The notes under the pieces: model-generated
What the model was told of the DNA's origin: nothing
Seen by the model: only the letters and a program-made list of their open reading frames with translations
The model's database searches: none
Assembly (NCBI GenBank): GCA_964530625.1
Contig: CAZHAK010000012.1
Coordinates: forward strand, 8,654-72,653
Source: an uncultured Alphaproteobacteria bacterium
GTDB taxonomy: Bacteria > Electryoneota > RPQS01
Direction: 5' to 3'
DNA length: 64,000 nucleotides
Shown here: positions 1 to 64,000 of the stretch, piece after piece
How positions within the stretch are numbered: the stretch's first letter is position 1
How the letters are laid out: each line of letters starts with the position of its first letter
Program-made: the position numbers and the translations under genes

Positions 1-157
1 TCGAAGGAGTAGATAAAATCGAACGTCGCTCTTTCTTTACCCTTGATCACGGTGTAGGGCGTGACCACCCGTTTTGGCTCTACACGCGGCGCCCCGATTT
101 CCAAACAATCTATCACGATCAGTGCGTCCAGAGAATGTTTTCGAGTCGATTCCGCCA
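1..157 (-). CDS. Partial ORF running off the left edge (N-terminal 52 aa: MAESTRKHSLDALIVIDCLEIGAPRVEPKRVV...). Hypothetical; probably third gene of an operon with the DUF1611 and PLP enzyme genes.
   Basis: ATG at 157-155 on the minus strand lies 4 nt downstream of the DUF1611 stop (161). It stays open to the window edge. No motif recognised. Confidence 0.3.
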
Positions 158-160
158 TGC

Positions 161-1246
161 CTACTTCCTCAACTTCTCTTTTGCCGTAATCACAGCCTCA
201 ACAATTTTGTCGGGGCCATGCACGAGCACATCCGCCGTCGGCAATCCGTATTCTTTTTCAAGCTGCGCGCAGACGGAGTCAATCTTATCCGCAGGCAAGT
301 CTTCATGATTCACGGTAATAGCGATAACCGGCTTGCTCGAAATGATTTGTATCGCTTCAATCTGGCGTTTTAAGTCGTGCAGGACGTATCCCGGAAAGCC
401 GTCGTACTCTTTGCGCATCGGCGCGTGCTGCAAGACAACGACGTCCGGTCTGCCTGCTGCTAAAATTTCAAAGCCACCGGGGTAGGCAGGATTCAACAAA
501 CTTCCCTGACCTTCGATAACAATGAACTCAGGGTGCTGCTCATTCCAAGCGCTCCAAACCGCATGCTCAATTTCTCCCGCTACAAAATCATTCACCAAAG
601 AATCCATGATACAACCATAGCGCGCGCCTTGCAGCCAGGTGGTTTGGCCCGTGCCGATCAATTCGGCTGATCGCTCACGATCTGCAAGACCGAAGACAAT
701 CCGCCACGCGGTCGTCCGCTTACCGACTGCCGAGTCTGTGCCTAAGACCGCGATCTTAAACGAATCCACTTGCTCGATCTTTCCTTCAAAGAAATGCAGC
801 GCATCCACCGAGGGGGGCTTGCGCACGTCGGTCAATGTCACTCCGCGCGCAATCGCCAAATCCATCATAATCGGATCTTCCGTGAGATAATCGTGCAGGC
901 CGCAAACCACGTTCAGTTTCATTTCAATCGCCTGCCGCACGGCTTCGCGCGCTTCGCCCGACAACCGTCCACCGTCGGGAGCAAGTCCCACAATAAGATG
1001 CGTCGGTGGTTTTCCGGCATCACGCGCCGCCGCCGCCGCATCATAGGTTGATCCATAGATCATGATGCCGGATTTCTTTCCGTCCAAGACTTCGAGGGCG
1101 TCTTGCCCAGCGTATTTTGAATCTACAACTGAGTGAACCTCAAACCGGCGAGTGAAGCGAGTCAGCCCGTGAGCAGTCTTGCCGTTCGTCGTATTGAAGG
1201 CTCCTTCGCAGTAGACTATAGCCGTTCCGTCGTAATTAAATATCAT
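161..1246 (-). CDS. DUF1611-family protein: N-terminal Rossmann-like domain plus C-terminal P-loop-like domain (GTDSAVGKRTT).
   Basis: 361-aa ORF. Its start codon overlaps the stop of the upstream PLP-enzyme gene (ATGA overlap at 1243-1246). Overall similarity to the DUF1611 family as recalled from memory. Confidence 0.7.
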   Translation of the reverse strand: MIFNYDGTAIVYCEGAFNTTNGKTAHGLTRFTRRFEVHSVVDSKYAGQDALEVLDGKKSGIMIYGSTYDAAAAARDAGKPPTHLIVGLAPDGGRLSGEAREAVRQAIEMKLNVVCGLHDYLTEDPIMMDLAIARGVTLTDVRKPPSVDALHFFEGKIEQVDSFKIAVLGTDSAVGKRTTAWRIVFGLADRERSAELIGTGQTTWLQGARYGCIMDSLVNDFVAGEIEHAVWSAWNEQHPEFIVIEGQGSLLNPAYPGGFEILAAGRPDVVVLQHAPMRKEYDGFPGYVLHDLKRQIEAIQIISSKPVIAITVNHEDLPADKIDSVCAQLEKEYGLPTADVLVHGPDKIVEAVITAKEKLRK

Positions 1247-2409
1247 GCCTTTCTCCCGGTTAACAATACCACATATCTCTCCGGCGGCAGGTGTCCGCCG
1301 GGCACGTTAGCCAGCGCGATTAGACCCGCAGTGGACGCAGGCAGGACGCTCAATCCTTCCTGCTCTTTAAGTTTTTTTGCAAAGGACATCATGGCGCGGT
1401 CTGTCGCGTTGGCCGCCCAGCCGTTGGTGGAGTACATGGCGTCGAGCGCGATGTCGCCGTCAATCGAGTGCCAGTTCACGAGTGGTTCATTCACCGGAGT
1501 TTCGCGAATTTTTTCCGGTGACAAATCTTCGCATGTCTTCGCTCCACGCAAGAACGCTTGCACGACCGGATTCATCCCATGCGAGGAACCGCCCACCATA
1601 CGCGGAACGTGCGACGTTTTGCCGCGACGGTACAAACTCAAGAATCCTTTGTAAATTCCCGCGAGCGTCGTCGCATTGGAAACCGGAACGGCCATCGCCG
1701 CCGGAGCGTCGCGCAATGCGTCGTAAATTTCAAACGCGATTTCACCGTAAGCTTTTAGCTGCAGAGCGGTGTTGGCGCCGCCCGGGTTCGCGTCGTAATA
1801 TTCATTCTTCTCGGCCAACTCGCTTGAGGCCCGCACCGCACCTTCATAGTCGGTATCAATGCGCACGATCTCCGCATTGAATCGCAGCATTTCAGGTATG
1901 CGTCCGGAGTGGAACTTTGCGGGCACATGGATCACGCAACGCAGTCCAGCCGTGCTGGCCGCAAAAGCCATGGCGGCTCCATAGTTGCCGCACGTCGCCA
2001 CGGTAATCGTATCGTAACCGCGGCGGATCGCATCCATCGCCTGCGCGAAGGCAATTCTGTCCTTCTGCGTTCCCGTCGGATTCCCGCCTTCGAACTTCAA
2101 GAATATCTGCCGGACGCCGATTTCCTTTTCGATATTGCGCGCACGATGAAGCGACGTGTCACCGACTTCGGAATCGAAAATATCCTCAAAGGCTTCCAAT
2201 CTCTCGTCAACTGACCTTGACAGGTCAGACGCAATCTTGTGCGCTGACGCAATTTCCGGATCAAAGGTCAGATTGGAGGAAGTGGCTCCGTCCAACAGGG
2301 GGCGAATCTCTGCCGCCTGAACTAGGGCGTGTGAAGCGCTTGTAACTTTCTCGCTGTCGCCACCGTCGTTGATTTTCATCGTATCTTTGCCCCTCTCTGC
2401 GGTCGCCAT
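1243..2409 (-). CDS. PLP-dependent enzyme of the tryptophan-synthase-beta fold (type II), threonine-synthase-like.
   Basis: Motif FEGGNPTGTQKDR, where the K is the PLP lysine as in threonine synthase GNPTGSFKDR. Start chosen at the ATG preceded by AAGGAGG with a 4-nt spacer (MATAERGKD...). The ORF track extends it to 2448. Confidence 0.7.
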   Translation of the reverse strand: MATAERGKDTMKINDGGDSEKVTSASHALVQAAEIRPLLDGATSSNLTFDPEIASAHKIASDLSRSVDERLEAFEDIFDSEVGDTSLHRARNIEKEIGVRQIFLKFEGGNPTGTQKDRIAFAQAMDAIRRGYDTITVATCGNYGAAMAFAASTAGLRCVIHVPAKFHSGRIPEMLRFNAEIVRIDTDYEGAVRASSELAEKNEYYDANPGGANTALQLKAYGEIAFEIYDALRDAPAAMAVPVSNATTLAGIYKGFLSLYRRGKTSHVPRMVGGSSHGMNPVVQAFLRGAKTCEDLSPEKIRETPVNEPLVNWHSIDGDIALDAMYSTNGWAANATDRAMMSFAKKLKEQEGLSVLPASTAGLIALANVPGGHLPPERYVVLLTGRKA

Positions 2410-2923
2410 ATGGCCTCCTTTTGACCAATTCTCTGTTCGCCTACCCAATCACTTGAAATATATAGAAATTGTGTGACTCTTGCACGGAAGAACCGCCAGA
2501 ATTGCTTCTATTTCGACTGTTCACTGTTCAGGAAATACCTGATATTAAACGAGTAAACAATGGTCAGAACCTTACGGAACAAAGACCTGCACAAGTAAGG
2601 GGTTTGTATTCAGAACACGAGAACAAGATCAACAGAACAGCAAAGCACTTTCATTGACAACCTGCTTCACACTCGTTTTGCTATCCCTGTATTGGTTAGC
2701 CACTTCAACAAATCTCGCACTGTCTAGAGCCTGTATTTCAGGAGGCTGCGGACCTGCAGTTTAGACAGGGAAAGCGCCTGTCCAAAATTAAAGTTTTACC
2801 GCTAATTTGACGATACCCCTAATGAAGGCGATTGATAAGTCTCACTGGTGATTGATGTAAACTTTGATTTTCCATAGGCTTATCCTTCGAACGGTACGTA
2901 TCGTTTAGAAAAGGAGAATCCAA

Positions 2924-3133
2924 ATGGATGCTTCAGGAATTTCAACCGGTTCCAACATTGCTTCGATTGTGCAAAAGGCGACGAGCGAAGCTCCGGCCAC
3001 TGCTCCAAAGCAGGCCGAGGCTCCTCAGCAGTCCTATTTGTCGCAGCTTGAGCGACTGGGCGCCGATCATCCGCTGACCAAGTTCCTTGGAGGATTTTGG
3101 TCGCAACAGCAGCAAGTGGATGTGACGGTCTAA
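2924..3133 (+). CDS. Small hypothetical protein, 69 aa (MDASGISTGSNIASIVQKATSEAP...), low-complexity and Q-rich at the C-terminus.
   Basis: AGGAG sits 8 nt upstream of the ATG. An intrinsic terminator lies about 30 nt after the stop. The gene is isolated in an AT-richer ~1 kb gap. Confidence 0.45.
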   Translation: MDASGISTGSNIASIVQKATSEAPATAPKQAEAPQQSYLSQLERLGADHPLTKFLGGFWSQQQQVDVTV

Positions 3134-3159
3134 CACGGTTTCCTCTCAACCCCGAGAGA

Positions 3160-3196
3160 CGAAAAGCCCCGCGAGAACTTGCGGGGCTTTTCAGTT
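3160..3196 (+). terminator. Rho-independent terminator: GC hairpin gccccgc...gcggggc followed by TTTTCAGTTT.
   Basis: Inverted repeat plus T-run directly after the small ORF. Confidence 0.6.
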
Positions 3197-3420
3197 TCAC
3201 AAAAGAAATGTTTTTAAAGGCAATGTTGTCAAATAATTGTTTTTTATGTTTTTGGAATCAATAACACTGGACAAGCACACTACCTCCTGTCGGAAACGCA
3301 CTTGACACTCAGTGACCGCAAACGTACCTTGACAAGGGTACTTGGCTCTTCTTTGATCTTAATGAGTTTGGACTCGGTGCAAGTTTCTTTTTTTGGATCG
3401 CAGGAAGCACTTGCTTCCAA

Positions 3421-3435
3421 CAAAAAAAAAAAAAG
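3421..3435. repeat. Homopolymeric A tract (A13; c then 13 a) about 65 nt upstream of the 3501 gene start.
   Basis: Seen directly: c aaaaaaaaaaaaa g. Confidence 0.9.
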
Positions 3436-3500
3436 TAACTTAGGCTGTCTGCGGTCGCCAGACATTTTTGGGTGGGATATTCAAATCAAGGAGAACGGCC

Positions 3501-3908
3501 ATGAAGTTTAACAGCGCAAAGAAACTCGCATATGTCGGTTTGATTGTAGTAGCCACAGTTTGGATTCTGCAAGACGGGTTCGCCCTAAACATCGTCCACA
3601 CCCACACCGCAAAAGGGTGGCTAAATCAAGAATTTGAAGTTACGACTCCTCAGACCGTTATCATGGAAGGTAAGGCACCTTCAAGCGGCACGCTTCGCGT
3701 CATGCTTGACCGTTTAGGTATGGTTAGAGTGGCTGAGTTTGATATTCAGAATGGGCAATGTAGATCGGACAACATAGGCGAACTAAGTTCTCATCTCTAT
3801 GATTTTTCTTCAAGAGTGACGAACTATGGTTCAGGCACAGGAAAGTCATGCTTGCGAAGCCCGACCGTTTATTCGCAGTGCAGCTGTGGTGGTGGGCAAG
3901 GTAGCTAA
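3501..3908 (+). CDS. Hypothetical secreted or membrane-anchored Cys-containing protein, 135 aa. N-terminal hydrophobic segment KKLAYVGLIVVATVWIL.
   Basis: ATG with AAGGAG 7 nt upstream. The track's 3468 start is a TTG extension. Confidence 0.5.
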   Translation: MKFNSAKKLAYVGLIVVATVWILQDGFALNIVHTHTAKGWLNQEFEVTTPQTVIMEGKAPSSGTLRVMLDRLGMVRVAEFDIQNGQCRSDNIGELSSHLYDFSSRVTNYGSGTGKSCLRSPTVYSQCSCGGGQGS

Positions 3909-3949
3909 TCACATGATGGGGCGTTTGCGACCCCGCCCCTAGAATTCTA

Positions 3950-5608
3950 ATGATAATCATCGCATCAATCTTAATCGCCTTGGTTGTAACTCAATCAGCT
4001 CGCCCAACAATTATAGTTGTAGAAGCTGGAGAGAGCATCCAAATCGCATTAGCTTCATCAATCACTGGCGATACAGTCCTTGTTCAACCCGGCGATTATC
4101 ATGAGAGCCTTCGACTTCCAAACCACTCAGTTACACTTGCGGGGAGCTATCTATTTTCATCGGACACGATGGATATTCGCGAAACGACGCTCTTTCCTGA
4201 CAGCGTGTCACTGGACACGAATAGCTGCATAGTAGTTACTTCCGGCAATCAGATATGCCATCGCGTTGTTGGCCTAACCCTTAAAGGCGGAAAGGGTACT
4301 CAAACAAATATTTTTAATAATCAAAAGAGCGGCGGCGGGGTTTATGCCAGAAATTCTTGTGTTACAATCGAATTCTGTAGAATCCTGGATTGTAAGACAA
4401 CATTCGGCGGTGGAATTGCCGCGATTGGACCAAGCTTTGAGGTTCGCTCCGGATTTGTCGAAGTCAACAATTGTTTCATTCGAGGCTGTACAGCGCAGGA
4501 AAATGGGGGCGGTTTTTTTGCGCTGAGTTGTAGCCTCGCATTTGATCACTGTGAATTAGTTAAAGATTCCTGCTTAAATTTCTGCGGAGGAATAGAGGCA
4601 AGTCAAAGCTACATACATGGAACAAACACCACCGTTGATTCGGCCTACGGTTCTTCTAGCTCTTTGGATATTAGCACCAGTGAAGTTTACTTAAATCAAT
4701 GCAGTTTTTTACACGGCACATGTATTCCCCATCCCTTATCGAACAGCTTTTTTCACATAGGGAGTAGCTCAGGTAGAGTCGCAGCATGCACGTTCAGTGA
4801 GAATTTAACGGAGTACCCAGGAGGTTCTATCATAGGCGATCCCGCACCAGAAGTAGTTGGGTGCGTTTTTGAAAGAATCACGGCAACGATTTACACAGCG
4901 ACAGTCTTGATCGGGTACGACGATAACACTCAGTTCGCATACAACATTATTCGCGATAACGTAAACATTGCGGGAGGCGCGATCCAGCCGTTTCAGAGAA
5001 CGACCGCACGCATTCATCACAACCTTATCACGGGCAATCGGTCACTGCAAGAGAATCGTCCGTCCGCGATTTTGTGCGTCTCAAACTGCAACCCAACGAT
5101 TGACTCCAATCGAATTGAAGGCAATCATGGCAGTTCAGTCGGATTCATTATTGAGTTAGGTGAACATCACTGGGACTTATCGCGGAACTGGTGGGGGCAC
5201 GAGAGCGGCCCTTACGACGCGGTACGCAATGCGGGCGGACAGGGCGACACCATTCAAACAGATTCCGTTGTCTTTGAACCTTGGCTTCTGACTCCGCCTG
5301 AAACGTCAGTTGGCATAGGGCCCATACATCCGAAACAGCCGTTAGCGAGTACTTGGGAGATTCTGGCAGTCTATCCGAATCCGTTCAACAATTCTTTCAC
5401 AGTTTCCATTGCAGGTTTTGCACGCAGCGATTTTGAGGTGAAACTCGTAGACCTACTTGGCCGCCAGGTCGCTTCCATCCATAGCGGCTCACTAACCGGG
5501 ACATCTCTTCGTTACGATGCCGCCACGCAGCTTGCAACTGGACTATACTTTCTCGTCGCACAGGACAGCCGATCCGTTAGCGTTAAGAAAGTAGTCTTTC
5601 TAAAGTAA
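3950..5608 (+). CDS. Right-handed parallel beta-helix repeat protein (NosD/pectate-lyase-like) with a C-terminal T9SS (Por) sorting domain.
   Basis: N-terminal signal-like MIIIASILIALVVTQSA. Many G/N/C-rich beta-helix repeats. C-terminal AVYPNPFNNSFTVSI...KKVVFLK matches the Por_Secre_tail pattern. Confidence 0.65.
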   Translation: MIIIASILIALVVTQSARPTIIVVEAGESIQIALASSITGDTVLVQPGDYHESLRLPNHSVTLAGSYLFSSDTMDIRETTLFPDSVSLDTNSCIVVTSGNQICHRVVGLTLKGGKGTQTNIFNNQKSGGGVYARNSCVTIEFCRILDCKTTFGGGIAAIGPSFEVRSGFVEVNNCFIRGCTAQENGGGFFALSCSLAFDHCELVKDSCLNFCGGIEASQSYIHGTNTTVDSAYGSSSSLDISTSEVYLNQCSFLHGTCIPHPLSNSFFHIGSSSGRVAACTFSENLTEYPGGSIIGDPAPEVVGCVFERITATIYTATVLIGYDDNTQFAYNIIRDNVNIAGGAIQPFQRTTARIHHNLITGNRSLQENRPSAILCVSNCNPTIDSNRIEGNHGSSVGFIIELGEHHWDLSRNWWGHESGPYDAVRNAGGQGDTIQTDSVVFEPWLLTPPETSVGIGPIHPKQPLASTWEILAVYPNPFNNSFTVSIAGFARSDFEVKLVDLLGRQVASIHSGSLTGTSLRYDAATQLATGLYFLVAQDSRSVSVKKVVFLK

Positions 5609-5625
5609 GCATTTGCACAATCATA

Positions 5626-5657
5626 AAAGCCCCGCGATAGCTCGCGGGGCTTTTTAA
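5626..5657. terminator. Bidirectional intrinsic terminator (aaaagccccgcgatagctcgcggggcttttta). It ends the plus-strand T9SS gene and the minus-strand ribosomal cluster after rplQ.
   Basis: Perfect 9-bp GC stem flanked by an A-run and a T-run. Confidence 0.7.
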
Positions 5658-5672
5658 TCTAAGCTTTGTCTC

Positions 5673-6104
5673 TTATGCCGCGGCCTTCTTACTCTTCTTG
5701 GCCTTCTTCTCGTCGGCGGCGGGTGTGGCTGCTGCGGCTTGGACGCCTTCGTAGCCTACCAGCTCGATAATCGCGATGGGAGCGGCGTCACCGCGGCGGA
5801 CACCCATCTTAATGATGCGTGTGTATCCACCCGGACGATCGGCGTTCTTGGGGCCGATTTCGCTGAACAGCATTTGCAGGATCGCAGGCTTCGTGCAGAA
5901 GCGCGCAACCAAACGGCGCGACGCGACCGAATCCGCCTTAGCCTTGGTGATTAGGCGTTCGGCAAAGGGGCGAAGCTCTTTCGCTTTGGCTATGGTCGTC
6001 TTGATCCGCTTGTGCTCAAAGAGGTCTTGCGCCATGTTGATCATCAACGCCTTTTTATGGCTGGACGTTCGCGAAAGCTGGCGTCCTTTATTTAAGTGTC
6101 TCAT
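5673..6104 (-). CDS. rplQ: 50S ribosomal protein L17, with an Ala/Lys-rich C-terminal tail.
   Basis: Sequence MRHLNKGRQLSRTSSHKKALM... is typical of L17. It is the last gene of the alpha operon. Confidence 0.9.
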   Translation of the reverse strand: MRHLNKGRQLSRTSSHKKALMINMAQDLFEHKRIKTTIAKAKELRPFAERLITKAKADSVASRRLVARFCTKPAILQMLFSEIGPKNADRPGGYTRIIKMGVRRGDAAPIAIIELVGYEGVQAAAATPAADEKKAKKSKKAAA

Positions 6105-7093
6105 TTCTTATCGAAGTCCACAGAGAGATATTTTTCCACGTCCATGCCGAAATGCAGTGACTTGGTCTTCAGAATTTCATTCAGTTCGACGAGTGACTTC
6201 CGGCCAAAATTTTTGAAGCGCAGCATCTCGTTTTCGTCACGGCGCACGAGATCCGCAATCGTGCGAATCTTGGCTTCCTTCAAACAGTTCGCGCTGCGAA
6301 CGGACAGTTCGAGATCCTCGACCGGCTTGCGCAAGAGCTTACGAATTTGCAGAGTCTCTTCGTCGATATCTTCATCGTCGTCCTTTTCGGGCTTCATGTC
6401 GAAGCTGATGAAGAGCGCAATATGGTCACGTAAGACGCGACCAGCGTTTGAGAGAGCGTCTTCCGGAGTCACTGAACCGTCGGTCCAGATTTCCAGAATC
6501 AGTTTTTCGTAGTCCGTGCGCTGACCGACACGAGTATTCTCGATAGTGTAGGTCACATTGCGGATCGGCGAATAAATTGCGTCCAAGGGAATTGTGCCGA
6601 TGGGTGCGTCCGACGGGCGGTTTTCTTCCGCCGGAACGTAGCCGCGGCCCTTCTTGATGGCCAATTCCATCTTGAGTTCAGACTCGCTGTTCAACGTCGC
6701 AATCAGATGATCGGGATTCAGAATCTCGAAATCATTGTTGCCGATTTGCAAATCGCGCGCGGTAAACTCTTTGGGACCTTTCAGCTGGACATAAATTTTG
6801 TCCGGCTTCTTGTTCAAGAGTTTGAAGCGCACACCCTTCAGGTTCAGGATCATCTCGGTAACGTCTTCAGACACACCGGGAATCGTCGAGAACTCGTGCA
6901 GGACTCCGTCCACTTTAATCGTGACAATTGCCGCGCCCTGCAGAGTTGAAATCAGGACACGACGCAGGCTATTACCAATGGTGACTCCATAGCCACGTTC
7001 AAGGGGTTGGACAATGAATTTGCCATAGGTATCCGTATGGGTAGATTCATCAATCTCCACCGCTTCCGGCATTTGGAAGTTCAAACCGTTCAT
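6101..7093 (-). CDS. rpoA: DNA-directed RNA polymerase subunit alpha.
   Basis: MNGLNFQMPEAVEIDESTHTDTYGKFIVQPLERGYG... matches RpoA. Start taken at the internal ATG (MNGLNF); the ORF track extends to 7210. Confidence 0.9.
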   Translation of the reverse strand: MNGLNFQMPEAVEIDESTHTDTYGKFIVQPLERGYGVTIGNSLRRVLISTLQGAAIVTIKVDGVLHEFSTIPGVSEDVTEMILNLKGVRFKLLNKKPDKIYVQLKGPKEFTARDLQIGNNDFEILNPDHLIATLNSESELKMELAIKKGRGYVPAEENRPSDAPIGTIPLDAIYSPIRNVTYTIENTRVGQRTDYEKLILEIWTDGSVTPEDALSNAGRVLRDHIALFISFDMKPEKDDDEDIDEETLQIRKLLRKPVEDLELSVRSANCLKEAKIRTIADLVRRDENEMLRFKNFGRKSLVELNEILKTKSLHFGMDVEKYLSVDFDKK

Positions 7094-7112
7094 GGGTCTC
7101 CTCGAGGTGAAA

Positions 7113-7742
7113 TTAACGCGAGTAGAGTTCGACAACCAACTGCTCGTTGGCTTCGAACGGGATGTCGTTGCGCGCGGGCGATCCCAGGAAGACACCTTCC
7201 ATTTTTGCACGATCGACTTCCAGATTCGGCATCATTTTGCCGTGCGCGGCGAGCTGCATCGAAGAATGGATCACTTCCAATTTACGGGAGCGTTCACGGA
7301 CTTTGATACGGTCATTCGCCTTGAGGATGTAAGACGGGATATTGACCTTTTTGCCATTAACCATGAAGTGCGCGTGCACAACGAGTTGGCGCGCTTGGCG
7401 GCGCGTAGAGGCGAAACCCAGACGATAGATGATATTGTCCAAACGGCTTTCGAGCATTCCCATCAGGTTTTCACCGGTGACACCCTTTTGACGCTGCGCG
7501 ACGGTGAAGAAGCGATGAAACTGACGCTCGAGCAGGCCGTAAGACTCACGGATCTTTTGTTTTTCGAGGAGCTGTCGTCCGTATTCGGAAACCTTACTAC
7601 GACGACCTCGACCGTGCATACCCGGCGGGTAGCCCTTTTTGTCAAACGCCGACTTGCCACTACGAACGCGCAGGCCTTTGAGGTACAATTGCGCGCCGAC
7701 TCGACGACATATTTTATCCGTTGGACCGCGATTTCTTGCCAT
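7113..7742 (-). CDS. rpsD: 30S ribosomal protein S4.
   Basis: MARNRGPTDKICRRVGAQLYLKG... is typical of S4. Confidence 0.9.
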   Translation of the reverse strand: MARNRGPTDKICRRVGAQLYLKGLRVRSGKSAFDKKGYPPGMHGRGRRSKVSEYGRQLLEKQKIRESYGLLERQFHRFFTVAQRQKGVTGENLMGMLESRLDNIIYRLGFASTRRQARQLVVHAHFMVNGKKVNIPSYILKANDRIKVRERSRKLEVIHSSMQLAAHGKMMPNLEVDRAKMEGVFLGSPARNDIPFEANEQLVVELYSR

Positions 7743-7789
7743 AGACTTACAGGATATTTAGGTGATCAAAAATTACAAAGACGAGAGGA

Positions 7790-8179
7790 TTACACGCGGC
7801 GCGCTTTTTCAGGGCGGCAACCGTTATGGGGTAACGGAGTGACGTCGCGAATCGTCTGAATAGTCAAACCCGACGCCGCGATAGCACGCACGGCTCCATC
7901 ACGCCCGCCGCCGGGGCCGCGCACTTCGATAGAGACTTTTTTCAGACCCAGCGCCATCGCGGCTTTAGCGGCATTGTCGGCGGCCAGCTGCGCGGCGAAC
8001 GGAGTGTTCTTGCGCGAGCCTTTCAAGCCCATCTTGCCTGCGGAAGCCCAGGAAATGGTATTGCCGTAGTTATCGGTAATCGTGATAAGCGTATTGTTGA
8101 AGGAAGATTTGACGTGTACTACGCCAGTATCTTCCACCCGTTCTTTTTTCCGCTTACCTTTTTTCTTGGAAGTTGCCAA
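7790..8179 (-). CDS. rpsK: 30S ribosomal protein S11, with a probable TTG start.
   Basis: ...[12 protein letters not shown]...[13 protein letters not shown]. Alignment to E. coli S11 places the N-terminus at [12 protein letters not shown], which is a TTG codon with GGAG 9 nt upstream. The track start at 8206 is also TTG. Confidence 0.85.
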
Positions 8180-8229
8180 GTTATTACTCCGTGAAGAAAC
8201 GATCAACTGCGCGAGCGCAGCAAAATTTA

Positions 8230-8601
8230 TTACTTACCTTTTTTCTTGATCATCAAGTTTTTCTTGCGGCCCTTACGCGTGCGGGAATTATTTTTCGTAT
8301 TCTGTCCGCGAACGGGAAGTCCTTTACGATGGCGCAGACCGCGATAGCAACCTACGTCCATCAAACGCTTGATGTTCATTTGAATCTCGGAACGCAACGG
8401 CCCTTCGAGCTTGTAGTCGGCGATCGTCGCGCGAATCGCAGCGAGTTCGTCGTCATTCAGTTCATTGGTACGCTTGTTCCAATCAATTTCGCACTTCGTC
8501 AAAATCTTCTGAGACGTGGGGCGACCGACGCCAAAAATGTAGGTCAGGGCGACTTCGATGCGCTTATCGCGCGGGATATCTACGCCGGCAAAACGAGCCA
8601 T
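8230..8601 (-). CDS. rpsM: 30S ribosomal protein S13.
   Basis: [24 protein letters not shown]... is typical of S13. Confidence 0.9.
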
Positions 8602-8630
8602 TGCTTAATTACCTGTGTTACGGCGCGGGG

Positions 8631-8747
8631 CTAACCCTGGCGCTGTTTGTGTTTTTTGGTTCTGGAGCACACGATAAAGACACGGCCGCGACGACGGACG
8701 ATCTTACAGTGTTCACAAATTTTCTTAACGGAAGTACGGACTTTCAT
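8631..8747 (-). CDS. rpmJ: 50S ribosomal protein L36, 38 aa: [38 protein letters not shown].
   Basis: Hand-translated from the minus strand between rpsM and infA. Too short for the ORF track. Shows the C-x2-C...C motif of L36. Confidence 0.85.
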
Positions 8748-8773
8748 GGTCGGTATCGCAATACTTTCTGAGA

Positions 8774-8992
8774 TTACTTATAGCGGTACGTGATGCGTCC
8801 GCGGCTGAGGTCATAAGGAGACAGTTCCACGGTGACTTTGTCGCCGGGCAGGATCTTAATAAAATGCATGCGCATTTTGCCCGAGATGTGACAGAGAACT
8901 TTGTGTCCATTCTCCAGAACTACGCGAAACGTAGCGTTGGGCAGACACTCCTCGATCACGCCGTCAACCTTAATGGACTGTTCTTTGGAAAT
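8774..8992 (-). CDS. infA: Translation initiation factor IF-1, with an apparent non-canonical ATT start codon.
   Basis: Homology to IF-1 ([29 protein letters not shown] vs E. coli [29 protein letters not shown]) extends 11 codons upstream of the GTG used by the ORF track. Only 5 codons separate the map stop (TAA) from the conserved N-terminus, and the codon at the expected Met position is ATT, preceded by GAGG. Confidence 0.75.
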
Positions 8993-9007
8993 AGGAACCT
9001 CTAATAC

Positions 9008-9766
9008 TTAAACTACGGTCAAAATATCTGCGTCGCCATCCGTGATGACAATTGTATGCTCAAAATGTGCGGCGGGTTGACGGTCGCGCGTCAGCACGTC
9101 CCAATCACCAATCATATCCACTTCCGGTCCGCCCATTGCGATCATAGGCTCAATGGCGATCACCATGTTCTTGCGAAGTAGAGGGCCTTTACCGGGAGCT
9201 CCGTAGTTTGGCACTTGCGGATCTTCCCAAAGACTTTTTCCGATACCGTGTCCCACTAATTCCCGAATCACCGAGAACCCGTGCGATTCCGCGTGTGATT
9301 GGACGGCGTGTCCGATGTTAGACAATCTCCTGCCAGCGCGAGCTTGTTCGATCCCTTTAGCGAGACATTCTTCGGTGACACGAATCAGTTCGGCTTCCCG
9401 TTCACTGATCTTGCCGATGGCGAATGTTCTCGCGCTGTCGGCATAGTACCCTTCATAGATCACGCCCAGGTCAAGTCCGATAATCTGTCCTTCTTCAATC
9501 ACGCGGCCCCTGGGCATACCGTGGACGACTTCTTCGTTGATCGAAAAACAAACGGAGTATGGGAATTTGACGCCATCGCCGTTCGGATGATTCTTGAAGG
9601 CGGGAATGGCTTTCTGTGAACGAATCGTCTCTTCGACAATTTTGTCCACGTCGTCGGCATTCGAGCCCGCGACCATAAGCGGCGCGGCGGCTTCAAACGC
9701 ACTGGCGAGGATTTGCCCTGCTTTGCGCATCAGGCGAATCTCCGCATCCGACTTTATGTGAATCAT
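9008..9766 (-). CDS. map: Methionine aminopeptidase type I.
   Basis: 252 aa, matches MAP1 (…HGIGKSLWEDPQVPNYG…). Confidence 0.9.
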   Translation of the reverse strand: MIHIKSDAEIRLMRKAGQILASAFEAAAPLMVAGSNADDVDKIVEETIRSQKAIPAFKNHPNGDGVKFPYSVCFSINEEVVHGMPRGRVIEEGQIIGLDLGVIYEGYYADSARTFAIGKISEREAELIRVTEECLAKGIEQARAGRRLSNIGHAVQSHAESHGFSVIRELVGHGIGKSLWEDPQVPNYGAPGKGPLLRKNMVIAIEPMIAMGGPEVDMIGDWDVLTRDRQPAAHFEHTIVITDGDADILTVV

Positions 9767-10437
9767 TCGCTGATTCCGTCCAACTCAATCAAAACACGCG
9801 CGAACACTTCATTCGCGGTGCCCGTACCCGAAACCGTTTTCAAAGCGCGTTTGCGCTTGTAATAGTCCAGCAACGGCGCAGTTTTTTCGCGATAGATATT
9901 GAGGCGCGTTTTCACCGTTTCGGGTTGGTCGTCGTCGCGCTGAACGACTTGTGGAGTCTTGCCTTCAGGACACTTGTGCGCAGCAATCGCGGCTGAATCC
10001 GAAGTCAAATTGTAGGTCGCGCCGCAACTCAAACAGACTCTGCGGGAAGCTAACCGTTCAATAATCTCTTCATCCGGAACATCAATGGAAATCACGACGG
10101 GAGCAGGCAGATCAAACTCGGTAAGCAGAGTCTCGAGCGCGTCGGCTTGCGGGACAGTGCGTGGAAATCCATCGAAGATTGCTCCGCGAGCTGTGTCAGG
10201 TTTTTTCAAGCGCGACCGAACCAATTCAATCAACAGATCATCAGCGACCAATTCGCCTCGGCCCATGATATCCTGTACCTGTTTTCCCAACTCCGATTGC
10301 GCTTGAATCTCTGCACGGAGAATATCTCCGGTGGAGATTTGCGGTAACTTGAGCGCCTCAACGAGCTTTTTGGCTTGGGTTCCCTTCCCTACTCCAACCG
10401 CACCTAACAGAATAATCGAATAGCGGCTTACCGTCAT
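9763..10437 (-). CDS. adk: Adenylate kinase, long form with a Zn-binding lid.
   Basis: GAVGVGKGTQ P-loop and CLSCG...C lid. Confidence 0.9.
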   Translation of the reverse strand: MTVSRYSIILLGAVGVGKGTQAKKLVEALKLPQISTGDILRAEIQAQSELGKQVQDIMGRGELVADDLLIELVRSRLKKPDTARGAIFDGFPRTVPQADALETLLTEFDLPAPVVISIDVPDEEIIERLASRRVCLSCGATYNLTSDSAAIAAHKCPEGKTPQVVQRDDDQPETVKTRLNIYREKTAPLLDYYKRKRALKTVSGTGTANEVFARVLIELDGISE

Positions 10438-10452
10438 CTCAGCACCAAAAGT

Positions 10453-11781
10453 TTACATTCTGCGGCGGCCACGGATTCGCCCGGATTTCATAATCCCGTC
10501 ATAGTGTCGCATGACCAAATGCGATTCAATTTGTTGCAGCGTATCGAGTGCGACGCCGACGATAATCAGCAAGCCAGTGCCGCCAAAGAACTGGGCGACG
10601 TTGTAGGACACACCGAATTGTCGAATAAAGATCGTCGGAAGCGTGGCGATGATTCCCAGGAAGATAGCGCCGGGCAGAGTGACTTTAGACAGAATGTTGT
10701 CAATAAAGTCGGACGTCTGCTTGCCGGGTCGAATACCGGGAATAAATCCGCCATTCTTCTTCATATTGTCTGCCAGATCAACGGGATTCAGAATAATCGC
10801 CGTGTAGAAATACGTGAAGAAGACGATCAGCAGGAACGTCATGGTCGAATAGACAAAGCTCTCGACGCCGAAGGCCTGTGTAAGATAGTCGCGGAATCCG
10901 CCTTCCGGCAGGAACGTCGCCACCGAGGATGGCACGAACATGATCGACTGGGCGAAGATGATGGGCATCACACCGGCGGAATTGACACGCAGCGGAATGT
11001 GCGTTGAGACACCACCGTACTGTTTGCGGCCCACGTTGCGCTTCGCGTACTGAACCGGAATCTTGCGCACGCCCTGGGTAAGAATGACGACCGAGGCCGT
11101 GATCACGAACAACAGTACCAAGAACACGACTTCCATCGCGATGTGACGCTGTCCGGTAGCAACCATCGTGAACTCTTCCAAGATCGCCGACGGCAGAGTA
11201 TTGATAATCCCCACCATGATGATCAACGATATACCGTTACCGATACCGCGTTCGGTAATCTGCTCACCGAGCCACATAATAAAAGTGGTTCCAGCGGCCA
11301 GCGTAATCATGGTCAAGAGATTAAAACCAATACCCGGGTCCGGCACGACGGGCACACCGGACGGCGATACCAAACGGGTCAAGAAAATCGAAACACCACC
11401 AGCCTGCATGGCGGACAACAGAACGGTACCGTAGCGGGTAAGCTGAGTAATTTTCTTGCGGCCCTCTTCGCCTTCTTTTTGCAGCTTCTGGAAATACGGT
11501 ACGACCGAACCCATAAGCTGGAAAATAATCGAGGCGGAGATGTACGGCATAATACCGAGGGCGAAAACGGTGGCGCGTTCAAAGGCACCGCCGACAAACA
11601 TATCATAGAGGCCAAACAGCGTCGTGCGGTTGGCGGCCATGAACTCGCCCATCGCGCTGGCGTTAATTCCGGCCAGCGGCACGTGACCACCGATGCGGTA
11701 CACGAGCAAAATGAGCAACGTAAACAGAATACGATCACGCAGCTCAGGGATTTTGAAGATGTTCGCGAAACGGTCGAGCAT
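10453..11781 (-). CDS. secY: Protein translocase subunit SecY.
   Basis: 442 aa with multiple TM segments and a SecY-typical sequence. Confidence 0.9.
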   Translation of the reverse strand: MLDRFANIFKIPELRDRILFTLLILLVYRIGGHVPLAGINASAMGEFMAANRTTLFGLYDMFVGGAFERATVFALGIMPYISASIIFQLMGSVVPYFQKLQKEGEEGRKKITQLTRYGTVLLSAMQAGGVSIFLTRLVSPSGVPVVPDPGIGFNLLTMITLAAGTTFIMWLGEQITERGIGNGISLIIMVGIINTLPSAILEEFTMVATGQRHIAMEVVFLVLLFVITASVVILTQGVRKIPVQYAKRNVGRKQYGGVSTHIPLRVNSAGVMPIIFAQSIMFVPSSVATFLPEGGFRDYLTQAFGVESFVYSTMTFLLIVFFTYFYTAIILNPVDLADNMKKNGGFIPGIRPGKQTSDFIDNILSKVTLPGAIFLGIIATLPTIFIRQFGVSYNVAQFFGGTGLLIIVGVALDTLQQIESHLVMRHYDGIMKSGRIRGRRRM

Positions 11782-12212
11782 TAGGCGGCAACCACACTAC
11801 CACCAGCGGCGGTAATTTTCTCAGCGGCAGCCTTCGACACCGTGCACATGGAAATCTGATACGCGCGATCGGCATCACCCATCGCGAGGATTTTCACGGC
11901 GGATTCGGCGTAGCGAATCAAACCGGCATTCTTCAATATCTCCGGGGTCACCGTGGTGTCTGACAATCTTTTCAGGTCACGCAGGTTGACGACTTCATTG
12001 CCTTCAGCCCAAACATTCGTAAAACCGCGCTTCGGTAAGCGGCGATGCAACGGCATCTGACCACCTTCAAAGCCGCGCTTATGTACGGAGCCTGAGCGCG
12101 AATAATATCCCTTTTCACCACGTCCGGAAGTCCCCCCCACGCCGGAACCGGGACCGCGTCCGAGGCGCTTTTTTGTCTGAGTGGAGCCGGGAGCGGGAGT
12201 GAGTTTATTCAT
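11781..12212 (-). CDS. rplO: 50S ribosomal protein L15.
   Basis: MNKLTPAPGSTQTKKRLGRGPGSG... Start taken at the internal Met; the track extends to 12251. Confidence 0.85.
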   Translation of the reverse strand: MNKLTPAPGSTQTKKRLGRGPGSGVGGTSGRGEKGYYSRSGSVHKRGFEGGQMPLHRRLPKRGFTNVWAEGNEVVNLRDLKRLSDTTVTPEILKNAGLIRYAESAVKILAMGDADRAYQISMCTVSKAAAEKITAAGGSVVAA

Positions 12213-12217
12213 ACCCA

Positions 12218-12415
12218 TTAGCTGCTGGCTCCTTCGTTGACTTGCTTCCATTCGACCATGTGCGAAACTTTCGCGATCATGCCACGAATAGCGGCGTTAT
12301 CGGGCAGGATTCTCGTTTCATTCAAACGATGAAATCCGAGAGCTTCGATGGTGCGCCGATGAAAGTAGGGTCGAGACGCGACGCTACGGATAAGTTTAAT
12401 TTCGAGCTTTGCCAT
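12218..12415 (-). CDS. rpmD: 50S ribosomal protein L30.
   Basis: MAKLEIKLIRSVASRP... Confidence 0.85.
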   Translation of the reverse strand: MAKLEIKLIRSVASRPYFHRRTIEALGFHRLNETRILPDNAAIRGMIAKVSHMVEWKQVNEGASS

Positions 12416-12463
12416 GGTGCTATGAGATAAGTGAGCGCGCGACAGTCACGCGATCAGACTTAT

Positions 12464-13009
12464 TTAGAGAGTGAAGACTTCTTTTGTAGTGATACCTCGA
12501 CGCGCTGCCACCATGCGGGCGTCGTTCATTCCTTCCAGCGCGCGGAAGACCGCTTTGACGACATTGTGCGGGTTATTCGTGCCCATCACCTTCGTCAAGA
12601 CATCGCGCACGCCGAGACACTCCATAACCATACGAACCGAACCACCGGCGATGACGCCCGTACCGGCAGAAGCGGGACGCAAAAACACTTTGCCCGCTCC
12701 AAATTTTCCGTGCGTGGCATGCGGAAGTGTTTGACCTAAAAGCGGGTAGCGCTTCAGACTGCGCTTGGCCACTTCAGTGCCTTTGCGGATGGCGTCGGCG
12801 ACTTCATTCGCTTTGCCGAGACCGAAGCCTGCACGTCCATGTCCATCGCCGACGATGACGATAGCATTGAACGAGAAGTTACGACCGCCCTTAACGACTT
12901 TGGCGACGCGATTGACTGCGACGAGTTTTTCGAGCAGGGATTCTCCGCCGGCATATTCAGCCGAGCGGTCTTCGCGGTCACGGCCGCGGCGGGGATTATT
13001 GCCGTTCAT
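12464..13009 (-). CDS. rpsE: 30S ribosomal protein S5.
   Basis: ...[21 protein letters not shown]... Confidence 0.9.
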
Positions 13010-13024
13010 CTGCGCTTACTGTGT

Positions 13025-13396
13025 TTAGAATTTGAGGCCGCCTTTACGCGCGCCTTCGGCCACTGCTTTCACGCGGCCATGATACGGGAAGCCGTTGCGA
13101 TCGAACACAATGGTTTCGATAGATTTTTCGCGAGCTTTTTTCGCGCACAAATCGCCGACCAATTCGGCCACTTGCGTGGGGTTTTTACCGTCGGTTTGCC
13201 CTTTCAAATCGGGCGACAGTGACGACACACCGAATAGGGTCTGGCCCGACACGTCGTCCACGAGCTGCGCATACATATGCGCGACACTTCGATAGATAAC
13301 CATGCGCGGGCGAACGGCGGTACCGTTAACGACCTTGCGGATGTGCATCTTGCGGCGCACTCTGGCGCGCTTGCGTATGGCAATTTTTCTTGACAC
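13025..13396 (-). CDS. rplR: 50S ribosomal protein L18.
   Basis: [16 protein letters not shown]... Confidence 0.9.
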
Positions 13397-13428
13397 GAAT
13401 GGAACGCTATCTACAATTTAATAAATGC

Positions 13429-13965
13429 TTACTTACCGGTCTTACCGGCCTTACGATGAATGTGTTCGCCGGTGTACATGATGCCCTTGCCTTTGTACGG
13501 TTCAGGCTTGCGGACTGAACGAATCGTCGCGGCAATCTGTCCGACCATCTCACGGTCTACACCGCTGACCATAATGGTAGTCGGGCCAGTGACGTCGGCT
13601 TTGACGTCAGGCGGAATCACGACAAAGACGGGATGACTAAAACCGACGTTAAGGAGAATGCCGCGCTTTTTGGCTTCGACTTTGAAACCGACGCCGACAA
13701 TCTGCAACTCTTTTTTGAAACCATCGGTAACGCCGACGACCATGTTGTTTAACAAAGCGCGCGACAGGCCGTGCAGTTGGCGATGAGCTTTTCCGTCTGT
13801 CGGGCGGTGACATGTGAGTGTTCCGTCATCCAACTTGATGGCAATATCCTCATGGAACGTGCGTGAAAGCTCTCCCTTAGGTCCTTTAACGGTGACCTCG
13901 GGCCCGTTGAGCTTTACCTCGACGCCTTTAGGTAGTGTGATGGGTGCGCGACCGACGCGTGACAC
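13429..13965 (-). CDS. rplF: 50S ribosomal protein L6.
   Basis: MSRVGRAPITLPKGVEVKLNG... Confidence 0.9.
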   Translation of the reverse strand: MSRVGRAPITLPKGVEVKLNGPEVTVKGPKGELSRTFHEDIAIKLDDGTLTCHRPTDGKAHRQLHGLSRALLNNMVVGVTDGFKKELQIVGVGFKVEAKKRGILLNVGFSHPVFVVIPPDVKADVTGPTTIMVSGVDREMVGQIAATIRSVRKPEPYKGKGIMYTGEHIHRKAGKTGK

Positions 13966-13988
13966 GATGTAACTCCGTGGAAATTAGT

Positions 13989-14384
13989 TTACCAGACTTC
14001 AGCCAGGACTTCACCTCCGACTCCGGCGCGTCGCGCCTGATTGCCGGTCAGTAGCCCTTTGGGTGTCGTCAGAATCGCGATGCCGAGTCCATTCAGCACG
14101 CGGGGGATTTCGAATTGATTAACATATCGGCGCAAGCCGGGAGTCGAGATACGACGCAAGCCTTGGATAGCGGGTTGTCCATTGCTATACTTCAGATAGA
14201 CTCTAATGAATCCTTGGGGGCCCTCATCAACTTGCACAAAGTCACGGATATAGTAGGCCTCGAGCAGAACGCGCGCGAGATCGTGTTTCATTTTGGAGAA
14301 GGGAATGTCAACGTACGTTTTACGCGCGTTGATCGCGTTACGCACGCGAGTCAGGAAATCAGCAATAGGATCGGTTGTCGGCAT
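13989..14384 (-). CDS. rpsH: 30S ribosomal protein S8.
   Basis: MPTTDPIADFLTRVRNA... Confidence 0.9.
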   Translation of the reverse strand: MPTTDPIADFLTRVRNAINARKTYVDIPFSKMKHDLARVLLEAYYIRDFVQVDEGPQGFIRVYLKYSNGQPAIQGLRRISTPGLRRYVNQFEIPRVLNGLGIAILTTPKGLLTGNQARRAGVGGEVLAEVW

Positions 14385-14399
14385 GGTTGTGTTTCGTGC

Positions 14400-14585
14400 T
14401 TACCAACTTGACTTAACAACACCCGGAATATCACCGGCGTGGGCGAGATCTCTGAAGCAGAGCCTGCAGAGGCCAAACTTTTTATAGACAGCGCGCGGAC
14501 GACCGCATCGGCGGCAGCGTGTGTAGGCTCGCACCTTGAACTTCGGGGTTTTCTTCGCTTTCGCGATCATGCAGGCTTTAGCCAT
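14400..14585 (-). CDS. rpsN: 30S ribosomal protein S14, type Z (zinc-binding, 61 aa).
   Basis: CRRCGRP...CRLC four-Cys motif. Confidence 0.9.
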
Positions 14586-14606
14586 AGTATCGTCGTTTTG
14601 AAAGGG

Positions 14607-15314
14607 TTATGCCGCTGCGGCGACTTTTTTGTCTTCACGCTTACGGAACGGAAGGCCGAGCTGTTTCAGCAGTTCGTAGGCTTCTTTGTCCGATTTTGCG
14701 CTGGTCACAAAGGTGATGTCCATGCCGCGAATCTTCTCAACCTTATCGAGGTCAATTTCAGGGAAGATGATTTGTTCACGCAGACCGAGCGAGAAATTGC
14801 CGCGACCGTCGAAACCACGATCTGGCAAACCACGAAAGTCACGGATGCGAGGAGTCGCCATTGAAACAAAGCGATCCAGAAACTCCCACATGGCAGTGCG
14901 GCGCAGTGTCACGAAGACGCCGACAGGCATACCTTCACGGAGTTTGAAATTCGAGACGGATTTGCGTGCTTTGGCGACCGTCGGCTTTTGGCCCGTGATC
15001 ATCGCGACTTCCTTGACGATGCCCTCAACCACACGCGGGTTCAGAGTCGCATCACCGCAGCCAACGTTGAGAGTAATCTTCTGCAACCGCGGGAGCTCCA
15101 TCGGATTTTTGTAACCGAACGTCTTGGTCAGGCCGGGCACGACATTTTCATTGTAGTGCGTGACAAGACGCGGCACGTAACCTTTCGGGAGCGCGGGGCG
15201 CTCACCTGCGACGTTTAGTCCACCGCCCTTGCTGCTGCCGGCTTTGGCGGGTTTGCCTTGCGGTGCGCCGCCACTTTTCGGTTTCGCTTTGGGTTTTGCT
15301 TTTTCAGCGCTCAT
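14607..15314 (-). CDS. rplE: 50S ribosomal protein L5, carrying an N-terminal Lys/Pro/Ala-rich extension of about 50 aa.
   Basis: L5 core begins at [15 protein letters not shown]. The start ATG overlaps the rplX stop (TAATG), so the extension is supported by operon structure. Confidence 0.85.
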
Positions 15315-15637
15315 TATTCGGGAATCATTTCGTTAGACACGCGCGCAATACGGACACGCTTGTTGCCCTCGGCGCTTTTCAAAACAGTATGGCCCACGCG
15401 GGTCGGCTTGCCGCTCTTGGGATCAATCAGCATCACGTTAGAAACGTGGACGGTGCCTTCACGCTTGACGATGCCGCCCTGCTGATTTTGCTGACTAGGC
15501 TTGGTGTGGCGCATGATAAAATTCACGCCTTCGACCACGATGCGAAGTTTGTCGGGAAAGACCTTCAGGACTTTACCGCGTTTTCCGCGATCGTTGCCCG
15601 CGGTGACTTGCACCATATCATTCTTACGGATTTTCAT
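15314..15637 (-). CDS. rplX: 50S ribosomal protein L24.
   Basis: [23 protein letters not shown]... Confidence 0.9.
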
Positions 15638-15646
15638 AGCGGTTCC

Positions 15647-16015
15647 TTAGATCACCTCGGGCGCGAGGGACACGATCTTCATAAATTGTTTGTCGCGCAA
15701 CTCGCGCGCGACAGGTCCGAAGATACGCGTTCCAATCGGCTCGTTATCTTTATTGATCAGCACGGCGGCGTTTTCATCGAAGCGGATGTAGGATCCGTCC
15801 GACCGGCGCACTTCCTTGGCTGTGCGCACGATAACAGCGCGCGACTTGGAGCCCTTTTTTATGTTCGAATTCGGAATCGCCGTGCGCACCGAGACCATGA
15901 TAATATCGCCGACGGAGGCCGAGCGTCGTCCGGTGCCGCCATAGATCCGGAAGCAACGGACTTTTTTGGCGCCTGTGTTATCAGCAACATTGAGAACGGT
16001 ATATTCCTGAATCAT
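15647..16015 (-). CDS. rplN: 50S ribosomal protein L14.
   Basis: [18 protein letters not shown]... Confidence 0.9.
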
Positions 16016-16018
16016 GGT

Positions 16019-16312
16019 TTACTTCTTCTTCTCAATGATTTCAATCAGGCGCCAGTTTTTACGCTTGGAAAGCGGTCGCGTTTCCATAATGCGCACTTTG
16101 TCGCCGATATTGCATTCGTTCTGACTGTCTTCAGCCATGAACTTTTGGGAAAGCTTAATATACTTGCCGAACAACGGATGCTTGACGCGGCGTTCAACTT
16201 TGACGACGATAGTCTTTTGCATTTTGTTCGAGACCACGAAACCGACGCGTGACTTACGCAGGCCGCGAGAATCGTCTTTGGAAATCTCTTTTAGGACAGC
16301 GACGTCGCTCAT
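16019..16312 (-). CDS. rpsQ: 30S ribosomal protein S17.
   Basis: Typical S17 sequence. Its 4-nt overlap with rpmC is conserved. Confidence 0.9.
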
Positions 16313-16551
16313 TTCACGCTACCTTTGCTCTGGCGGATGCCAAGTTCATGCTCACGAAGGAGGGTACGCAAACGCGCAATATCCCGGCGAACGCCGCGGA
16401 CGCGGACAGTATTCGGCAATTGTCCGGCGTCAAGCTGAAAGCGCAAGGCTTCCAGATTATCTTCGGATTCGATGAGCCGGTTTTCCAACTCGGCGGGAGC
16501 GAGCTCTTTAAGCTCAGTCATTTTTTGGGGTCTTGCGTTTCCGGATGCCAT
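16309..16551 (-). CDS. rpmC: 50S ribosomal protein L29. The true start may be the internal MTELKEL about 10 codons in.
   Basis: ...[14 protein letters not shown]... Confidence 0.8.
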
Positions 16552-16557
16552 ACTTGC

Positions 16558-16977
16558 TTACGAGTGAACGGTTTCGCGTTCAACAAACTTGGTTTTAATG
16601 GGCAGCTTCTGCGCTGCAAGACGAAGAGCTTCACGCGCGAGTTCGCGTGTAACTCCTTCGAGTTCAAATAGGATGCGGCCCGGTCGAATGACGGCACAGT
16701 AAAAATCAGTTGCGCCCTTGCCCTTGCCTTGACGGACTTCAAGCGGCTTTTTCGATACGGGCTTGTCGGGGAAGACACGAATCCAGACTTTGCCACCACG
16801 TTTAATGTGGCGTGTCATGGCCACACGGGCAGCTTCGATTTGGCGCGCGGTCATCCAGCAATCATCCATGGCTTTCAAGCCAAATTCACCGAAGGCGACG
16901 TCGCACCCGCAGTAGTCGTAGCCTTTGCGGCGGCGGCGCTGCTGTTTACGGAATTTAAGTCTTTTGGGCGTAAGCAT
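16558..16977 (-). CDS. rplP: 50S ribosomal protein L16.
   Basis: [19 protein letters not shown]... Confidence 0.9.
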
Positions 16978-16989
16978 GGGTTAATAAAA

Positions 16990-17736
16990 TCAGTTGGAGT
17001 GACGGCGATCACGTCCGCGTCCACGATCCCGGTGATCGCGATCTCCGCGGCTGAAGCCCTCAGGTCCTGAGTCGGGACGTTCAATAGCGTCCGGTCCGTT
17101 GACTTTGCCTTTGCCGATGACTTCACCGCGGCAAATCCAGACTTTGACGCCGATCGTGCCGTAGGTGGTGCGGGCAACAGACAGTGCGTAATCAATATCG
17201 GCACGCAGCGTATGCAGCGGCGTGCGGCCTTCTTTATATCCTTCGGTACGCGACATTTCGGCACCGCCCAAGCGACCGGACACGAGAACCTTGATTCCCT
17301 CGGCGCCCATGCGCATCGTGGTTTGAATCGCTTTTTTCATAGCACGGCGGAACGAAACGCGTCCTTCAAGCTGCTGGGCAATCATATCGGCGACGAGCTT
17401 GGCTTCAAGTTCAGGACGCTTGATTTCATAGATATTCACTTGGACGTCGCGCTTTGTCAGCTTTTTGAGTTCAGCTTTAAGCTTATCCACTTCCGACCCT
17501 TTGCGGCCGATAACAATACCGGGGCGCGCTGTGCGAATCGTGAGTGTGAGCATCTTCGGTGTGCGCTCGAAAGTGATACCCGCAACTGAAGCGCCTTTGA
17601 GACGCTGCATCAGGTATTTGCGGAGATAAAGGTCTTCTTCGAGCTTATCGGCAAAGTTACGCTCATCGAACCAATGACTGTTCCATGTGCGGATGATGCC
17701 TGTGCGAAGGCCGATCGGATGAACTTTCTGACCCAC
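16990..17736 (-). CDS. rpsC: 30S ribosomal protein S3, with an Arg/Asp/Gly-rich C-terminal tail ([17 protein letters not shown]).
   Basis: [23 protein letters not shown]... Confidence 0.9.
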
Positions 17737-17738
17737 AG

Positions 17739-18233
17739 TTACTCAGACTTACTTTTAGGGGTGGATTTTTTCTTCGCCGCGGTTTTCTTGGCGGCGGCTT
17801 TTTTCGCAGGCTTCTTGGCAGCCTTCTTAACGGGCGCGGCCTTAACCGCTTCCGTCTCGGGCTCTTCACTCGCGCCGGCGGTTGCGACAACCGGAGTAGA
17901 CACGATCACAGTCAGGTGTGACATCCGCTTCTTAATCGGCGTAGCGCGACCCTGCGCGCGCGGCATGAAGCGATGCATGGTTGGACCTTCGTCGGCAAAG
18001 ATCGTGCGGACATGCAGGGAATCAATCTCCGCTGAGGTTGCGTCATGCAATTGCGCGTAGTTCGCGACGGCGGATTGAATGGCCTTTAACGTCGGCTCGG
18101 ACGCCGAGCGCGGTGTGAACTTCAAGATATTAATTGCATCGCTGATGTTCTTTCCGCGCACAAGATCAGCCACCAGGCGCATCTTGCGGGGAGTCACGCG
18201 AACAAAGCGGGCAACGCAACGTGCTTCTTCCAT
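17739..18233 (-). CDS. rplV: 50S ribosomal protein L22, with a ~50-aa Lys/Ala-rich (KAAKK-repeat, histone-H1-like) C-terminal extension.
   Basis: L22 core, then ...[36 protein letters not shown]. Confidence 0.85.
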
Positions 18234-18242
18234 CGTCCTACC

Positions 18243-18530
18243 TTACTTCTTCCGGGCGGTAGCTTCCGCCTTCTTTTCCGTGTGTCCCTTAAAGGTGCGG
18301 GTCAGCGCGAATTCGCCGAGCTTATGTCCGACCATGTTCTCCGTGATGTATACCGGGAGGAACTTGCGACCGTTATGCACGGCCAGCGTATGCCCCACGA
18401 AATCCGGGGAGATGACACTGCGACGCGACCAGGTCTTCAGCACCTTCTTTTCATTCTTGTCGTTCATCTGTTGTATACGCATATCTAAACGCGCATCGAT
18501 GTACGGACCTTTTTTAAGCGAACGGGCCAT
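18243..18530 (-). CDS. rpsS: 30S ribosomal protein S19.
   Basis: [15 protein letters not shown]... Confidence 0.9.
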
Positions 18531-18542
18531 TGCGGATAATAA

Positions 18543-19388
18543 TTATGAGAGTTGCGTCTTGTCGCGACGGCGACGGACGATCAGTTTATTCGATTTTTTG
18601 CGCGGGTTACGCGTCTTCAAACCTTTGGTAATCTTTCCCCACGGAGTCGTCGGATGACGTCCACCGGAGCTTCTACCTTCACCACCACCCATCGGATGGT
18701 CAACGGGATTCTTCGTCACGCCGCGGTTGTGACCACGACGCCCCAGCCAGCGAGTACGGCCAGCCTTGCCCGACACGACGCTTTCGTGATCAAGATTACC
18801 GACCTGACCGATGGTGGCCATACACATAGCGGGGACGCGTCGCACTTCACCCGAAGGGAGCTTGATTAGCGCGTAATTTTCGTCAACTGCCATCAATTGA
18901 CAAGCGGCTCCAGCGCTGCGGGAAATCTGTCCGCCCTTACCCACACGCATTTCCACGTTATGGATAAAGGTCGCCAGCGGAATCTTTGCAAGTGGAAGCG
19001 CATTGCCGACGCGGATGTCGGCTTCCTTGCGTGACGACATAACTTTGTCGCCAACTTTCAGCCCGTCGGGCGCAATAATATAACGTTTCTCGCCATCCGC
19101 ATAAAACAGCAAAGCGATATTTGCAGAACGGTTGGGGTCGTACTCCAAGCGCTCAACTTTCGCAGGGATGTCGTATTTGTTGCGACGGAAATCAACGATG
19201 CGGTAACGGCGTTTGTGCCCGCCACCGGTATTGATATTGGTTGCCCGTCCGAGATTGTTGCGGCCGCCCGTCTTGGACAGGGGAGCAAGCAAGCTCTTCT
19301 CGGGATCACCCTGCCACAAGTCTGTCCGCACGAGAACGGTGCGGTAGCGTTGGGACGGGGTCAGGGGGCGAAACTTCTTCAGCGGCAT
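18543..19388 (-). CDS. rplB: 50S ribosomal protein L2.
   Basis: 281 aa, typical of L2. Confidence 0.9.
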
Positions 19389-19403
19389 GGTAAATGGAAA
19401 CTC

Positions 19404-19694
19404 TTAGACGTTTTGCGCCAGCTCGATGGTGTCACCCTTTTTCAGGGTGACGATCGCTTTCTTCCAATTGGGGCGACGGCCTTCAAAGCGGCCCAGTCGC
19501 TTGGTCTTCCCGCGCACGTTCATGGTTTGAACGGCGAGGACGGACACTTCGTACTTCTTTTCGACAGCGCGCTTGATTTCGATCTTGTTGGCTTTCGGGT
19601 CAACTTCAAAGAAGTACTGATTGAAAGCATCTTGCGCGGCGGTAATTTTTTCCGTCAGCAACGGCTTGCGGAGGACGCTTCGCTTATGCAGCAT
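19404..19694 (-). CDS. rplW: 50S ribosomal protein L23.
   Basis: Typical L23 sequence. Confidence 0.85.
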   Translation of the reverse strand: MLHKRSVLRKPLLTEKITAAQDAFNQYFFEVDPKANKIEIKRAVEKKYEVSVLAVQTMNVRGKTKRLGRFEGRRPNWKKAIVTLKKGDTIELAQNV

Positions 19695-20319
19695 GATTCA
19701 ACCCTTTCAACAAAGCGGGCACCGCACTCTTTTGAATCAGGATAGTTGAGCAATTCAACAAGTCGCGTGTGGACGCGGCTTCAGCGCGAGTAGCACCTGC
19801 ACCCGGCAGATTGCGCACGCTGCGAAGGATGTTGGGATTGAAATCGGGAGTCAGAATCAAGACCTTTTGATCGGCCAAATCCATTTTCGCGATCATGTTC
19901 GCCATGTCCTTCGTTTTTGGTGTATCCATGGCAAAATCTTCCAGTACGCGAATACGATCTTCGCGTGCTTTCATAATAAGAGCGCTCCGACGGGCGAGCA
20001 CCTTGACTTTTTGCGGAACACCGACGGAATACGTGTGCGGCATCGGTCCAAAGATCGTACCACCACCCGGATTGAGCGGGGAACGGGTTGAACCTTGACG
20101 AGCGACACCTCTACCCTTTTGCTTAAAGGGCTTGCGACCACCACCGCGAACATAGCTGCGGCTCTTAGTCTTATGCGTGCCCTGACGACCGGCGGCTTCT
20201 TCGGCGCGCACGGCAAGCCAGATCGCGTGTTCATTGGGCTCTTGTGAAAGCAGGCTATCCGGTAACTCAACCGTCTCGCTGCCCACTGAACCGTCCTTTT
20301 TGTAAACTTTTAGATTCAT
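19684..20319 (-). CDS. rplD: 50S ribosomal protein L4.
   Basis: Typical L4 sequence. Confidence 0.9.
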   Translation of the reverse strand: MNLKVYKKDGSVGSETVELPDSLLSQEPNEHAIWLAVRAEEAAGRQGTHKTKSRSYVRGGGRKPFKQKGRGVARQGSTRSPLNPGGGTIFGPMPHTYSVGVPQKVKVLARRSALIMKAREDRIRVLEDFAMDTPKTKDMANMIAKMDLADQKVLILTPDFNPNILRSVRNLPGAGATRAEAASTRDLLNCSTILIQKSAVPALLKGLNHAA

Positions 20320-20942
20320 CAGGTCAACTTCCCAACGATTACGATGCCATGATTCGGGCCGGGAATAGCTCCGCGGATCATGATCAAATTGGCATCCGCA
20401 TCCACGCGAATGACCTTCAGATTCTTGACAGTGACACGATCCGCACCCATTCGGCCCGGCATTCTCACGCCCGGCAGAGTACGACCCGGAAAGGTGTTAG
20501 AACCAATGGAACCACCGTGACGAAAGAACTCGTGCGTACCGTGCGTCATTGGCGGACGATGAAACTTATGGCGCTTGATCACGCCGGCAAAACCGCGGCC
20601 CTTAGAGGTGCCGACGACCTGCACTTTTTCACCCACGGTAAAGAGATCGCAACTGATAGAGTCGCCGACTTTCTTGCCTTCGACGGCCATATCCCGGAAC
20701 TCGCGTTCGTAGGTAGGCGCCGTGATCCCAAGATGCTTGTAATGTCCTTTTTGCGGCATGCGCACGAGTTTATCGCGCTTCTGACCGTAGCCGAGACACA
20801 TGGCGGTATAGCCGTGCTTATCGACGGTGCGGACGTTAGTGATTTGGTTGGGTCCGAGTTCAATGACGGTTACCGGAATAACGGCGCCCTTTTCATCAAA
20901 CACACGGGACATACCCACTTTTTTGCCAATCAGGCCTGTCAT
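20319..20942 (-). CDS. rplC: 50S ribosomal protein L3.
   Basis: [19 protein letters not shown]... Confidence 0.9.
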
Positions 20943-21250
20943 GTCTTGATCTCGATGTCAACACCCGCCGGAAGCTCGATACGAATCAACGCGTCGATGG
21001 TCTTAGGCGAGGAATTATGGATGTCGATGAGACGCTTATGAATTCTCGTCTCAAACTGTTCACGTGATTTTTTATCCGCGTGCGGCGACCGATTTACGGT
21101 GAAAAGGCTGCGTCGCGTGGGCAAAGGAATCGGACCGGAGATAACCGCGCCCGTTTGTTTTGCCGTTTGGATAATTTTTTCGGTTGATTTGTCGATCAAG
21201 TTATGATCGTAACTTTTCAGCCGAATCCGAATGGAGGATTGTTGTGCCAT
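20939..21250 (-). CDS. rpsJ: 30S ribosomal protein S10.
   Basis: [23 protein letters not shown]... Confidence 0.9.
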
Positions 21251-21285
21251 GCCTGAGGTGGGGTTTTATGCGGATCGGCGGTAGG

Positions 21286-23391
21286 TCAGCGCTTCTCGAG
21301 AATCTTTTCCGAGATGGACTTGGGCACTTCCATGAAGTGGTCAAACTGCATGGAGAAGATTGCGCGGCCCTGAGTCAACGAACGCAGGCTGGTCGCATAA
21401 CCGAACATTTCCGAAAGGGGAACCATAGCGTTGACGACCTGTCCGTCGGCACGGGGATGCATATCCTGAATCCGGCCACGGCGCGAGTTGATATCGCCGA
21501 CGACATTACCTAAATACGAATCGGGGGTAACAACTTCGACCTTCATGATCGGCTCCATCAGCGCGGGGTTGCCTTTCTTGACGGCTTCTTTCAAAGCCAT
21601 GCCACCGCAAATCTTGAAGGCCATTTCATTTGAGTCAACTTCGTGGTAGGAACCGTCCACAAGTTCAACCTTAACATCCATGATCGGGTAGCCCGCGAGT
21701 GGGCCGTTGCTCATAGCTTCTTCCATACCTTTGTGCAAGGCAGGAACGTATTCCTTGGGAATCGCGCCGCCGACGATCTTATTTTCAAAAATCAAACCGC
21801 TGCCCGGAGGACCGGGCTCAACGTTGATCACGCAATGGGCGAACTGACCACGGCCGCCCGACTGCTTGACAAACTTATGGTTAACCGTACTGGCCTGGCG
21901 GATACACTCTTTGTACGAAACTTGCGGAGCGCCGACGATAGCCTCTACTTTGAATTCGCGCAACAGGCGATCCACCAGGATTTCCAGATGCAACTCACCC
22001 ATACCTGCGATAATTGTCTGACCAGTTTCCTCGTTGAACTTCACAATGAAAGTGGGATCTTCTTCAGCCAAACGACCAAGGGATTCAGAAATTCTATCCT
22101 GATCGGCACGGGTCTTCGGTTCAATCGCAATTTCAATTACAGGCGTCGGGAAGTCCATCTTTTCGAGCAGAATCGGCGACTTCGGATCACACAGGGTATC
22201 CCCTGTGCGCACGTCTTTCAATCCGACGACGGCACAAATATCACCTGCGGACACCGCTTGCATTTCTTCGCGCTTATCAGCGAACATGCGGACGATTCGC
22301 GAGATGCGCTCGCGCTTGTCACGGGTCGAGTTGTAGATAGCGGAACCAGCGTCCAGTTTGCCGGCGTACACACGAACAAAAGTCAAACGGCCCACATAAG
22401 GATCCGTCATTATTTTGAACGCCAACGCTGAGAAAGGTTCATTAACATCCGGTTGACGAAGCAGTTCTTCTTCCGTGTTGGGATTGATACCCTTCACAGC
22501 GCCGATGTCAAGCGGCGACGGCAGAAGATCTACAATGGAATCGAGCAGCTTTTGCACGCCCTTGTTCTTGAATGAGGCTCCGCACAAGACGGGGAAACAC
22601 TTCAAAGAAATTGTCGCTTTGCGCAACGCCGCCATGATCTCTTCAGCTAAAAGAGGTTCCCCGGCGAGGAACTTCTCAAGCAAATGATCATCAAACTCAG
22701 CCACCGATTCGAGCAGCTTTTCACGCCAGTGATTGGCAATGTCAAACATGTCTTTCGGGACATCAAATTCCTCGAAATGCAGGCCGTGGGAATCTTCCAC
22801 CCAAACAATTGACTTGAAAGAAACAAGATCAATAATCCCTTGGAACATATCCGCCGAGCCCATAGGAATAGTGACGGGAACCGGGTTCGCATGAAGCTGT
22901 GTCTTGATCATTTCGACCGCGCGGAAGAAATCTGCTCCGGCGCGATCCATCTTGTTCACAAAACAGATGCGAGGAACTTTGTAGCGGTTAGCCTGACGCC
23001 AAACCGTTTCCGACTGCGGCTCGACACCACCAACGGCGCAGAACAATGCGACGGCTCCGTCCAAGACGCGCAGACTGCGCTCGACTTCGACAGTAAAGTC
23101 CACGTGGCCGGGAGTATCAATGATATTGATCCGGTGATCGCGCCATTCGCACGTGGTCGCCGCGGACGTAATCGTGATCCCGCGCTCTTTTTCCTGCTCC
23201 ATCCAGTCCATAGTCGCGCCGCCTTCATGGACTTCACCCATGCGGTGGAGACGGCCTGTATAGTACAGGATACGCTCCGTCGTAGTCGTCTTCCCGGCGT
23301 CAATATGGGCCATAATGCCGATATTGCGCGTGCGAGTCAGATCAACAGAGGATTCTACTTTATTCTTGGTTTCTGTAGCAGTCGAGGACAC
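21286..23391 (-). CDS. fusA: Elongation factor G.
   Basis: [16 protein letters not shown]1 motif. 701 aa. Confidence 0.9.
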
Positions 23392-23434
23392 TATTGGTTC
23401 ACCGTTGTCAATTCAAATTCACAGATTGCAAATA

Positions 23435-23905
23435 TTACCATCTAAAATGGGCGAAGGCCTTGTTGGCTTCGGCCATTTTGTGCGTATCTTCTTTTTTCTT
23501 GACGGAGTTGCCTTCGCCTTTGGCGGCGGCAATCAATTCTCCAGCAAGCTTTTCAGCCATCGTCTTTTCACCTCGTGACTTCGAATAAGAAATCAGCCAG
23601 CGGATGGCAAGCGCCTGGCGACGGGAGGGGTTCACTTCAACAGGCACCTGATAGGTCGCACCACCGACTCGGCGACTCTTGACCTCGACGACCGGGGCAA
23701 CGTTTTTCATCGCCTTGACGAAAATTTCCAGCGGGTCGCTCTTAGCCTTGGTTTGAATAATATCAAACGCACCATAGAACATACGCTCGGCGATAGACCG
23801 CTTGCCGCGACGCAACAAACCATTGATGAAACACGCGACCTGCAACGATCCAAATTTGGGATCAGCAGGGACTTCGCGGTCGAATATTCTTTTACGACGT
23901 GGCAT
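23435..23905 (-). CDS. rpsG: 30S ribosomal protein S7.
   Basis: [20 protein letters not shown]... Confidence 0.9.
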
Positions 23906-23925
23906 AGTTCAATTACGCTTTTCGA

Positions 23926-24321
23926 CTACTTCTTGCCTTTGCCAGCGGCAACGGTTTTCTTTTTCGTGCCATATTTCGAGCGGCCTTGTTTACGGCCATC
24001 CACACCCGCAGTATCCAAAATTCCACGAATAATGTGATAACGCACGCCCGGTAGATCCTTGACGCGTCCTCCGCGAATCATCACGAGCGAGTGTTCTTGC
24101 AAGTTGTGACCTTCGCCGGGGATATAGGCGGTCACAACAATCCCGTTCGTGAGCTTCACACGTGCGACCTTGCGAAGAGCCGAATTTGGCTTTTTCGGGG
24201 TGGTCGTGTAGACACGAGTGCAGACACCACGGCGCTGCGGGCAGTTCATTAAAGCCGGTGAAGACGACTTAAACTTGATTGCTTCGCGGCCTGAACGGAT
24301 GAGTTGTTGTATTGTGGGCAC
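23926..24321 (-). CDS. rpsL: 30S ribosomal protein S12.
   Basis: [13 protein letters not shown]... Confidence 0.9.
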
Positions 24322-24353
24322 GTTTCGAGGAAAATTTGATGCGTAGATTGGCT

Positions 24354-24382
24354 AATGTAATAAACCGCGCTTGGAAAGTCAA
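24354..24382 (-). promoter_or_regulatory. Sigma70-like promoter for the str/S10 gene block: TTGACT, 17-nt spacer, TACATT.
   Basis: Read on the minus strand. -35 at 24382-24377, -10 at 24359-24354, spacer exactly 17 nt. Confidence 0.5.
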
Positions 24383-24387
24383 GTCTT

Positions 24388-24428
24388 TGGAAAACAGACC
24401 CCGGGCGGCCTGAAAGCCGCCTGGGGTC
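24388..24428 (-). terminator. GC-rich hairpin plus TGTTTT immediately downstream of rpoC. Terminator or attenuator between rpoC and rpsL.
   Basis: Inverted repeat gaccccaggcggc / ggccgcccggggtc followed by a T-run on the minus strand. Confidence 0.5.
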
Positions 24429-24468
24429 CGGACAAACATTTAATAGCAGAAAAAACAGTAGCTTCTGA

Positions 24469-27400
24469 TTATTCCTGCGGAATTGGTGGCGTTGAATCCT
24501 GAGTTGCCGCCTCGCCTAAGTCCTCCTCCAAGCCTCCAGCTCTATGCTCAAGACTGTGCATAAGTTCGGACATTTCGATGCGGAAATCCCGGGCCAATTC
24601 CTCCTCTTCTTCCTCGGGTCTGACAATCTCAATCTTGGAGTATTTGTTCAGTCCGGTTCCAGCAGGAATCAGGTGACCTAAGATCACGTTTTCCTTAAGA
24701 CCGGCCAAGGTATCCACTTTATTTGCAATGGCGGCGTCAGTCAGCACGCTGGTCGTCTGCTGGAAACTGGCGGCGGAAATAAAGCTGTCCGTGGACAAGC
24801 TGGCCTGGGTGATGCCCAGCAACACGGGTGAGTAGGTCGCTGGCCGCGCGGCACGGGACTTACCGGTATCACCACCGTCGGCTTTGATCGCCCGGTTAGC
24901 ACGATTGAATTCCGTCTTCTCCAGAATCTGGCCGAGCTTAAAGTCGGACGCTCCGACGTCCTCGACAACCACTTTGGCTACAAGCAGCTCATTTTCGCGT
25001 GTGAATTTGATGCGGTCAACGTGGTCACCTTCAAGATGGCGGGTGTCGCCTGGATCGTCAATCCGCACTTTCTGGAGCATCTGCCGCACGATCACTTCAA
25101 TGTGCTTATCGTTGATCGACACGCCCTGCGAGCGATAGACTTCCTGGATCTCTTTCGCGAGATATTCCTGTACACGATTCGGTCCTTGAATAGCGAGAAT
25201 ATCATGCGGCGCGACAGATCCTTCCGTAATTTTTTCGCCTGCGGACACGCGGTCATGGTCATGCACGAGAATGTGCTTGCCATAGGGCACCGCATAGTTT
25301 TTCGAGACTGAACCGTCTTCCGAAGTCACCGTCACGACACGCACGCCGCGCTTCAAACCGCCGAAGCGAACGACGCCGTCAATTTCAGTCACAATCGCCG
25401 GGTCTTTCGGCTTACGAGCTTCAAAGAGTTCGGTTACACGCGGCAGACCACCGGTGATGTCACGAATTGCTTGCGATTTACGCGGCATCTTGGCTAACGG
25501 ATCACCTATCTTAACGGACATCCCTTCTTCGACCAACAAGTGAGCGCCGATTGGCAGCACATGATTGGCCAGACGATTGCCCTCTTCATCAACGATCAGA
25601 ATGTGCGGGTTCATTTTACGATCACGGGACTCTATGATCATCTTATGTTTCATACCCGTGGCCTCGTCCACGTCCTCGTGGAAAGTCAGATCCTGCTTAA
25701 TATCAATGAAGTGCAGCTTGCCGGATCTGGACGCCAGAATCGAATCCGCATAAGGATCCCACTCGAACAGCAAGTGTCCAGCCTTGACGACTTCTCCTTC
25801 TTCAACATAAACATGAGCGCCGTACGGCAGTTTGTAGCGGGCGACCTGACGGTTATTGTCGTCGAGTAGTTTGATGGTCGCGCTGCGGCGGATTGAAATA
25901 CGTGTGCCGTCTTCCCGCTGAATGAAGTCCACGTTTTCAAAGACCACACGGCCCGGCTTCTTGGCGATTCGCTGAGACTCTGATACATCGCGGGACGCAG
26001 CACCTCCGATATGAAACGTACGAAGTGTCAGCTGCGTGCCCGGCTCGCCGACCGACTGAGCGGCCATCACACCGACGGCTTCACCCATATCCACCATGCG
26101 GCCCGTGGCCAAATTAATGCCGTAACAACGGGCACAGATACCGCGCGTACTTTCACAGGTCAGCACGGACCGTATCCGCAGATGAGTAATCCCGGCCTTC
26201 GCGAGATGGTTTGCTTCCTCTTCACGAACAAGAGTGTTCACATCAAGAATTTTTTCGTTCGTCACGGGATCAAACACGTCGTCGGCCAAAACACGGCCCA
26301 TGACTCGTTCGTGCAATTGCTCGGTGACTTCCTCGCCTTCCTGCACTTCTTCGAGCAAAATGCCGCGCAAAGTGCCACAATCGAACTCGCGCACGATGAC
26401 ATCCTGCGCTACGTCCACGAGACGACGGGTGAGATACCCTGCGTCCGCCGTCTTGAGCGCGGTATCGGCCAACCCTTTACGCGCGCCGTGAGTTGAAATA
26501 AAGTACTCGAGCACGGTCAAACCTTCTTTGAAGTTTGCCGTAATCGGGCTTTCGATAATTTCACCCTTCTGGCCAGTCAAAGACTTCTGCGGCTTAGCCA
26601 TCAACCCACGCATCCCCGCCAATTGGCGAATCTGTTCCTTGGAACCACGAGCACCCGAGTCGGCCATCATAAAGACCGAATTGAAACCGTCTTTCGAGTC
26701 ACGCAGTTTCGCGAACATCACCTCGGCAATATCAGTACTCGTGTGGGTCCAGATGTCGATGATTTTGTTGTAGCGCTCGCCGTCAGTGATAATACCGTCT
26801 TCGTACTGGCCCTGCACTTCATCAACCTTTTTATAGGCCGCTTGGATCAGGCGATCTTTTTCCGGTGGGATTTCGATGTCTACCAAGCCGATGGAGATGC
26901 CCGAGCCCGTGGCACTTTCAAATCCGAGCTTCTTCAAGTTATCAAGGAAGACGGACGTGTCAGCGATACCCACGGTCTGCACGCAGTAGTAGATAATTTC
27001 TTCAATGCGCTTCTTGGCCAGCATCTCATTGAAATAGCGCTTGGAAGTGACGCCGATCGGTAGAATCTGATTGAAGATCACGCGGCCGACGGTGGTTTCA
27101 ATCAAGCGCTCGCCGATACGCATCAGAATCACAGTGTGCAGGCCGATCCGCCCGTCATTGTGCGCCGCGATAATTTCCGACGGTCCAGAAAACACCTTTC
27201 CTTGAAACGGCTCGCCAAGCTTGCGCTTGGTCAAGTAATAGAGACCAAGCACCATGTCCTGATGGGGAACGGTGATCGGGCGTCCGTTGGCGGGATGCAA
27301 AATGTTGTTGCACGCGAGCATCAGCAAGCGCGCTTCAATCTGCGCTTCAAACGACAACGGTACGTGAACCGCCATCTGGTCACCGTCAAAGTCAGCGTTA

Positions 27401-28800
27401 AAAGCCTGACACACGAGCGGATGCAAACGAATCGCCTTGCCTTCGATCAGCAGCGGCTGAAACGCTTGGATTCCCAATCTGTGCAAGGTCGGTGCGCGAT
27501 TCAAAAGAACCGGATGGTCCTGAATAATTTCTTCCAGAATCGCCCAAACTTCGTCCGTCTTGCGCTCAACTAATCGCTTAGCAGATTTGACTGTTTTTGC
27601 ATATTCGTATTCGATCAGCTTGCGGATGATGAAGGGCTTGAAGAGCTCGACCGCCATTTCTTTCGGGAGGCCACACTCGTGCAATTTCAATTCAGGCCCG
27701 ACGACAATCACCGAACGGCCAGAATAGTCGACGCGCTTCCCGAGCAGGTTCTGCCGGAAGCGGCCTTGTTTACCCTTCAAGTTGTCGGACAAGCTCTTAA
27801 GCGGGCGATTACCATCCGACCTCACGGCCACGGACTTACGTCCGTTGTCAAAGAGCGAATCCACAGCTTCCTGCAACATGCGCTTTTCGTTGCGCAAAAT
27901 TACCTCAGGTGCGCGAATCTCTATCAATCGTTTCAAGCGATTGTTGCGGATAATCACGCGGCGATAGAGGTCATTTAAGTCAGAGGTTGCGAAGCGACCG
28001 CCTTCGAGCGGCACCAAGGGACGCAAGTCCGGCGGCACGACCGGCACGACGGACATGACCATCCAGTCGGGCTGATTGAGTTTGCCGTTTTCCGCTTGCT
28101 TGAACGACTCGATTACGCGTAATTTCTTAATCGCGTCGACTTTGCGCTGAGCGCTGGTTTCGACTTTGATTTGCGCGCGCAGTTCGATCGACAACTGATC
28201 CACGTCTTCAGATCCAAGCAGATCACGAATCGCGTCACCGCCCATTTTGGCGATGAAACGTTCTTCCGGCGGCAGGGCGTCCTGCGGTCCGAGTGCTTGC
28301 AATGTTTCAAGGTACTCGTTTTCTGACAACAAGTCCTTACGGCGCAAGTCTGCGCGGCCCGGTTGAATCACGCAATACGACTCGTAGTAGATGACCTGCT
28401 CAAGTTCGCGGGTGCTCATGTTCAGCACATACGAAATCTTCGACGGCAAACTACGGAAGTACCAGATGTGCACGACAGGCACGGCCAGCGAAATATGACC
28501 CATGCGCTTGCGGCGAACATCCTTCTTCGTGACCTCCACACCGCAACGATCGCACACGATGCCCTTGTAGCGAATGCCGCGATACTTACCGCAATGACAT
28601 TCCCAATCCTTGACGGGACCAAAAATTTTCTCGCAGAACAGACCGTCTTTTTCCGGTTTGTAACTACGATAGTTGATGGTCTCAGGCTTTGTGACTTCAC
28701 CGTGCGACCATGACAGAATCATGTCAGGCGAAGCAAGGCTGACAGAAATTTCGGAGTACCTGCGGGGTTCGTGCTCTGCAGCAGCAGCGAAATGCAGCAT
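24469..28800 (-). CDS. rpoC: DNA-directed RNA polymerase subunit beta-prime.
   Basis: [14 protein letters not shown] catalytic motif. 1443 aa. Confidence 0.95.
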
Positions 28801-28885
28801 TCATGGCTCCTTATTCTTATGATCGCGTTACCGCGACCGAAATTAACAACACATAAAAAACGAACGAAGCGAGCAGCGCAGAACG

Positions 28886-31800
28886 TTACTCGCGCAGATC
28901 CACGTCAATACCCAATCCGCGAAGTTCGTTCACAAGAACGTGGAACGATTCCGGAATACCTGGCGCGGGCAGATTGTCGCCTTTGACGATAGCTTCGTAG
29001 GTCCTCGCGCGACCGTTGATATCGTCCGACTTAATCGTAAGAATCTCTTGCAGGATGTGCGCGGCTCCGTAAGCTTCGAGCGCCCAGACTTCCATTTCTC
29101 CGAATCTCTGACCACCGAATTGCGCCTTGCCACCGAGCGGCTGCTGCGTAATCAAACTGTACGGTCCAATTGAACGCGCGTGGATTTTGTCGTCCACCAA
29201 ATGCGAAAGCTTCAGAACGTACATAAAGCCGACAGCGGTCTCCTCTTGGAAACGCACACCCGTGCGACCGTCAAAGAGATATGTCTTGCCATGCCGCGGC
29301 AGGCCAGCTCGATCCAGCCACTCTTCCACATCGGCGGTTTTCGCTCCGTCAAACACAGGCGTCGCGAAGTGTACACCGAGTCGGTGGGCAGCCCAGCCGA
29401 GAGTAGTTTCAAAAAGCTGGCCGATGTTCATACGAGAGGGAACCGACAGCGGATTCAGAATAATGTCAACAGGAGTTCCGTCCGACAGAAATGGCATGTC
29501 CTCAACGGGCACAACTTTACCGACGACGCCCTTGTTACCGTGGCGGCCTGCCATCTTATCGCCGACAGAGAGCTTACGTTTCTGTGCGACGTACACGCGC
29601 ACAAGTTGGACGATTCCGGGAGGAAGCTCGTCGCCGACTTCAATGCGGTAGCGCTCGTTTTTCAATTCAGTTTCATGCTCGAACAGGCGCTCGCGGAATT
29701 TGTCGAAGGACTGCGCGATCATCTCGTTTATGCCTTCGTTGCTGGTCCACTCAAAGCCGGATTCAATCCGATCCACATCCAAAGTTTGCAGCAGCGATTC
29801 CGTGAAGTTCGCGCCTTCGGAAACCATGATCTCAGTTTGATCACGGTCACGTATTTCGCGCGCTTTATGTCCACGCAACATCGAGTACAGCTCTTCCGCC
29901 AATTGCTTGCGCAGTCGTTGGCGTTCGCGCTCGTACTTTGCTTCCAAATCCTCGACGTGCTTCTTGTCTTCCTTGCGCGTTTTGGCGTCTTTCTTCTTGC
30001 GGCTGAACAGCTTGGTGTTAATCACAATACCGTACATACCAGTGTGCGCCTTGAGACTCGCGTCCTTAACATCGCCTGCCTTGTCTCCGAAGATGGCTTT
30101 AAGAAGCTTGTCTTCGGGAGTCAAATCGGTTTCGCCCTTCGGAGTCACCTTACCGACCAGTATATCTCCGGGCCTGACAATCGCGCCGATCCGAATCACG
30201 CCGATTTCGTCAATATTCCTGACCGCGTCTTCCGACACGTTGGGAATTTCACGAGTGAGTTCTTCTTCGCCGCGCTTGGTTTCGCGAACCTGAAGCTCAA
30301 GCTCTTCAATATTGATGGATGTGTAGACGTCGTCATACACAATGCGCTCGGAAACGATAATCGAGTCTTCAAAGTTGTAACCATGCCAGGGCATGAAGGC
30401 CACGAGAATATTACGACCCAAAGCAAGCTCACCGCGATCTGTGCCGCAACCATCAGCCAAAGTGGTTCCTGCTTTCACTTCATCGCCTTCCACCACGGAA
30501 GGCTTTTGATTGATGCAGGTATCCTGATTGGTGCGAACAAACTTTTTCAGTTTGTAGGTAATGGATTCAGGTTGCGAGACAGAGTTGCCTTCTTCATCAA
30601 CGGCCGGATTCGGACGGAAGATAATTTTGGTGCTGTCCACATACTCGACCACACCGTCACTTGGGGCCATAATCATGGTCCGTGAATCCACGGCAGCTTT
30701 GCGCTCCATGCCCGTGCCCACATAGGGAGCCTCAGGACGCAACAGCGGCACAGCCTGGCGCTGCATGTTCGATCCCATCAACGCACGGTTGGCGTCATCA
30801 TGCTCAAGGAATGGAATCAGCGCGGCAGCCACGGACACAATTTGCGAAGGCGCAACGTCCATGTATTCGATATTGTCCGGATGCGCCACGGGGAAATCGG
30901 CACGGTTTCGGCATTTCACGCGGTCCGTTTGGAATTCACCCTTTTGATTGATAGGCGTATTTGCCTGAGCAATCGTGACGCGATCCTCTTCGTCGGCGGA
31001 CAGGAACTTAATGGACTTGGTCACCTTGCTGCTCTTTACCGAGCGATATGGCGTTTCGACAAATCCCATTTCGTTGATCCGCGCGAACGTACACAAGGAC
31101 GAAATCAATCCGATATTCGGACCTTCAGGAGTTTCAATCGGGCAAAGACGGCCATAGTGAGTGTAATGGACGTCACGCACTTCAAAGCCTGCGCGCTCGC
31201 GCGTTAAACCGCCGGGGCCAAGCGCGGACAAGCGGCGTTTGTGCGTCAACTCGGTCAGCGGATTGACCATATCAAGAAACTGCGAAAGCTGATTGGTTCC
31301 GAAGAAACTGTTAATAACCGACGTAATCGTGCGGACGTTAATCAAGTCCTGCGGCGTCATGGCGTTCGCGTCGCGCAAATTCATGCGCTCCTTAATCGTG
31401 CGGGCCATACGTGACAGCGCCACGCTGAACTGGTTGGCGAGCTGTTCACCGACTGTACGCACGCGGCGATTGCCAAGGTGGTCGATATCGTCCGGCGCGG
31501 CACGACCCACGCGCAGTTTCAGCACGTGCTTCATAATCGCGACGATGTCTTCCGGCGTCAGCACGGCGCACTCGGGTGGCACGTTCAAGTCAAGCTTGTT
31601 GTTCAAACGATAGCGGCCTACGGCGCCGAGGTCGTAGCGTTTTTCATCAAAGAGCAAGCGCTCGAGGAACTTACGCGCGGTCTCGATATCCGGTGCGTCG
31701 CCGCTGCGTAATTCGCGGTAGATGACTTCCAACGCGTGATCCGTGGAACTCGACTTGTCCTTGTTCAAGGTGTTGATCAGGATGTCGTAAGACGTATCCT

Positions 31801-32665
31801 TCTTTTTCGGCTTGGACAAATCAACACTTTGCACACCGGCTTCGACCATCTTCGTCAGCAACTCGTCGGTCAACTCCGCTCCGGCGGTGGCGACCACTTC
31901 ACCGGTGGAAGAATTGACGGCGTCGGACACGAGCCTGCGTCCGACTTCCTTATTCAAATCCTTACGATTAGTCGGCACGGTTTCAACAAACCCGAACAGG
32001 TCAAGGATGTCGCGATTGGTTTGACTGCCCATCGCGCGCAAAAGCGTCGTGGCCGGGAATTTCTTGCGACGGTCAACATAGACGTTCAGTACGTCGTTGA
32101 TGTCGGTGGAAATTTCAATCCACGATCCGCGAAACGGAATGATGCGCGCGGAATAAATCTTCTTACCGTTGGGGTGCGTGTCTTCACCGAAGAACACACC
32201 GGGGCTGCGGTGAAGCTGCGACACAATCACCCGTTCGGCGCCGTTGATGATAAACGTGCCCGACGACGTCATTAGCGGCAGGTTGCCGAGATAGACGTCA
32301 CTTTCGATCGTTTGATCAAAAGAGCCGGCTTCGCTGGTTTCGTCGCGAGACGACAAACGCAGCTTCGCCTTCAGCGCAGCTTGAAACGTCACGCCGCGCT
32401 CGCGGCATTCGTCTTCTTCATATTTCGGACGTTCAACCGAATAATCAACATACTCGAGAATATGCGTCTCGCGATTGTCGATGATCGGAAAAATATTCCG
32501 GAACACCGCCTCAAGACCGTAAGCCCTGCGACGGTTAGGTGGCACATCAACCTGCAAAAAATCGCGGAAGCTCTTAAGCTGGACTTCGAGCAAGTCCGGC
32601 ATTTCATGAACTTCAGGAATCTTCGAGAAGTTGATGCGTTGAATGGTTCTCTGTGGATCGCGCAC
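28886..32665 (-). CDS. rpoB: DNA-directed RNA polymerase subunit beta.
   Basis: 1259 aa, typical RpoB motifs. Confidence 0.95.
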   Translation of the reverse strand: MRDPQRTIQRINFSKIPEVHEMPDLLEVQLKSFRDFLQVDVPPNRRRAYGLEAVFRNIFPIIDNRETHILEYVDYSVERPKYEEDECRERGVTFQAALKAKLRLSSRDETSEAGSFDQTIESDVYLGNLPLMTSSGTFIINGAERVIVSQLHRSPGVFFGEDTHPNGKKIYSARIIPFRGSWIEISTDINDVLNVYVDRRKKFPATTLLRAMGSQTNRDILDLFGFVETVPTNRKDLNKEVGRRLVSDAVNSSTGEVVATAGAELTDELLTKMVEAGVQSVDLSKPKKKDTSYDILINTLNKDKSSSTDHALEVIYRELRSGDAPDIETARKFLERLLFDEKRYDLGAVGRYRLNNKLDLNVPPECAVLTPEDIVAIMKHVLKLRVGRAAPDDIDHLGNRRVRTVGEQLANQFSVALSRMARTIKERMNLRDANAMTPQDLINVRTITSVINSFFGTNQLSQFLDMVNPLTELTHKRRLSALGPGGLTRERAGFEVRDVHYTHYGRLCPIETPEGPNIGLISSLCTFARINEMGFVETPYRSVKSSKVTKSIKFLSADEEDRVTIAQANTPINQKGEFQTDRVKCRNRADFPVAHPDNIEYMDVAPSQIVSVAAALIPFLEHDDANRALMGSNMQRQAVPLLRPEAPYVGTGMERKAAVDSRTMIMAPSDGVVEYVDSTKIIFRPNPAVDEEGNSVSQPESITYKLKKFVRTNQDTCINQKPSVVEGDEVKAGTTLADGCGTDRGELALGRNILVAFMPWHGYNFEDSIIVSERIVYDDVYTSINIEELELQVRETKRGEEELTREIPNVSEDAVRNIDEIGVIRIGAIVRPGDILVGKVTPKGETDLTPEDKLLKAIFGDKAGDVKDASLKAHTGMYGIVINTKLFSRKKKDAKTRKEDKKHVEDLEAKYERERQRLRKQLAEELYSMLRGHKAREIRDRDQTEIMVSEGANFTESLLQTLDVDRIESGFEWTSNEGINEMIAQSFDKFRERLFEHETELKNERYRIEVGDELPPGIVQLVRVYVAQKRKLSVGDKMAGRHGNKGVVGKVVPVEDMPFLSDGTPVDIILNPLSVPSRMNIGQLFETTLGWAAHRLGVHFATPVFDGAKTADVEEWLDRAGLPRHGKTYLFDGRTGVRFQEETAVGFMYVLKLSHLVDDKIHARSIGPYSLITQQPLGGKAQFGGQRFGEMEVWALEAYGAAHILQEILTIKSDDINGRARTYEAIVKGDNLPAPGIPESFHVLVNELRGLGIDVDLRE

Positions 32666-32854
32666 AAAAGGCTCCCTTAGAATACCAGCAATGAATCTCG
32701 ATTTAGCCTTGTTCAGTGATTTCGCAAATCGGGATGATTCAACACATTGAACCCGAAACTACGCGTAAAAACAAGGAAGTTTTGAGCTATACAAACAAGC
32801 TCTTAATAAACGCAAATTGCCAAGTCTGACTTCAGCGCATTGGCTGCGCGGAAG

Positions 32855-32890
32855 GGACTCGGCAACCCGAGACGAAAACTCGGGAAAGCG
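32855..32890 (-). promoter_or_regulatory. Hairpin (cccgag ttttcgt ctcggg) in the 250-nt rplL-rpoB spacer; attenuator-like, with no clear T-run.
   Basis: Inverted repeat seen directly. Its position is analogous to the E. coli rplL-rpoB attenuator. Confidence 0.3.
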
Positions 32891-32914
32891 CGGCGAAAGC
32901 AAGCGGCAAACGCC

Positions 32915-33283
32915 TTACTTAATTTCGACTTTGGCTCCCTGCTCTTCGAGCTTGGCCTTAACTTTGTCGGCTTCGTCTTTTGGCAGCGCTTCCTTGACGG
33001 TCTTCGGTGCGCCATCCACGAGGTCTTTCGCTTCCTTCAGGCCCAAGCCGGTCAATTCACGCACGACCTTAATGACCTGAATCTTCTGCGCGCCGGCTTC
33101 CATAAGCACGACGTCAAACTCGGTCTTCTCTTCTGCGGCGGCGGCCGGAGCGGCTCCACCCATCGGCATACCCATCATCATAGGGGCCGCGGCGGTAACG
33201 CCAAACTTGTCTTCCAATGCCTTCTTCAGCTCGACGAGCTCAAGGACGGTCATTTTTTCGATTGCTTCGATAATTTGTTGCAC
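32915..33283 (-). CDS. rplL: 50S ribosomal protein L7/L12.
   Basis: [29 protein letters not shown]... Confidence 0.9.
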
Positions 33284-33333
33284 GGTTGGTCTCCGTTATG
33301 GTTTGTTAAATTCTCTTGTGAAAAGGAAATGCG

Positions 33334-33879
33334 TCAGTCTTGCTTCTTGGTCGCGATTTGGTCCACAACGGACACAAAATCACGCAAAACAGCATTGACC
33401 ACATTGTAGAAGCCCTGCACGGGGCTGAAGACGGCTGCAACCAAGCCAGAGAGCGCTTCTTCGCGTGTCGGGAGGTCTTTGATTGCGGTAAGTTCGGAAG
33501 CGGGCAGGACTTTCCCGTCAAAGATAACACTTTTGACAACGAGCCTGTCGCTCGTTTTCATAAACTTATCTAAGATACGCGCGGGCATGGCGGCATCTTC
33601 ATAGCCAATGGCGATGGCAGTAGGGCCTTCAAGGTACTTCACCGCGTCATCAAATCCCTTGTCCTTCAGCACCATACGTGAGAAGGTGTTTTTGACGATA
33701 ATGAAGTCCACTTGGTTCTTAAAACACTCGCGGCGCAACTCAGTCATTTTCTCGACCGAGAGTCCGAGGTTATCCGCCAGATACACTCCTGAAGCGCGAT
33801 CCATTTTCTCACGGAAGTCCGCGACGATGGCTGCCTTTTCGGGGCGTATGGTACGGTTTTGAAGTTCAGCTAAAGACAT
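33334..33879 (-). CDS. rplJ: 50S ribosomal protein L10.
   Basis: 181 aa, typical of L10. Confidence 0.85.
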   Translation of the reverse strand: MSLAELQNRTIRPEKAAIVADFREKMDRASGVYLADNLGLSVEKMTELRRECFKNQVDFIIVKNTFSRMVLKDKGFDDAVKYLEGPTAIAIGYEDAAMPARILDKFMKTSDRLVVKSVIFDGKVLPASELTAIKDLPTREEALSGLVAAVFSPVQGFYNVVNAVLRDFVSVVDQIATKKQD

Positions 33880-33897
33880 ATCTCGTTCCTGTAGGGC

Positions 33898-34599
33898 TTA
33901 GTGGAGTTTCGCGCTCTCAACTTCGGAACGCTGAATCCGGATGCCCGGTCCCATCGTCGAAGTTAGAAACACGGACTTGACATATTGCCCTTTGGCCGTG
34001 GCGGGCTTGTTGCGCATGACGTTCCGGAAAAATTCTTCAATATTTTCCAGTAACTGCGTAGAAGTAAAATTCAAACGGCCGACTCCCAGATGCAAGATGC
34101 CGTACTTGTCCACACGGAACTCGACTTTACCGCCCTTGACGTCGCGTACGGCGTTGCCAATGTTAGGCGTAACAGTTCCAGCTTTGGGGTTCGGCATCAA
34201 TCCGCGCGGACCCAAAATCTTACCCAGCTTACCAAGGTCGGCCATGACCTCAGGCGTCGCCACAAGCACGTCAAAATCCGTCCAGCCGCCTCTGATGCGT
34301 TCGAGGATATCCTCGAAACCTGCATGGTCGGCACCGGCTTCCTGTGCTTCGGTGATCTTGGTTTTAGAAACTGCGACCACACGCACCGTCTTACCGGTAC
34401 CGTGCGGAAGCGTTACTGTTCCGCGAACTATCTGATCGGCTTTTTTGGGATCCACTCCCAATCGCACCGCGACTTCAACGGTTTCGTTGAACTTTGCGGC
34501 TGCGGTTTTCTTGAGCGACTCAATCGCGTCCGACAGAGGCAGTTCGGTATTGCGGTTGACTTGCTCGCGATTGCGCTTTACACGCTTTGAATAGGGCAA
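33898..34599 (-). CDS. rplA: 50S ribosomal protein L1.
   Basis: 233 aa, typical of L1. Confidence 0.9.
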   Translation of the reverse strand: MPYSKRVKRNREQVNRNTELPLSDAIESLKKTAAAKFNETVEVAVRLGVDPKKADQIVRGTVTLPHGTGKTVRVVAVSKTKITEAQEAGADHAGFEDILERIRGGWTDFDVLVATPEVMADLGKLGKILGPRGLMPNPKAGTVTPNIGNAVRDVKGGKVEFRVDKYGILHLGVGRLNFTSTQLLENIEEFFRNVMRNKPATAKGQYVKSVFLTSTMGPGIRIQRSEVESAKLH

Positions 34600-34660
34600 T
34601 GCTGCTCCTTGGTGGTTCTTTCGTGCGGCGTTGGCACTCCCACCCGTTTATTAGAAAAGT

Positions 34661-35086
34661 TTACTGACCGACGTTCACGCCCATGGAGCGGCAGGTGCCT
34701 TCGACCATTCGCATGGCCATTTCCACGGTGTTGGCATTCAAATCTTTCATTTTGATTTCGGCAATCTCGCGAATCGCGGCTTGCGAAATCGTTCCAACCT
34801 TGTTGCGGTTGGGTTCGCCCGATCCCTTGTCCAGCTTGGTCGCTTTCTTAATCAAGATCGCGGCGGGAGGGGTCTTCGTGATAAAGCTGTAGCTCTTGTC
34901 CTTATAAACCGTAATGACAACGGGAATAATCATTCCCTTGTCTTTTTCGGTGCGGGCATTGAACTGCTTGCAGAAGTCCATGATGTTGACCTGCTTCTGA
35001 CCAAGCGCAGGTCCAATCGGCGGCGCGGGGGTTGCGGCTCCGGCAGGAATTTGCAGGCGAATGTATCCGGTAATTTGCTTTGCCAT
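34661..35086 (-). CDS. rplK: 50S ribosomal protein L11.
   Basis: [30 protein letters not shown]... Confidence 0.9.
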
Positions 35087-35145
35087 GATGTATCTCTGTT
35101 CTTATCTCGCCCCGGTTTTCCGGGGGGAATTAAGGGGGTAAAATT

Positions 35146-35721
35146 TTAGCTTGTGCCTAACTCGGTCGAAATTTGCAGGAAATCCAACTCAATCGGAGTG
35201 GAACGGCCAAAAATTGAGACCATGACCTTGGCTTTGCGCTTCGGCATATTGATCTCTCTTACCAATCCTGTGAAATCCTTAAACGGTCCGTCTATTACCT
35301 TGATCGTGTCGTTGACGCCAAACGGCAACTCGATCAACTCCATGTTATCGGCTTTGTCCTGCTGGCCTAAAATGCGGTCAACTTCGTGACGGCGCAGGGG
35401 AACCGGACGGTTCTTCGGGCCGACGAAATTAATCACTTGCGGCGTATTCAAAATCAAATGCTCAGTGTTCTTGTTCAAGATCATTTCCACAAGCATATAG
35501 CCGGGGAAGAACGTGCGCGTCTTGGCTTTCTTCTTGCCGTCGCGCATTTCAATCACGTCTTCCTTGGGAATCAGGACTTGCGTGATCTGATCGGCAACAC
35601 CCAGCCGTTTGGATTCTTCTTCCAAGAATCCTTTGATTTTCTCTTCCTGTCCGGTGAACACGTGAAGGACATACCAGCCCAGTTCACCATCACGGATCGG
35701 TGCGTCAGTTGGATGAAGCAT
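35146..35721 (-). CDS. nusG: Transcription termination/antitermination factor NusG.
   Basis: NGN domain (WYVLHVFTGQEEK) plus KOW (KDFTGLVREIN). Confidence 0.9.
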   Translation of the reverse strand: MLHPTDAPIRDGELGWYVLHVFTGQEEKIKGFLEEESKRLGVADQITQVLIPKEDVIEMRDGKKKAKTRTFFPGYMLVEMILNKNTEHLILNTPQVINFVGPKNRPVPLRRHEVDRILGQQDKADNMELIELPFGVNDTIKVIDGPFKDFTGLVREINMPKRKAKVMVSIFGRSTPIELDFLQISTELGTS

Positions 35722-35735
35722 TTAGCTTGAACTAC

Positions 35736-36641
35736 TCACAATGAACGTTTAACTCCAATATATAGCTCAGAAGAACCCGGTCCTCCAAGCAGACCGCTGG
35801 TGTAACTGAGCGTCCCCCGGGTGGCTCCGCGCAAAAGTCCGAACGCCGTGCGCGAATCCGATAGGATACAATGATAGAAGGCATCAAATGCCACGGCGCC
35901 GAGGCTCCTTGGATCGAAACCTGCTCGAATCAAGAGATCAAGCATCACCGGCGGCTCAAAATGATAAAGATGTCTGGGTGAATCCCAGGCGACCCATTGG
36001 TCTCCGTACGCCTTCGCATCAATGGAGAGCGGATTGGGCACCGCGATAGCAATTTTCCCGCGCGGAGACAGCAGCTTTCTGGCAATCTCCAATGTCTCGC
36101 GCAACTTATGGACATGTTCCAATACATGCCACATCGTAATCAATTTATACGGTCCGGCATGAGCCGGGACAGCATCAATTCCGCCTGTCCAAACTCTCAA
36201 GCCAAGTTTGTCGCGCGCATGCTGCGCCGCTCTTTCACTTGGCTCGCAGCCGTCTGCTTCAAATCCTCTTCGCTTCAATTCCACTACAAACTCACCGGTC
36301 GCACAACCGACGTCAAGACATCGGTCAGCAGGCTTTAATCCAACCACAACTCTGGCGGCCTTGCGCCGGATAGACAGCGGACGAAATTTGCGATAGAGCT
36401 TTGCCGATACCGTCTGCGGTCCGTCACCTGCCGAAGCAAAAGGATCGTATCCCGGAGTGTCATAGAACGCGCCGATGGATGCTTCATCGGGCCGCGGATT
36501 CAGATAAATCAGTTTACACATCTGACACCGCACAAGAGCGTACGTGCGATTGTCGAGCACTCGAAACCTGTCTTCTACGGTACGCTCTGGTTTATGTTCC
36601 GGGCAGGAGCAAACCGGGCAGACAATCGTCTCAAAATTCAC
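35736..36641 (-). CDS. Class I SAM-dependent methyltransferase with an N-terminal C4 zinc ribbon, inserted between secE and nusG.
   Basis: CPVC...CQMC zinc ribbon. LDVGCATGEF SAM-binding motif I. Gaps to secE and nusG are 12 and 14 nt. Confidence 0.7.
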   Translation of the reverse strand: MNFETIVCPVCSCPEHKPERTVEDRFRVLDNRTYALVRCQMCKLIYLNPRPDEASIGAFYDTPGYDPFASAGDGPQTVSAKLYRKFRPLSIRRKAARVVVGLKPADRCLDVGCATGEFVVELKRRGFEADGCEPSERAAQHARDKLGLRVWTGGIDAVPAHAGPYKLITMWHVLEHVHKLRETLEIARKLLSPRGKIAIAVPNPLSIDAKAYGDQWVAWDSPRHLYHFEPPVMLDLLIRAGFDPRSLGAVAFDAFYHCILSDSRTAFGLLRGATRGTLSYTSGLLGGPGSSELYIGVKRSL

Positions 36642-36653
36642 GCCGAATGAAAA

Positions 36654-36836
36654 CTACAGCAGTTGCTGAAGTCCCAGACTAAGGATGCGATCTACCACGA
36701 AGACGGCAAGTCCCAGTATGAGAGTGAGTCCGAGCACGATCCACGTGCTTTCCGCGACTTCCGGTCGGGTCGGCCATGTGACTTTCGTCATTTCCGACTT
36801 GACATCGGTGACGTAGTTGATAGTTTTCTTAATCAT
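36654..36836 (-). CDS. secE: Preprotein translocase subunit SecE (60 aa, single TM).
   Basis: MIKKTINYVTDVKSEMTKVTWPTRPE... Confidence 0.85.
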   Translation of the reverse strand: MIKKTINYVTDVKSEMTKVTWPTRPEVAESTWIVLGLTLILGLAVFVVDRILSLGLQQLL

Positions 36837-36869
36837 GATGTTTCAGTTGTGAGGCTGTCCTCAGTCTTG

Positions 36870-36942
36870 CACGGCAGGAGGGACTCGAACCCCCAACAAC
36901 CGGTTTTGGAGACCGGGACTCTACCAATTGAGCTACTGCCGT
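36870..36942 (-). tRNA. tRNA-Trp, anticodon CCA.
   Basis: Hand-folded: acceptor ACGGCAG/CTGCCGT, anticodon loop CTCCAAA. CCA tail not encoded. Confidence 0.85.
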
Positions 36943-36983
36943 GTACCGCTGCCGCGACGAGGCTTCGGCACGGCGGCTTAAAT

Positions 36984-37022
36984 GGGAACAGAAGGCCGGA
37001 GCCATAAAAGGTGGCTCCGGCC
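36984..37022 (-). terminator. Hairpin (ggccggagcca...tggctccggcc) plus a weak T-run downstream of tuf.
   Basis: Inverted repeat seen directly. Confidence 0.4.
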
Positions 37023-37040
37023 TATCCGGAAAGAGTGTAC

Positions 37041-38231
37041 TTACTCGATGATCTTAGTTACACGTCCCGCGCCGACGGTCTTGCCGCCTTCACGAATAGC
37101 GAAACGCAAACCTTCGTCCATCGCGATGTCGGTAATCAAGTCAACGGTGATTGCCGTGTTGTCGCCGGGCATAATCATCTCGGTGCCTTCACTCAACGTA
37201 ACCGAACCGGTAACGTCGGTCGTGCGGAAGAAGAACTGCGGGCGGTAATTATTGAAGAACGGCGTGTGTCGGCCACCTTCGTCTTTGGACAGGACGTAAA
37301 CCTGCGCTTCGAACTTCTTGTGCGGCTTGATCGAACCGGGCTTACAGAGCACCATTCCACGCTCGAGATCGTCTTTTTCCACACCGCGCAAAAGCAATCC
37401 TGCGTTGTCGCCAGCGAAGCCTTCATCGAGGAGCTTACGGAACATTTCTACACCCGTTACAACCGTCTTCTTGTGCTGTCCCAACCCGACGATTTCAACT
37501 TCCTCACCAACCTTAACCTTGCCGCGCTCAATACGGCCCGTACCGACGGTACCGCGACCGGTAATCGAGAACACGTCTTCGATCGGCATCAGGAAAGGCT
37601 TATCGAGCGCACGTACCGGTTCCGGAATGAACTCATCCACGGCGTCCATCAATTCCATGATGCACTTGGTCTTTTCGGGATCCTGCAAGTTTGACAGCGC
37701 TTCCAACGCGCTGCCGCGGATCACCGGAAGCGTGTCGCCGGGATATTCGTACGAGGACAGCAATTCACGAACTTCAAGCTCAACCAAGTCGAGCAATTCA
37801 GGATCGTCAACTTGGTCGCACTTGTTCAGGAACACGACCAGCGCGGGCACGTTCACCTGACGAGCGAGCAGAACGTGCTCACGCGTCTGGGGCATGGGGC
37901 CGTCCGCGGCGGACACGACGAGAATCGCGCCGTCCATTTGGGCAGCACCGGTGACCATGTTCTTAATATAGTCGGCGTGGCCCGGGCAGTCCACGTGCGC
38001 GTAGTGGCGCTTTTCAGTTTCGTACTCAGCGTGGTGGACGTTAATCGTGACGCCGCGCTCTTTTTCTTCGGGCGCGTTGTCGATATCGTCATAGTTACGG
38101 GCTTGTGCCAATCCCTTAGCGGCGAGCACTTGCGTGATAGCGGCGGTGAGAGTGGTTTTGCCATGGTCGACGTGACCAATAGTGCCGATGTTAACATGCG
38201 GCTTGTTGCGTTCAAATTTGGCTTTTGCCAT
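37041..38231 (-). CDS. tuf: Elongation factor Tu, the single copy in this window.
   Basis: [15 protein letters not shown]. 396 aa. Confidence 0.95.
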
Positions 38232-38320
38232 TGCCGGACAACCTCCTTAGGGGTTCAGCAGTTCTATGTTTATTGTATTCAAAGATTCACAGGAATTACC
38301 CGAGAAGCCGGATAACACGT

Positions 38321-38396
<76 letters not shown>

Positions 38397-38439
38397 AAGA
38401 ACAGGAGTGCGCGTTTGGTGGGCGCAACCACGTCATCAG

Positions 38440-38512
38440 AGCGGGCGACGAGACTCGAACCCGCGACCCTCAGCTTGGAAGGCTGATGCTCTACCAACTG
38501 AGCTACGCCCGC
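38440..38512 (-). tRNA. tRNA-Gly, anticodon TCC.
   Basis: Acceptor GCGGGCG, anticodon loop CTTCCAA. Confidence 0.85.
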
Positions 38513-38622
38513 ATAAGAAACGAAATGAAGAAGCAGCCTAAAAAGGGTGCACCCCTCTTGGGTGACCACCTCTAAGGCCACTAAGAACAAAGACTAACGT
38601 GGTCTATTTCGAGAAGATACCC

Positions 38623-38707
38623 GGTGGTGGCAGATGGATTTGAACCACCGTAGGCGTTTGCCAGCAGATTTACAGTCTGCCCCCTTTAGCCACTCGGGCA
38701 TGCCACC
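38623..38707 (-). tRNA. tRNA-Tyr, anticodon GTA, with a long variable arm.
   Basis: Acceptor GGTGGCA, anticodon loop CTGTAAA, 85 nt. Confidence 0.85.
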
Positions 38708-38748
38708 AAGCAAGTCTTTGGGATTTTAGCTACAACCGAATGTAATAG

Positions 38749-38821
38749 AGCTGGCGACAGGACTTGAACCCGCAACCTGTTGATTACAAATCAACTGCTC
38801 TACCAGTTGAGCTACGCCAGC
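38749..38821 (-). tRNA. tRNA-Thr, anticodon TGT.
   Basis: Acceptor GCTGGCG, anticodon loop TTTGTAA. Confidence 0.85.
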
Positions 38822-38851
38822 AGTTAGGTACCGCCGAAAACCGCAGACCCA

Positions 38852-38880
38852 AAGTTAAGAACTTGTGAAATTGCAGTCAA
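38852..38880 (-). promoter_or_regulatory. Sigma70-like promoter (TTGACT, 17-nt spacer, TAACTT) about 30 nt upstream of the tRNA-tuf operon.
   Basis: Read on the minus strand directly upstream of tRNA-Thr(TGT). Confidence 0.4.
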
Positions 38881-38957
38881 GCGGCGAGCGAGTGGATTTG
38901 GGGCGAAATGGCGGTTTTTTCGGCGTTTTGACACACATAGTGCCAGATACGCCTCTC

Positions 38958-40361
38958 CTATTTCCTCCTCCAAATAGTCTTCCCCGCCCTATCCTCAATG
39001 ATGATGCCTCTCTCAGATAGGGCATCGCGGGCGCGGTCGGCTTCGGGCCAATTTTTGGATTGACGGGCGTGGTTGCGGGCTTCAATTAAGGCTTCAATCT
39101 CAGCAGCTTCGGGGTCATCAGGCTCCTGATCCAAATCAAGGAAGCCTAAAACAGAGTCAAAACGGCGCATCGCGCCAATGGCAAGCTCCTGCTCGGAATT
39201 GCCAATTTTAGCTTGCTGACAAAGGGTGTTCGCGTCACGCACAAAGTTGAAAACTGCAGCCAGCGCTTCGGGGTAATTTAGATCATCATCAAGGGCGTCC
39301 CTGAACTCGTGCTCGCGTTGCGCAACCATGTCTTTCAGTTCCGCCATTCCCCCTTTGCCTGTCGCGTGCTCCAGATTCAAACTGCACGATTCAAATCTCG
39401 CCAATGCTTGTTTGATACTCTCAAGTCCACTGGCCTGAAAATTGGTGCGCTGACGGTAGTGACCGGACAACAATCCGTAGCGGATTTCGCGCGGCTTCCA
39501 ACCCTTGTCAATCATATCCTGCACTGTGAAAAAATTCCCCAGTGACTTGGACATTTTTTGACCGTCCACAAGCAAATGCTCGGAATGCATCCAGTAGCGG
39601 GCTAACGGCTCGTGCGTCACGCCTTCTGTCTGCGCGATTTCATTCTGGTGATGCGGAAAGATCAGGTCAACTCCGCCCAAATGAATATCAAAATTTTTGC
39701 CAAGATATTTCAACGACATCGCCGAGCACTCAAGATGCCATCCGGGCCGGCCCTTGCCTAAACTCGTCTCCCAAGCGACCGGGCCATCCTGCTCTTCCCA
39801 ATTCTTCCACAGAGCAAAATCGCGCACATCTTCTTTCTCGTATTCGTCACTTGCGACACGCTCGCCCACGCGCATTTCTTCCATGTTCAAGCGAGCGAGT
39901 TGTCCGTAACTCGAAAACGAGTCAATTTTGAAGTAGACGGAGCCATCCGCGACATAAGCATGTTTGGCGGCAATCAAGTCTTCCACCATCTTGACCATTT
40001 CCGGGATATGATCCGTCGCGCGGGGATAAATATCCGCGTCGGTAATTCCGATAGCCTTACGGTCGGCATGAAACGACTCGATATATCGATCCGTATATTC
40101 ACGCAGGGAAACGTTCTCGCAATTCGCGCCTTTGATCGTCTTATCGTCAATGTCCGTAAGGTTCATCACCCACGTCACCTCGTATCCGGAATAGGCCAAA
40201 TAACGGCGCAATAAATCCGAAATCAAAAACGTGCGGAAATTCCCGATATGCGCTTTCGCATAAACCGTGGGCCCGCAGGTGTACATAGCCACTTTGCCGG
40301 GATCTCGCGGCACGAACGGTTCAACTTTTCGAGTGAGTGTGTTGTAAAGTTTCAGTGACAT
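38958..40361 (-). CDS. cysS: Cysteine--tRNA ligase.
   Basis: HIGN and KMSKS class I motifs; CysRS-like overall. Confidence 0.9.
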   Translation of the reverse strand: MSLKLYNTLTRKVEPFVPRDPGKVAMYTCGPTVYAKAHIGNFRTFLISDLLRRYLAYSGYEVTWVMNLTDIDDKTIKGANCENVSLREYTDRYIESFHADRKAIGITDADIYPRATDHIPEMVKMVEDLIAAKHAYVADGSVYFKIDSFSSYGQLARLNMEEMRVGERVASDEYEKEDVRDFALWKNWEEQDGPVAWETSLGKGRPGWHLECSAMSLKYLGKNFDIHLGGVDLIFPHHQNEIAQTEGVTHEPLARYWMHSEHLLVDGQKMSKSLGNFFTVQDMIDKGWKPREIRYGLLSGHYRQRTNFQASGLESIKQALARFESCSLNLEHATGKGGMAELKDMVAQREHEFRDALDDDLNYPEALAAVFNFVRDANTLCQQAKIGNSEQELAIGAMRRFDSVLGFLDLDQEPDDPEAAEIEALIEARNHARQSKNWPEADRARDALSERGIIIEDRAGKTIWRRK

Positions 40362-40387
40362 TTATCGTAAAGGAGTAGTCTAAACTG

Positions 40388-40948
40388 TTAAGCGCTCGTT
40401 CCGCCGAGTTTGGCGCGGCTGTAATGCACAAAGCGAACAGCATACTGAATTCCTGAAGCCAAAATAAACGCGCTGGCAATCCAAACAAGCGTCTTCGGAT
40501 TGAACTCCGAGGTCATTTTCGGCCAATTCAGGGTGTAGCTGATCAATGCGACCGCGATGACAAACATCGTTAGTTTGCCGACGTAATTGGATGTAACAAT
40601 TAAGCCGCGCTTGCGAAACACATAAAAAGAGCCCCAAATAATCACCACATCGCGCGAAAGTATCAGCACCAAAAACCAAAGCGGCAGCGGGTTCTCGCGA
40701 GACGGCAAAGCCAGAAAAACAGCCAGCGCACCCAACCAAATCTTATCCGCCAGCGGATCGAGCACTCGTCCCCAATCCGTTTCGACATGAAACCAACGGG
40801 CGATCAATCCGTCCACCATGTCGCTGACCAGCGCCGTAGCCATCAACACCAGAGCCCAGAAGTTTCCGTTCTCTTTGGGCCCAAGTTTCAGAAAGTAGAA
40901 GAGCGGAATCAGCAAGAAAACTCTGGCGATGCTCATAAGATTTGGCAC
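40388..40948 (-). CDS. pgsA: CDP-diacylglycerol--glycerol-3-phosphate 3-phosphatidyltransferase (CDP-alcohol phosphatidyltransferase family). Start uncertain: GTG at 40948 or ATG at 40936. The track extension to 41086 would overlap purF.
   Basis: DMVDGLIARWF...GRVLDPLADK motif. The N-terminus aligns with E. coli PgsA NIPTLLTLFRV. Confidence 0.7.
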   Translation of the reverse strand: MPNLMSIARVFLLIPLFYFLKLGPKENGNFWALVLMATALVSDMVDGLIARWFHVETDWGRVLDPLADKIWLGALAVFLALPSRENPLPLWFLVLILSRDVVIIWGSFYVFRKRGLIVTSNYVGKLTMFVIAVALISYTLNWPKMTSEFNPKTLVWIASAFILASGIQYAVRFVHYSRAKLGGTSA

Positions 40949-41040
40949 CGTCAGGAATTTTCGAGGCCGTGGTTTCGGTTCGAACACGAAACTCGTCTGT
41001 TTAGGCAACAGTTTGTCGGTGCGGTTTATCTCTGCCACGG

Positions 41041-42507
41041 TTACTCCATGGTTCGCAGAACCCGTTCCAGTTCCGCGCGTGCCCACTCTTTATCTGGTTC
41101 ACTTAACTCAGCAAGCTGCGCAGGATCTTTTAGCGGCACGGCATATTGTCCGGAGAAGCAGGCCGTGCAATAGTTTGATGGTTCGTCTCTAGTCGCGGCC
41201 AGCATCCCTTCGTGTGACAAATACCGTAATGAATTCACACCCAAATAGCTTTCGATTTCGGCGGGACTTGCAAACGCGGCAATCAGTTCGCGCCGAGTCG
41301 GGAAATCCATTCCGTAGAAACACGGCCAGCGCACAGGCGGCGACGCGATCCGCACATGCACTTCCGTCGCACCAGCGGCTCTGATCACTCCCACGAGTTT
41401 CTTCAAAGTCGTTCCGCGCACAATAGAGTCATCCACCAGCACCACGCGGCGGCCTTCCAGCACTCCGCGCACGGGATTATATTTAATCCGCGAGTTGTAC
41501 GAGCGCATAAACTGCGATGGATTGATAAAGGTGCGGCCAATATAGTGATTTCGAATCAAGCCGATTTCAAATTTCAAATCGCTCGTGCGGGCATACCCGA
41601 TGGCCGAAGTGTTGGACGAATCAGGAACAGAGATGACAACATCGGCGTCAGCAGGATGCTCCTCCGCCAAAATCTTGCCCAGTTTTCTGCGCACTTTATC
41701 CACGGACGTGCCGTAGATATGGCTGTCCGGTCGCGCGAAATAAATCAATTCAAAAATACACATGTGCAGATCGGGCGCGGCATACTGCACCGACTCCAAT
41801 CCACGTGTCGAGATGTTCACGATTTCGCCCGCGTTGACGTCGCGCTCATAGGTCGCGCCAATAATGTCAAACGCACACGTCTCGGAAGCGAACACATATC
41901 CCTCACCCATGCGACCCATGGCCAGCGGCCTGAAGCCGTGCGGATCGCGGGCGGCCAAAACACCGTCTCTGGTAATCAATACGACTGAGAACGCGCCTTC
42001 CAGCTCCTTGACCGCCTCGGCCAGGCGGGTCGCGGCAGTCGGAGCTTTGGATCGCGCGATCAGATGCACAAACAACTCGGAGTCCGAGGAGGTCTGAAAG
42101 ATCGCTCCCTCGTCCTCCAGTTTCTTGCGCAAAGCGCGCTCGTTGGTGATATTGCCGTTGTGGGCAACCGCCAGCGGGCCGTCCTTGGTGTTTACCACGA
42201 GAGGCTGAACATTAGTCAAAGACGAGGAGCCGGTCGTGGAGTACCTCACATGCCCGACGGCCCAACTGCCTTCAAGCTCCTTGAACCTCCCTTGGTCTCG
42301 AAACACGTCAGCCAGCAACCCCATGCCTCTATGAGCAAACAGGTTTTGGCCGTCGGAACTGACAATTCCCGCAGATTCCTGACCCCGGTGCTGAAGGGCG
42401 TACAGGCCCAAATAGGTCAGTTCAGCGGCACGGGGGTGGCCATGAAGGGCCATAACCCCACACTTGTCGCGGGGCTTGTCGTCGAGGAAATCTATGAGAT
42501 GTGACAT
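41041..42507 (-). CDS. purF: Amidophosphoribosyltransferase.
   Basis: N-terminal CGVMAL nucleophile, PRTase domain, and C-terminal Fe-S cysteines. Confidence 0.9.
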   Translation of the reverse strand: MSHLIDFLDDKPRDKCGVMALHGHPRAAELTYLGLYALQHRGQESAGIVSSDGQNLFAHRGMGLLADVFRDQGRFKELEGSWAVGHVRYSTTGSSSLTNVQPLVVNTKDGPLAVAHNGNITNERALRKKLEDEGAIFQTSSDSELFVHLIARSKAPTAATRLAEAVKELEGAFSVVLITRDGVLAARDPHGFRPLAMGRMGEGYVFASETCAFDIIGATYERDVNAGEIVNISTRGLESVQYAAPDLHMCIFELIYFARPDSHIYGTSVDKVRRKLGKILAEEHPADADVVISVPDSSNTSAIGYARTSDLKFEIGLIRNHYIGRTFINPSQFMRSYNSRIKYNPVRGVLEGRRVVLVDDSIVRGTTLKKLVGVIRAAGATEVHVRIASPPVRWPCFYGMDFPTRRELIAAFASPAEIESYLGVNSLRYLSHEGMLAATRDEPSNYCTACFSGQYAVPLKDPAQLAELSEPDKEWARAELERVLRTME

Positions 42508-42516
42508 AAGACCCGT

Positions 42517-42545
42517 AATATAACCCGCTTAGATTGGCTTGTCAA
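42517..42545 (-). promoter_or_regulatory. Consensus sigma70-like promoter (TTGACA, 17-nt spacer, TATATT) whose -10 element ends about 10 nt from the purF ATG, implying a leaderless or near-leaderless purF mRNA.
   Basis: Read on the minus strand: ttgacaagccaatctaagcgggttatatt. Confidence 0.45.
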
Positions 42546-42681
42546 CTTCTGACCCGTCTTTTTTCATTGCCCCTGCTTCTTGATAGTCCGGTCAGGGTTT
42601 TATATCTTAGAAATCTTGAACTAAGCGAAACCGTCGGAGGGTTCCGGCGGACCACCTCGGGCCAATTTGGAGCTAATTTTT

Positions 42682-43725
42682 GTGAAGGTACTGATAACGG
42701 GCGGCGCGGGATTCCTCGGACTACACACCGCGCTGTGTTTTGCGGAGCATGGCTGGGACCTGATTTTAACGGACATAGCACCCTTTGAGACGTCGGAATA
42801 TCCGGCGGGAACGGTTTTTCTTGAGCACGATGTGCGGGACAAAGCCGGGCTGGACAAAATCTTGTCGGAATACAAAGTGGACGTGATTGTCCATGGCGCG
42901 GCAGCTCTGCCTCTCTGGAAGCCGAAGGACATTTTTGAGATAAACGTGGAAGGCACGCGCCGCGTACTGGAATCGGCCAAACAAGCAGGGATAGACCGCG
43001 TCGTGTTTGTCTCGTCAACGGCGGTCTACGGCATTCCCGATCATCACCCCTTGTACGAAACGGACAGAGTGCATGGCGTAGGTCCGTATGGCGAGAGCAA
43101 GATTCAAGCGGAAGACGTTTGTTTCAAGTTTCGCTCAGCCGACTTCTGTGTGCCGGTGATTCGTCCCAAGACGTTTATCGGCACCCATCGTCTGGGAGTC
43201 TTTCAGATTCTTTATGATTGGGTCGAAAGCGGCAAGCGCATTCCGATGATCGGCAAGGGCAACAACCGCTATCAGCTTTTGGAAGTAGACGATCTTGCTG
43301 AGGCGATTTATTTAGGCGCAACGGTTGAGGCGGCTCGCGCGAATGATACATTCAACATCGGCGCGGAAGAATTCAAGACCGTCAGAGAAGACATGGGCGC
43401 AATGTGCCACTATGCGGGTAACGGTGCGCGTCCGTGGGGCACTCCCGCAGGGCCGGTCAAGCTCGCGCTGATGATTTTTGAAGTGATGGGACTTTCGCCT
43501 CTTTATAAATGGGTCTATGGCACGGCGGACCAGGACAGCTTCGTCTCAATTGACAAAGCCAAGCGCGAGCTGGGCTGGAGGCCGAAATACTCGAACGCGC
43601 AGGCCTTGATTCGCAGCTATCAATGGTATTTGGATAACAAGCACACGATTCCCGAAGGCAGCGGCATCACGCACCGCATCGCCTGGAATCAAGGCATCCT
43701 GAAATTCTTCAAACGGTTTATGTGA
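42682..43725 (+). CDS. NAD-dependent epimerase/dehydratase (extended SDR family).
   Basis: VLITGGAGFLG Rossmann motif. YGESK catalytic pair. GTG start with GGAG 9 nt upstream. Confidence 0.8.
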   Translation: MKVLITGGAGFLGLHTALCFAEHGWDLILTDIAPFETSEYPAGTVFLEHDVRDKAGLDKILSEYKVDVIVHGAAALPLWKPKDIFEINVEGTRRVLESAKQAGIDRVVFVSSTAVYGIPDHHPLYETDRVHGVGPYGESKIQAEDVCFKFRSADFCVPVIRPKTFIGTHRLGVFQILYDWVESGKRIPMIGKGNNRYQLLEVDDLAEAIYLGATVEAARANDTFNIGAEEFKTVREDMGAMCHYAGNGARPWGTPAGPVKLALMIFEVMGLSPLYKWVYGTADQDSFVSIDKAKRELGWRPKYSNAQALIRSYQWYLDNKHTIPEGSGITHRIAWNQGILKFFKRFM

Positions 43726-43746
43726 TCTGCTGACGGGAGGTTGGGA

Positions 43747-46404
43747 ATGAAACTGTCCGCCACAATTGCACTTTCGATAGTTTGCCTGTTCTGTTTACAG
43801 TCAACGATGCTCGCCACTCCCTATTGGACGGAGGCCCAGCTTGACTCAGCGCAAGCCGCGTCCGGTACTGCGTCATTGATTCGCCACGGTGAGACCGGCA
43901 ACCGCTCGCACAGCAGATCGCTTGACGATATTGCTTACTTCGTGAAGTATCGGCAGCTTTGTGATTTTCTGGCTTCGATGCAGGTCACGACACCCGGCGC
44001 GAACTTAGGCGGGATGCGCGAGGGCGAGGTCGGCAGCGACTTCAATATCATTCAGACCGACAACACACAAGAAGCCATTCGCGTTTGGTCGCAATATTCT
44101 ATATGGACGGGCGACACCGCTCGCTATGCGCAGAACATTCGCAACGCCTGGACATATTGCACGGTCTGGCCCGCGTGGCGCGAAGAAGGCGGCGGCTACT
44201 ACGCGATGCACAACTGCGGCTGGGGATTTGAAGCGGCCTACAAATACCGCGAAGCCTACGGCGACACGAGCAAAAACTGGTACGCCGACAGTTGCGCGTG
44301 GTGGGTGAACGGTAATCCGCTAAGTCTGACTTCGATTCTGAATATCGCCGCGCAAGGCTTGGGCATCGGCGGTATGTATCCTCACGCGGTCTATCGTGGC
44401 CGCACGGATTGGCAGGACTTCACATTGGGCCGCGCGCGCATTATTCGCAATTGGTTTCAAGCAAATCCGTCGCGCTTAAATACCGAAACAAGTTGGGCAC
44501 TCTGCGCAGGCACTGCGATTTGGGGAGTCTGCAATTCACTGTGGATAGCCTATCCCGACAGCGGCGCGACGTGGATAAACCAATACGGCACGAATCTCGA
44601 AACATGGGAGTCGCCCTCATCATGGTACAACGCATTTAATACGTGGTACTCGAACGCGACGTTCAGGTTCTGGGAAATCAGTGGCGACTCACTCTATTGG
44701 CATCGCGGGGTTTTCTACGCCGACTCGCTGGTGGGTTTTGACGTGGACAACGACGGCGGCATTCCGCCGGGCACCTGCTGTATCAGCAACGGCAACGACC
44801 ATACTTGGGTCAGTGCCTACATGGGTTGGATGGGACTCGAACGGATAATTTCGTCTGCGCCGATTTCGTTTGTGGATGCGGTCGGATTTTCCAGTCCCTC
44901 AGAGGACGCTGCGTATCTTGCGGGCGATCCGCTTCCGGTTACTGCGCTGGTCGCGAATCAGGGTACGGAAGCATTGCAGGGCCGTGTCTGGGTGTGGGGA
45001 TTGAATTACTCGGACAGCGCAGATTTCACTGCTGGAGCGGGTGACGTCGTGGAGGTACCGATGAGCAATCTTTGGACGCTTGCAGACAACTCCACACTTC
45101 CTGAATCGCCTATGCTATTTTCAAGGGTGCGGGTTATCTTAGAAGGCGACACTTTGCAGGCATTAGATTCTGCGGGCTTTGATATTCGGCGCGGTGGCAT
45201 CGTGCAGGGAACTATCTCGGGCGAGTTTGACATCGCAACGTCCCCCGCCTGCTTGATTGAGTTCTATTCGGATTCCTACCCGGACTCGCTCTGGCACTCG
45301 GTAAATGTCGGCGCGGGCGAGATGTACTCCAATGGCGCTCGTCGCCTGTTGTCGGGCGGCAATCGAATGGTCGTCTACGGGCCAGCTCGCTACTTGATTG
45401 AAGAGATCGCGTTTTACCCATTAACTCCGGAAGAGAATCCGGATGATCTCGATGTGTACCTGACATCATCGGACGTTCTTCTGGTGGATGACGATCTTGG
45501 ACAAAGCTACGAGAATTATATTCTGTCAGCGCTTGATGCCAATGACAGAAATGTGCGCGTCTGGGATCGCCAGTCAACGGTGCTCGGCGATCTGTCTAAT
45601 GTGCCGTGGTTGATTTGGATGACGGGCAACGACGCGGTGACGACTCTTGATGCGCAAGACCATAATACGTTAACGGGCTTTATGCTGGCAGGCGGCGGAG
45701 TGTTATTGACGGGGCAGAACATCACGGATGATCCTCAGAACGAAGACTTCTTACGCGACATAATGCGATGCGAGGAAGATCGCTCGGATACGGACGTGCT
45801 GCGCGCCTATGGCTTAGGCGACGACCCTGACGTGGATGGACAATTCTTGTTGCTGTTAGGCTCACAAGGGGCGCAGAATCAAACAAGCCCCTCCTCTATC
45901 ACTTTGTTAAATGGAGCCACAGCGATCTTTGTCAATGATACGATCACGGAGGAAGTGTGCGGAGTATCAGGACTGCATGGATCTGGCAAGTTTATTTTCC
46001 TGAGCTTCGGACTTGAAGGAGCGTCAGGACAAGCTGGCAGTACGTCGCGCTCCGTGTTTTTATCTGCTGCAGAAGACTGGTTGACAGCACCGCTGCAAGC
46101 AACCATTGATCCACCCGTCGTGTGGAACTTCGAGTTGCTGCCGAGTTTTCCCAATCCTTTCAACGGCCAAGTGCAGATTCGCTGGCTCGCTCCAGATAAT
46201 TCTTCCCGAACTACTCTCCAAGTTTACAATCTTTTGGGCAGGCATGTGACAACCTTGTTTGACGGGTTCGGGAAAATTGGACAAAACTTGGTCACATGGA
46301 ACGGCGCAACATCAAGTGGTGTTCCGGTATCCAGCGGAACGTACTTGGTTCGCTTGACGACGCCGGACGCGACGCTGTCACACTCCATCCGCTTCATCCG
46401 CTGA
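43747..46404 (+). CDS. Large secreted hypothetical protein (about 886 aa) with a signal peptide and a C-terminal T9SS sorting domain.
   Basis: MKLSATIALSIVCLFCLQSTMLA signal. GGGAGG 6 nt upstream of the ATG. C-terminal LLPSFPNPFNGQVQIRW...IRFIR. Confidence 0.7.
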   Translation: MKLSATIALSIVCLFCLQSTMLATPYWTEAQLDSAQAASGTASLIRHGETGNRSHSRSLDDIAYFVKYRQLCDFLASMQVTTPGANLGGMREGEVGSDFNIIQTDNTQEAIRVWSQYSIWTGDTARYAQNIRNAWTYCTVWPAWREEGGGYYAMHNCGWGFEAAYKYREAYGDTSKNWYADSCAWWVNGNPLSLTSILNIAAQGLGIGGMYPHAVYRGRTDWQDFTLGRARIIRNWFQANPSRLNTETSWALCAGTAIWGVCNSLWIAYPDSGATWINQYGTNLETWESPSSWYNAFNTWYSNATFRFWEISGDSLYWHRGVFYADSLVGFDVDNDGGIPPGTCCISNGNDHTWVSAYMGWMGLERIISSAPISFVDAVGFSSPSEDAAYLAGDPLPVTALVANQGTEALQGRVWVWGLNYSDSADFTAGAGDVVEVPMSNLWTLADNSTLPESPMLFSRVRVILEGDTLQALDSAGFDIRRGGIVQGTISGEFDIATSPACLIEFYSDSYPDSLWHSVNVGAGEMYSNGARRLLSGGNRMVVYGPARYLIEEIAFYPLTPEENPDDLDVYLTSSDVLLVDDDLGQSYENYILSALDANDRNVRVWDRQSTVLGDLSNVPWLIWMTGNDAVTTLDAQDHNTLTGFMLAGGGVLLTGQNITDDPQNEDFLRDIMRCEEDRSDTDVLRAYGLGDDPDVDGQFLLLLGSQGAQNQTSPSSITLLNGATAIFVNDTITEEVCGVSGLHGSGKFIFLSFGLEGASGQAGSTSRSVFLSAAEDWLTAPLQATIDPPVVWNFELLPSFPNPFNGQVQIRWLAPDNSSRTTLQVYNLLGRHVTTLFDGFGKIGQNLVTWNGATSSGVPVSSGTYLVRLTTPDATLSHSIRFIR

Positions 46405-46408
46405 ACCC

Positions 46409-47740
46409 GTGAGCGGCTTCTTTTCGTTTCGCCGCAAGAATCCGGGGCAGGTCTTCGCGTGGGCGACCTACGATTTCGGCAACTCAGCCTTCGCGACGAC
46501 AATCCTTGCCGTAATCTTCAACAAATATTACGCGGGCGTCATCGCTGGCGGCGCGGAGGGAGTTGCGGTGATGGGAACACAGGTTCCCGGCACGACGGTC
46601 TTTAGTTTTTTTGTTTCGGCCAGTATGATTCTGGTCGCGTTGCTGGGGCCGCTACTCTCTGCTCTTTCTGATTTGGGTCACCTGAAACGGCGCATGCTCC
46701 TGCTGCATACAGCGATTGGAGTTGCCGCGACGATGATGCTCGCGACACTCGGCGAAGGCGATTGGCTGATCGGCGGAGTATGGTTTACCATCGCACAATT
46801 TGGTTTTGCCGGAGCCGCGATTTTTTACAACGCGATGCTGCTGGACATCGCGGATCCACAGGATTACGCGAAAGTCTCAAGCATCGGCTGGGCGTGGGGA
46901 TATTTAGGCGGCGGGATGCTGTTGGCTGTGAATCTTGTCATGCTTCAGTATCCGCACTTGCTGGGCCTTCCCGCGGGCTTTTTCACGGTTCAGCACTGTT
47001 TCTTAAGCGCGGCGGTTTGGTGGGCGGTGTTTACAATCCCCATCGCGCTCTCCGTGCGCGGGCAACCGTCTGCGAAAACCGTGAGGATCAAGCAAGCCTT
47101 CCGCGCGTTACTCCGCAGCCTAAGAAGCCTGCGCAAACTTCCGACATTCTCGCGCTTCTTCTTTGCATACTTGCTTTACAATGACGGGATCGAAACCGTA
47201 ATTATCATGGCGTCCATCTTCGGAGATCAGGAGTTACATATGGAAACAGGAGAGCTTGTGCTCTTCTTCCTAATGGTGCAGGGTGTCGCCTTTGTGGGAT
47301 CACTTATTTTTGGAGTGATCGCCAACCGTTGGAACAATCGCGACGCGGTTTTGTTGGGTGTGGGAATCTGGAGTCTAGTTGCGCTCTGGGGTTGGCAGTT
47401 GGGCTGGATGGGCGATGCCTTGCAAGAATACTGGTTTTTGGGAATTCTCGCGGGTCTCGTGTTGGGTGGTACTCAAGCGGCTTCGCGTTCGCTGCAAGCC
47501 ACTCTGATTCCACCCAGTCAATCTGCGGAGTTTTTTAGCTTCTTTGCGGTTTCCGGAAAGTTTGCAAGTGCGGTCGGACCGGCTATCTTCGGAATTGCCG
47601 TTTGGATCACCGGCAGCTTGCGAATCGGGATGTTGTCACTACTGATATTTTTCGTACTCGGCGCATGGCTGCTTTGGGGAGTTTCCGAAGAGCAGGGCCG
47701 TCGGGAAGCACTCGACTTTCAATCAAATAGAGATGAATAA
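46409..47740 (+). CDS. MFS transporter, Atg22/UMF1-like.
   Basis: About 12 TM segments. WATYDFGNSAF N-terminal motif. GTG start. Confidence 0.7.
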   Translation: MSGFFSFRRKNPGQVFAWATYDFGNSAFATTILAVIFNKYYAGVIAGGAEGVAVMGTQVPGTTVFSFFVSASMILVALLGPLLSALSDLGHLKRRMLLLHTAIGVAATMMLATLGEGDWLIGGVWFTIAQFGFAGAAIFYNAMLLDIADPQDYAKVSSIGWAWGYLGGGMLLAVNLVMLQYPHLLGLPAGFFTVQHCFLSAAVWWAVFTIPIALSVRGQPSAKTVRIKQAFRALLRSLRSLRKLPTFSRFFFAYLLYNDGIETVIIMASIFGDQELHMETGELVLFFLMVQGVAFVGSLIFGVIANRWNNRDAVLLGVGIWSLVALWGWQLGWMGDALQEYWFLGILAGLVLGGTQAASRSLQATLIPPSQSAEFFSFFAVSGKFASAVGPAIFGIAVWITGSLRIGMLSLLIFFVLGAWLLWGVSEEQGRREALDFQSNRDE

Positions 47741-47773
47741 ACCAAGTTTAAAGACTTCAAGACGGGAGATTAC

Positions 47774-48397
47774 ATGAACGTTGCGCGACTCTTTTTTGCA
47801 CTGCTGCTCACATTCAATCTATCCGCACATGCCGAGGAGATGCCCGAACTTGCGACCCTTTTGGCGCTCTTCAGCGCGAGCGCGACAGAGAACGGCACCA
47901 TCCGCTTGAATTGGACCCTCGACCAGCAATCTCCTGCCGTGATAAAATTTCGCGTTTATCGCGGCTATGAAGAACTGGGAAACTTCTCCGTCTTATCCGA
48001 GATTCCGTTTCACGCGGAACAGGGCGCGGCGGACTATCTGTTGAACGACACGTCGGCGATTCCGGGTGTGACCTACTACTACAAGCTCGCGGCACAAGGT
48101 CAACTGAACGAATCCATCTTCCCTGTCGTGATTTCGGCAGGAGTACCATTAGGCGACAAGAACGCGGGTCAGGACGACGAAGCTCCCGCGATCATTCTTC
48201 CCGGTGAGACGGTAAGACTGTACGTGCGCAAATCCGGGCACGTCAAGCTCGAACGCACAGCCCCCGAACAAAAGACACTGATTGATGGCGAGTTAGCATC
48301 GGGAGTCTATGAAGTCGAAGCGGGCCCGGCTGCTCAATCGCTGAAAGTTTGGGCGGGGCAAGCCTACGAGTTTTCGTTAAGCTGGCCGATACAATAA
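47774..48397 (+). CDS. Secreted hypothetical protein with a fibronectin-III-like segment (GVTYYYKL).
   Basis: Signal peptide MNVARLFFALLLTFNLSAHA. Confidence 0.5.
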   Translation: MNVARLFFALLLTFNLSAHAEEMPELATLLALFSASATENGTIRLNWTLDQQSPAVIKFRVYRGYEELGNFSVLSEIPFHAEQGAADYLLNDTSAIPGVTYYYKLAAQGQLNESIFPVVISAGVPLGDKNAGQDDEAPAIILPGETVRLYVRKSGHVKLERTAPEQKTLIDGELASGVYEVEAGPAAQSLKVWAGQAYEFSLSWPIQ

Positions 48398-48413
48398 GCA
48401 GTGTTACGGCTAG

Positions 48414-48446
48414 CAAAAGAGCCACTCCCGTGAGTGGCTCTTCAGC
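48414..48446. terminator. Bidirectional hairpin terminator between the convergent FN3-like gene and suhB.
   Basis: agagccactc...gagtggctct stem, with T-rich flanks on both strands. Confidence 0.5.
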
Positions 48447-48466
48447 TTATTGAATCTCTATGTCCG

Positions 48467-49315
48467 TTACACTCTCGCGTCCGCGATACACTGTATCAAC
48501 TGCGAGTGAAACTCCTGTGACGCTCCGAGAATGTTTCCCGACTCAAGAAAGTTTTCGTCGCCGTCAAAGTCACTGCACACTCCGCCTGCTTCTCGAACGA
48601 TCAAAGCACCCGCCGCAATGTCCCACGGCGACAGACGGTGCTCCCAAAAACCGTCAAAGATCCCCTGCGCAGTCCAGCATAAGTCCAGCGCGGCGGCGCC
48701 CGCTCTGCGAATGGCGCGGCATCTTGGAAAAATGACCGCGAACTCTTTCAGATAAAGTGTAAGCTCGTCCGAGTGCCGGCGCGGAAATCCCGTCGCCAAG
48801 ACCGCGTCGCCAAGTTTAATTTTGCGTGTAACAGCCAAGCGCTGTGTATTCAAGTAGCTGCCCTTGCCCTTTGCGCCCCAAAACAGCTCGCCCGTTACAG
48901 GATTGTACACGACTCCGCACAGCAGTTCCTGCACACCATCGTCGCGCACTTCAACTAACCCCAGACTGACGGCAAAGACCGGGAACCTCTGTACAAAATT
49001 GGTCGTACCATCGAGAGGGTCAAGATACCAGATCAGTCCGTTCCCTTGGCGGGATGTGCCTTCTTCACAAATTATTCCCGCTTCAGGCATTTCCTTTTGC
49101 AGGAATTCCGACACAACCGCTTCCGATTCAATATCTGCGCGCGTCACAAGATCCCCTCTGCCCTTCTCGCGCACGTCTTTCCCGCTCAGATCTTGCCAGT
49201 AGTTCATCAGCACGTCTCCGGCCTTCAGGCAGGCCAAAATGGCAAGCGACGCCCGCTCGTCGGTTCCAAGGGCCAACTTGCGTGCGTCGCGGAAGAATTC
49301 AGTTGAAGTGTTCAC
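48467..49315 (-). CDS. suhB: Inositol monophosphatase family protein (SuhB-like).
   Basis: WYLDPLDGTTNF motif. Confidence 0.8.
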   Translation of the reverse strand: MNTSTEFFRDARKLALGTDERASLAILACLKAGDVLMNYWQDLSGKDVREKGRGDLVTRADIESEAVVSEFLQKEMPEAGIICEEGTSRQGNGLIWYLDPLDGTTNFVQRFPVFAVSLGLVEVRDDGVQELLCGVVYNPVTGELFWGAKGKGSYLNTQRLAVTRKIKLGDAVLATGFPRRHSDELTLYLKEFAVIFPRCRAIRRAGAAALDLCWTAQGIFDGFWEHRLSPWDIAAGALIVREAGGVCSDFDGDENFLESGNILGASQEFHSQLIQCIADARV

Positions 49316-49376
49316 GGCCTGTTCATCTCGTATCGTTGTTTGCGTGTCTTTACGATACGATTTCGCAAGCTGACAA

Positions 49377-50129
49377 TCAAGTCTGGGGAGCGTTTCGGGA
49401 GAGCGTCACGGTCAGCACGATGCGCCCGGTTTCCTGCTGGACCTCGTAAGTCGCGCCGTTCTCCCCTAGTCGCGCCAGATACATGTGCAATCCGTCTGTC
49501 TGCAACGGCTCTTCTTCAGTCTCAAAGTATTTCGCCTCCATCACAAGCACGCCAGTGCTGTTGGCAAAATTCGTGGTGACGTTCAATTCAACCAGTCCGC
49601 GCGAAAAGTCATGCGCCGCCAGCGCGCGCAGCACAAACTCGTCAATCACCGCCGCTATATGTTTATACACGGTATAAACCGTGTAGGCATCGCTGGCCAG
49701 ATCAAAGCGCTTGCGCACTTTGTGCTTATAGGTCAAGTTCGCGTCCAGAAACTGCAATTCGTTGCTGACCATCTCAAACAAGGACATCGGACCGGGCGTT
49801 TCCTGTGCGCAACGATGAAAGCGTCTGATAATTACCTGCAAGAGCTCTGTCAAATGACGGGCATTGCGCGACATAATATCGAGATTCGAACAGCTTTTTT
49901 GATGCTGCACTTTCAGGGCTTCGGCAGATTGCGACGCGCCATGCTCAAGCTCTTTAAGCAGCCGTTCCTGCTCGCCTACGCGCATTTCGAGCAGCTGCGT
50001 GGCGCCAATCACTCCGGAGAGTGGGGTCGCGAGATTGTGAACGATACCCGGCAGCAAGCTTCCGAGAAACTCGAGTTCAAGGCTGTCGAAGTGAGCGCTT
50101 GGCTGCTGTTTTGACGTAGAGTCTGTCAT
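49377..50129 (-). CDS. Histidine-kinase-like protein with a HisKA H-box (IVHNLATPLSGVIGATQLL) and no recognisable N/G1/G2 ATP-binding boxes.
   Basis: H-box present. The C-terminal half lacks DxGxG and GxGLGL motifs. Confidence 0.4.
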   Translation of the reverse strand: MTDSTSKQQPSAHFDSLELEFLGSLLPGIVHNLATPLSGVIGATQLLEMRVGEQERLLKELEHGASQSAEALKVQHQKSCSNLDIMSRNARHLTELLQVIIRRFHRCAQETPGPMSLFEMVSNELQFLDANLTYKHKVRKRFDLASDAYTVYTVYKHIAAVIDEFVLRALAAHDFSRGLVELNVTTNFANSTGVLVMEAKYFETEEEPLQTDGLHMYLARLGENGATYEVQQETGRIVLTVTLSRNAPQT

Positions 50130-50496
50130 ATGTTTCGGCTTGCTTTTCCTGAAGAAAGTCTGTAAGTTACAAGGGTCAGTGCTGAATCTTGCCGGTCTGA
50201 ACGTGCGTAAACCCGTGAATAATGTTCTGATGCATGTTCAGTATTTGCAAATACAGTTCCCAAGTTATACTGAGCCTCCACTTCTTAGTTGGCAGGCGCA
50301 CATTGTTGCGGCCGAATAGCACCGCTTGCCGCAACTTGCCAAAGAGAGTCCCCATAGCGACTGAATCAAACATCATTCATGCATAAAGCGGCGCACCGCG
50401 TCGTCCCCCGACTCGGAATGTTTTGAAGTATCGCAACGTGAAGTTGCCGGATCATCACACTACGATTGAAAAACATTACCTACCAGTACCATTTCA

Positions 50497-51906
50497 TTGA
50501 CTCGTTTATTTGAACCACGCCGCCACGTCGTCGCCACGTTTTCCGAACAGACAGCGCTGTTTATCTCGCTGATTCGTTGGACAATTTTGGCCCTTGTCGT
50601 GGGAACGGTTGTGGGCGCGTCAACATACGGCTTCATAAAACTGCTCGAGTGGTCGTCTGAAACGGCAGCACAGTTTCCCTATTACTTTTTGGCGATACCG
50701 ATAGCGTTTGTTTTGTCCGCTCTCCTGGTGCACTATCTTGCACCGGACGCGGAGGGCCACGGCACAGAACGGATCATTGACGCGGTGCACAAAAACAGTG
50801 GCCGCATGCGGTTGCGCGTGGTGCCCGTTAAAGTGCTCACAACGGTCATAACCATTGCTGGCGGCGGTAGCGCAGGCAAGGAGGGTCCGGCGGCACAAAT
50901 CGGCGCGGCGCTCGCGTCGGGATTTGCATCGCTCATGAAGCTTAATGACCGCGACCGCAAAAAAATTGTGGTGTGTGGTATTTCGGCGGGCTTTGCCTCA
51001 GTTTTCGGAACACCTGTAGCCGGAGCGATCTTTGGAATAGAAGTGCTGTTTCTGGGTCACTTGATGTACGATGTTTTAGTGCCTTCGTTCATCGCCGGAA
51101 TAACAGCCTATCAGGTTGCCTCCTGGTTGGGACTGCAATACTGGTCGCACGCGATTGTTGAGATTCCTCCTTTGGGTCAGGGCTATGTCATTCAACTGGT
51201 CTTGACCGGTGTCGTGTTCGGCCTCGTGACGGTGTTATTCATCGAGTTCGTGAGATTTTTGAAACGCGCGATGCCGATCTTATGGCCAAACTTCATCGCG
51301 CGCGCGTTTGTCGGAGGCATGGTAGTCGTAGGGATCGCCGTCGTGTTCGGTTTCGAGGTCACGGGCTTGGGCACGGAACATATCGAACACATTTTCGAAG
51401 GGGAACCGGTTACTCCCTTCCTGTGGCTGGGCAAGATTCTCGCAACAGCCGTGACCCTTGAAGCCGGCGGGTCCGGCGGGATAGTCACGCCCATTTTCTT
51501 TGTCGGCGCGGCCGCAGGCAGTTTCTGGGCGGGAATAATTGGTGCCAATGCCGTCACGATGGCCGCACTGGGCACAACCTCCATACTCGCCGGCGCGGCC
51601 AACACACCGATTGCCGCCTCTATGCTGGCGATTGAAATGTTTGGCGCGGATATCGGCCCTTATGCGGCGGGATGCGCAATGGTCTCATTCATCATGACGG
51701 GTCATCGCAGCATCTACCCCAGTCAAGTGCTTTCGGCATCCAAGAGCGATTCATTGGTGGCTCAGTTGAACGAGCCGCTTGCACCCCACACGCGCTCGAC
51801 CTTGAGTACGGAAGGTCAGGAAGAGTTTGATCGAGTTTATTCCTTCCCGATGCGGGTCTGGAGATTCCTTACAATCGGCATCTGGCAATGGAAGCCGCGC
51901 AAATAA
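50497..51906 (+). CDS. ClC-family chloride channel / H+-Cl- antiporter homologue, with no CBS domains.
   Basis: GKEGP (gating Glu) and GxFxP-like GTPVAGAIFGIE motifs. The first selectivity motif is GHGTE rather than GSGIP. Confidence 0.75.
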   Translation: MTRLFEPRRHVVATFSEQTALFISLIRWTILALVVGTVVGASTYGFIKLLEWSSETAAQFPYYFLAIPIAFVLSALLVHYLAPDAEGHGTERIIDAVHKNSGRMRLRVVPVKVLTTVITIAGGGSAGKEGPAAQIGAALASGFASLMKLNDRDRKKIVVCGISAGFASVFGTPVAGAIFGIEVLFLGHLMYDVLVPSFIAGITAYQVASWLGLQYWSHAIVEIPPLGQGYVIQLVLTGVVFGLVTVLFIEFVRFLKRAMPILWPNFIARAFVGGMVVVGIAVVFGFEVTGLGTEHIEHIFEGEPVTPFLWLGKILATAVTLEAGGSGGIVTPIFFVGAAAGSFWAGIIGANAVTMAALGTTSILAGAANTPIAASMLAIEMFGADIGPYAAGCAMVSFIMTGHRSIYPSQVLSASKSDSLVAQLNEPLAPHTRSTLSTEGQEEFDRVYSFPMRVWRFLTIGIWQWKPRK

Positions 51907-51937
51907 AAGAAGGCCGCCTGTTTGAGCGGCCTTCTTC
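51901..51937. terminator. Hairpin terminator (gaaggccgc...gcggccttc) with T-runs on both sides. Serves the minus-strand ATPase gene and probably the plus-strand ClC gene.
   Basis: Inverted repeat seen directly. Confidence 0.55.
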
Positions 51938-51955
51938 ACATGTAAACCGGAAACA

Positions 51956-54900
51956 CTAAGTCACGAGCTCTTTCAACTCAACGTGGCCAACCAAGACTTC
52001 TACCGGGTGACCCCAATCGCGAATGCGGGGATCTCTGGTCAACAAAACTACTTGTCGCTTCGCGGCAATCTGTTCGATTAACTGCCGCGATATGTTCAGA
52101 TGATGATCATCCAATTGTGATAACACATCATCCCAGAAAATCGGAGCACGCTCCGCCACGGAAGTCGCGGAAAGCAGTCCGGCGATTAAACATAGCGCCA
52201 CAAGTTCCGAGACGCCGCGCGACTGCGATTTCAACGCTCGTCGTTGCCCATCGTCCATCACCATGATCCATTCGCTCCCACTCCACGCCACCGACGCGAA
52301 TTTTTCTCCGATTGCCTCAAACACCACGCCTTGAATTATCGCCAGCACCGACTCGCTCGCCTGATCACGCTGTTCAGCCAATTCCGTGGTCAGCACATAG
52401 CACATTGAGCGCGCCGCTTGCATGCTCTTCTCGATTTCCTCAATTTTCGCTTGCGCAGACGCACGCTCGTTCTGCAGTTGCTGATCGGACGGAAAGTTTT
52501 GAACTTGAGCCTGCAAGCCGGGCAGATCAAGCTTTCCAACCTCGTCAGAAAGTCGGTCGGCAAGCTCCAAAGAAGCGTGAGCTTGTGCCGTTAACTCCCG
52601 CATTTGTTCACGGTACTTGACCAACCCTTCTTCCCGTGAGCCGATGGTCGCAAAGAGCGGGTCCAGTTCCTGAATGCGTGCGGTAACCTGAGCCAATTCC
52701 TCTTCGATCATACTTGTTCGCGCGGACAACTCTTGCGGAGACCGCTCAGCACTGAGTTTCGCTTTAGCTTCGCGCAGTCCGGCCTGAAGTGAGTCGCTCT
52801 CTCGAATCGCGGCCAGAATTTCATTTGCTCCAAGCTTCGAAAATGCGCCGCCCACGGATTCATCCAGCGACTCCATTCCTGAAATCACGTCGCGCAATTG
52901 CTGTCGCACGGCCTCCATATCCGGAGTCTTCGCTAGTTCCGATTCGACGCGACTGATTGAAGTCGTCAATTCCTGACGGCGCTTTTTGCGCTCGTTCAGA
53001 GTTTCTATTTCATTGCGCTCAAGAGTTGCAATCTCTTCGCGTAACCGCTGAGACTCAAGTTCCATCTCCGCGCTGCGTGCATGAGTTTCGTCCTCTCTGT
53101 CAAACGAGGTCAGTGCAGCATTCGCCTTCGTCAGATTGGCCGTCAAAGTCCGATAATCGGTCACCCGTCTGCGAATGTCTTCGCGCTCGAGTTTTCGCAA
53201 TACGGCGGGCACAGGGTCATCCGCCGGAGCGTCAACTATTCTTTCGCACATATTCGCCAGAGTCTGTTTGCGTTCGGTCAACCTGACAAATTCATTCCAA
53301 CGCGCTAGCGCGGACTCACGATCAGAAAACATTGTGAACATCTGCAAATCTCTACGCAATGCTTCCCGTTCCGAAAGCGCCGACTGCTGCAGATGCTGCA
53401 ACGTCTCTATCTTGCGGACATGGTCATCCGCGTCTTCCTCGTAGTTTGGCGAAGTCAACCGGCCGATGGCATACCCGGCTCCTCCTCCAATCACCGCGCC
53501 GAAGAAACCAACGTCCCAGCCCAAAGTTAGACCACTCGGCACACCTGCCACGGCCGCACCCAGCACAGACATAATCACTTTCGTACCGGCTCCAGAGCCT
53601 TTGATCTGCAACTCGACGACTTTGCGGCGCAAGTCGGCCAACTCGGTTTCGCGAGCAGTCACCGCCTCCTGCAGGGCGAAGAGCTTTTCTATCCGCGCCG
53701 GTGTATCCGTTGAAAGTGTGAAAAATTCTGCAAACTCTTTGATCAGTCTCTCGTTAACACGCTCAAGTTCCGCTTGTTGCTTCCCCGTATCGACTTGTTG
53801 CCTGTCGTCAGAGTCGTTCTCGTCTGAGTCAATATACCGCTCGAGCGCCAGCCATTCGTCCGGACCCAGCGCGGCAAGCTCTCCATATTTTTCCGTGCGT
53901 TGCTTTTCCAAACCGTCGCGCTGTCTGAGTAAATCAATCCTCGTGCGTGATAGATCTTTTGAGATACCCTCCAATTCTGCAAGCCTCACATACAACGGTT
54001 GCGTCACCGGCCCCGGCGACTCGCTTGCGGACATCTCTGAAATTTCCTTCTGAAGTCGACTGATGGTCTCTGAGAGCTCGGCAGATTTTCCTTCGTTCGC
54101 TCTTAGCTGCGCCGCAAGAGTATTGCGCGCTTCAGATAACCTCAGATAGTCTTGTGCAAGCTGCTCCGCGTTGTCGCCCAGCTCCCGTGTGATAGAGTGT
54201 ACCGCTTCGAGCCGCTCCTGCAATTGCGCGAATTGACTCCGCGCGGATTCAACGCTGTTCCATGAACTCCGAAGTTCAGCCGCCCAAAGCTCTAAATGAA
54301 CACACCGTTCAGCCAGCTCGATCTTGCTGTCAAGATCTTTCTTCTCCTCGGACGAAACATTCGCCGCCAATTCCGCATCCGTGATCCGCTCTTGCAACTC
54401 GCCGCTCTTCTCTTCCGCGACACGTAGTTTTTCGCGCAGCGCATGGGAGTTCAATAACTGCTGCTCGATCCGCGAGACATCAGCGTGCAAGTTCAGGAGT
54501 CGCGATTGCCCATCACCTTCCGTCAATGATTTAAGTCGGCGTTGCCATACATCAAATTCTCGCTGTAGCGGCACACTAGTCATCTCCGCTGCCCAGTCCA
54601 AAAGTTCTTGCTCAGGTGCCTTCCACTCTCCGTTCAAAACAAAATTCGGCAACGCTTCAGGCATCGTTTCAACCGGCAGGAACAGATCCGTAAACGGGCT
54701 GTATTGTCCCAAACTATCCGCTTGTTCCGAATGTTGCCTTACCTGACCGCTCTCAGTATCCAATGACCACTCGCGCTTGATCGGCCCCAGCTGTCCGACC
54801 ACCGTCACGCGCAGAAGCCCCGCCTTGAACAAACTATGCCGCAAGCTCTCAGTATGGTTGGGCAATGTCGCCGCCATCACTGCCGAACACAAGAGCGTCT

Positions 54901-55057
54901 TTCCGCCGCCGTTTCCCGCAGCAAAAACATTCAGGCCATCGCCTCGTAATTTCCACGTTACCTGCTCAGCCCCAAGCAGGCTCGGCTTGCCGGACAATTG
55001 AACGAACTGGAGAGAGAAAATGGGAGGGTGTCCTGACTGTCGCGGCATTCGGTTCAC
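51956..55057 (-). CDS. 1033-aa coiled-coil AAA/ABC-type ATPase of the SbcC/Rad50/YhaN type. N-terminal P-loop GNGGGKT, C-terminal Walker B (IFWDD) and signature-like region, and a central Gly-zipper hydrophobic segment.
   Basis: Motifs seen in the translation. Long heptad-rich middle region. Confidence 0.6.
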   Translation of the reverse strand: MNRMPRQSGHPPIFSLQFVQLSGKPSLLGAEQVTWKLRGDGLNVFAAGNGGGKTLLCSAVMAATLPNHTESLRHSLFKAGLLRVTVVGQLGPIKREWSLDTESGQVRQHSEQADSLGQYSPFTDLFLPVETMPEALPNFVLNGEWKAPEQELLDWAAEMTSVPLQREFDVWQRRLKSLTEGDGQSRLLNLHADVSRIEQQLLNSHALREKLRVAEEKSGELQERITDAELAANVSSEEKKDLDSKIELAERCVHLELWAAELRSSWNSVESARSQFAQLQERLEAVHSITRELGDNAEQLAQDYLRLSEARNTLAAQLRANEGKSAELSETISRLQKEISEMSASESPGPVTQPLYVRLAELEGISKDLSRTRIDLLRQRDGLEKQRTEKYGELAALGPDEWLALERYIDSDENDSDDRQQVDTGKQQAELERVNERLIKEFAEFFTLSTDTPARIEKLFALQEAVTARETELADLRRKVVELQIKGSGAGTKVIMSVLGAAVAGVPSGLTLGWDVGFFGAVIGGGAGYAIGRLTSPNYEEDADDHVRKIETLQHLQQSALSEREALRRDLQMFTMFSDRESALARWNEFVRLTERKQTLANMCERIVDAPADDPVPAVLRKLEREDIRRRVTDYRTLTANLTKANAALTSFDREDETHARSAEMELESQRLREEIATLERNEIETLNERKKRRQELTTSISRVESELAKTPDMEAVRQQLRDVISGMESLDESVGGAFSKLGANEILAAIRESDSLQAGLREAKAKLSAERSPQELSARTSMIEEELAQVTARIQELDPLFATIGSREEGLVKYREQMRELTAQAHASLELADRLSDEVGKLDLPGLQAQVQNFPSDQQLQNERASAQAKIEEIEKSMQAARSMCYVLTTELAEQRDQASESVLAIIQGVVFEAIGEKFASVAWSGSEWIMVMDDGQRRALKSQSRGVSELVALCLIAGLLSATSVAERAPIFWDDVLSQLDDHHLNISRQLIEQIAAKRQVVLLTRDPRIRDWGHPVEVLVGHVELKELVT

Positions 55058-55345
55058 GTATGGGAGTTGCCTTGAGGGTGTGCATAACTGATATTAACTA
55101 TAGCAAGCAATATACATTTGCTCGCCCGTAAAGACAAGTATTCTAAGTATCTTCGAAACAAGTCACGACAGAAGTGTGCAAAACTTGCAAAATACGGCCA
55201 ATTGTTTTTTCACGACTTGAATGGTTCGATTGCCAAGCACCATTCCGCCTGCCTCTCTTCAGCGCAGTATCAAAATCATTCAGAATAGTAGTTAGTCTCA
55301 AGAAAATTTCGTAAAATTAGAGCGGTTCCGGCTAATGAAACCTTA

Positions 55346-56140
55346 TTGACCCATATGCGACTGGCACTGACTCTGATTCTTGGTATTTTCACATTGGGGG
55401 AGGCCGCAATCGCCGCAGACTTCGTGCGGCTGAAAAGCGGCCGCCTGATAGAGGGCGCGGTCATCCGACAAGATACAATCGCCGTCTATCTCGCCCCGTG
55501 GGATCAGCGCGCCCTCAGGCAGCCAGAGCTTCAAGTTTTCGCCCGCGACGAAGTGGAATCAATCTGGCTCGGCGGCAAACCCGCCAAAGGTGTTAGACGC
55601 AAATACACTCCGCGGCCTGGACTTGTTGAATTAGGCGGCGGATTGGGACTGCAAACATGGGCCTCCACCTTGCATCAGCGCCGACATCTTATCCAGTTTT
55701 CGACGCTGGTAGGAACTTCTATCAGTGACTATCTCGGCATGGAGTTAGTCGGTGAGATGACGGCGCCATTTGGTAAATCCGCCGATCCCGGTTTTGATTC
55801 GCTGCAATTCTCATATCAGCTTGCGCTTCACCTTGTAGGCACGCTGAAAACCAAAAGCCCGTTCACTCCGTTCGCGTATGTAGGCGCAGGAATCGGCCGC
55901 GACGTCTCGACCGCTGGCGTAACCTTGACCAAACACGCGGATGACAGGAATCTGGTGGAAGTCGGCATCGGGGCCAAACTCGGTTTCGGCGGTGTCGGGC
56001 TCCGCACAGAGATTCGCCATGCATACTATGAATGGAACAAGACTATTTACATCGGCTCGTCCAACGGGCGCGACTACTACACGACACGGCAATCCGCGGA
56101 CGCGACCAGCATGCGTGTCTCGCTGTTCACATACTTTTGA
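55346..56140 (+). CDS. Outer-membrane beta-barrel protein (signal peptide, alternating amphipathic strands, C-terminal Phe).
   Basis: LALTLILGIFTLGEAAIA signal. Ends ...LFTYF. Confidence 0.5.
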   Translation: MTHMRLALTLILGIFTLGEAAIAADFVRLKSGRLIEGAVIRQDTIAVYLAPWDQRALRQPELQVFARDEVESIWLGGKPAKGVRRKYTPRPGLVELGGGLGLQTWASTLHQRRHLIQFSTLVGTSISDYLGMELVGEMTAPFGKSADPGFDSLQFSYQLALHLVGTLKTKSPFTPFAYVGAGIGRDVSTAGVTLTKHADDRNLVEVGIGAKLGFGGVGLRTEIRHAYYEWNKTIYIGSSNGRDYYTTRQSADATSMRVSLFTYF

Positions 56141-56154
56141 TCTTGGAGATCACC

Positions 56155-59073
56155 ATGCGCCCGCAAAAGATTCTTAGCATCATATACATCGCGCTGATTT
56201 CAACGACCGCGTTCGCCGCTCAGGATTACTCCGTGGAGTTGCTGACGAAGGCTCTCGTAAAGAGCGAACAGCTTGAGTCGGGCACACTTGCCGACTGGAA
56301 GCGCGTGCGTTCAGAAGGCTTTGACGGATACGGAGTATACTGGGGAATTCCCGTCACTCTCGATGCGAAATCTTCCGGACAATCACTTGCAGAGTCCATC
56401 GCCTCAGAGCTTGACCTTGCCGATGAGTATACACTGCTTGCCTCACACGTATCTCCCACTCGCGAGTACGAGATATTCAGAGAACTCCGTAACGGACTAC
56501 CTGTGATTGGCGGCAGACTTGATATTGCCCTGAACAAAGCAGGACAGCTTACACGAGTCACTCACACGAGCTTCTCGAAGTGGAACACAAGCGGCATGCA
56601 TGCTCTGAGTCCGTTTGTCGCGGCAACGTATCTAACAGCGAACCTCGAACCAGCGAATTGGCAAGTGGTCAATGAAGAATCCTTCGCCTGCTGGTACCCG
56701 GATGCCGACGCGAGAAATTTGCGCGCAGCCTACTGGCTGAAAGTTGCAGGATCCCAGCCGCACCAAAGGTATTTTGGAATTGTAGACGCCCAGTCCGGCA
56801 AAATTTTGCTGGAATGGCCGGGCATCGCACACGAGGTGCTTACGTTGAATGTAGACCAGCCCTATTGGCAGCCCTACGATCATAGTCAGGTCTTGGAAGC
56901 GCCTTGCCAGCATCAATCAGTCAGAATAAACGGCTCAACCTTTACGACCAACGCATCCGGCGCTGTATCCGCTGAAGCCGGGTCTCAAGCGAACGTGGAC
57001 GCCTACCTGCAAGGATCATTTGTGGAAGTCGGAGAGCACGAAGAATCAAACGTCCCGTGGCAGAGCGCAACTTACTCCGCGCCCTTCGTCAACAATGAAT
57101 TTTTTTGGGATCAAGATCACACCAGCCGCCCGGCCCTTAATCTCTACTACCACACGATGTTTATTCACGACTGGTACAAGATTCTTGATCCTCCCTATGA
57201 CGCATTGGACTATCCGGTGCCCGCTGTTGCAAACTATGGCAACAGTTACGACAACGCGTTTTGGAACGGCTACGGAACTTACTACGGTTCAGGTATGACC
57301 TACGGGAATTTTGCGATGTACTCCGATGTGATCTACCACGAATACACACACGGAGTGACCGATGGAATCTATCCCGACGGTACGTTGCCCTACACGGGGC
57401 AGTCGGGCGCCATGAATGAAGCGTGGTCGGATTACTTTGCCTGCACGATCAATGGGGATCATTTAATGGGTGAGTGGCTGACGGGAAATGCCACCAGTTA
57501 TTTTCGCAATCTTCTCAGCACGACCATTTATCCACAAAATTGGGTCGGACAAGTGCATGGCGACAGCCCGTTTATCTCCGCGCCGCTGTGGACTATCCGC
57601 AATGAATTAGGCGTCGGCTACGGTGATTCCCTCGCTCACTTCGCTCGCTATGCGCTGGCGGAAACTTTCTTCGACTACTTCTTGGCTGTGCTGGAAACCG
57701 ATGACACGGACGGGAATCTCGCCAATGGCACACCGAATGACTACGTGATTTACGACGCCTTCGGCAGACACGGCATCGGACCGGGCGTAAAGCCCAATTT
57801 GGTCATTCGTAACTTTGTTATTGACGATTCGGACGGCAACGGCAACGGTTTTGCGGAAGCGGGTGAAAATGTGACCATGACGTTTTCCATTGTCAATGAC
57901 GTGACGCTCTTCCCGCCATTTGTCACGAACGCGGTGCTTCATACTGTTACGGACGACAACACAATCTCTCTCGGAGACACGGAGTTTTCGTTAGGCACGA
58001 TTGGCCCGCGCGACTCGATTCAAATCGGGCCGAACGCTGTGACCGTTTCATCAGGCGCTACGGAACATTGGGCGGTAGTTCGTCTTGACGTGACCTCAGA
58101 TCAATTTTCAGAAGAGTTCGAAACCCCGTTGGAATTCGTGATCGGTGTTCCAAAAGTGCACGTCGTCACGCGCGCGCTTGCAACGGATGTTGACCAATAT
58201 GTCACAGGCTCACTGCGTACCATGGACAAGATATTTGTGCACAAGCGTTTAAACTCATCGCAAGGCCTGGATCTGTCCGCACTGCCTGATACAGGCATGG
58301 TTGTTTGGTTGTCCGGCGACGCAACGAACTCCGGTTTGTCTGAGCAAGACATCACCACACTGACCGCTCATGTCGGCGGCGGTGGTCGCCTGGTGCTGTC
58401 CGGGAAAAATATTCTGGGTGGAATCACGGGCAGCGATTTTGCTCGCAATACTCTGGGCGTGGACGCTGTGGGCCGTTCCCGCTTGAGGATGACAACAAGA
58501 ATGAATATGCCCTTTGCCGAAGGCGACGTGTATCTATTGACAGGATCAGGCGGTGCGGCTAATCAAGATAGCATGACGATGCTGGACGTTATGACCAACT
58601 CAACTCCCGTGCTCAGGTTTGGTCCATCAGGTAATGACATTTCCGCTGTCGCCGGACCGATTGGCGGACGAACTCTCGTCTTCGGTTTTGGCATAGAAGG
58701 GATTGTCGACAATTCCCCGATCGGAAATCAATCGCGTGCTGTCTTCCTCTCGCGGCTGCTCGACTGGGCGGGCCACCCGACACCAGCCGATGATCACATA
58801 GCCCCCGTTTGGCGACCCAATGATTTCGCGCTGCAAGCAGCTTATCCGAATCCATTCAACAGCACAGTGCGACTGGATTACAACATCGGCAACGCAAAAA
58901 ACGCGCGTCTAGTCTTTTTCGATGTCTTAGGCAGAGAAGTTCATCGAGACAATTTGCCCGCTCAGTCAAACGTTTATTCGTGGCAGCCGAGCCTTGCCTC
59001 AGGCGTGTACTTCGCCATTCTGCAATCGGATTTTCAAACATCCGCGCCGCAGAAGTTAATGCTGCTTCGTTAA
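56155..59073 (+). CDS. Secreted M4 (thermolysin-like) zinc metalloprotease with a T9SS C-terminal sorting domain.
   Basis: HEYTH (HEXXH) and downstream GAMNEAWSD (Glu ligand). Signal peptide MRPQKILSIIYIALISTTAFA. C-terminal AAYPNPFNSTVRLDY...LMLLR. Confidence 0.7.
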   Translation: MRPQKILSIIYIALISTTAFAAQDYSVELLTKALVKSEQLESGTLADWKRVRSEGFDGYGVYWGIPVTLDAKSSGQSLAESIASELDLADEYTLLASHVSPTREYEIFRELRNGLPVIGGRLDIALNKAGQLTRVTHTSFSKWNTSGMHALSPFVAATYLTANLEPANWQVVNEESFACWYPDADARNLRAAYWLKVAGSQPHQRYFGIVDAQSGKILLEWPGIAHEVLTLNVDQPYWQPYDHSQVLEAPCQHQSVRINGSTFTTNASGAVSAEAGSQANVDAYLQGSFVEVGEHEESNVPWQSATYSAPFVNNEFFWDQDHTSRPALNLYYHTMFIHDWYKILDPPYDALDYPVPAVANYGNSYDNAFWNGYGTYYGSGMTYGNFAMYSDVIYHEYTHGVTDGIYPDGTLPYTGQSGAMNEAWSDYFACTINGDHLMGEWLTGNATSYFRNLLSTTIYPQNWVGQVHGDSPFISAPLWTIRNELGVGYGDSLAHFARYALAETFFDYFLAVLETDDTDGNLANGTPNDYVIYDAFGRHGIGPGVKPNLVIRNFVIDDSDGNGNGFAEAGENVTMTFSIVNDVTLFPPFVTNAVLHTVTDDNTISLGDTEFSLGTIGPRDSIQIGPNAVTVSSGATEHWAVVRLDVTSDQFSEEFETPLEFVIGVPKVHVVTRALATDVDQYVTGSLRTMDKIFVHKRLNSSQGLDLSALPDTGMVVWLSGDATNSGLSEQDITTLTAHVGGGGRLVLSGKNILGGITGSDFARNTLGVDAVGRSRLRMTTRMNMPFAEGDVYLLTGSGGAANQDSMTMLDVMTNSTPVLRFGPSGNDISAVAGPIGGRTLVFGFGIEGIVDNSPIGNQSRAVFLSRLLDWAGHPTPADDHIAPVWRPNDFALQAAYPNPFNSTVRLDYNIGNAKNARLVFFDVLGREVHRDNLPAQSNVYSWQPSLASGVYFAILQSDFQTSAPQKLMLLR

Positions 59074-59093
59074 ACTTACTTTCGATAAACAAG

Positions 59094-59130
59094 AAACGGG
59101 ACGCCAGCGCGTCCCGTTGTCATTTCTCTT
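59094..59130 (+). terminator. Hairpin (aacgggacgc...gcgtcccgtt) plus T-rich tail after the protease gene.
   Basis: Inverted repeat seen directly. Confidence 0.5.
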
Positions 59131-59135
59131 AGGCT

Positions 59136-59960
59136 CTATTTCTTCTTCTGACATCCCGGACAGTAGTAGGTCGAGCGCTGTGCTTGCACGATCTTTTTAA
59201 TCCTTTTGCCGCATCTCAAACACTCCTCATCTTCGCGATCATAGACACGGAACTCTTTCGCGTACGCGCCGTACTTTCCGTCCGGACTCATAAAGTCGCG
59301 CAAGGTCGAGCCGCCTTTCGTCAAAGCCGTCCGAAGCACCTCAGGCACAGCTTCGCACAATCGCTCACACTGCCGGACGGACAATAGTTTGGCACTCTTG
59401 CGCGGATCAATTCCACTAACCCAACAAACTTCGCTCGCATAAATATTCCCGATCCCCGCCCAGAGCGACTGATCCAACAGTACAACCTTAATCGCTTGCG
59501 TGCGAGTCGTCAACGCAGCTTTTAACTCGGAGCCGGTGATTCTTTCCTCCAATGGCTCCCATCCCAGACGGCGCAGCTCTTTAACACCCGACGCGCTCCT
59601 GTGATACCGAATCGTCCCCAGCGTCCGCACGTCACGAAAATAGAGCGATTCAGTTCTGTCATCCAAAGCGAAACCCGCTCGCAGATGCTCATGCGGAGAC
59701 TCTTCCGTTGCTGCGACATACAACCTGCCCGTCATGCGCAGATGCACCAGAAGCAATCCGCGCTCGAGTGTCAGCAAAATGTATTTACCCCGCCGCGTGA
59801 CGGACACAATATTCTGATCCTTGACGACGCGATTAAGTTCTTGAGCGGTCATCGTGCCAAGCTGACGCGGAATAGTAGCCCACGCTCCCCTTAGGACTCT
59901 GCCCACAACAGCAGGGCGAAGCTCGCGCACGACCGTTTCAACTTCAGGCAGTTCAGGCAT
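59136..59960 (-). CDS. mutM: Formamidopyrimidine-DNA glycosylase.
   Basis: N-terminal PELPEVE and C-terminal C4 zinc finger. Confidence 0.85.
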   Translation of the reverse strand: MPELPEVETVVRELRPAVVGRVLRGAWATIPRQLGTMTAQELNRVVKDQNIVSVTRRGKYILLTLERGLLLVHLRMTGRLYVAATEESPHEHLRAGFALDDRTESLYFRDVRTLGTIRYHRSASGVKELRRLGWEPLEERITGSELKAALTTRTQAIKVVLLDQSLWAGIGNIYASEVCWVSGIDPRKSAKLLSVRQCERLCEAVPEVLRTALTKGGSTLRDFMSPDGKYGAYAKEFRVYDREDEECLRCGKRIKKIVQAQRSTYYCPGCQKKK

Positions 59961-61173
59961 CAGGATGCTCTTTCAGAAAGTCTCCAACTAAGTAGAATGA
60001 TCCGCAAATCACCGAGCGTGAAGTTTCCGGCAAGGCTAAGATTTCTTCATATGCAGTAGCTCGCTCCACAACTCGCACCCGAAAGCCCAATTCCGCCCCG
60101 ATATTCGCCAACGCATCTGCGGTATATGTCCGCGGCGTCGGCGCGGACGTCACCCACAATTCATCAATGACTCCCGTCAACTGCCGAAGCGACTCGCGTG
60201 CGTCCTTGTCCTTCATCATGGCCACAAGTGCAATTCGCTTTGCAATCTTCGTTTCAAGTCGCAGCGACTCGGCAAGCGCCGCAAACGATGCCGGATTGTG
60301 ACACACGTCAAGCATGACGTTAGGATGACTCACAAGATCTTGTTGACGACCCATAACCTTAAGACCCGAAAGACTGTTCCGCACGTCATCATCCGAAAGT
60401 CCGCTGTCCAAACTCCTAACAGCAGCAACCGCCACGCTCAAATTATGGTTCTGAAATTCACCGGGCATAGGAATCATAAAATCTTCAATCAAAGCAAAGT
60501 CGCGCCCTTCAAGAAATAACTTTGCCTCTTTCCGTGCCACTGCGTGCTCGATCTCAACTGCAGCCTCTTCTGCCTGCCAAACACTGAAGCAATTCATTCC
60601 CTGTTTTATTATTCCGCTCTTGTCTGCCGCGATAGCCCCAAGCGTCTTACCCAGAATATGCGTGTGATCAAAATCAATCCTGGTTAAAATCGCCGTAGTC
60701 TTTATCAAAACGTTCGTTGCGTCAAAACTTCCCCCCAATCCCGTCTCGACGACATGCGCGGTCGTGCCGAGTCGTTGCGCGCACCACAAGTAAAAAGCGA
60801 ATATCGTTTCAAAATAAGTCAGTTTAGTTGCTGCATCGCGCACTGCAGCAATTCCTTCACACCACAATTCGTCCGGCAAATCCCTTCCGTCAAGCTGCAC
60901 TCGCTCTTTTGGCGACACCAAATGCGGACTCGTGAAAGTCAGTGCTGAGTGATTCGTCGTCAAGAGCGCCTGACACATCGCGGCCACCGATCCTTTCCCG
61001 ACGGTTCCGGCGATGTGAAGGCAATGCGAAAGTTCAAGTGGAAGTTTAAGTTGACGGGCGGCTTCAAACACCAGCTCAAGTTTAGGCCGGTCGCGGCTAC
61101 CGCCGAGCGGAAACTCGACTTCATAGTTAATCAATGAGTCGAGGTATACCAGAACCTCTTTGAAACTATTCAC
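59953..61173 (-). CDS. folC: Folylpolyglutamate synthase / dihydrofolate synthase (Mur ligase family).
   Basis: HIAGTVGKGS P-loop. 406 aa. Confidence 0.8.
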   Translation of the reverse strand: MNSFKEVLVYLDSLINYEVEFPLGGSRDRPKLELVFEAARQLKLPLELSHCLHIAGTVGKGSVAAMCQALLTTNHSALTFTSPHLVSPKERVQLDGRDLPDELWCEGIAAVRDAATKLTYFETIFAFYLWCAQRLGTTAHVVETGLGGSFDATNVLIKTTAILTRIDFDHTHILGKTLGAIAADKSGIIKQGMNCFSVWQAEEAAVEIEHAVARKEAKLFLEGRDFALIEDFMIPMPGEFQNHNLSVAVAAVRSLDSGLSDDDVRNSLSGLKVMGRQQDLVSHPNVMLDVCHNPASFAALAESLRLETKIAKRIALVAMMKDKDARESLRQLTGVIDELWVTSAPTPRTYTADALANIGAELGFRVRVVERATAYEEILALPETSRSVICGSFYLVGDFLKEHPDA

Positions 61174-61716
61174 GAAAGTAAGAGTAGAATGGGCTAAGGG
61201 AAGACGTTATCTATACAAAGATACGCAGATGCCTTCTGACGCGCAAGGTGTGTGAAGAAATACAAACGGACGGAGTAATTCCGCGTTGCGCCGGAGCAAC
61301 CTGCAAGGAATCGTGCAGAATGCACGGAGAGGAGTGAGAGGAGGCTTAAGAGCTCGTGCGTGGTTTTTTTGCCCCAGCCGTTAAGCCGGTTTCCGCAGAC
61401 GAAGTCATCCAGCCCTTTACGCTATGCCATAACATCGTAAAGAAGTTTTTACGATGGGAGCTTGTTGAATTCTCAGAGGTTTTGCCGCATGTGGACCCGT
61501 AAAAGGGCACATGATTTTGGTCCGTCCACTGATCGAATTCGGGTTGCGGTTTCATAATAAATGGGTTGTATAAAAATTCTTTTGGTTGGTCTGCTCCCCT
61601 TGCGCCGGGGCAATAGGAGCAGTATATTTACTACAGTTCGATGAAGAAGCTGCGGCCACGCGGGTGTCCGCTAGATTAGATGATTTTCTTATTATTGATA
61701 CAGCAAGGAGCAGCCG

Positions 61717-61995
61717 ATGTCCACATTTGAAGAAACTATGGAAAACAGCCGGGTCTTTCTGACTTACAGTTTGGCAATGACGATGCTCGGAAAATCCGCG
61801 CAGATTCTGGCCGAGCGCGGCGCAGATGCCAAAGCGATGAGCTTTGTGACCACGGGAATCGAGCTTCTGGCCAAGCAGCTCCGGGACTATGCGGATAGCA
61901 AGGATCTCGATGACGGTGCTGAGAAAGAACTCGACAGCCTGTGCAAGATGCTGGATATCCAGCGGGCCAACGGCGGAGCCGCTCCCTCCGCGTAA
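61717..61995 (+). CDS. Small hypothetical helical protein, 92 aa.
   Basis: AAGGAG 7 nt upstream of the ATG. Intrinsic terminator 20 nt after the stop. Confidence 0.5.
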   Translation: MSTFEETMENSRVFLTYSLAMTMLGKSAQILAERGADAKAMSFVTTGIELLAKQLRDYADSKDLDDGAEKELDSLCKMLDIQRANGGAAPSA

Positions 61996-62017
61996 TGGGC
62001 AAACCAACTTGGTGTAA

Positions 62018-62062
62018 AAGAAGCCGGTGACACTGAATGTGCACCGGCTTCTCTATTCTTAT
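62018..62062 (+). terminator. Rho-independent terminator: gaagccggtg...caccggcttc, followed by TCTATTCTTATT.
   Basis: Inverted repeat plus T-rich tail. Confidence 0.6.
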
Positions 62063-62179
62063 TGCGTTCCGTCAAGCGGGATTACGCGAAGCAAGTTCCC
62101 GCCGGAACGTCAAGCAAAATCGAAAATCTCAAGCACACGCGTCAGCTCATCCAGTCCAGCGGCACGCTGGCGCTGGTGG

Positions 62180-62428
62180 TCAATCCTTCTTCATCTTGCG
62201 CAATTTACGCTCCAGCAGAAGCAGTACCTTTTGCGCGACCTTATTGGGGGTGGTGCGGCCGTTCTCCCAGCGGTTTACCGTGGCGAACGTCACACCGATT
62301 TCGTGCGCAAAATTCTCCTGAGTCATGTTTAGGTCTTCGCGCAGTTGTTTTATCCGTGCTCCGTCGAAATCGTCCGGGTGCGGGCGTGAGGAGCGAATCA
62401 TGTTACGGGCGATGGTCGTGGCGTCCAT
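62180..62428 (-). CDS. XRE-family helix-turn-helix transcriptional regulator, 82 aa.
   Basis: LNMTQENFAHEIGVTFATVNRWENGRTTP HTH signature. Confidence 0.8.
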   Translation of the reverse strand: MDATTIARNMIRSSRPHPDDFDGARIKQLREDLNMTQENFAHEIGVTFATVNRWENGRTTPNKVAQKVLLLLERKLRKMKKD

Positions 62429-63045
62429 TATGGAAATCTCCGGTTAACTTGAGTAGTTGTGTTATAACACTTAGCAAGCCTTATGCCACAACGATTAGCT
62501 CCAATAATTTAGCGTCCTACTTCTTCTATATTGCCGCGAAGCAACTGTTTCTTACGTGTAAACGGGGGATAAGGAGTCGGCAAAAATAGCCCTGGGCAAG
62601 AAACTTTTGTTACCCACGGAGTGCCGCTTGACTTTCTCCCACCCCAAAGCTACCTTATCTATGTGATATCCCGACCCCAACCATTGTTTCTACCCCTCTT
62701 CCCATTTCGACCGGTCATCCGGGGGCAGAATCCAGGCTTCCTCGTAGCTGTCCACAGAATTGTGAGGGATAGGGGAGTTTACTACCCTGTTGCAGCCGCA
62801 CCCGCCGCGGTTGCCCCAACGCACCCATCACAGGGTCGAGCCTCCGGCTCGACAAACCACCGAGAATTATCTCACCCGGAACGAGTTCGCGGTCGCGCCT
62901 TCCGGGGCCTCCTCTCCCCCACTGTTTCAACTACTTCCTAAGTTGCGACAGGATAGCTGGCCTGTTCATTGAGTGGTAAGTCTCTTGATGACCAGTGATT
63001 ATGGGGAAATTAACGTGACTCAACCACAAAACACAAGGCAAAAAA

Positions 63046-64000
63046 ATGATACAGAGGAAGACTCTACTCACGAAAGAATCATTGGCAGAGTTGGCCTCGG
63101 CAAACGAGCCGCCGTGTCTTTCGCTTTACCAGCCGACCCATCGGCACAGTCCCGCAAATCAGCAGGATGTAATACGCTTTCGCAATCTCGTCCGGGAGCT
63201 TGAGAAATCCCTCCGACAGAAGTACTCGGACCTCGAAACCCGAAATATTCTGGAGCCGCTTCAAGCCCTCACCCTCGAAACTGACTTTTGGAACCATACA
63301 CTGGACGGATTGGCCGTGCTAAGAGGGCCAAGTGTTTTTCACGTATACAGGCTTCAGCGACCAGTCCCCGAGCTAGCTATCGTTGCCGACAGTTTTCACA
63401 CCAAACCTTTGCGAAGGTTTTTGCAAACGGTCGGTCGCTTCCAGGTTCTGGGTTTGAGCCAAAGCGAGATCCAGCTTTTTGAGGGAAACCGCAACGACCT
63501 TGATGAGATTGAATTGGCACCAGGTGTTCCGAGGACATCCACTGAGGCCCTCGGTGAAACACTGAACAAGTCACATCTGACCGTCTCGTCTTATGGCGGA
63601 ATCGGCCAGGGGAGCACACCGATGCATCACGGCCACCGCGGAAGACAGGAAGCGGTCAAGGCCGATACGGAGAAGTTTTTTCGAGCCATCGATCGCGCGG
63701 TGCTTGAGCACCATTCCCGACCGTCCGGTCTGCCCTTGATCCTCGCGGCATTACCGGAGCATCATCATCTTTTCCAAAGTGTCAGCCATAACCAGTTTCT
63801 GTGGCCGGAGGGAATCGATATCAATCCGCTTGACCTGCCGATCGACGAATTTCGAGCACGAGCCTGGCAAGTCGTCGAGCCGCGATATCAGACACAACTA
63901 GTAGAACTTGCCGACGAGTTTGCCGTTGCGAAGTCTAAGGGGCTCGGCAGTGACGACATAGCGCAAGCAGCTCAGGCGGCCTCCGAGGGGCGTGTCGCGA
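63046..64000 (+). CDS. Open-ended ORF of at least 318 aa that runs off the right edge and is not in the supplied ORF track. Hypothetical protein with a GGQ-like GGIGQG loop and His clusters; candidate eRF1/Pelota-like (baeRF-type) fold.
   Basis: Hand-translated from 63046 to 64000 with no stop. In-frame TGA at 63016. AAGG 7 nt upstream of the ATG. Translation begins MIQRKTLLTKESLAELASANEPPCLSLYQPTHRHSPANQQDVIRFRNLVREL... and contains SSYGGIGQGSTPMHHGHRGR. Confidence 0.55.
   Translation, partial: MIQRKTLLTKESLAELASANEPPCLSLYQPTHRHSPANQQDVIRFRNLVRELEKSLRQKYSDLETRNILEPLQALTLETDFWNHTLDGLAVLRGPSVFHVYRLQRPVPELAIVADSFHTKPLRRFLQTVGRFQVLGLSQSEIQLFEGNRNDLDEIELAPGVPRTSTEALGETLNKSHLTVSSYGGIGQGSTPMHHGHRGRQEAVKADTEKFFRAIDRAVLEHHSRPSGLPLILAALPEHHHLFQSVSHNQFLWPEGIDINPLDLPIDEFRARAWQVVEPRYQTQLVELADEFAVAKSKGLGSDDIAQAAQAASEGRVA

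Follow-up and report, generated by a model that had tools for sequence, protein, structure and literature searches.

The question raised by this locus is where translation of infA, the gene for initiation factor IF-1, begins. In the window, by which we mean the whole stretch of 64,000 nucleotides that was analysed, the open-reading-frame list gives a 61-aa form alone, starting with the GTG at 8959. An earlier note on this DNA had proposed that the gene starts at an ATT codon and not at this downstream GTG. On the minus strand, the end of map passes into infA as ACC GTA GTT TAA GTA TTA GAG GTT CCT ATT TCC AAA GAA CAG, and the sequence continues after CAG as TCC ATT AAG GTT GAC GGC GTG ATC GAG. 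The infA frame opens just five codons before the ATT because the TAA of map is in frame with it, and none of these five codons (0/5) is ATG, GTG or TTG. The direct reading of the minus strand therefore bore out two claims of the note, that the stretch from the map stop to the conserved N-terminus of IF-1 contains no canonical start, and that a GAGG with a short spacer precedes the ATT. The coordinates of the features are given in Table 1.

We compared the product of the 72-codon frame with the bacterial IF-1 family (TIGR00008 / PF01176). The results showed that it matched NCBIfam TIGR00008 with 121 bits (cut-off, 61.15), with residues 3-71 covering profile positions 1-69 of 69. Residues 1-72 of E. 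coli IF-1 aligned by tblastn to positions 8992-8777 (E = 1.9e-28), and solved IF-1 chains in the PDB matched from residues 2-72 to residues 2-72 (E = 3.6e-30). The homology thus extends upstream of the first GTG, as the note had stated, since the family model is matched from residue 3 and the solved chains from residue 2. An AF2 model of the protein, with a moderate mean pLDDT of 72.6, had strands at residues 7-17, 21-26, 31-36 and 52-57, a pattern compatible with the OB-fold beta-barrel of IF-1 (about 70 residues). Downstream of infA we found rpmJ, rpsM, rpsK, rpsD and rpoA, and upstream of map we found adk and secY. The gene order secY-adk-map-infA-rpmJ-rpsM recurs in relatives, and this position is that of the housekeeping infA locus. 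No second infA was found in the 64-kb window, where the other two tblastn matches of E. coli IF-1 had E values of 0.096 and 8.4. The window also gave no tblastn match to IF3 (infC) and held no initiator tRNA; its five tRNAs are those for Trp, Thr (two), Gly and Tyr.

Table 1. Positions of the infA start region and its neighbours in the window, together with the corresponding codon 1 and the substitute starts annotated in relatives.
Feature	Position	Strand	Remarks
infA CDS	8774..8992	-	72 codons plus TAA stop (8776-8774); encodes full-length IF-1
ATT, proposed initiation codon	8990..8992	-	Aligned with Met1 of solved IF-1 proteins
Shine-Dalgarno (SD)-like GAGGT	8997..9001	-	4 nt upstream of ATT (GAGG plus 5 nt); direct sequence reading
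map stop, TAA	9008..9010	-	Shares the infA frame; 15 nt before ATT
map, type I methionine aminopeptidase	9008..9766	-	TIGR00500, 275 bits; upstream gene
GTG, codon 12 (Val12)	8957..8959	-	First canonical in-frame start; opens the 61-aa form
rpmJ (L36)	8631..8747	-	TIGR01022, 67 bits; downstream gene
Spurious 46-aa ORF antisense to infA	8864-9004	+	Corresponds to L107 2263-2403
ACG in relatives at the codon aligned to ATT	8992-8990		L005-L008, L051, L053, L059, L080, L081, L088, L091-L093, L095, L102, L105, L106, L118, L119
Substitute start, P0020/L006			ATA five codons upstream
Substitute start, L118			TTG two codons upstream, almost no spacer after the SD
Substitute start, L119			ATT abutting the SD
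Substitute start, P0004/L053			ATG five codons upstream
Substitute start, L105			ATG overlapping the map stop

We then examined where coding begins among relatives of the window. One set of related loci was collected by a genome scan with the Map protein, and another by scanning metagenomes for a DNA pattern whose first codon is codon 3 and which is thus blind to codon 1. Combined, these gave 29 distinct start regions, all with an IF-1 identity of 80% or more. In these 29 regions the protein was conserved over codons 2-16 and the synonymous sites were free to vary. Residues K3, E4, I7, K8, D10 and G11 were invariant in relatives, and Gly11 was encoded by GGC, GGT, GGA and GGG. Residue 2 was always Ser, Ala, Thr or Pro, and small residues such as these are what one expects behind an initiator Met that is cleaved off. 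Positions -1 to -6 showed no amino-acid conservation, and several sequences had stops at -4, -5 or -6. An SD-like motif (GAGGT, GGAG, AGGAG or AAGGAG) preceded codon 1 by 4-10 nt in each of the 30 related loci, and by 4-9 nt in the 29 relatives. We considered as starts, and rejected, two near-cognate codons further upstream, namely CTG (L001, L002) and ATA (L006); neither is conserved, and they overlap the SD or lie before it.

The ATT region was identical in an independent assembly (L107), and ATT was found at codon 1 in nine more assemblies of close relatives (L108-L116). ATT behind GAGGTTTCG(T/C) was also present in the genome and metagenome relatives L001-L004, L090, L104 and L117. The comparison of the infA start region across sister genomes thus returned ATT in 10 further independent assemblies, and the identical copy in L107 and the ATT in the nine others ruled out a sequencing error at this codon. 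The window Map protein and the 61-aa truncated IF-1 were found in many public assemblies. Within 71 codons, infA differed from its close relatives by 0-2 amino-acid vs 17-35 synonymous codon changes, and from the most distant relatives by at most 12 amino-acid and at most 44 synonymous codon changes; these counts show strong purifying selection on infA. ATT is present in every close relative and conservation begins at codon 2, indicating that infA starts at the ATT and not at the downstream GTG, as the earlier note had claimed. Judged from these alignments, we assign the start codon to the ATT at 8992-8990 with high confidence, and the ATT start is real and conserved and very probably functional.

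The wider lineage showed a second unusual codon at the same position. Codon 1 in the 29 distinct start regions was ACG in 16, ATT in 7, ATG in 3, TTG in 2 and ATC in the remaining one (L062), and further ACG cases were found outside this set (L118 and L119). The ACG-type genes had an SD 4-9 nt upstream and usually an in-frame stop 4-13 codons upstream, without a canonical start in between. Among the 16 ACG-type genes, 24 positions were amino-acid-invariant with at least four synonymous codons available; 23 of them used two to six codons, and codon 1 was the only one that was codon-invariant. Thr elsewhere in these genes was encoded by ACC (24), ACG (20), ACT (7) and ACA (3). Since the ACG at codon 1 is codon-invariant and Thr elsewhere is variable, this ACG is constrained at the nucleotide level like a start codon. 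ACG in the relatives would be a conserved natural bacterial initiation codon, and it is not among the natural bacterial start codons given in one review (PMC4611024).

We constructed a neighbour-joining tree from a single protein, Map, without support values. In this tree the ATT/ATC group, which includes the window, was nested in ACG sequences, with L005 (ACG) as its sister; the ACG clade reached down to approximately 53% Map identity, and the outgroups had ATG or TTG. A single substitution separates ATG from each of ACG, ATT and ATC, whereas ACG and ATT differ by two, and the likely path runs from ACG through ATG to ATT. A weak codon thus apparently replaced ATG at least two times in the lineage. 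The Map proteins of the lineage MAGs were 53-90% identical to the window Map, and their submitters labelled these MAGs 'Calditrichaeota bacterium HK-STAS-AABM5-4', 'candidate division KSB1' or 'bacterium'. A further protein search for a taxonomic label of the second ACG group gave '[bacterium]' labels only. To judge by their isolate names (Skiv and Aved), sister MAGs seem to derive from activated sludge.

A canonical in-frame start upstream of codon 1 was present in a few ACG-type relatives, namely ATG at -5 in L053 and TTG at -2 in L118. In L105 (3001-3048) and L106 (579-626), an ATG in frame with infA overlaps the map stop (ATGA) and adds a poorly conserved 15-codon extension, within which the ACG and the SD (there translated as Glu-Lys) are retained. 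The overlap may have arisen by chance, or it may serve for coupling or as a rescue start. The upstream in-frame ATG extensions in L053, L105, L106 and P0005-P0017 varied in length and sequence. Gene callers demand a canonical start, and protein databases are therefore enriched in such extensions; in the unbiased DNA sample, an upstream in-frame ATG was found in only 2 of 15 ACG loci. An N-terminally extended IF-1, as read from these frames, may be used in some ACG lineages.

Existing annotations of the gene were uneven. In sister MAGs, NCBI annotates an IF-1 of 72 aa whose first residues are MSKEQ (P0001-P0003), and in GCA_023382385.1 the annotated infA start is the ATT itself (L117 position 301). 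The product reported by other gene callers is the 61-aa form, and 142 blocks of a public collection contain it. The gene calls of the L107 assembly, which is from the same organism, omit both infA and rpmJ and have a 46-aa antisense ORF instead. ACG-type genes receive the unlikely substitute starts listed in Table 1 because annotators refuse ACG as a start codon. Across the whole lineage, infA, an essential marker gene, is thus mis-annotated: standard gene callers truncate it to 61 aa or miss it, and the NCBI pipeline mis-starts the ACG-type genes. Our full-text literature searches turned up no natural AUU or ACG start for a bacterial infA, and those that included infA or initiation factor 1 turned up no comparable start-codon control of IF1; what they did return were synthetic infA mRNAs with altered start codons (PMC5499595) and the UUG start of chloroplast infA (cited in PMC9845219).

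We also examined the sequence around the start and the use of SD motifs in the window. The predicted RNA fold around the start was no more stable than that of shuffled sequence (z = -0.15), and there is therefore no sign of a regulatory hairpin. In a survey of the minus-strand translation genes at 6104-38231, with start sites as in the ORF list, an SD motif (GGAG, GAGG, AGGA or AAGG at -6 to -13) was found in only about 5 of the 25 translation-related genes other than infA. In this respect the organism resembles Bacteroidia and looks SD-poor. Among the few window genes with a well-placed SD are infA (ATT) and rpsK, both of which have a non-ATG start, and in such a genome the pairing of a strong SD with a weak codon at infA stands out. 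The start of rpsK (S11) is most likely the TTG at 8179-8177 on the minus strand (TTG GCA ACT TCC AAG AAA), with GGAG 7 nt upstream; the upstream TTG at 8206 given in the ORF list is probably not the start.

Start-codon autoregulation of IF3 is a textbook mechanism, and a similar one could operate at infA, as the earlier note suggested. We infer that the AUU (8992-8990) would be initiated with fMet-tRNA, steered by the GAGGT, to give a product of 72 residues, and that ribosomes terminating at the map stop probably assist this initiation. AUU, AUC and ACG can each be decoded by the initiator tRNA with one mismatch, and IF3, aided by IF1, rejects such one-mismatch initiation complexes. High IF3/IF1 activity would then lead to less infA translation and low activity to more, a negative feedback like that of infC in which the weak codon would tie IF-1 synthesis inversely to IF3/IF1 proofreading. 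In one account of initiation, IF3 discriminates against non-canonical triplets and IF1, acting alongside IF3, contributes to fidelity at the checkpoint of 50S docking (Gualerzi and Pon 2015, PMC4611024), and the AUU of infC is described as an established target of IF3 autoregulation (PMC5499595).

The near-cognate codon is kept in the lineage and is not an accident, with ACG in a deep clade and ATT/ATC in a subclade. The presence of ACG in the wider clade, with ATT/ATC nested inside it, makes infC-like regulation more plausible. Taken as a whole, the explanation of a functional AUU start, a kept weak codon and feedback has our slight preference; the feedback on IF-1 synthesis through the weak codon, considered by itself, is a tentative proposal to which we give a little less than an even chance. 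The rates that such codons support in E. coli are a difficulty for the explanation. IF-1 is normally abundant, and a start of approximately 4% (AUU) or 1% (ACG), on E. coli values, seems to fit this poorly, unless the weakness of the codon is made up for by SD strength, by coupling or by ribosome properties particular to the lineage. In E. coli reporters, AUU gave approximately 4% and ACG approximately 0.7-1% of the activity of AUG (PMC3643588).

Several other explanations were weighed against this one. The AUU could be the true start and merely set a fixed low rate, or make infA depend on map through termination-reinitiation, with no IF1/IF3 feedback; we regard this as rather unlikely, although it is the strongest of the alternatives. 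The distance from the map stop to the infA start is short (15 nt here and 12-28 nt among the relatives read for spacing), no terminator-like site was found between map and infA, and promoter-like hits there were at chance level, all of which suits coupling. Precedents for a start codon that limits expression are E. coli pcnB, which is cited as using AUU simply for this end (in 10.1101/063800), and chloroplast infA, in which a change of UUG to AUG is cited as raising translation 300-fold (Hirose et al. 1999, in PMC9845219). However, a fixed low rate could be attained by a weaker SD or by GUG or UUG, whereas this lineage pairs a good SD with IF3-rejected codons and apparently reached this class of codon at least twice. 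Coupling alone leaves the conservation of ACG, ATT or ATC unexplained. In addition, IF-1 is described as part of the discrimination machinery (PMC4611024), and some dependence on the level of the factor is therefore hard to avoid.

The remaining alternatives concern whether the AUU is a start at all. Translation from the internal GTG would yield a 61-residue IF-1 without the N-terminal segment, and we consider this very improbable, even though the GTG is the first canonical start, gene callers record its product widely, and an AAGGT (8966-8970, minus strand) lies 7 nt upstream of it, so that minor initiation at codon 12 is possible. That AAGGT consists of the codons AAG GTT of the conserved Lys8-Val9, and it is synonymously variable in relatives. 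Codon 12 itself reads GTG, TTG, CTC, TCA, GCG, GTC, ACA, GTT, ATT, GTA, ACC, ACT or TCG in relatives and is no start codon in many of them; the first canonical start downstream falls, depending on the relative, at codon 9, 12, 17, 21, 24, 25, 26 or 40, the last of these in L006, L080 and L102. Codons 2-11 are under strong protein-level constraint, and a start at the GTG would drop residues 7-11, half of the first strand (7-17) in the AF2 model. On this comparison, the internal GTG is probably not a functional start. Recoding, which is about as improbable, would mean readthrough of the map TAA into a Map-IF-1 fusion, a frameshift from map or, where relatives have ACG, conversion of this codon to AUG by C-to-U editing. 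The window, L006 and L008 have the map stop in the infA frame (frame 0), but the frame is 2 in L001, L002, L005 and L007 and 1 in L003 and L004, and the spacer also varies. The in-frame stop is therefore coincidental and no readthrough or frameshift fusion is conserved, and the well-placed SD speaks for internal initiation. We know of no C-to-U mRNA editing of start codons in bacteria. ACG-to-AUG editing is described as creating start codons in plant organelles (PMC9845219), but editing is unable to make AUG from ATT or ATC. The least probable alternative, to which we give almost no weight, is an artefact or decay: the start codon could stem from a sequencing or assembly error, or the gene could be a pseudogene whose functional copy lies elsewhere. 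Errors can occur in sequence derived from metagenomes, and the window is a single 64-kb part of the genome; against this, the ATT recurs not only in L107 and the nine other assemblies but also in several MAGs. A pseudogene was rejected, as the 72-codon frame is intact, the substitutions show purifying selection, the position between map and rpmJ is kept and infA occurs only once within the window.

We return to the reading in which the AUU is a functional start that is kept weak. In its fullest form, the near-cognate start of infA would have been long kept, with ACG ancestral and ATT/ATC derived via ATG, and the codon together with a strong SD in an SD-poor genome would act as a fidelity sensor that feeds back on IF-1. 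A separate class of SD-competent ribosomes, of the kind proposed for Bacteroidia, may also take part. This joint reading is possible, though we think it more doubtful than the feedback taken alone. If it is true, ACG would be the first natural start codon conserved in bacteria whose mismatch lies at the central base, and the ACG start of infA would supply a natural, evolutionarily validated bacterial example. A conserved AUU, AUC or ACG start would also make infA a counterpart of the classic infC circuit, wiring a second initiation factor to the fidelity checkpoint that it helps to run.

The arrangement at infA is best likened to the infC type, and the ACG relatives add interest to it. As in infC of E. 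coli and many bacteria, which starts with AUU or AUC, an initiation-factor gene has a conserved near-cognate start of the kind that IF3 discriminates against, and its product shares in the same discrimination, so that negative feedback is possible. The two systems differ in the gene, as IF1 only assists IF3 in fidelity, in the central-base mismatch of the ACG used by the deep infA clade, and in the context, which is map-infA-rpmJ here and thrS-infC-rpmI for infC. Chloroplast infA is the same gene with a non-AUG start, a UUG cited as being translated 300-fold below AUG (Hirose et al. 1999, FEBS Lett 445:169, cited in PMC9845219). Unlike the codons found here, that UUG is a canonical bacterial-type start that IF3 does not reject, and the gene is organellar rather than that of a free-living bacterium. 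E. coli pcnB shares the AUU start, which in pcnB keeps expression low, but it encodes no translation factor and has no conceptual feedback loop. Finally, infA resembles the genes of coupled ribosomal-protein operons in its 15-nt gap, in the lack of a terminator and in a start that lies within reach of terminating ribosomes, and it differs from them in having a near-cognate start, whereas coupled ribosomal-protein genes normally begin with AUG, GUG or UUG.

Follow-up and report, generated by a model that had tools for sequence, protein, structure and literature searches.

A methyltransferase gene (MT) inserted between secE and nusG is a clade-wide and unusual gene-order variant, neither a singleton nor a matter of chance. 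The gene was found in a stretch of 64,000 nucleotides, here called the window, in an operon region that otherwise follows the bacterial standard. The canonical bacterial order is tRNA-Trp-secE-nusG-rplKAJL-rpoBC, as in the E. coli secE-nusG operon (PMC6735719). Genes, order and strand in the window are identical to this arrangement, except that secE and nusG are separated by an enzyme gene of 906 nt, and that rpmG is missing between tuf and secE.

Structure of the secE-nusG region

The region comprises the following features, listed in the direction of transcription:

38821-38321, minus strand: tRNA-Thr, tRNA-Tyr, tRNA-Gly and tRNA-Thr, 5' of tuf (tRNA search)
37041..38231, minus strand: tuf (EF-Tu), the opening protein gene of the run (ORF and translation)
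36994..37022, minus strand: hairpin in the tuf/tRNA-Trp spacer, with a stem of 11-12 bp and a 7-nt loop
36869..36942, minus strand: tRNA-Trp (CCA) (ARAGORN; Rfam tRNA 66.2 bits)
36654..36836, minus strand: secE, 60 aa, single-helix type (Pfam SecE 9.1e-17; TIGR00964 55.6 bits, cut-off 27.55)
36642..36653, minus strand: secE-MT spacer, 12 nt, with no evident Shine-Dalgarno sequence
35736..36641, minus strand: MT coding sequence, 301 aa, GTG start (ORF, Pfam, alignment, selection)
35722..35735, minus strand: MT-nusG spacer, 14 nt (sequence)
35146..35721, minus strand: nusG, 191 aa (Pfam NusG 9e-26; TIGR00922 187.9 bits, cut-off 135.7)
35086-34661, minus strand: rplK (ORF; Pfam of syntenic loci agrees)
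34599-33898, minus strand: rplA (ORF; Pfam of syntenic loci agrees)
33879-33334, minus strand: rplJ (ORF; Pfam of syntenic loci agrees)
33283-32915, minus strand: rplL (ORF; Pfam of syntenic loci agrees)

These coordinates bear out exactly what the preliminary description had reported, a 301-aa reading frame between secE and nusG with gaps of 12 and 14 nt. Downstream of rplL follow rpoB and rpoC, and then the str, S10, spc and alpha genes. The tuf gene shares 82-96% identity with its counterparts at syntenic loci, and the four tRNAs in front of it stand in the order of the E. coli tufB operon (thrU-tyrU-glyT-thrT-tufB). The Rfam scan returned five tRNAs only, with neither a leader nor a riboswitch among its results. 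The spacer between tuf and tRNA-Trp (36943-37040) folds with -46.2 kcal/mol (z = -5.6 against shuffles), and the strong hairpin that it contains, ahead of the secE-MT-nusG unit, is possibly an attenuator, a terminator or a processing site. A gene for a CDP-alcohol phosphatidyltransferase is located 4 kb upstream in the window.

Distribution of the insertion and secE-nusG spacing

The clade was surveyed in three ways: three orthologs were looked up, species-representative genomes were scanned, and the flanking genes were mapped with tblastn. All complete loci with an MT at least 50% identical (L001-L020, L037, L087 and L088) possess the order tuf-secE-MT-nusG-rplKAJL, with cysS upstream wherever the clade locus extends far enough. 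Partial contigs agree: three of them (L028, L089 and L090) start inside MT and continue into nusG, and a further one (L013) carries secE and then MT at the contig end. Labels of the clade's MAGs include 'Calditrichaeota bacterium HK-STAS-AABM5-4', 'candidate division KSB1 bacterium' and simply 'bacterium', and several of the MAGs derive from activated sludge; GCA_016712825.1, GCA_963853605.1, GCA_016702305.1 and GCA_964406405.1 belong to the clade. The isolate name AABM5 suggests the FCB candidate phylum AABM5-125-24, and Type IX secretion sorting domains detected with Pfam on two window proteins are consistent with the FCB superphylum.

The scan of species-representative genomes found one family match per clade genome. 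Across the loci the identity of MT declines in parallel with the identities of CysS, NusG and RplJ, which indicates vertical inheritance. A recent horizontal acquisition of MT was rejected, as its identity follows that of these three proteins and its GC content equals the window mean (0.53).

The spacing of secE and nusG was surveyed by a metagenome scan with NusG, scored by script for the loci in which tRNA-Trp could be located. Loci with a NusG at least 75% identical have MT upstream, and the distance from tRNA-Trp to nusG in the insertion clade is 1144 nt. In about 60 loci with a NusG of at most 68% identity the same distance is 168-460 nt, i.e. room for secE only, and secE immediately precedes nusG; this canonical spacing in the more distant loci supports the preliminary view of secE-nusG as an otherwise very stable adjacency. 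The exception is L091 (NusG 72%), in which a different, unidentifiable ORF ends 172 nt before nusG. Homologs of MT with 30-40% identity were inspected at 65 loci (Bacteroidales, Lentimicrobium, Chlorobium/Prosthecochloris, Calditrichaceae, Neomarinimicrobiota, LCP-89, Zixibacteria and Cytophagia), and none of the 65 possesses secE or nusG within 5 kb. Literature searches did not yield any description of an MT insertion between secE and nusG.

Junctions and expression signals

Junctions were scored at 17 loci, the window included. The secE-MT gap measures 11-21 nt in 16 of them and 45 nt in L019, and the MT-nusG gap 10-17 nt in 15 of them and 44-46 nt in L017 and L019, the two most divergent members of the clade. 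MT starts with GTG at 15 of the 17 loci and with TTG at the other two, at none with ATG. No Shine-Dalgarno sequence is visible before MT, and its GC3 is 0.52 as against 0.60-0.675 in the highly expressed neighbours. A scan for sigma-70 promoters and intrinsic terminators from 32.5 to 41.5 kb resulted in site counts equal to those of shuffles, and terminator-like sites were seen in neither of the gaps flanking MT. The search for a Bacteroidetes-type -7 motif returned a single intergenic candidate, located 5' of the first tRNA-Thr. Co-transcription of MT with secE and nusG is plausible, on the indirect basis of junctions that mostly measure 10-21 nt and of gaps devoid of terminator-like sites. 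Taken together, all these features, and the strong hairpin between tuf and tRNA-Trp, would fit a read-through from tRNA-Trp/secE to nusG with a deliberately weak translation of MT.

Start codon, domains and conservation of MT

The GTG at 36641 is the earliest possible start of the MT frame, and translation must start there, because residues 2-7 are already conserved among orthologs. The conservation of the four cysteines likewise identifies the 301-aa GTG start as the correct one; public gene calls for the same sequence comprise 274 and 261 aa, miss the first CxxC pair and are consequently too short. The protein can be divided into the following parts:

36516..36620, minus strand: predicted N-terminal zinc ribbon, residues 8-42 (C8-x2-C11...C39-x2-C42), with invariant cysteines and a predicted sheet
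35904..36395, minus strand: class I SAM-binding core, residues 83-246, with LDVGCATGE (109-117), E133, WHVLEH (171-176), PNP (202-204) and WVAWDxPRH (216-224)
35739..35903, minus strand: family-specific C-terminal extension, residues 247-301, of two helices and a final strand, with AFDAFYH and GSSELY

Pfam Methyltransf_23 (PF13489) matches with 85.9 bits (cut-off 27, E 3.2e-24) over positions 1-163 of the 164 in the profile. The AF2 model, built on 78 sequences, has a pLDDT of 94.7 and a pTM of 0.93 and consists of the zinc ribbon, a linker helix with a Rossmann-like alpha/beta class I core, and two C-terminal helices with the last strand; the ribbon is modelled as a three-stranded sheet (residues about 8-47) with a pLDDT >93. 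Sequence and model thus support a class I SAM methyltransferase with a four-cysteine N-terminal zinc domain, and the preliminary assignment to this architecture holds in view of the Methyltransf_23 match and the four invariant cysteines.

An alignment of 29 orthologs of 50-83% identity contains 83 invariant positions, among them C8, C11, C39, C42, LDVGCATGE, E133, WHVLEH, PNP, WVAWDxPRHLYHF, AFDAFYH and GSSELY. The four cysteines are at least 90% conserved among 78 family members, as are the two features required for SAM binding, the glycine-rich motif I (L109-D-V-G-C-A-T-G-E117) and the acidic residue that closes strand 2 (E133). Against three relatives, pN is 0.10-0.13 and pS 0.74-0.79 (saturated), values that indicate strong purifying selection. 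MT is intact in all complete clade loci but L020, where it is apparently frameshifted. The alternative of a frame without function, open by chance or left over from a decaying gene, has next to no probability and is effectively refuted: an unusual GTG start, the absent Shine-Dalgarno sequence, a GC3 below that of the neighbours and start positions that differ among public gene callers would agree with it, but not the low pN beside a saturated pS, the invariant positions down to 50% identity with zinc ligands and SAM motifs included, the confidently predicted fold, or the intact frame in every complete clade locus other than L020.

Comparison with solved structures and curated families

In a Foldseek search with the AF2 model the top 18 matches are all KijD1, MtmC or TcaB9 (targets of 403-419 residues, TMt 0.46-0.49). 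The remaining top matches are mostly small-molecule methyltransferases, and the tRNA methyltransferases Trm9, CmoA and CmoM occur among the generic matches only. TcaB9, KijD1 and MtmC (PDB 3ndi, 5t64 and 4rv9) are NDP-hexose C3-methyltransferases with about 19% identity to MT, and constitute the sole solved structures in which a zinc domain and a Rossmann core are combined as in MT. In the structural alignment of the model, the N-terminal region of MT aligns with the Zn domain of the TcaB9-type enzymes. MT ends at 301 aa, without the C-terminal NDP-sugar-binding domain (Methyltransf_14) of about 150 aa possessed by these enzymes; its own C-terminal extension stands in place of that domain in TcaB9. 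Neither PF08484 nor PF08421 (Methyltransf_14 / Methyltransf_13) matched MT at E<=0.01. Lacking the NDP-sugar-binding domain, MT is therefore not a member of the TcaB9/KijD1/MtmC family, and its gene, unlike theirs, is located outside any antibiotic deoxysugar cluster. The catalytic residues of TcaB9 are Tyr76, His181, Tyr222, Glu224 and His225. Searches of the PDB with two fragments of MT (residues 1-107 and 165-301), intended for an alignment with TcaB9 at residue level, gave no significant match.

Nearest by sequence profile are two uncharacterised Methyltransf_23 proteins, BCE_1332 (PDB 3cc8, E 2e-24) and TM1293 (1vlm, E 2e-16). Both share the core of MT, and with it the PN and H-x-x-F region that follows strand 5; both differ from MT in having neither zinc ribbon nor C-terminal extension, and they provide no functional information for MT.

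PrmA (L11), RlmA (23S rRNA) and RsmG have the class I fold in common with MT, and RlmA combines an N-terminal zinc domain with a class I core. Identity with any of the three was rejected, PrmA not being among the Pfam and NCBIfam matches at E<=0.01, and RlmA and RsmG being without a qualifying profile match. UbiG/UbiE was rejected as well (TIGR01983 28.8 bits against a cut-off of 102.95, TIGR01934 16.4 against 158.35). All 10 NCBIfam matches are far under their cut-offs, the best with 39 bits against 155, and none is an RNA methyltransferase; the curated NCBIfam rRNA and tRNA methyltransferases (RsmG, RlmA, MnmC, CmoM and others) did not reach their cut-offs. The pI of MT, calculated at about 9, would be compatible with nucleic-acid binding.

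Family size and gene neighbourhoods

At E<=1e-30 the FCB-wide family comprises 16,747 cluster representatives, the best 150 of which are nearly all full-length (290-330 aa), and within the Bacteroidia branch E<=1e-20 is passed by every one of the 8,000 candidate clusters scored. Carriers of the family gene include Prosthecochloris vibrioformis DSM 260 (L045) and Dyadobacter sp. CY261 (P0082). The full-length pattern (about 300 aa) consists of the four cysteines, NPRP, motif I, WxVLEH, PN and WxAWDxPRH, every one of which occurs in the window MT; in the alignment of 78 sequences MT retains, in addition, E133, W216, D220 and P222-R223-H224. Labels in the family are generic only ('class I SAM-dependent methyltransferase', 'SAM-dependent methyltransferase', and benzoquinol methylase / UbiE in JGI). 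A characterised member was not found in literature searches, and the family is without a specifically named member among the records examined. MT itself is a member of this generic class I methyltransferase family and already carries a generic annotation in public MAGs. The preliminary description had considered that the insertion might prove to be a common, already annotated feature such as a known rRNA methyltransferase: it is common in the lineage and annotated, but only as a 'class I SAM-dependent methyltransferase'.

Neighbourhoods of the homologs were compared by clustering the neighbouring genes, by annotating them with Pfam and by another four look-ups; the homologs of 30-40% identity are assumed to be orthologous to the clade MT. 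The following arrangements were found (lineages by record label):

LCP-89, a 'Deferribacteres' MAG and unclassified MAGs: TMEM260-like GT-C, GT2, (OMP), MT, DUF4837, PurE, (PfkB), RmlD-like, GT2, GT2
Marinisomatota: RNase R, then the MT-to-GT2 block as in LCP-89
Zixibacteria and one Calditrichaeota MAG: MT, RmlD-like, (GT2)
Calditrichaceae: MT, YfhO-like
Chloroflexota (L168): GT2-MT within a GT1/GT2/GT4 cluster
Bacteroidia, at least 28 loci: ybeY, mnmG, MT, sensor kinase
Chlorobia: HIT, MT

MT is flanked by a TMEM260-like GT-C, GT2, DUF4837, RmlD-like or Dpm1-like GT2 gene in L022, L027, L029-L032, L034, L043, L044, L046, L048, L049, L167, L169 and L170. In L169 a GT2 gene is separated from MT by 7 nt, and MT overlaps with DUF4837 by 4 nt. 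DUF4837 is a lipoprotein in the glycosylation block, and the terminal GT2 is Dpm1-like. The Bacteroidia order mnmG-MT resembles the gidA-gidB (mnmG-rsmG) adjacency of E. coli. Envelope glycosylation loci are most often the setting of the family among the lineages inspected, and this most widespread setting is probably also the ancestral one.

Lipid-linked periplasmic glycosylation is usually recognised by a GT-C enzyme together with a Dpm1-like GT2, and such modules are matched by the TMEM260-like GT-C, GT2 and RmlD-like reductase genes flanking MT homologs in several phyla. A methyltransferase role within a lipid-linked glycosylation module may be supposed. Human TMEM260 is a Dol-P-Man-dependent protein O-mannosyltransferase (PMC10214176). 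No bacterial glycosylation system of such composition was found described in the literature searched. Unlike these homologs, the window MT has no glycosylation-module genes adjacent to it: Pfam did not identify a glycosyltransferase cluster among its flanking genes, and a search of the window for TMEM260-like, GT2, DUF4837, PurE, RmlD, YfhO, MnmG, YbeY, HIT and RNase R resulted in a weak epimerase match only (42682-43587).

Origin and possible substrate of MT

We infer that MT acts on a sugar or glycoconjugate, being a housekeeping methyltransferase that was relocated into a constitutive operon and is weakly translated from GTG or TTG, and regard the chances of this explanation as about even. 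In the ancestor of the AABM5/KSB1/Calditrichaeota-labelled clade (FCB superphylum) a gene of the family probably moved into the secE-nusG spacer and has been inherited vertically in this slot since. A transcript from tRNA-Trp/secE would read through MT, which would consequently be expressed constitutively, and its translation would be weak because of the GTG or TTG start, the missing Shine-Dalgarno sequence and the GC3 below that of its neighbours. The enzyme would methylate a sugar or glycoconjugate intermediate with SAM and not a component of the translation apparatus, and its position in the operon would amount to genomic hitch-hiking without a functional link. A relocation of the clade's single detected family copy from a glycosylation-type locus is supported by the different positions of the gene inside and outside the clade, the conservation of the slot, purifying selection, the retention of the invariant residues, the junctions of 10-21 nt in most of the clade and the non-ATG start throughout. 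As the family-wide invariant residues are unchanged in the clade, nothing indicates that MT took on another function once relocated, and as the family occurs among envelope sugar genes elsewhere, the position between secE and nusG says little about the substrate of MT. Against this explanation stand the lack of the Methyltransf_14 domain, which binds the NDP-sugar in TcaB9, and the RNA- or translation-related neighbours in three lineages (secE/nusG, ybeY-mnmG in the Bacteroidia loci, RNase R in Marinisomatota). Furthermore, the glycosylation block contains the unrelated genes PurE and PfkB and may therefore represent genes conserved as a string rather than the operon of a pathway, and the pI of about 9 also counts against the explanation.

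The preliminary description took the position in the operon to imply a substrate in the translation machinery. MT would then methylate a component of translation or transcription (rRNA, tRNA, L11, L7/L12, EF-Tu or NusG), and its place would reflect co-regulation with that substrate. We consider this unlikely. The short gaps at secE-nusG, the slot conserved through the clade, the homologs directly after ybeY-mnmG and after RNase R, and the pI of about 9 all agree with such a role, but the claim is not supported by the large family as a whole, which elsewhere sits mostly in glycosylation loci, with the gene among glycosyltransferases in most lineages. Its closest solved folds belong to NDP-sugar and other small-molecule methyltransferases, neither PrmA nor any curated RNA or ribosomal-protein methyltransferase matched, the best NCBIfam scores being far under their cut-offs, and the residues invariant in the family are unaltered in the clade, so that a new function is not indicated.

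Nor is it likely that MT is a housekeeping methyltransferase for another small molecule (quinone, lipid, cofactor or metabolite), with both neighbourhoods incidental. The JGI label of the relatives as benzoquinol methylases points to a quinone, but the UbiG/UbiE scores are far below their cut-offs (for TIGR01983 by the values given above); the variation of gene contexts among phyla would suit incidental neighbours, but GT-C, GT2 and RmlD-like genes recur beside MT in several phylum-level lineages, down to the 7-nt gap and 4-nt overlap in L169. The CDP-alcohol phosphatidyltransferase gene 4 kb upstream counts in favour of this alternative, and against it the zinc-domain architecture, which among solved structures is common only to sugar methyltransferases.

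Lastly, the zinc-ribbon family as a whole may be an unrecognised modifier of the gene-expression machinery, and the operon of its substrate would then have attracted the clade gene. Its three independent linkages (secE/nusG, ybeY-mnmG and RNase R) could point that way, and conceivable targets are an rRNA base, a derivative of the tRNA wobble uridine or a protein of the same operon (NusG, L11 or L7/L12); all in all, this is quite unlikely.

Significance of the insertion

The adjacency of secE and nusG is among the most stable in bacteria, and here a foreign enzyme gene has become fixed within it and has persisted throughout a deep clade, its junctions mostly tight and its start codon weak in every case. 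The insertion cleanly illustrates, in nature, that a core operon with high expression can tolerate a low-abundance passenger. It also calls for caution against function calls made by guilt by association, given that in most other phyla the family is found beside glycosyltransferases. Since the family is large (the 16,747 cluster representatives mentioned above) and without a specific name, any experimental assignment would annotate many genomes, be it to a methylated envelope glycan or, less likely, to a modification of RNA or the ribosome.

Gene order and gene calls in the window

The methyltransferase (MT) gene lies within a run of same-strand genes that extends without interruption over about 37 kb. 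Its genes were assigned mostly by eye from translations, and on these assignments MT is the sole non-standard operon member of the core run from tuf to rplQ.

about 5600-42500, minus strand: purF-like, CDP-alcohol phosphatidyltransferase, cysS, tRNAs, tuf, secE, nusG, rplKAJL, rpoBC, rpsLG, fusA, S10/spc/alpha operons, rplQ

Public records (P0001 and P0389) call the identical MT gene (35736-36641, minus strand) as 274 aa (24 contigs in NCBI, ENA and Logan) and as 261 aa. Both calls begin at internal codons, and the zinc ribbon thereby loses its first CxxC. Conservation of the N-terminus shows the GTG codon, which gives 301 aa, to be the correct start.

Lineage of the window and its relatives

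Two large secreted proteins, among them an M4/M36-like metallopeptidase, bear C-terminal sorting domains of the type IX secretion system (Por_Secre_tail), which supports an origin of the window in the FCB superphylum.

43741-46404, plus strand: Por_Secre_tail protein
56032-59073, plus strand: Por_Secre_tail protein

Several of the MAGs with the clade-specific order secE-MT-nusG (loci L010, L016, L017, L019 and L037) bear the record title 'uncultured Alphaproteobacteria bacterium'. In tuf, nusG and rplK they share 70-96% identity with MAGs labelled AABM5 or KSB1, which makes the alphaproteobacterial labels look wrong.

Signals around tuf and the tRNA genes

Two potential signals were found near tuf.

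36994-37022, minus strand: GC-rich hairpin (perfect 11-12 bp stem, 7-nt loop) ahead of UUCUGUUCCCAUUU in the tuf/tRNA-Trp spacer
38850-38885, minus strand: TTGACT-N19-TAACTTTG motif directly upstream of the first tRNA-Thr

The tuf/tRNA-Trp spacer has a folding energy of -46.2 kcal/mol (z = -5.6), and its hairpin may be an attenuator, a terminator or a processing site that divides tuf from the secE unit. The Bacteroidetes-type -7 motif has only two matches between 32.5 and 41.5 kb, one upstream of the first tRNA-Thr and the other (33519-33526) within rplJ. The TTGACT-N19-TAACTTTG motif is a candidate promoter of the tRNA-tuf unit.

Other insertions around secE and nusG

The metagenome contig L091, with NusG at 72% identity, carries neither secE nor MT upstream of nusG (490-1068), and an unrelated ORF ends 172 nt before that gene.

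L091, 3-317: C-terminus of the unrelated ORF

This ORF yields no Pfam match, and BLASTP against MT gives an E-value of 0.31; L091 looks like a second, different break of the secE-nusG adjacency in a near relative. In another lineage (L145 and L147) the order is gyrB-secE-nusG, followed by two inserted ORFs (4585-5431) ahead of rplK, one of 128 aa and one of 150 aa with a motif that resembles a Nudix box by eye. The secE-nusG-rplK string does have insertions elsewhere as well, but those of L145 and L147 come after nusG, whereas MT precedes it in the window. The GyrB encoded upstream of secE in locus L165 (307-3543) comprises 1078 aa, with an insertion of ~420 aa flanked by Cys and His-Asn-Ser residues that, judged by eye, looks like an intein.

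Neighbourhoods of MT homologs in other phyla

In at least 28 genomes of Bacteroidia (L026, L035, L041, L051-L086) the MT homolog directly follows ybeY-mnmG in the same orientation and precedes the gene for a ~1230-aa sensor histidine kinase. The order mnmG-MT echoes the mnmG-rsmG (gidA-gidB) order of E. coli, although RsmG is unrelated to the MT homolog. A different gene string with an MT homolog recurs in multiple phyla (L167, L169, L170, L029, L030, L043 and others).

Recurrent order: TMEM260-like GT-C, GT2, MT, DUF4837 lipoprotein, PurE, (PfkB), RmlD-like reductase, Dpm1-like GT2, GT2/Bac_transf

Its TMEM260-like GT-C is about 910-995 aa long, in some cases with a TPR tail, and the string looks like an undescribed bacterial locus for lipid-linked glycosylation.

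Follow-up and report, generated by a model that had tools for sequence, protein, structure and literature searches.

Two forward-strand genes in the window (the whole stretch of 64,000 nucleotides analysed here) encode proteins, P1 and P2, which share a domain, hereafter domain X, located shortly before a C-terminal T9SS sorting domain (CTD). Both open reading frames are present as the first-pass annotation proposed them, with P1 counting 885 residues. The features are listed below, together with a third gene for a CTD-bearing protein, which serves as a control within the window.

3950..5608, + strand: third T9SS CTD protein, right-handed beta-helix, in-window control without domain X
43747..46404, + strand: P1, predicted secreted protein of 885 aa, from the open reading frame
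43819..44886, + strand: P1 conserved N-terminal domain of unknown family, aa ~25-380, boundaries approximate
45475..46089, + strand: domain X copy 1, P1 aa 577-781, folded core, predicted GATase1-like fold
46147..46401, + strand: P1 T9SS type A CTD, aa 801-885 (TIGR04183, Por_Secre_tail, FlgD_ig)
56155..59073, + strand: P2, M4 (thermolysin-family) metalloprotease of 972 aa, from the open reading frame
57076..57492, + strand: P2 M4 catalytic region, aa 308-446, from Pfam
58153..58782, + strand: domain X copy 2, P2 aa 667-876, folded core, aligned to copy 1
58843..59070, + strand: P2 T9SS type A CTD, aa 897-972 (Por_Secre_tail, TIGR04183)

P1 consists, in order, of a signal peptide, the conserved N-terminal domain, a beta-sandwich region, domain X and the CTD, and P2 of a signal peptide, the M4 catalytic region, a spacer, domain X and the CTD. 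The N-termini, the hydrophobic MKLSATIALSIVCLFCLQSTMLA in P1 and MRPQKILSIIYIALISTTAFA in P2, are signal-peptide-like as read from the sequence and the translation, respectively. The P1 CTD scores 33.4 bits with TIGR04183 (cut-off 23), 26.9 with Por_Secre_tail (cut-off 27) and 28.3 with FlgD_ig; that of P2 scores 33.0 bits with TIGR04183 (cut-off 23) and 28.5 with Por_Secre_tail (cut-off 27). With a signal-peptide-like N-terminus and a C-terminal TIGR04183/PF18962 domain, both proteins are thus predicted to be T9SS type A cargo. TIGR04183 has been reported for Calditrichaeota (PMC5317091). P0004, which represents the 50% cluster of P1 and is 59% identical to it, is recorded as 'T9SS type A sorting domain-containing protein [Calditrichota bacterium]', and an identical copy of P1 is present on 29 blocks of public assemblies.

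The N-terminal domain of P1 is kept in 10 homologues, in which H155-N156-C157-G158-W159, E92, E94, D105 and D332xD334xD336GG are invariant, and found no match in Pfam, NCBIfam or PDB sequence-profile searches. P2 belongs to peptidase family M4: its thermolysin-type domain matches Peptidase_M4 (PF01447) at aa 308-403 with 40.3 bits (cut-off 22.4), Peptidase_M4_C covers aa 411-446, and its translation contains a HEYTH zinc motif of the HExxH type. The shared region had been described as lying between a catalytic region and the CTD, an arrangement shown only for P2, since in P1 no catalytic region is recognisable.

Full-length BLASTP of P1 against P2 returned a single alignment of 307 aa (P1 aa 562-859, P2 aa 653-951; 29% identity, E 3e-25). 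Between the CTD-free domains (45412-46116 and 58090-58809), 230 aa aligned with 29% identity, E 1.3e-21 and 77 bits, whereas 200 shuffled versions of copy 2 reached 14.8 bits on average and 24.3 at most. Since the real score is far above those of the shuffles, the similarity is not compositional, and chance resemblance was rejected. The homology of the two regions, noticed in the first pass, is therefore confirmed by the pairwise alignment, the shuffle control and a two-sequence profile, as is their position directly before the sorting tails: in both P1 and P2, the core of domain X stops ~20 residues before the Por_Secre_tail/TIGR04183 CTD. A recent intragenomic duplication was also rejected, given that copy 1 shares 55-67% identity with domain X in P1 orthologues and only 29% with copy 2. 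Neither tblastn nor the family HMM, applied to all six frames, detected a third copy in the window.

Copy 1 on its own retrieved nothing in a word-indexed search for homologues. An exhaustive search with the profile of both window copies delineated a family of 2024 cluster representatives at E<=1e-3, 921 of them at E<=1e-10. The window copies matched no Pfam model at E<=10 and no NCBIfam family. Among 73 X segments, DUF4159 was weakly matched in 26, and ThuA, ABC_transp_aux-GldG, GLMA_2nd and DUF4350 each in 8 to 14 (counts of 14, 12, 11 and 8), the best E-values lying between 1e-5 and 2e-3; NCBIfam gave only scattered matches to these 73 members, at E-values of at least 0.016. In full-length relatives, the whole-protein Pfam score is sometimes above the cut-off (DUF4159, 33.0 versus 25.9 in P0006, which has three copies; GLMA_2nd, 32.1 versus 27.7 in P0027), but in such cases a single stretch alone never passes it. 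Domain X does not qualify as a member of ThuA (PF06283), DUF4159 (PF13709), ABC_transp_aux-GldG (PF09822), GLMA_2nd (PF22369) or DUF4350. The first impression of an uncharacterised domain was accurate for curated models: none in Pfam or NCBIfam matches the window copies, and family members obtain weak E-values only. A literature search for GATase1/ThuA-like domains in secreted peptidases retrieved no description of the family in the library consulted. We read domain X as a new family within a known superfamily.

AlphaFold supplied with the two window copies alone gave an unusable model (pLDDT 43), and it was rerun on 73 sequences. In the resulting model, domain X, ~205 residues long, has a class I glutamine-amidotransferase-like (flavodoxin-like) fold, with a three-layer alpha/beta/alpha core and a beta-rich extension, the whole being superposable on known members. 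At the level of the fold, the region is assignable to a well-known superfamily, an outcome named beforehand as speaking against the first-pass reading. Within the superfamily, domain X falls in the non-catalytic ThuA / DUF4159 / GH42-middle-domain / GIFT branch. PDB sequence-profile matches were insignificant (BfpD, 0.048; SslE, 0.42; beta-1,2-glucosyltransferase, 0.03, the latter subsequently backed by the fold), and hhalign of the family profile with E. coli PabA gave a probability of 1.3%.

A global alignment to PabA, itself weak support, places N/D103 at Cys79 and G200 at His168 and retains only E202 of the triad, a mapping made from sequence alignment and fold topology. The Cys-His-Glu triad thus appears to be replaced by Asn/Asp-Gly-Glu, the nucleophile elbow reading G-Q-[N/D]-I-G, with Asn at the elbow position in 59% of the sequences, and the H-P-E motif becoming G-x-E. 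No Cys, Ser or His is conserved anywhere in the family alignment, and domain X lacks the triad of a catalytically active class I glutamine amidotransferase. What is strongly conserved is DDD after strand 1, TG[D/N] after strand 3, Q-[N/D] after strand 4, a G-x-x-G-A-x-N-Q loop and the Glu. Copy 1 is in the consensus state at all 11 conserved motif positions; copy 2 keeps 7 of the 11, with DDD changed to TRA and Q102 to K, and scores 188 bits with the family HMM, a profile that includes this very sequence. Several conserved residues are lost in ~10% of X instances.

The GH42 middle domain (Glyco_hydro_42M), Op5Man5 (7bob), GH164 (6t5o) and beta-1,2-glucosyltransferase (7vkw) are 10-16% identical to domain X. 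Such glycosidase accessory domains partner glycosidases, whereas domain X partners peptidases, is extracytoplasmic, adjoins anchoring modules and has its own motif set (DDD, WxTGD, SGQ[N/D]I, GAxNQ, FGxE). Indeed, no GH family figures among its 25 commonest partner families (116 representatives), P1 and P2 are likewise devoid of a glycoside hydrolase domain, and domain X does not lie between a GH42/GH35-type TIM barrel and a C-terminal beta domain as a GH42-type middle (trimerisation) domain does. ThuA, DUF4159 and GATase1_like proteins (STM3548, 2gk3; 3rht), to which the window copies have no match at E<=10 and the family best E-values of 1e-5 to 7e-5, are for the most part independent proteins, located in the cytoplasm or anchored to a membrane, whereas domain X is a module of secreted peptidases. 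Compared with class I glutamine amidotransferases such as E. coli PabA, it is extracellular and has an extra conserved GAxNQ loop, and only the Glu of the triad is kept. The GIFT domains of GldG, IFT52, OST48/Wbp1 and especially human site-1 protease (MBTPS1) were named as close, the last with no detected sequence similarity to X and not among the PDB profile matches at E<=10. PA, PPC, P-domain and PKD modules are promiscuous, non-catalytic, C-terminal to secreted peptidases of several families and in many cases linked to maturation or to the binding of substrate; they share position and logic with domain X, but their folds (beta-sandwich or PA) are unrelated to its three-layer alpha/beta architecture.

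A genome scan with 10 sequences and one peptide pattern, which yields a biased sample of taxa, located domain X in Calditrichota, Zixibacteria, KSB1, Latescibacterota, Krumholzibacteriia, Gemmatimonadota, Fibrobacteraceae, Cytophagia, CSSED10-310, Chloroflexota, Altiarchaeales and Methanosarcinales; a Saliniplasma MAG, also archaeal, carries it too. Present in archaea, in Chloroflexota and in numerous candidate phyla of the FCB group, the module is not lineage-specific, contrary to what the first-pass annotation had suggested. The proteins with domain X are mostly secreted proteases of uncultured bacteria and archaea: its usual partner is a peptidase, from one of ~ten unrelated families, rather than the CTD. 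It also occurs next to dockerins, as 2-5 tandem copies within one chain and in proteins without any catalytic domain. X domains 56-69% identical to each other occur behind unrelated catalytic domains, and the median identity is alike whether the N-terminal regions are homologous or not (34.8% versus 33.3%). A conserved gene order comprises an Omp28-domain protein, an X-dockerin protein and a Redoxin-family protein, and Omp28-X fusions also exist.

We propose, with moderate confidence, that domain X is an autonomous, shuffled, non-catalytic extracytoplasmic module of secreted peptidases with a GATase1 fold and a probable role in binding Ca2+ or another ligand. It normally sits after a beta-sandwich spacer and before an anchor (a T9SS CTD, a dockerin or nothing), and the secreted peptidases that it usually accompanies may belong to any catalytic class. 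By fold logic, the conserved acidic and amide residues should line the former amidotransferase active-site crevice, which would no longer catalyse amide transfer; remodelled and acidic, the crevice probably accommodates a ligand, Ca2+ being the likeliest, and via or beside the ion domain X may bind a polymeric substrate or glycan. Such binding would hold the peptidase head on its target, or orient it there, and make the peptidase more stable outside the cell. In the M4 protease, where the site is degenerate, copy 2 may serve only as a structural spacer.

Domain X could instead be mainly an oligomerisation scaffold that multimerises secreted peptidases on the cell surface or on scaffoldins, a possible but doubtful reading modelled on the GH42 middle domain, a trimerisation domain, and on other GATase1-like accessory domains. 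It would leave unexplained the near-invariant polar residues D27, Q102, N156 and E202 at former active-site equivalents, and tandem arrays within one chain are rather what one expects of modules that bind or act as spacers.

Unlikely, in our estimation, is that domain X acts like the GIFT subdomain of site-1 protease, folding onto its own catalytic domain, stabilising active-site loops and gating access of the substrate. That subdomain is fixed to one S8 enzyme, on which it packs, whereas domain X is shuffled among structurally unrelated peptidase families, alone or in tandem, and dispenses with a catalytic domain in some proteins. That its identity is independent of N-terminal homology argues against a co-evolved interface with the catalytic domain, and its structure is nearer to the glycosidase accessory domains than to site-1 protease.

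The Omp28, X-dockerin and Redoxin gene order and the Omp28-X fusions hint at a second role in handling peptides or thiol compounds. We regard it as improbable that domain X is, rather than a passive module, a new functional type in the amidotransferase superfamily, whose remodelled triad site (G-Q-[N/D] elbow, GAxNQ loop, conserved Glu and acidic cluster) would take up peptides, amino acids or gamma-glutamyl/thiol compounds set free at the cell surface, either to bind or to process them. On that reading, extracellular proteolysis by bacteria and archaea of sediment and soil would have in domain X a general co-factor domain. More improbable still would be a cryptic enzyme using Q102, N/D103, E202 and the acidic cluster, maybe an amidase or peptidase acting on the products of the neighbouring endopeptidase: besides the lack of a conserved Cys, Ser or His and the frequent Asn at the elbow, copy 2 and ~10% of instances are without several site residues, and the nearest structural relatives are all non-catalytic.

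Proximity to the CTD suggested a lineage-specific T9SS adaptor for cargo folding, recognition or surface attachment. In 100 of the 150 best representatives, 80-120 aa separate the end of domain X from the C-terminus, the CTD following directly, and Por_Secre_tail is the commonest co-occurring Pfam family (61 of 116 representatives). However, a CTD accompanies domain X at only one of eight loci from other phyla, and the domain also lies at the extreme, tail-less C-terminus of Chloroflexia proteins and deep inside giant proteins. Conversely, the control protein at 3950..5608 has a CTD (E 1.2e-14 with an HMM built from homologues; Por_Secre_tail, 39.6 bits; Beta_helix, 29.4 bits) and no match to the X profile. 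To our knowledge, no T9SS exists in Chloroflexota or in the Altiarchaeales, Methanosarcinales and Saliniplasma lineages. Domain X is thus neither restricted to CTDs nor always adjoining them, and the adaptor reading, including the folding or attachment role suggested in the first pass, is very improbable.

The principle is not new: same-fold accessory domains are already known in glycosidases and site-1 protease. More than 2000 sequence clusters of such secreted proteins carry this ~205-residue block without a curated family model, and naming a protease-associated GATase1/GIFT-like family would improve annotation. With this family, the GIFT subdomain of human site-1 protease, itself poorly understood, gains a counterpart in bacteria and archaea, and the small, well-folding domain allows a direct test of the proposed binding of Ca2+ or another ligand. 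Uncultured FCB candidate phyla, Chloroflexota and sediment archaea are credited with driving the turnover of detrital protein through their extracellular peptidases.

Two proteins of the window, the secreted protein P1 and the M4 metalloprotease P2, have in common a domain of about 205 residues (X; copy 1 in P1, copy 2 in P2) that precedes the C-terminal T9SS sorting domain of each:

43747..46404, + strand: P1, an ORF of 885 aa from its ATG
56155..59073, + strand: P2, an ORF of 972 aa with a thermolysin-type M4 catalytic domain

Both N-termini are hydrophobic and signal-peptide-like, PF01447 matches P2 with 40.3 bits in the Pfam scan, and TIGR04183, the T9SS type A sorting domain, matches the C-terminal ends of P1 and P2 with 33.4 and 33.0 bits, respectively (cut-off, 23). 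BLASTP of the full-length proteins gave a single 307-aa alignment (29% identity, E = 3e-25). Without the sorting domains, window positions 45412-46116 and 58090-58809 aligned over 230 aa with 29% identity (E = 1.3e-21), and the score of 77 bits, against at most 24.3 bits in 200 shuffles, therefore reflects homology and not composition, in agreement with the first-pass annotation, which had read the regions upstream of the two sorting tails as homologous. No third copy was found in the 64-kb window by tblastn and the family HMM in all six frames.

Neither copy matched Pfam or NCBIfam, even at E ≤ 10, and a word-indexed search with copy 1 returned no match. An exhaustive HMMER search with a two-sequence profile of the window copies retrieved 2024 cluster representatives (E ≤ 1e-3), of which 921 reached E ≤ 1e-10 and 33 reached E ≤ 1e-30. 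X-bearing proteins measure between about 250 and 5960 aa; two to five copies of X occur in 20 of the 150 top representatives. X was cut from 71 representatives and aligned with the window copies (73 sequences); the consensus contains the motifs LLVDDD, VIWxTG[D/N], GGxLxLSGQ[N/D]I, GxxGAxNQxSP, and FxFGxEAI, with D27, W69, G72, G101, Q102, N156, F199, and E202 near-invariant. Scanned singly against Pfam, the 73 segments gave weak matches to DUF4159 (26), GLMA_2nd (14), ThuA (12), DUF4350 (11), DUF2194 (8), GldG-type ABC_transp_aux (8), IFT52_GIFT (2), and GATase1_like (1); most of these families are members of the class I glutamine-amidotransferase clan. With the window copies unmatched and their relatives matching weakly, X indeed has no curated family model, and no description of the family was found in the searchable literature.

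AlphaFold failed with the two window copies only (pLDDT 43); the 73-sequence alignment yielded a model of high confidence (pLDDT 93.4, pTM 0.89). Fold searches with this model place X in the class I glutamine-amidotransferase-like (GATase1-like) fold; they retrieved the Op5Man5 accessory domain (7bob; 16.6), STM3548 (2gk3; 16.1), a beta-1,2-glucosyltransferase (7vkw; 15.8), a GH42 beta-galactosidase (3tts; 15.6), the GATase1-like 3rht (15.2), the IFT52 GIFT domain (14.2), a ThuA-like protein (1t0b; 13.9), OST48 (13.4), E. coli PabA (12.9; 169 of 188 residues aligned), and a human site-1 protease chain (8uw8_A; 12.2). At the fold level X falls in a very well known superfamily, an outcome that the first-pass annotation had named as refuting. 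Since the fold is known and neither a Pfam or NCBIfam model nor a description in the searchable literature was found, X is a new family within a known superfamily, classified as a protease-associated family in the non-catalytic GATase1/ThuA/GIFT branch; Gene3D and SUPERFAMILY may already tag these regions at the superfamily level.

Global alignment of the X consensus with PabA placed G-Q-N-I-G on G-V-Cys79-L-G and F-G-x-E on F-His168-P-Glu170. Position 103 is Asn in 43 and Asp in 25 of the 73 sequences, position 200 is Gly in 62, and position 202 is Glu in 71; Cys, Ser, and His are conserved at no position of this alignment. Because Asn/Asp and Gly replace Cys and His, and none of the three residues is conserved, X appears from its sequence to lack the amidotransferase triad. 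The conserved polar residues map to the ends of strands 1, 3, 4, and the last strand and to one loop, and, judging from the fold rather than from coordinates, they would line the active-site crevice. At least 10 of the 11 conserved positions are kept in 138 of 173 instances, the degenerate ones being mostly extra copies in giant proteins. Copy 2 (window 58153-58782) keeps 7 of 11 (DDD to TRA, Gln102 to Lys) and ranks among the ∼10% most degenerate of the 173; given this degenerate site, copy 2 is probably left with a purely structural role in the M4 protease. P0002, the representative closest to copy 2, retains the Gln and one Asp.

The placement of X directly upstream of the sorting domain, noted in the first-pass annotation, recurs in the family: in 100 of the 150 top representatives it ends 80-120 aa before the C-terminus, adjoining that domain. 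On the side away from the tail, a peptidase is the common partner. A Pfam scan of 116 representatives of 380-1700 aa found peptidases S8 (19 proteins), M4 (8), M14 (6), M1 (6), C25 (5), M6 (5), C1 (3), C11 (2), M10 (2), and M28 (1), as well as Omp28 (7; fused as Omp28-X-CTD), DUF1223 (3; DUF1223-X), dockerin (3), and a chagasin-type inhibitor I42 (1). CarboxypepD_reg and CARDB beta-sandwiches are also frequent, and no glycoside hydrolase ranks among the top 25 partner families of either set of Pfam-scanned representatives. Giant proteins are ordered C1-X-CARDB-C11-X (P0010), C25-CARDB-X-X-X (P0011), and C25-Big-X...X...X (P0006, from an archaeal Saliniplasma MAG). X pairs 56-69% identical sit behind N-terminal regions without detectable similarity, one Pfam-verified case being P0010 (C1) versus P0011 (C25), with 56.5% X identity. 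Some X proteins have no catalytic domain and consist of a signal peptide, ∼130 aa, X, and a dockerin, and one 252-aa protein is a signal peptide plus X. Outside the peptidases, X has a second association, with Omp28, DUF1223, and Redoxin proteins. Two metagenome contigs encode X-dockerin proteins without a catalytic domain (P0167, L039:6932-10160; P0170, L040:6974-10031), in the conserved order PEGA+Omp28 protein, X-dockerin protein, Redoxin/AhpC-TSA protein.

The window most likely derives from a Calditrichota-like bacterium: P1 has a cluster representative of 59% identity, annotated from Calditrichota MAGs. The identical P1 sequence is present on many public assemblies. Its N-terminal ∼360 aa form a conserved family without a Pfam, NCBIfam, or PDB sequence match; invariants include H155-N156-C157-G158-W159, E92, E94, D105-N106-T107, E109, and a D-x-D-x-D-G-G loop (332-338). 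Because a peptidase usually precedes X, this region may be an undescribed hydrolase. The following features accompany P1 and P2:

43819-44886, + strand: conserved N-terminal region of P1 (aa ∼25-380)
46409-47740, + strand: Atg22-like MFS transporter, 4-nt gap downstream of P1
47774-48397, + strand: 207-aa secreted protein without family match, after the transporter gene
55346-56140, + strand: 264-aa ORF, stopping 14 nt upstream of the P2 gene

P1, the transporter, and the 207-aa protein may form one operon, since the same order occurs on the public contig L001. The product of the 264-aa ORF starts with a signal-peptide-like segment, ends in an aromatic residue, and matches OMP_b-brl weakly, at 18.8 bits and thus below the cut-off; it may represent an outer-membrane beta-barrel whose gene shares a transcript with that of the M4 protease. 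Elsewhere, in the M60-like metallopeptidase SslE (E. coli K-12 yghJ/sslE; L043:9551-14113), a 29-aa stretch (aa 698-726) weakly resembles the strand 3-helix-strand 4 motif of X (11.5 bits local; E = 0.42 against the PDB). SslE, too, may carry a GATase1-like accessory domain, which we mention as a lead only.

X folds on its own and is an extracytoplasmic module of GATase1-like fold that has been widely shuffled. It usually stands C-terminal to a secreted peptidase and a beta-sandwich spacer, with an anchoring module after it, and carries a strongly conserved acidic/amide motif set; we infer that it is non-catalytic. The remodelled crevice would hold a ligand, with Ca2+ and/or a polymeric substrate or glycan the most probable candidates, and ligand-bound X would position or stabilise the peptidase outside the cell. 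This reading finds support in human site-1 protease, in which S8 is followed by a P-like beta-sandwich and then by a GIFT subdomain whose acidic pocket holds a putative Ca2+ (PMC11231238), and in the proposal that GIFT domains bind sugars (PMC7226087). An oligomerisation scaffold is the alternative favoured by the nearest structural neighbours of X. A clamp on the catalytic domain, as in site-1 protease, is disfavoured by the shuffling data, median X identity being the same behind homologous and unrelated N-terminal regions (34.8% versus 33.3%). A cryptic enzyme is likewise disfavoured, with Asn at the nucleophile elbow and any nucleophile lacking.

In a one-genome-per-species scan with one peptide pattern, and thus in a biased sample of taxa, 36 X loci were found, all in MAGs: Calditrichota, Zixibacteria, Chloroflexia/Chloroflexota, Gemmatimonadota, Krumholzibacteriia, Latescibacterota, Fibrobacteraceae, KSB1, CSSED10-310, Cytophagia, Altiarchaeales, and Methanosarcinales. 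At eight loci in other lineages, the translated X-bearing ORF starts in every case with a peptidase: C1 at four loci, M14 at two, and C25 and M1 at one each. Only one of the eight carries a T9SS sorting domain and one a dockerin; in one Chloroflexia protein X forms the C-terminal end, and the archaeal proteins run on into other regions. A third T9SS cargo of the window serves as a control:

3950-5608, + strand: right-handed beta-helix protein (Por_Secre_tail, 39.6 bits), without X

This distribution contradicts a T9SS adaptor, as proposed in the first-pass annotation, and shows that X is not lineage-specific. Binding to the cell's own envelope is unlikely for ligand-binding X, because FCB, Chloroflexota, and archaeal envelopes differ too much for one module.

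Of the initial interpretation, homology and the lack of a curated model stand, whereas lineage specificity and the adaptor role do not, and the fold is well known. X does not amount to a new type of system. Together, our results identify X as a solid, annotatable domain family, clearly peptidase-associated, with a testable binding-site hypothesis.

What the first reader, a model, noticed from the sequence alone, without database searches (positions are those of the whole stretch)
63046..64000. Unlisted open-ended gene with a GGQ-like G-I-G-Q-G loop next to an XRE regulator and a long leader
A clean ORF of at least 318 codons starts at 63046 and runs off the window, so it is missing from the six-frame track. 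Its product has the N-terminal pattern LSLYQPTHR...P.NQQDVIRFRNL, a Gly-Gly-Ile-Gly-Gln-Gly loop (SSYGGIGQGSTP) reminiscent of the GGQ peptidyl-tRNA-hydrolysis loop of release-factor/Pelota/Vms1-like folds, and two His clusters (HHGHRGR, EHHHLF). I could not assign it to a family from memory. Bacterial eRF1-like (baeRF) proteins are poorly characterised and have been proposed to act in ribosome rescue or conflict systems. The gene sits behind a 617-nt unusual leader and is divergent from an XRE-family regulator, an arrangement typical of tightly controlled accessory modules.
Basis: partly seen in the sequence, partly recalled or inferred. Interest (0 to 1): 0.65.

Follow-up and report, generated by a model that had tools for sequence, protein, structure and literature searches.

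The report
Balon-family ribosome hibernation factor gene
The open-ended ORF is the first 318 of 387 codons of a gene for a Balon-type ribosome hibernation factor, a bacterial eRF1-like protein that plugs the ribosomal A site during dormancy; it is not a GGQ-type peptide-release enzyme, so it is an ordinary new member of a family described between 2019 and 2024.

Summary
The ORF at 63046-64000 (+) is real. Identical contigs show the full gene is 387 codons. The protein is a strong Pfam baeRF_family3 member (E=3e-47), the same Pfam family as Balon, the Psychrobacter ribosome hibernation factor. It aligns end-to-end with Balon (PDB 8rd8_B; family profile E=4e-45). A confident AlphaFold model (pLDDT 93) matches the Balon and Msmeg1130 ribosome complexes best, ahead of aRF1/eRF1/Pelota.

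The "GGQ-like" reading fails. The Gln of G-I-G-Q-G is kept in only 25 of 77 orthologues (Gly is commoner), and there is no GGQ or NIKS. The loop sits where Balon has its non-catalytic loop.

It aligns with Balon's decoding-centre "HP" segment.

The XRE neighbour is absent from all 80 orthologous loci. The 617-nt "leader" has no Rfam match, no significant fold and no promoter hit.

Orthologues usually have an HPF/RaiA gene about 30 nt downstream (62 of 80). They often sit inside an N-type ATPase operon. This copy has neither.

Verdict: a new member of a known kind, most likely a non-catalytic A-site blocker.

The parts
63046..64000 (+). Coding sequence, first 318 of 387 codons, of a Balon-family (baeRF_family3) ribosome hibernation factor homologue. 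The remaining 69 codons and the stop lie 207 nt beyond the window (L001 10001-11164).
   Evidence: (P0001, 100% identical, 387 aa). Pfam PF18845 E=3e-47. NCBIfam NF052287 E=3e-50, end-to-end. Balon 8rd8_B E=4e-15 for the single sequence and 4e-45 for the family profile.
63115..63186 (+). N-domain motif, residues 24-47 (C-L-S-L-Y-Q-P-T-H-R-H-S-P-A-N-Q-Q-D-V-I-R-F-R-N). It is the best conserved stretch of the family and aligns with Balon's V-S-I-F-V-K-T-H-R-E-H-P-A-N-D-Q-D-P-I-A-L-K-N. That segment contains the only His-Pro dipeptide of Balon's N domain, so it is the presumed decoding-centre 'HP motif'.
   Evidence: Alignments. Conservation 0.90 over residues 24-47 in 77 orthologues. Family-wide S26 95%, Y28 91%, T31 85%, R33 78%, P36 76%. 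The equivalence to the HP motif is inferred, because the paper gives no residue numbers.
63436..63993 (+). Middle (RNase-H-like, eRF1 M-type) domain, residues 131-316. It matches the full length of the Pfam baeRF_family3 model.
   Evidence: residues 131-316 against model positions 1-168 of 168. Model secondary structure.
63589..63645 (+). Gly/His-rich loop, residues 182-200 (S-Y-G-G-I-G-Q-G-S-T-P-M-H-H-G-H-R-G-R), just before the long Arg-bearing helix (residues 197-227). It is topologically the aeRF1 GGQ-loop / Balon 'lasso loop' position.
   Evidence: Model: low-confidence loop followed by helix 197-227. It aligns with Balon's T-T-G-D-G-G-S-D-R-S-A-N loop. In the clade G184, G185, G187, M193, H194, H195, G198 and G199 are each 88-96% conserved and the length is fixed in 71 of 77, but Q188 is present in only 25 of 77. 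In the wider family the loop varies in length (23-50 aa) and sequence.
63757..63774 (+). Second His cluster, E238-H-H-H-L-F243, at the start of an M-domain helix. H239 and F243 are invariant in the clade.
   Evidence: H239 77/77, H240 71/77, F243 77/77; also H222 66/77 and H223 70/77. It is not conserved in Balon itself. Its function is unknown.
62429..63045 (.). 617-nt intergenic region between the divergent XRE gene and the hibernation-factor gene. No functional element was detected apart from the palindrome listed below.
   Evidence: Rfam: no match at E<=1. RNA fold z = -1.17. No sigma-70-like promoter. No tRNA. No relics of the usual neighbour genes. No similar DNA in any orthologous locus.
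62459..62470 (.). Perfect 12-bp palindrome GTGTTATAACAC, 31-42 nt upstream of the XRE start codon. It is a candidate operator for the XRE protein's own promoter. There is no second copy near the hibernation-factor gene.
   Evidence: A single exact copy in 64 kb. A function is inferred only from position and symmetry.
62180..62428 (-). Divergent neighbour: an 82-aa XRE/Cro-type helix-turn-helix protein. It is not shown to be functionally linked to the hibernation-factor gene.
   Evidence: Pfam HTH_3 E=3e-12. Homologues are found only on the window's own contigs, in none of the 80 orthologous loci.

Best explanation
The gene encodes a Balon-type ribosome hibernation factor. This is a three-domain bacterial aeRF1 homologue that occupies the A site of idle (and possibly still mRNA/tRNA-loaded) 70S ribosomes during starvation or stress.

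Proposed mechanism:
- The N domain contacts the decoding centre through the conserved PTHR..P segment, without reading mRNA.
- The C-terminal Pelota-like domain faces the factor-binding site, where Balon contacts EF-Tu.
- The net effect is reversible translational shut-down and ribosome protection.

What is shown here: family membership, fold, motif conservation, lack of a conserved catalytic Gln, and the HPF linkage of the orthologues. What comes from the literature: the ribosome-binding mode and translation inhibition (Balon, Msmeg1130, Rv2629, Synechocystis Balon). What is inferred: that this particular protein does the same.

In this genome, probably an uncultured Calditrichota-like bacterium, the gene is a stand-alone, monocistronic copy detached from its usual HPF partner.
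For: Sequence family:
- Pfam baeRF_family3, 161 bits, E=3e-47. Balon itself belongs to the same Pfam family at 106 bits.
- End-to-end match to NCBIfam 'AOC03_06830 family ribosome hibernation factor', E=3e-50.
- phmmer to Balon chain 8rd8_B over residues 12-387, E=4e-15. A profile of 101 diverse relatives hits Balon at 4e-45 over its full length, against 9e-5 for Msmeg1130 and 0.03 for Rv2629, both of which are experimentally validated A-site binders.

Structure:
- AlphaFold2 model with mean pLDDT 93.2 and pTM 0.88.
- Foldseek top hits are 8rdv/8rd8/8rdw (Balon-ribosome) at E~1e-23, then Msmeg1130 at 1e-18, aRF1 at 1e-12, eRF1 at 1e-10 and Pelota at 1e-7.

Motifs and integrity:
- No GGQ or NIKS string. 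Gln188 is not conserved.
- The N-terminal motif is shared with Balon.
- R213 is conserved, and position 210 is Arg or Lys, in the helix after the loop, as Burroughs & Aravind describe for non-catalytic baeRF-1 proteins (PMC6514570).
- The window's copy keeps 154 of 162 columns that are at least 90% conserved, so it is an intact, typical member.

Context and literature:
- 62 of 80 orthologues have an HPF/RaiA gene (Pfam Ribosomal_S30AE) directly downstream. This is the association reported for Balon (PMC10901736).
- Balon binds the A site. Msmeg1130 and Rv2629 inhibit translation 15-fold in vitro. A Synechocystis homologue only 30% identical to Balon sits on hibernating ribosomes (bioRxiv 10.64898/2026.07.03.736309).
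Against: - No experiment exists on this protein or, to my knowledge, on this particular 387-aa clade, unless the Synechocystis protein belongs to it (not checked).
- It scores 172 bits against an NCBIfam equivalog cut-off of 330, so it is a distinct subfamily and not an equivalog of Psychrobacter Balon.
- Its PTC-facing loop is about 11 residues longer than Balon's and, unlike most baeRF loops, is fixed in length and strongly conserved (G-G-x-G...M-H-H-G-x-G-G). This hints at a specific role that Balon does not explain.
- Balon's literal His-Pro is Ser35-Pro36 here. Orthologues have His/Arg-Pro.
- No HPF/RaiA gene lies within the 64-kb window or the 10 kb beyond it.
- EF-Tu binding, the bL27 trap and ribosome binding cannot be tested with these tools.
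Confidence: 0.85

Rival explanations
1. It is a catalytically active release/rescue factor. The G-G-I-G-Q-G loop would act like the GGQ motif and hydrolyse peptidyl-tRNA on stalled ribosomes.
For: The loop is at the topological position of the aeRF1 catalytic loop: strands of the M domain, then the loop, then a long helix. The M-domain start is anchored to eRF1 residues 146-156, but that alignment is weak (hhalign probability 0.2). Gly184-Gly185 are 91-95% conserved in the clade. Burroughs & Aravind allow that a few baeRF-1 families, notably family 10, keep a catalytic Gln.
Against: Gln188 occurs in 25 of 77 orthologues while Gly occurs in 31 of 77. It occurs in 15 of 28 close homologues. In 101 diverse family members it is not among the six commonest residues. 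The Gln is separated from the Gly-Gly by two residues and lies 8 residues before the helix, not abutting it as in eRF1. There is no GGQ string. The nearest solved relatives, Balon and Msmeg1130, are non-catalytic and are excluded from the catalytic centre. A residue essential for catalysis would not be replaced by Gly, His, Ala or Arg in proteins 60-70% identical.
Confidence: 0.04
2. It is the effector of an XRE-controlled accessory, toxin-antitoxin or conflict module. The divergent HTH protein would repress a translation-blocking 'toxin' through the long leader.
For: The divergent arrangement with an XRE/MqsA-like HTH protein. Weak similarity of the HTH to regulators in PADLOC. Over-expressing an A-site blocker would be growth-inhibitory: the Balon paper reports faster growth without Balon. 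The gene is flanked by unusually long non-coding DNA.
Against: No homologue of the XRE gene is found at any of the 80 orthologous loci. The protein has no PADLOC hit. The only palindrome sits next to the XRE start, 575 nt from the gene. There is no integrase or other mobile-element gene nearby, and base composition is not anomalous. The surroundings are housekeeping genes: folC, mutM, rlmN, and a tuf/tRNA cluster further upstream.
Confidence: 0.05
3. It is a functionally specialised Balon subtype. Its conserved Gly/His loop and His clusters would give it a distinct activity or trigger (for example pH, metal or energy-state sensing) tied to the N-type ATPase operon in which its orthologues usually reside.
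For: The loop is fixed in length (71 of 77) and is about as conserved as the rest of the protein (0.76 against 0.79), with G-G-x-G and M-H-H-G-x-G-G each 88-96% conserved. This contrasts with the 'striking lack of constraint' reported for baeRF loops. H239 is invariant, and H222, H223 and H240 are 86-92% conserved. At least 25 of 80 orthologous loci lie in or beside an N-type ATPase operon, some with PPK2 (9 of 80 loci overall). Synechocystis Balon contacts the PTC through residues unlike Psychrobacter's.
Against: This rests purely on correlation. The window's copy is not next to any ATPase or HPF gene. Conserved loops can simply reflect specific rRNA contacts. No structural proximity of the His residues could be computed here.
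Confidence: 0.12
4. It is an orphaned, decaying copy left after loss of its operon partners.
For: It lacks the HPF partner present in 62 of 80 orthologues. It is flanked by 617 and 639 nt of non-coding DNA. It deviates at eight otherwise conserved positions, including G198R in the loop.
Against: The reading frame is intact at the canonical 387 codons. 95.1% of strongly conserved columns are retained, against a clade median of 96.0%, ranking 24th from the bottom of 76. The identical protein is found on at least 24 contigs read from the public assemblies. No relics of partner genes remain in the flanks.
Confidence: 0.03

Closest known systems
Balon (AOC03_06830) of Psychrobacter urativorans, PDB 8RD8/8RDV/8RDW (Helena-Bueno et al., Nature 2024, PMC10901736)
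   Same: Same Pfam family, baeRF_family3. End-to-end alignment. Best Foldseek match. Same three-domain aeRF1-like architecture. Shared N-terminal THR..P.N.QD motif. No NIKS or GGQ. C-domain region with a two-strand hairpin (model strands 329-332 and 339-341). HPF/RaiA as usual genomic partner in the orthologues.
   Different: Only about 20% identity in the structural alignments. Below the NCBIfam equivalog cut-off (172 against 330 bits). The PTC-side loop is about 11 residues longer and Gly/His-rich (G-G-x-G...M-H-H-G-x-G-G) instead of G-D-G-G-S-D-R-S. Conserved His clusters are absent from Balon. The literal His-Pro is Ser-Pro in this copy. No adjacent HPF in this genome.
Mycobacterial Balon homologues Msmeg1130 (8V9J/8V9L) and Rv2629 (8V9K)
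   Different: Much more distant in sequence than Balon: family profile E=9e-5 and 0.03, 14-16% identity. Hypoxia-regulon context rather than HPF/N-ATPase.
baeRF-1 clade of the aeRF-1 superfamily (Burroughs & Aravind 2019, PMC6514570)
   Same: The protein is a full three-domain baeRF-1 member with the two-strand insert in the Pelota-like domain, Arg-bearing helix after the loop, HPF neighbourhood in orthologues and wide lateral spread, all as described.
   Different: Those authors report poorly conserved, length-variable catalytic loops in the widespread families. In this 387-aa clade the loop is fixed in length and well conserved, though without the Gln.
Archaeo-eukaryotic release factor aeRF1/eRF1 and Pelota/Dom34
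   Different: No NIKS stop-codon motif, no GGQ, no conserved Gln. Not detectable by sequence profile: eRF1 hhalign probability 0.2. Expected to be non-catalytic and independent of mRNA.
Synechocystis Balon homologue on LrtA-bound hibernating 70S (bioRxiv 10.64898/2026.07.03.736309)
   Same: A divergent Balon (30% identical to Psychrobacter's) seen in the A site of hibernating ribosomes together with an HPF-family protein. A cyanobacterial orthologue of the window's clade exists: L072, Synechococcus, 60% identity, with HPF downstream.
   Different: Whether the Synechocystis protein belongs to this 387-aa clade was not tested. No EF-Tu interaction was seen there.

Membership tests
Pfam PF18845 baeRF_family3 (bacterial aeRF1-like, family 3) | Score above the curated gathering threshold (31.5 bits) over the M-domain model | tested here: met
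   161.4 bits, E=3e-47, model positions 1-168 of 168. Full-length protein 160.6 bits.
Balon-type ribosome hibernation factors | Three-domain aeRF1-like architecture (N domain, RNase-H-like M domain, Pelota-like C domain), 360-420 aa | tested here: met
Balon-type ribosome hibernation factors | Absence of the aeRF1 NIKS and GGQ motifs, i.e. no conserved catalytic Gln | tested here: met
   No GGQ or NIKS string. Gln188 in 25 of 77 orthologues, 15 of 28 close homologues, and not among the six commonest residues in 101 diverse members.
Balon-type ribosome hibernation factors | N-terminal 'HP motif' insertion that binds the decoding centre (A1492/A1913) | tested here: inconclusive
   The segment P-T-H-R-H-S-P-A-N-Q-Q-D aligns with Balon's K-T-H-R-E-H-P-A-N-D-Q-D and is the most conserved part of the family. 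However, the papers give no residue numbers, and the literal His-Pro is Ser35-Pro36 here (His or Arg in most orthologues). rRNA contact is not testable.
Balon-type ribosome hibernation factors | Lasso-like loop in place of GGQ that wraps A2602, and a 'bL27 trap' loop | not testable with these tools
   A loop exists at the equivalent position (residues about 175-196, low pLDDT) and aligns with Balon's loop. It is longer and differs in sequence. Neither the bL27-trap residues nor the rRNA contacts can be assigned without a ribosome complex.
Balon-type ribosome hibernation factors | Beta-hairpin insertion in the C-terminal domain facing EF-Tu | tested here: inconclusive
   The model has a two-strand element at 329-332 and 339-341 within the C domain. 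It aligns with Balon residues about 307-325 and fits the 'two beta-strand insert' of baeRF-1. EF-Tu binding is untestable.
Balon-type ribosome hibernation factors | Genomic association with HPF/RaiA or other stress genes | tested here: not met
   No HPF in the window or the 10 kb beyond it. Neighbours are an XRE gene, folC, mutM and secreted proteins. In orthologues the feature is met: HPF directly downstream in 62 of 80. This is a typical, not an obligatory, feature.
NCBIfam NF052287 (AOC03_06830 family ribosome hibernation factor, equivalog) | Whole-protein score of at least 330 bits | tested here: not met
   171.8 bits, although aligned over model positions 2-361 of 361, E=3e-50. Balon scores 506.7. 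The protein is therefore a homologue and subfamily relative, not an NCBI-defined equivalog.
Class-I release factor-like peptidyl-tRNA hydrolases (aeRF1, Vms1/VLRF-1, baeRF-1 family 10) | Invariant Gln in a Gly-rich catalytic loop of constrained length | tested here: not met
   The loop is Gly-rich and of constrained length in the clade, but the Gln is not conserved.
Anti-phage defence / toxin-antitoxin module | Match to a known defence protein family, and a conserved partner gene | tested here: not met
   No PADLOC hit for the protein. The XRE neighbour is found at 0 of 80 orthologous loci.

The most novel reading that the evidence does not exclude
The 387-aa clade to which this gene belongs may be a functionally distinct Balon subtype. 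It is 59-73% identical across more than 15 phyla. It has a length-fixed G-G-x-G...M-H-H-G-x-G-G loop and conserved His clusters that Balon lacks. It is usually paired with a short HPF and is often inserted between atpA and atpG of the laterally transferred N-type ATPase operon. Ribosome binding in this subtype could be coupled to cellular energy, ion or pH state, for example through His protonation or metal binding. On that reading, the window's stand-alone, XRE-adjacent copy would be a re-wired version under different control.
Probability: 0.12. Interest if true: 0.6.

Novelty: new member of a known kind. Interest (0 to 1): 0.3.

Why it matters
For annotation, a gene that every source holding it leaves unnamed or calls 'hypothetical protein' can be named a Balon-family ribosome hibernation factor homologue. 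The tempting 'GGQ-like release factor' label should be avoided.

Biologically, it adds a probable Calditrichota-like lineage to the range of organisms carrying Balon-type factors. It also gives an example of the gene separated from its HPF partner.

The wider by-product may be of more interest than the window's gene. This highly conserved clade travels with HPF inside N-type ATPase operons in at least eight phyla. I found no mention of that association in the searchable literature. It would link ribosome hibernation to an ATP-driven ion pump.

Tried and rejected
- First AlphaFold run, with 28 sequences about 70% identical: mean pLDDT 42, unusable and discarded. A second run with 101 diverse representatives succeeded.
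It was used only as a rough anchor for the start of the M domain.
- Rfam scans of the leader and of the downstream gap at E<=1: nothing. RNA folding of the leader: z = -1.17, not significant. Promoter and terminator scan: no sigma-70-like site in the leader. tRNA/tmRNA scan: none.
- Comparison of the four public contigs to look for constraint in the leader: they are essentially identical to the window, so uninformative.
- Search for relics of HPF, atpA, atpG or XFP in the two long flanks (blastx at E<=10, blastn): none. A profile HMM of 30 partner HPFs against all six-frame ORFs of the window plus extension: best E=0.07, noise.
- PADLOC for a defence-system role: no hit for the protein.
- Base-composition test for a horizontally acquired island: no anomaly.
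- Cluster look-up for source names: none. The Balon paper's supplementary tables are not held as searchable text.
- Literature searches for Balon or hibernation together with ATP synthase or N-ATPase: no papers.
Full report
**Observation.** The sequence shows an ATG at 63046, preceded by an in-frame TGA at 63016-63018, opening a frame that stays open to the last base of the window: 318 codons. It is missing from the mechanical ORF list only because that list omits ORFs that run off the end. The upstream neighbour (62180-62428, minus strand) is an 82-aa helix-turn-helix protein (Pfam HTH_3, E=3e-12), and the gap between the two start codons is 617 nt. A protein 100% identical to the fragment and 387 aa long (P0001) is in the public collections. 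It lies on at least 24 contigs. Four were fetched (L001-L004) and are identical to the window over the shared 10,955 nt, apart from one base (54566) in two of them. The gene therefore ends 207 nt past the window.

**What the protein is.** The fragment hits Pfam baeRF_family3 (PF18845) at 161 bits, E=3e-47, covering the whole model. Weaker hits go to sister baeRF families. NCBIfam returns a single family, 'AOC03_06830 family ribosome hibernation factor'. The full-length protein matches it at E=3e-50 over model positions 2-361 of 361, but at 172 bits it is below the 330-bit equivalog cut-off. AOC03_06830 is Balon, the hibernation factor found on Psychrobacter urativorans ribosomes (PMC10901736). 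Its PDB chain (8rd8_B, still labelled 'methyl-accepting chemotaxis protein') is the only significant sequence match in the PDB: E=4e-15 over residues 12-387. I rebuilt Balon's sequence from that alignment. It is itself a baeRF_family3 member at 106 bits and scores 507 bits on the NCBIfam model. A profile of 101 diverse relatives of the window's protein (31-73% identity, alignment A2 from the representative search) finds Balon at E=4e-45 over its full length. The mycobacterial 'Balons' Msmeg1130 and Rv2629, which were shown experimentally to bind the A site and inhibit translation, score only 9e-5 and 0.03. In sequence terms this protein is much closer to founding Balon than those validated homologues are.

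**The 'GGQ-like' loop.**
- *Position.* In the model the M domain runs strands 132-137, 141-147 and 152-154, two short helices, a low-confidence loop (about 175-196), then a long helix 197-227. That helix carries R213, conserved in the family, and an Arg or Lys at position 210. This is the topology of the aeRF1 catalytic loop followed by its Arg-rich helix. The same segment aligns with Balon's loop ...T-T-G-D-G-G-S-D-R-S-A-N.... By elimination that is the 'lasso loop' which, according to the paper, replaces GGQ and wraps A2602 without reaching the catalytic centre.
- *The Gln.* It is not a conserved residue. It is Gln in 15 of 28 homologues that are at least 68% identical. In 77 orthologues from reference genomes it is Gln in 25 and Gly in 31. 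Among the 101 diverse family members the commonest states are Ala, Gly, gap, Ser, Arg and Pro. There is no GGQ or NIKS string.
- *What is conserved in the 387-aa clade.* The motif is S-Y-G-G-V-G-x-x-x-x-P-M-H-H-G-x-G-G-K. G184, G185, G187, M193, H194, H195, G198 and G199 are each 88-96% conserved, and the segment length is identical in 71 of 77. Across the wider family the loop varies from 23 to 50 residues between its anchors, and only an H-G pair stands out.
- *Conclusion.* An essential catalytic Gln would not be freely exchanged for Gly, His, Ala or Arg among proteins 60-70% identical.

**The N-terminal pattern.** This is the best conserved part of the whole family: 0.90 mean conservation in the orthologues, and family-wide S26 95%, Y28 91%, T31 85%, R33 78%, P36 76%. 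It aligns with Balon's VSIFVKTHREHPANDQDPIALKN. That segment holds the only His-Pro dipeptide in Balon's N domain, so I infer it is the 'HP motif' that binds A1492 and A1913 at the decoding centre without touching mRNA. The papers give no residue numbers, so this equivalence is an inference. In the window's protein the dipeptide is Ser-Pro (His or Arg in most orthologues).

**Is this copy functional?** It keeps 154 of the 162 columns that are at least 90% conserved among 76 orthologues: 95.1%, against a clade median of 96.0%. Its identity to the others (median 0.66) equals their identity to one another (0.67). It is an ordinary, intact member. Eight deviations include G198R in the loop.

**Surroundings.**
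- *This locus.* On the full contig the gene is monocistronic. The next genes downstream are on the opposite strand: two secreted Cys-rich paralogues, then DUF58/VWA and MoxR. It is flanked by the two longest non-coding gaps of the 21-kb locus, 617 and 639 nt. The regional median is 43 nt and the 90th percentile 375 nt, by crude ORF calling.
- *The upstream gap.* It has no Rfam match at E<=1, no significant fold (z=-1.17), no sigma-70-like promoter, no tRNA and no relic of other genes. Its one notable feature is a perfect palindrome, GTGTTATAACAC, at 62459-62470. This lies 31-42 nt from the XRE start and 575 nt from the hibernation-factor start, and occurs only once. It looks like the XRE protein's own operator.
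- *Comparative evidence.* I fetched 80 loci encoding orthologues (59-73% identical) from reference genomes spanning more than 15 phyla: Nitrospirota, Acidobacteriota, Planctomycetota, Chloroflexota, Actinomycetota, Gemmatimonadota, Cyanobacteriota, Verrucomicrobiota, Myxococcota, Spirochaetota and others. None has a homologue of the XRE gene or of the 92-aa ORF beside it. The protein has no PADLOC hit and base composition is unremarkable. The 'tightly controlled accessory module' idea therefore has no support beyond adjacency.

**What the orthologues do have.** In 62 of 80 loci a gene of 105-136 aa lies downstream, mostly about 30 nt after the stop codon. It is an HPF/RaiA-family protein (Pfam Ribosomal_S30AE, E=4e-11; TIGR00741 below cut-off). 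This is the association reported for baeRF-1 proteins and for Balon. At least 25 of the 80 loci carry at least one ATPase subunit gene within the fetched flank. In the best-resolved ones the pair sits inside an F-type ATPase operon in the order c, b/delta, alpha, [this gene], HPF, gamma, some with PPK2 (9 of 80 loci overall). A longer contig shows the full order: beta, epsilon, AtpQ (PF09527), AtpR (PF12966), a, c, b, delta, alpha, [this gene], gamma (L087). That is the atpDCQRBEFAG signature of the laterally transferred N-type ATPase (PMC2881411). Other loci have XFP phosphoketolase, aldolase, PGI or a P-type ATPase nearby. I found no paper that mentions Balon or HPF inside N-ATPase operons. 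Co-transfer with this mobile operon would explain why the protein is 60-73% identical across phyla. The window's genome carries a detached copy: no HPF or ATPase gene occurs in the 64-kb window or the 10 kb beyond it.

**Organism.** The window contains the tRNA-Thr-Tyr-Gly-Thr / tuf / tRNA-Trp cluster. Its EF-Tu is 94% identical to EF-Tu of Calditrichota MAGs and 81-85% identical to candidate division KSB1. This fits the T9SS sorting domain on a nearby protease. The source is probably an uncultured Calditrichota-like bacterium.

**Mechanism, with its basis.**
- *Established for relatives.* Balon occupies the A site of vacant and of mRNA/tRNA-bearing ribosomes. It contacts the decoding centre without mRNA, lies outside the catalytic centre, sequesters the bL27 tail, and contacts EF-Tu. 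Msmeg1130 and Rv2629 inhibit translation 15-fold. A Synechocystis homologue only 30% identical to Balon sits on LrtA-bound hibernating ribosomes and uses different residues at the PTC.
- *Shown here.* Same Pfam family, same fold, shared N-terminal motif, no catalytic Gln, HPF linkage in orthologues, and an intact gene.
- *Inferred.* This protein is a non-catalytic A-site blocker used for ribosome hibernation.
- *Probabilities.* I put about 0.85 on that, about 0.12 on a specialised variant in which the conserved Gly/His loop and His clusters (H222/H223, invariant H239, H240) add a distinct trigger or contact, and a few percent each on the hydrolase, conflict-module and decaying-orphan readings.

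**Novelty and score.** The superfamily was described in 2019 and the function in 2024. This is a new member of a known kind, in a distinct subfamily below NCBI's equivalog threshold. The finding as stated is of modest interest (0.3). Its main value is a correct name and the removal of a misleading GGQ analogy. The constrained loop of this clade and its residence in N-type ATPase operons are the parts worth following up.

Noticed in passing
Orthologous loci L005, L006, L010-L013, L022, L027, L039, L040, L064 (about 1000-6500) and L087 1-8152: The 387-aa Balon-like gene plus a short HPF gene is inserted between atpA and atpG of an N-type ATPase operon. L087 reads atpD-atpC-atpQ-atpR-atpB-atpE-atpF-delta-atpA-[gene]-atpG. 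Some loci also carry PPK2 (9 of 80 overall). At least 25 of 80 loci, from eight or more phyla, carry at least one ATPase subunit gene nearby. No mention of this was found in the searchable literature.
   Followed up: partly
L005-L084, immediately downstream of the matched gene (for example L006 5194-5523): An HPF/RaiA-family gene (105-136 aa, Pfam Ribosomal_S30AE but below the TIGR00741 cut-off) lies downstream of the stop codon, mostly about 30 nt after it, in 62 of 80 orthologous loci. It is absent from the window and from the 10 kb beyond it.
   Followed up: yes
L005-L084 (matched genes): The protein is 59-73% identical and almost always exactly 387 aa across more than 15 bacterial phyla. 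That is unusually high for a non-universal protein and suggests recent lateral spread, probably with the N-ATPase operon, under strong constraint.
   Followed up: partly
window 62459-62470: Perfect 12-bp palindrome GTGTTATAACAC, 31-42 nt upstream of the XRE gene's start codon. It is a candidate autoregulatory operator and occurs once in 64 kb.
   Followed up: partly
L001 11804-12517 (-) and 12822-13523 (-), just beyond the window end: Two tandem paralogues (55% identical, 237 and 233 aa) with signal-peptide-like N termini and many Cys residues. Neither has a Pfam or PADLOC match. A 57-nt element (84% identical) recurs after each gene, at L001 11705-11761 and 12757-12813.
   Followed up: partly
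L001 11404-11433 (+), in the 639-nt gap downstream of the gene: The only sigma-70-like promoter match in the 3-kb region (TTGACT, 18-nt spacer, TATATT; 10 of 12) points into non-coding DNA with no ORF and no Rfam hit. It could drive a small RNA or be a chance match.
   Followed up: no
window 36869-38821 (-): Classic tRNA-Thr/Tyr/Gly/Thr, then tuf (37041-38231), then tRNA-Trp. The EF-Tu is alone in its 90% cluster and is closest (94%) to Calditrichota MAGs and 81-85% to KSB1. This places the window in an uncultured Calditrichota-like lineage.
   Followed up: partly
window 51956-55057 (-): A 1033-aa coiled-coil protein with only a sub-threshold SMC_N/RecF-like match (E=6e-4). It has a P-loop-like N terminus (GNGGGKT) and is otherwise unassigned.
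   Followed up: no
window 61717-61995 (+): A 92-aa ORF called as a gene on all contigs. It has no Pfam, NCBIfam or PADLOC match and no homologue in any orthologous locus. It is separated from the XRE gene by a hairpin that looks like a bidirectional terminator (about 62020-62050).
   Followed up: no
PDB entries 8RD8/8RDV/8RDW, chain B: The molecule name of the Balon chain in the PDB sequence file is still 'Methyl-accepting chemotaxis protein', an inherited misannotation. It could mislead automated annotation of homologues such as this one.
   Followed up: no
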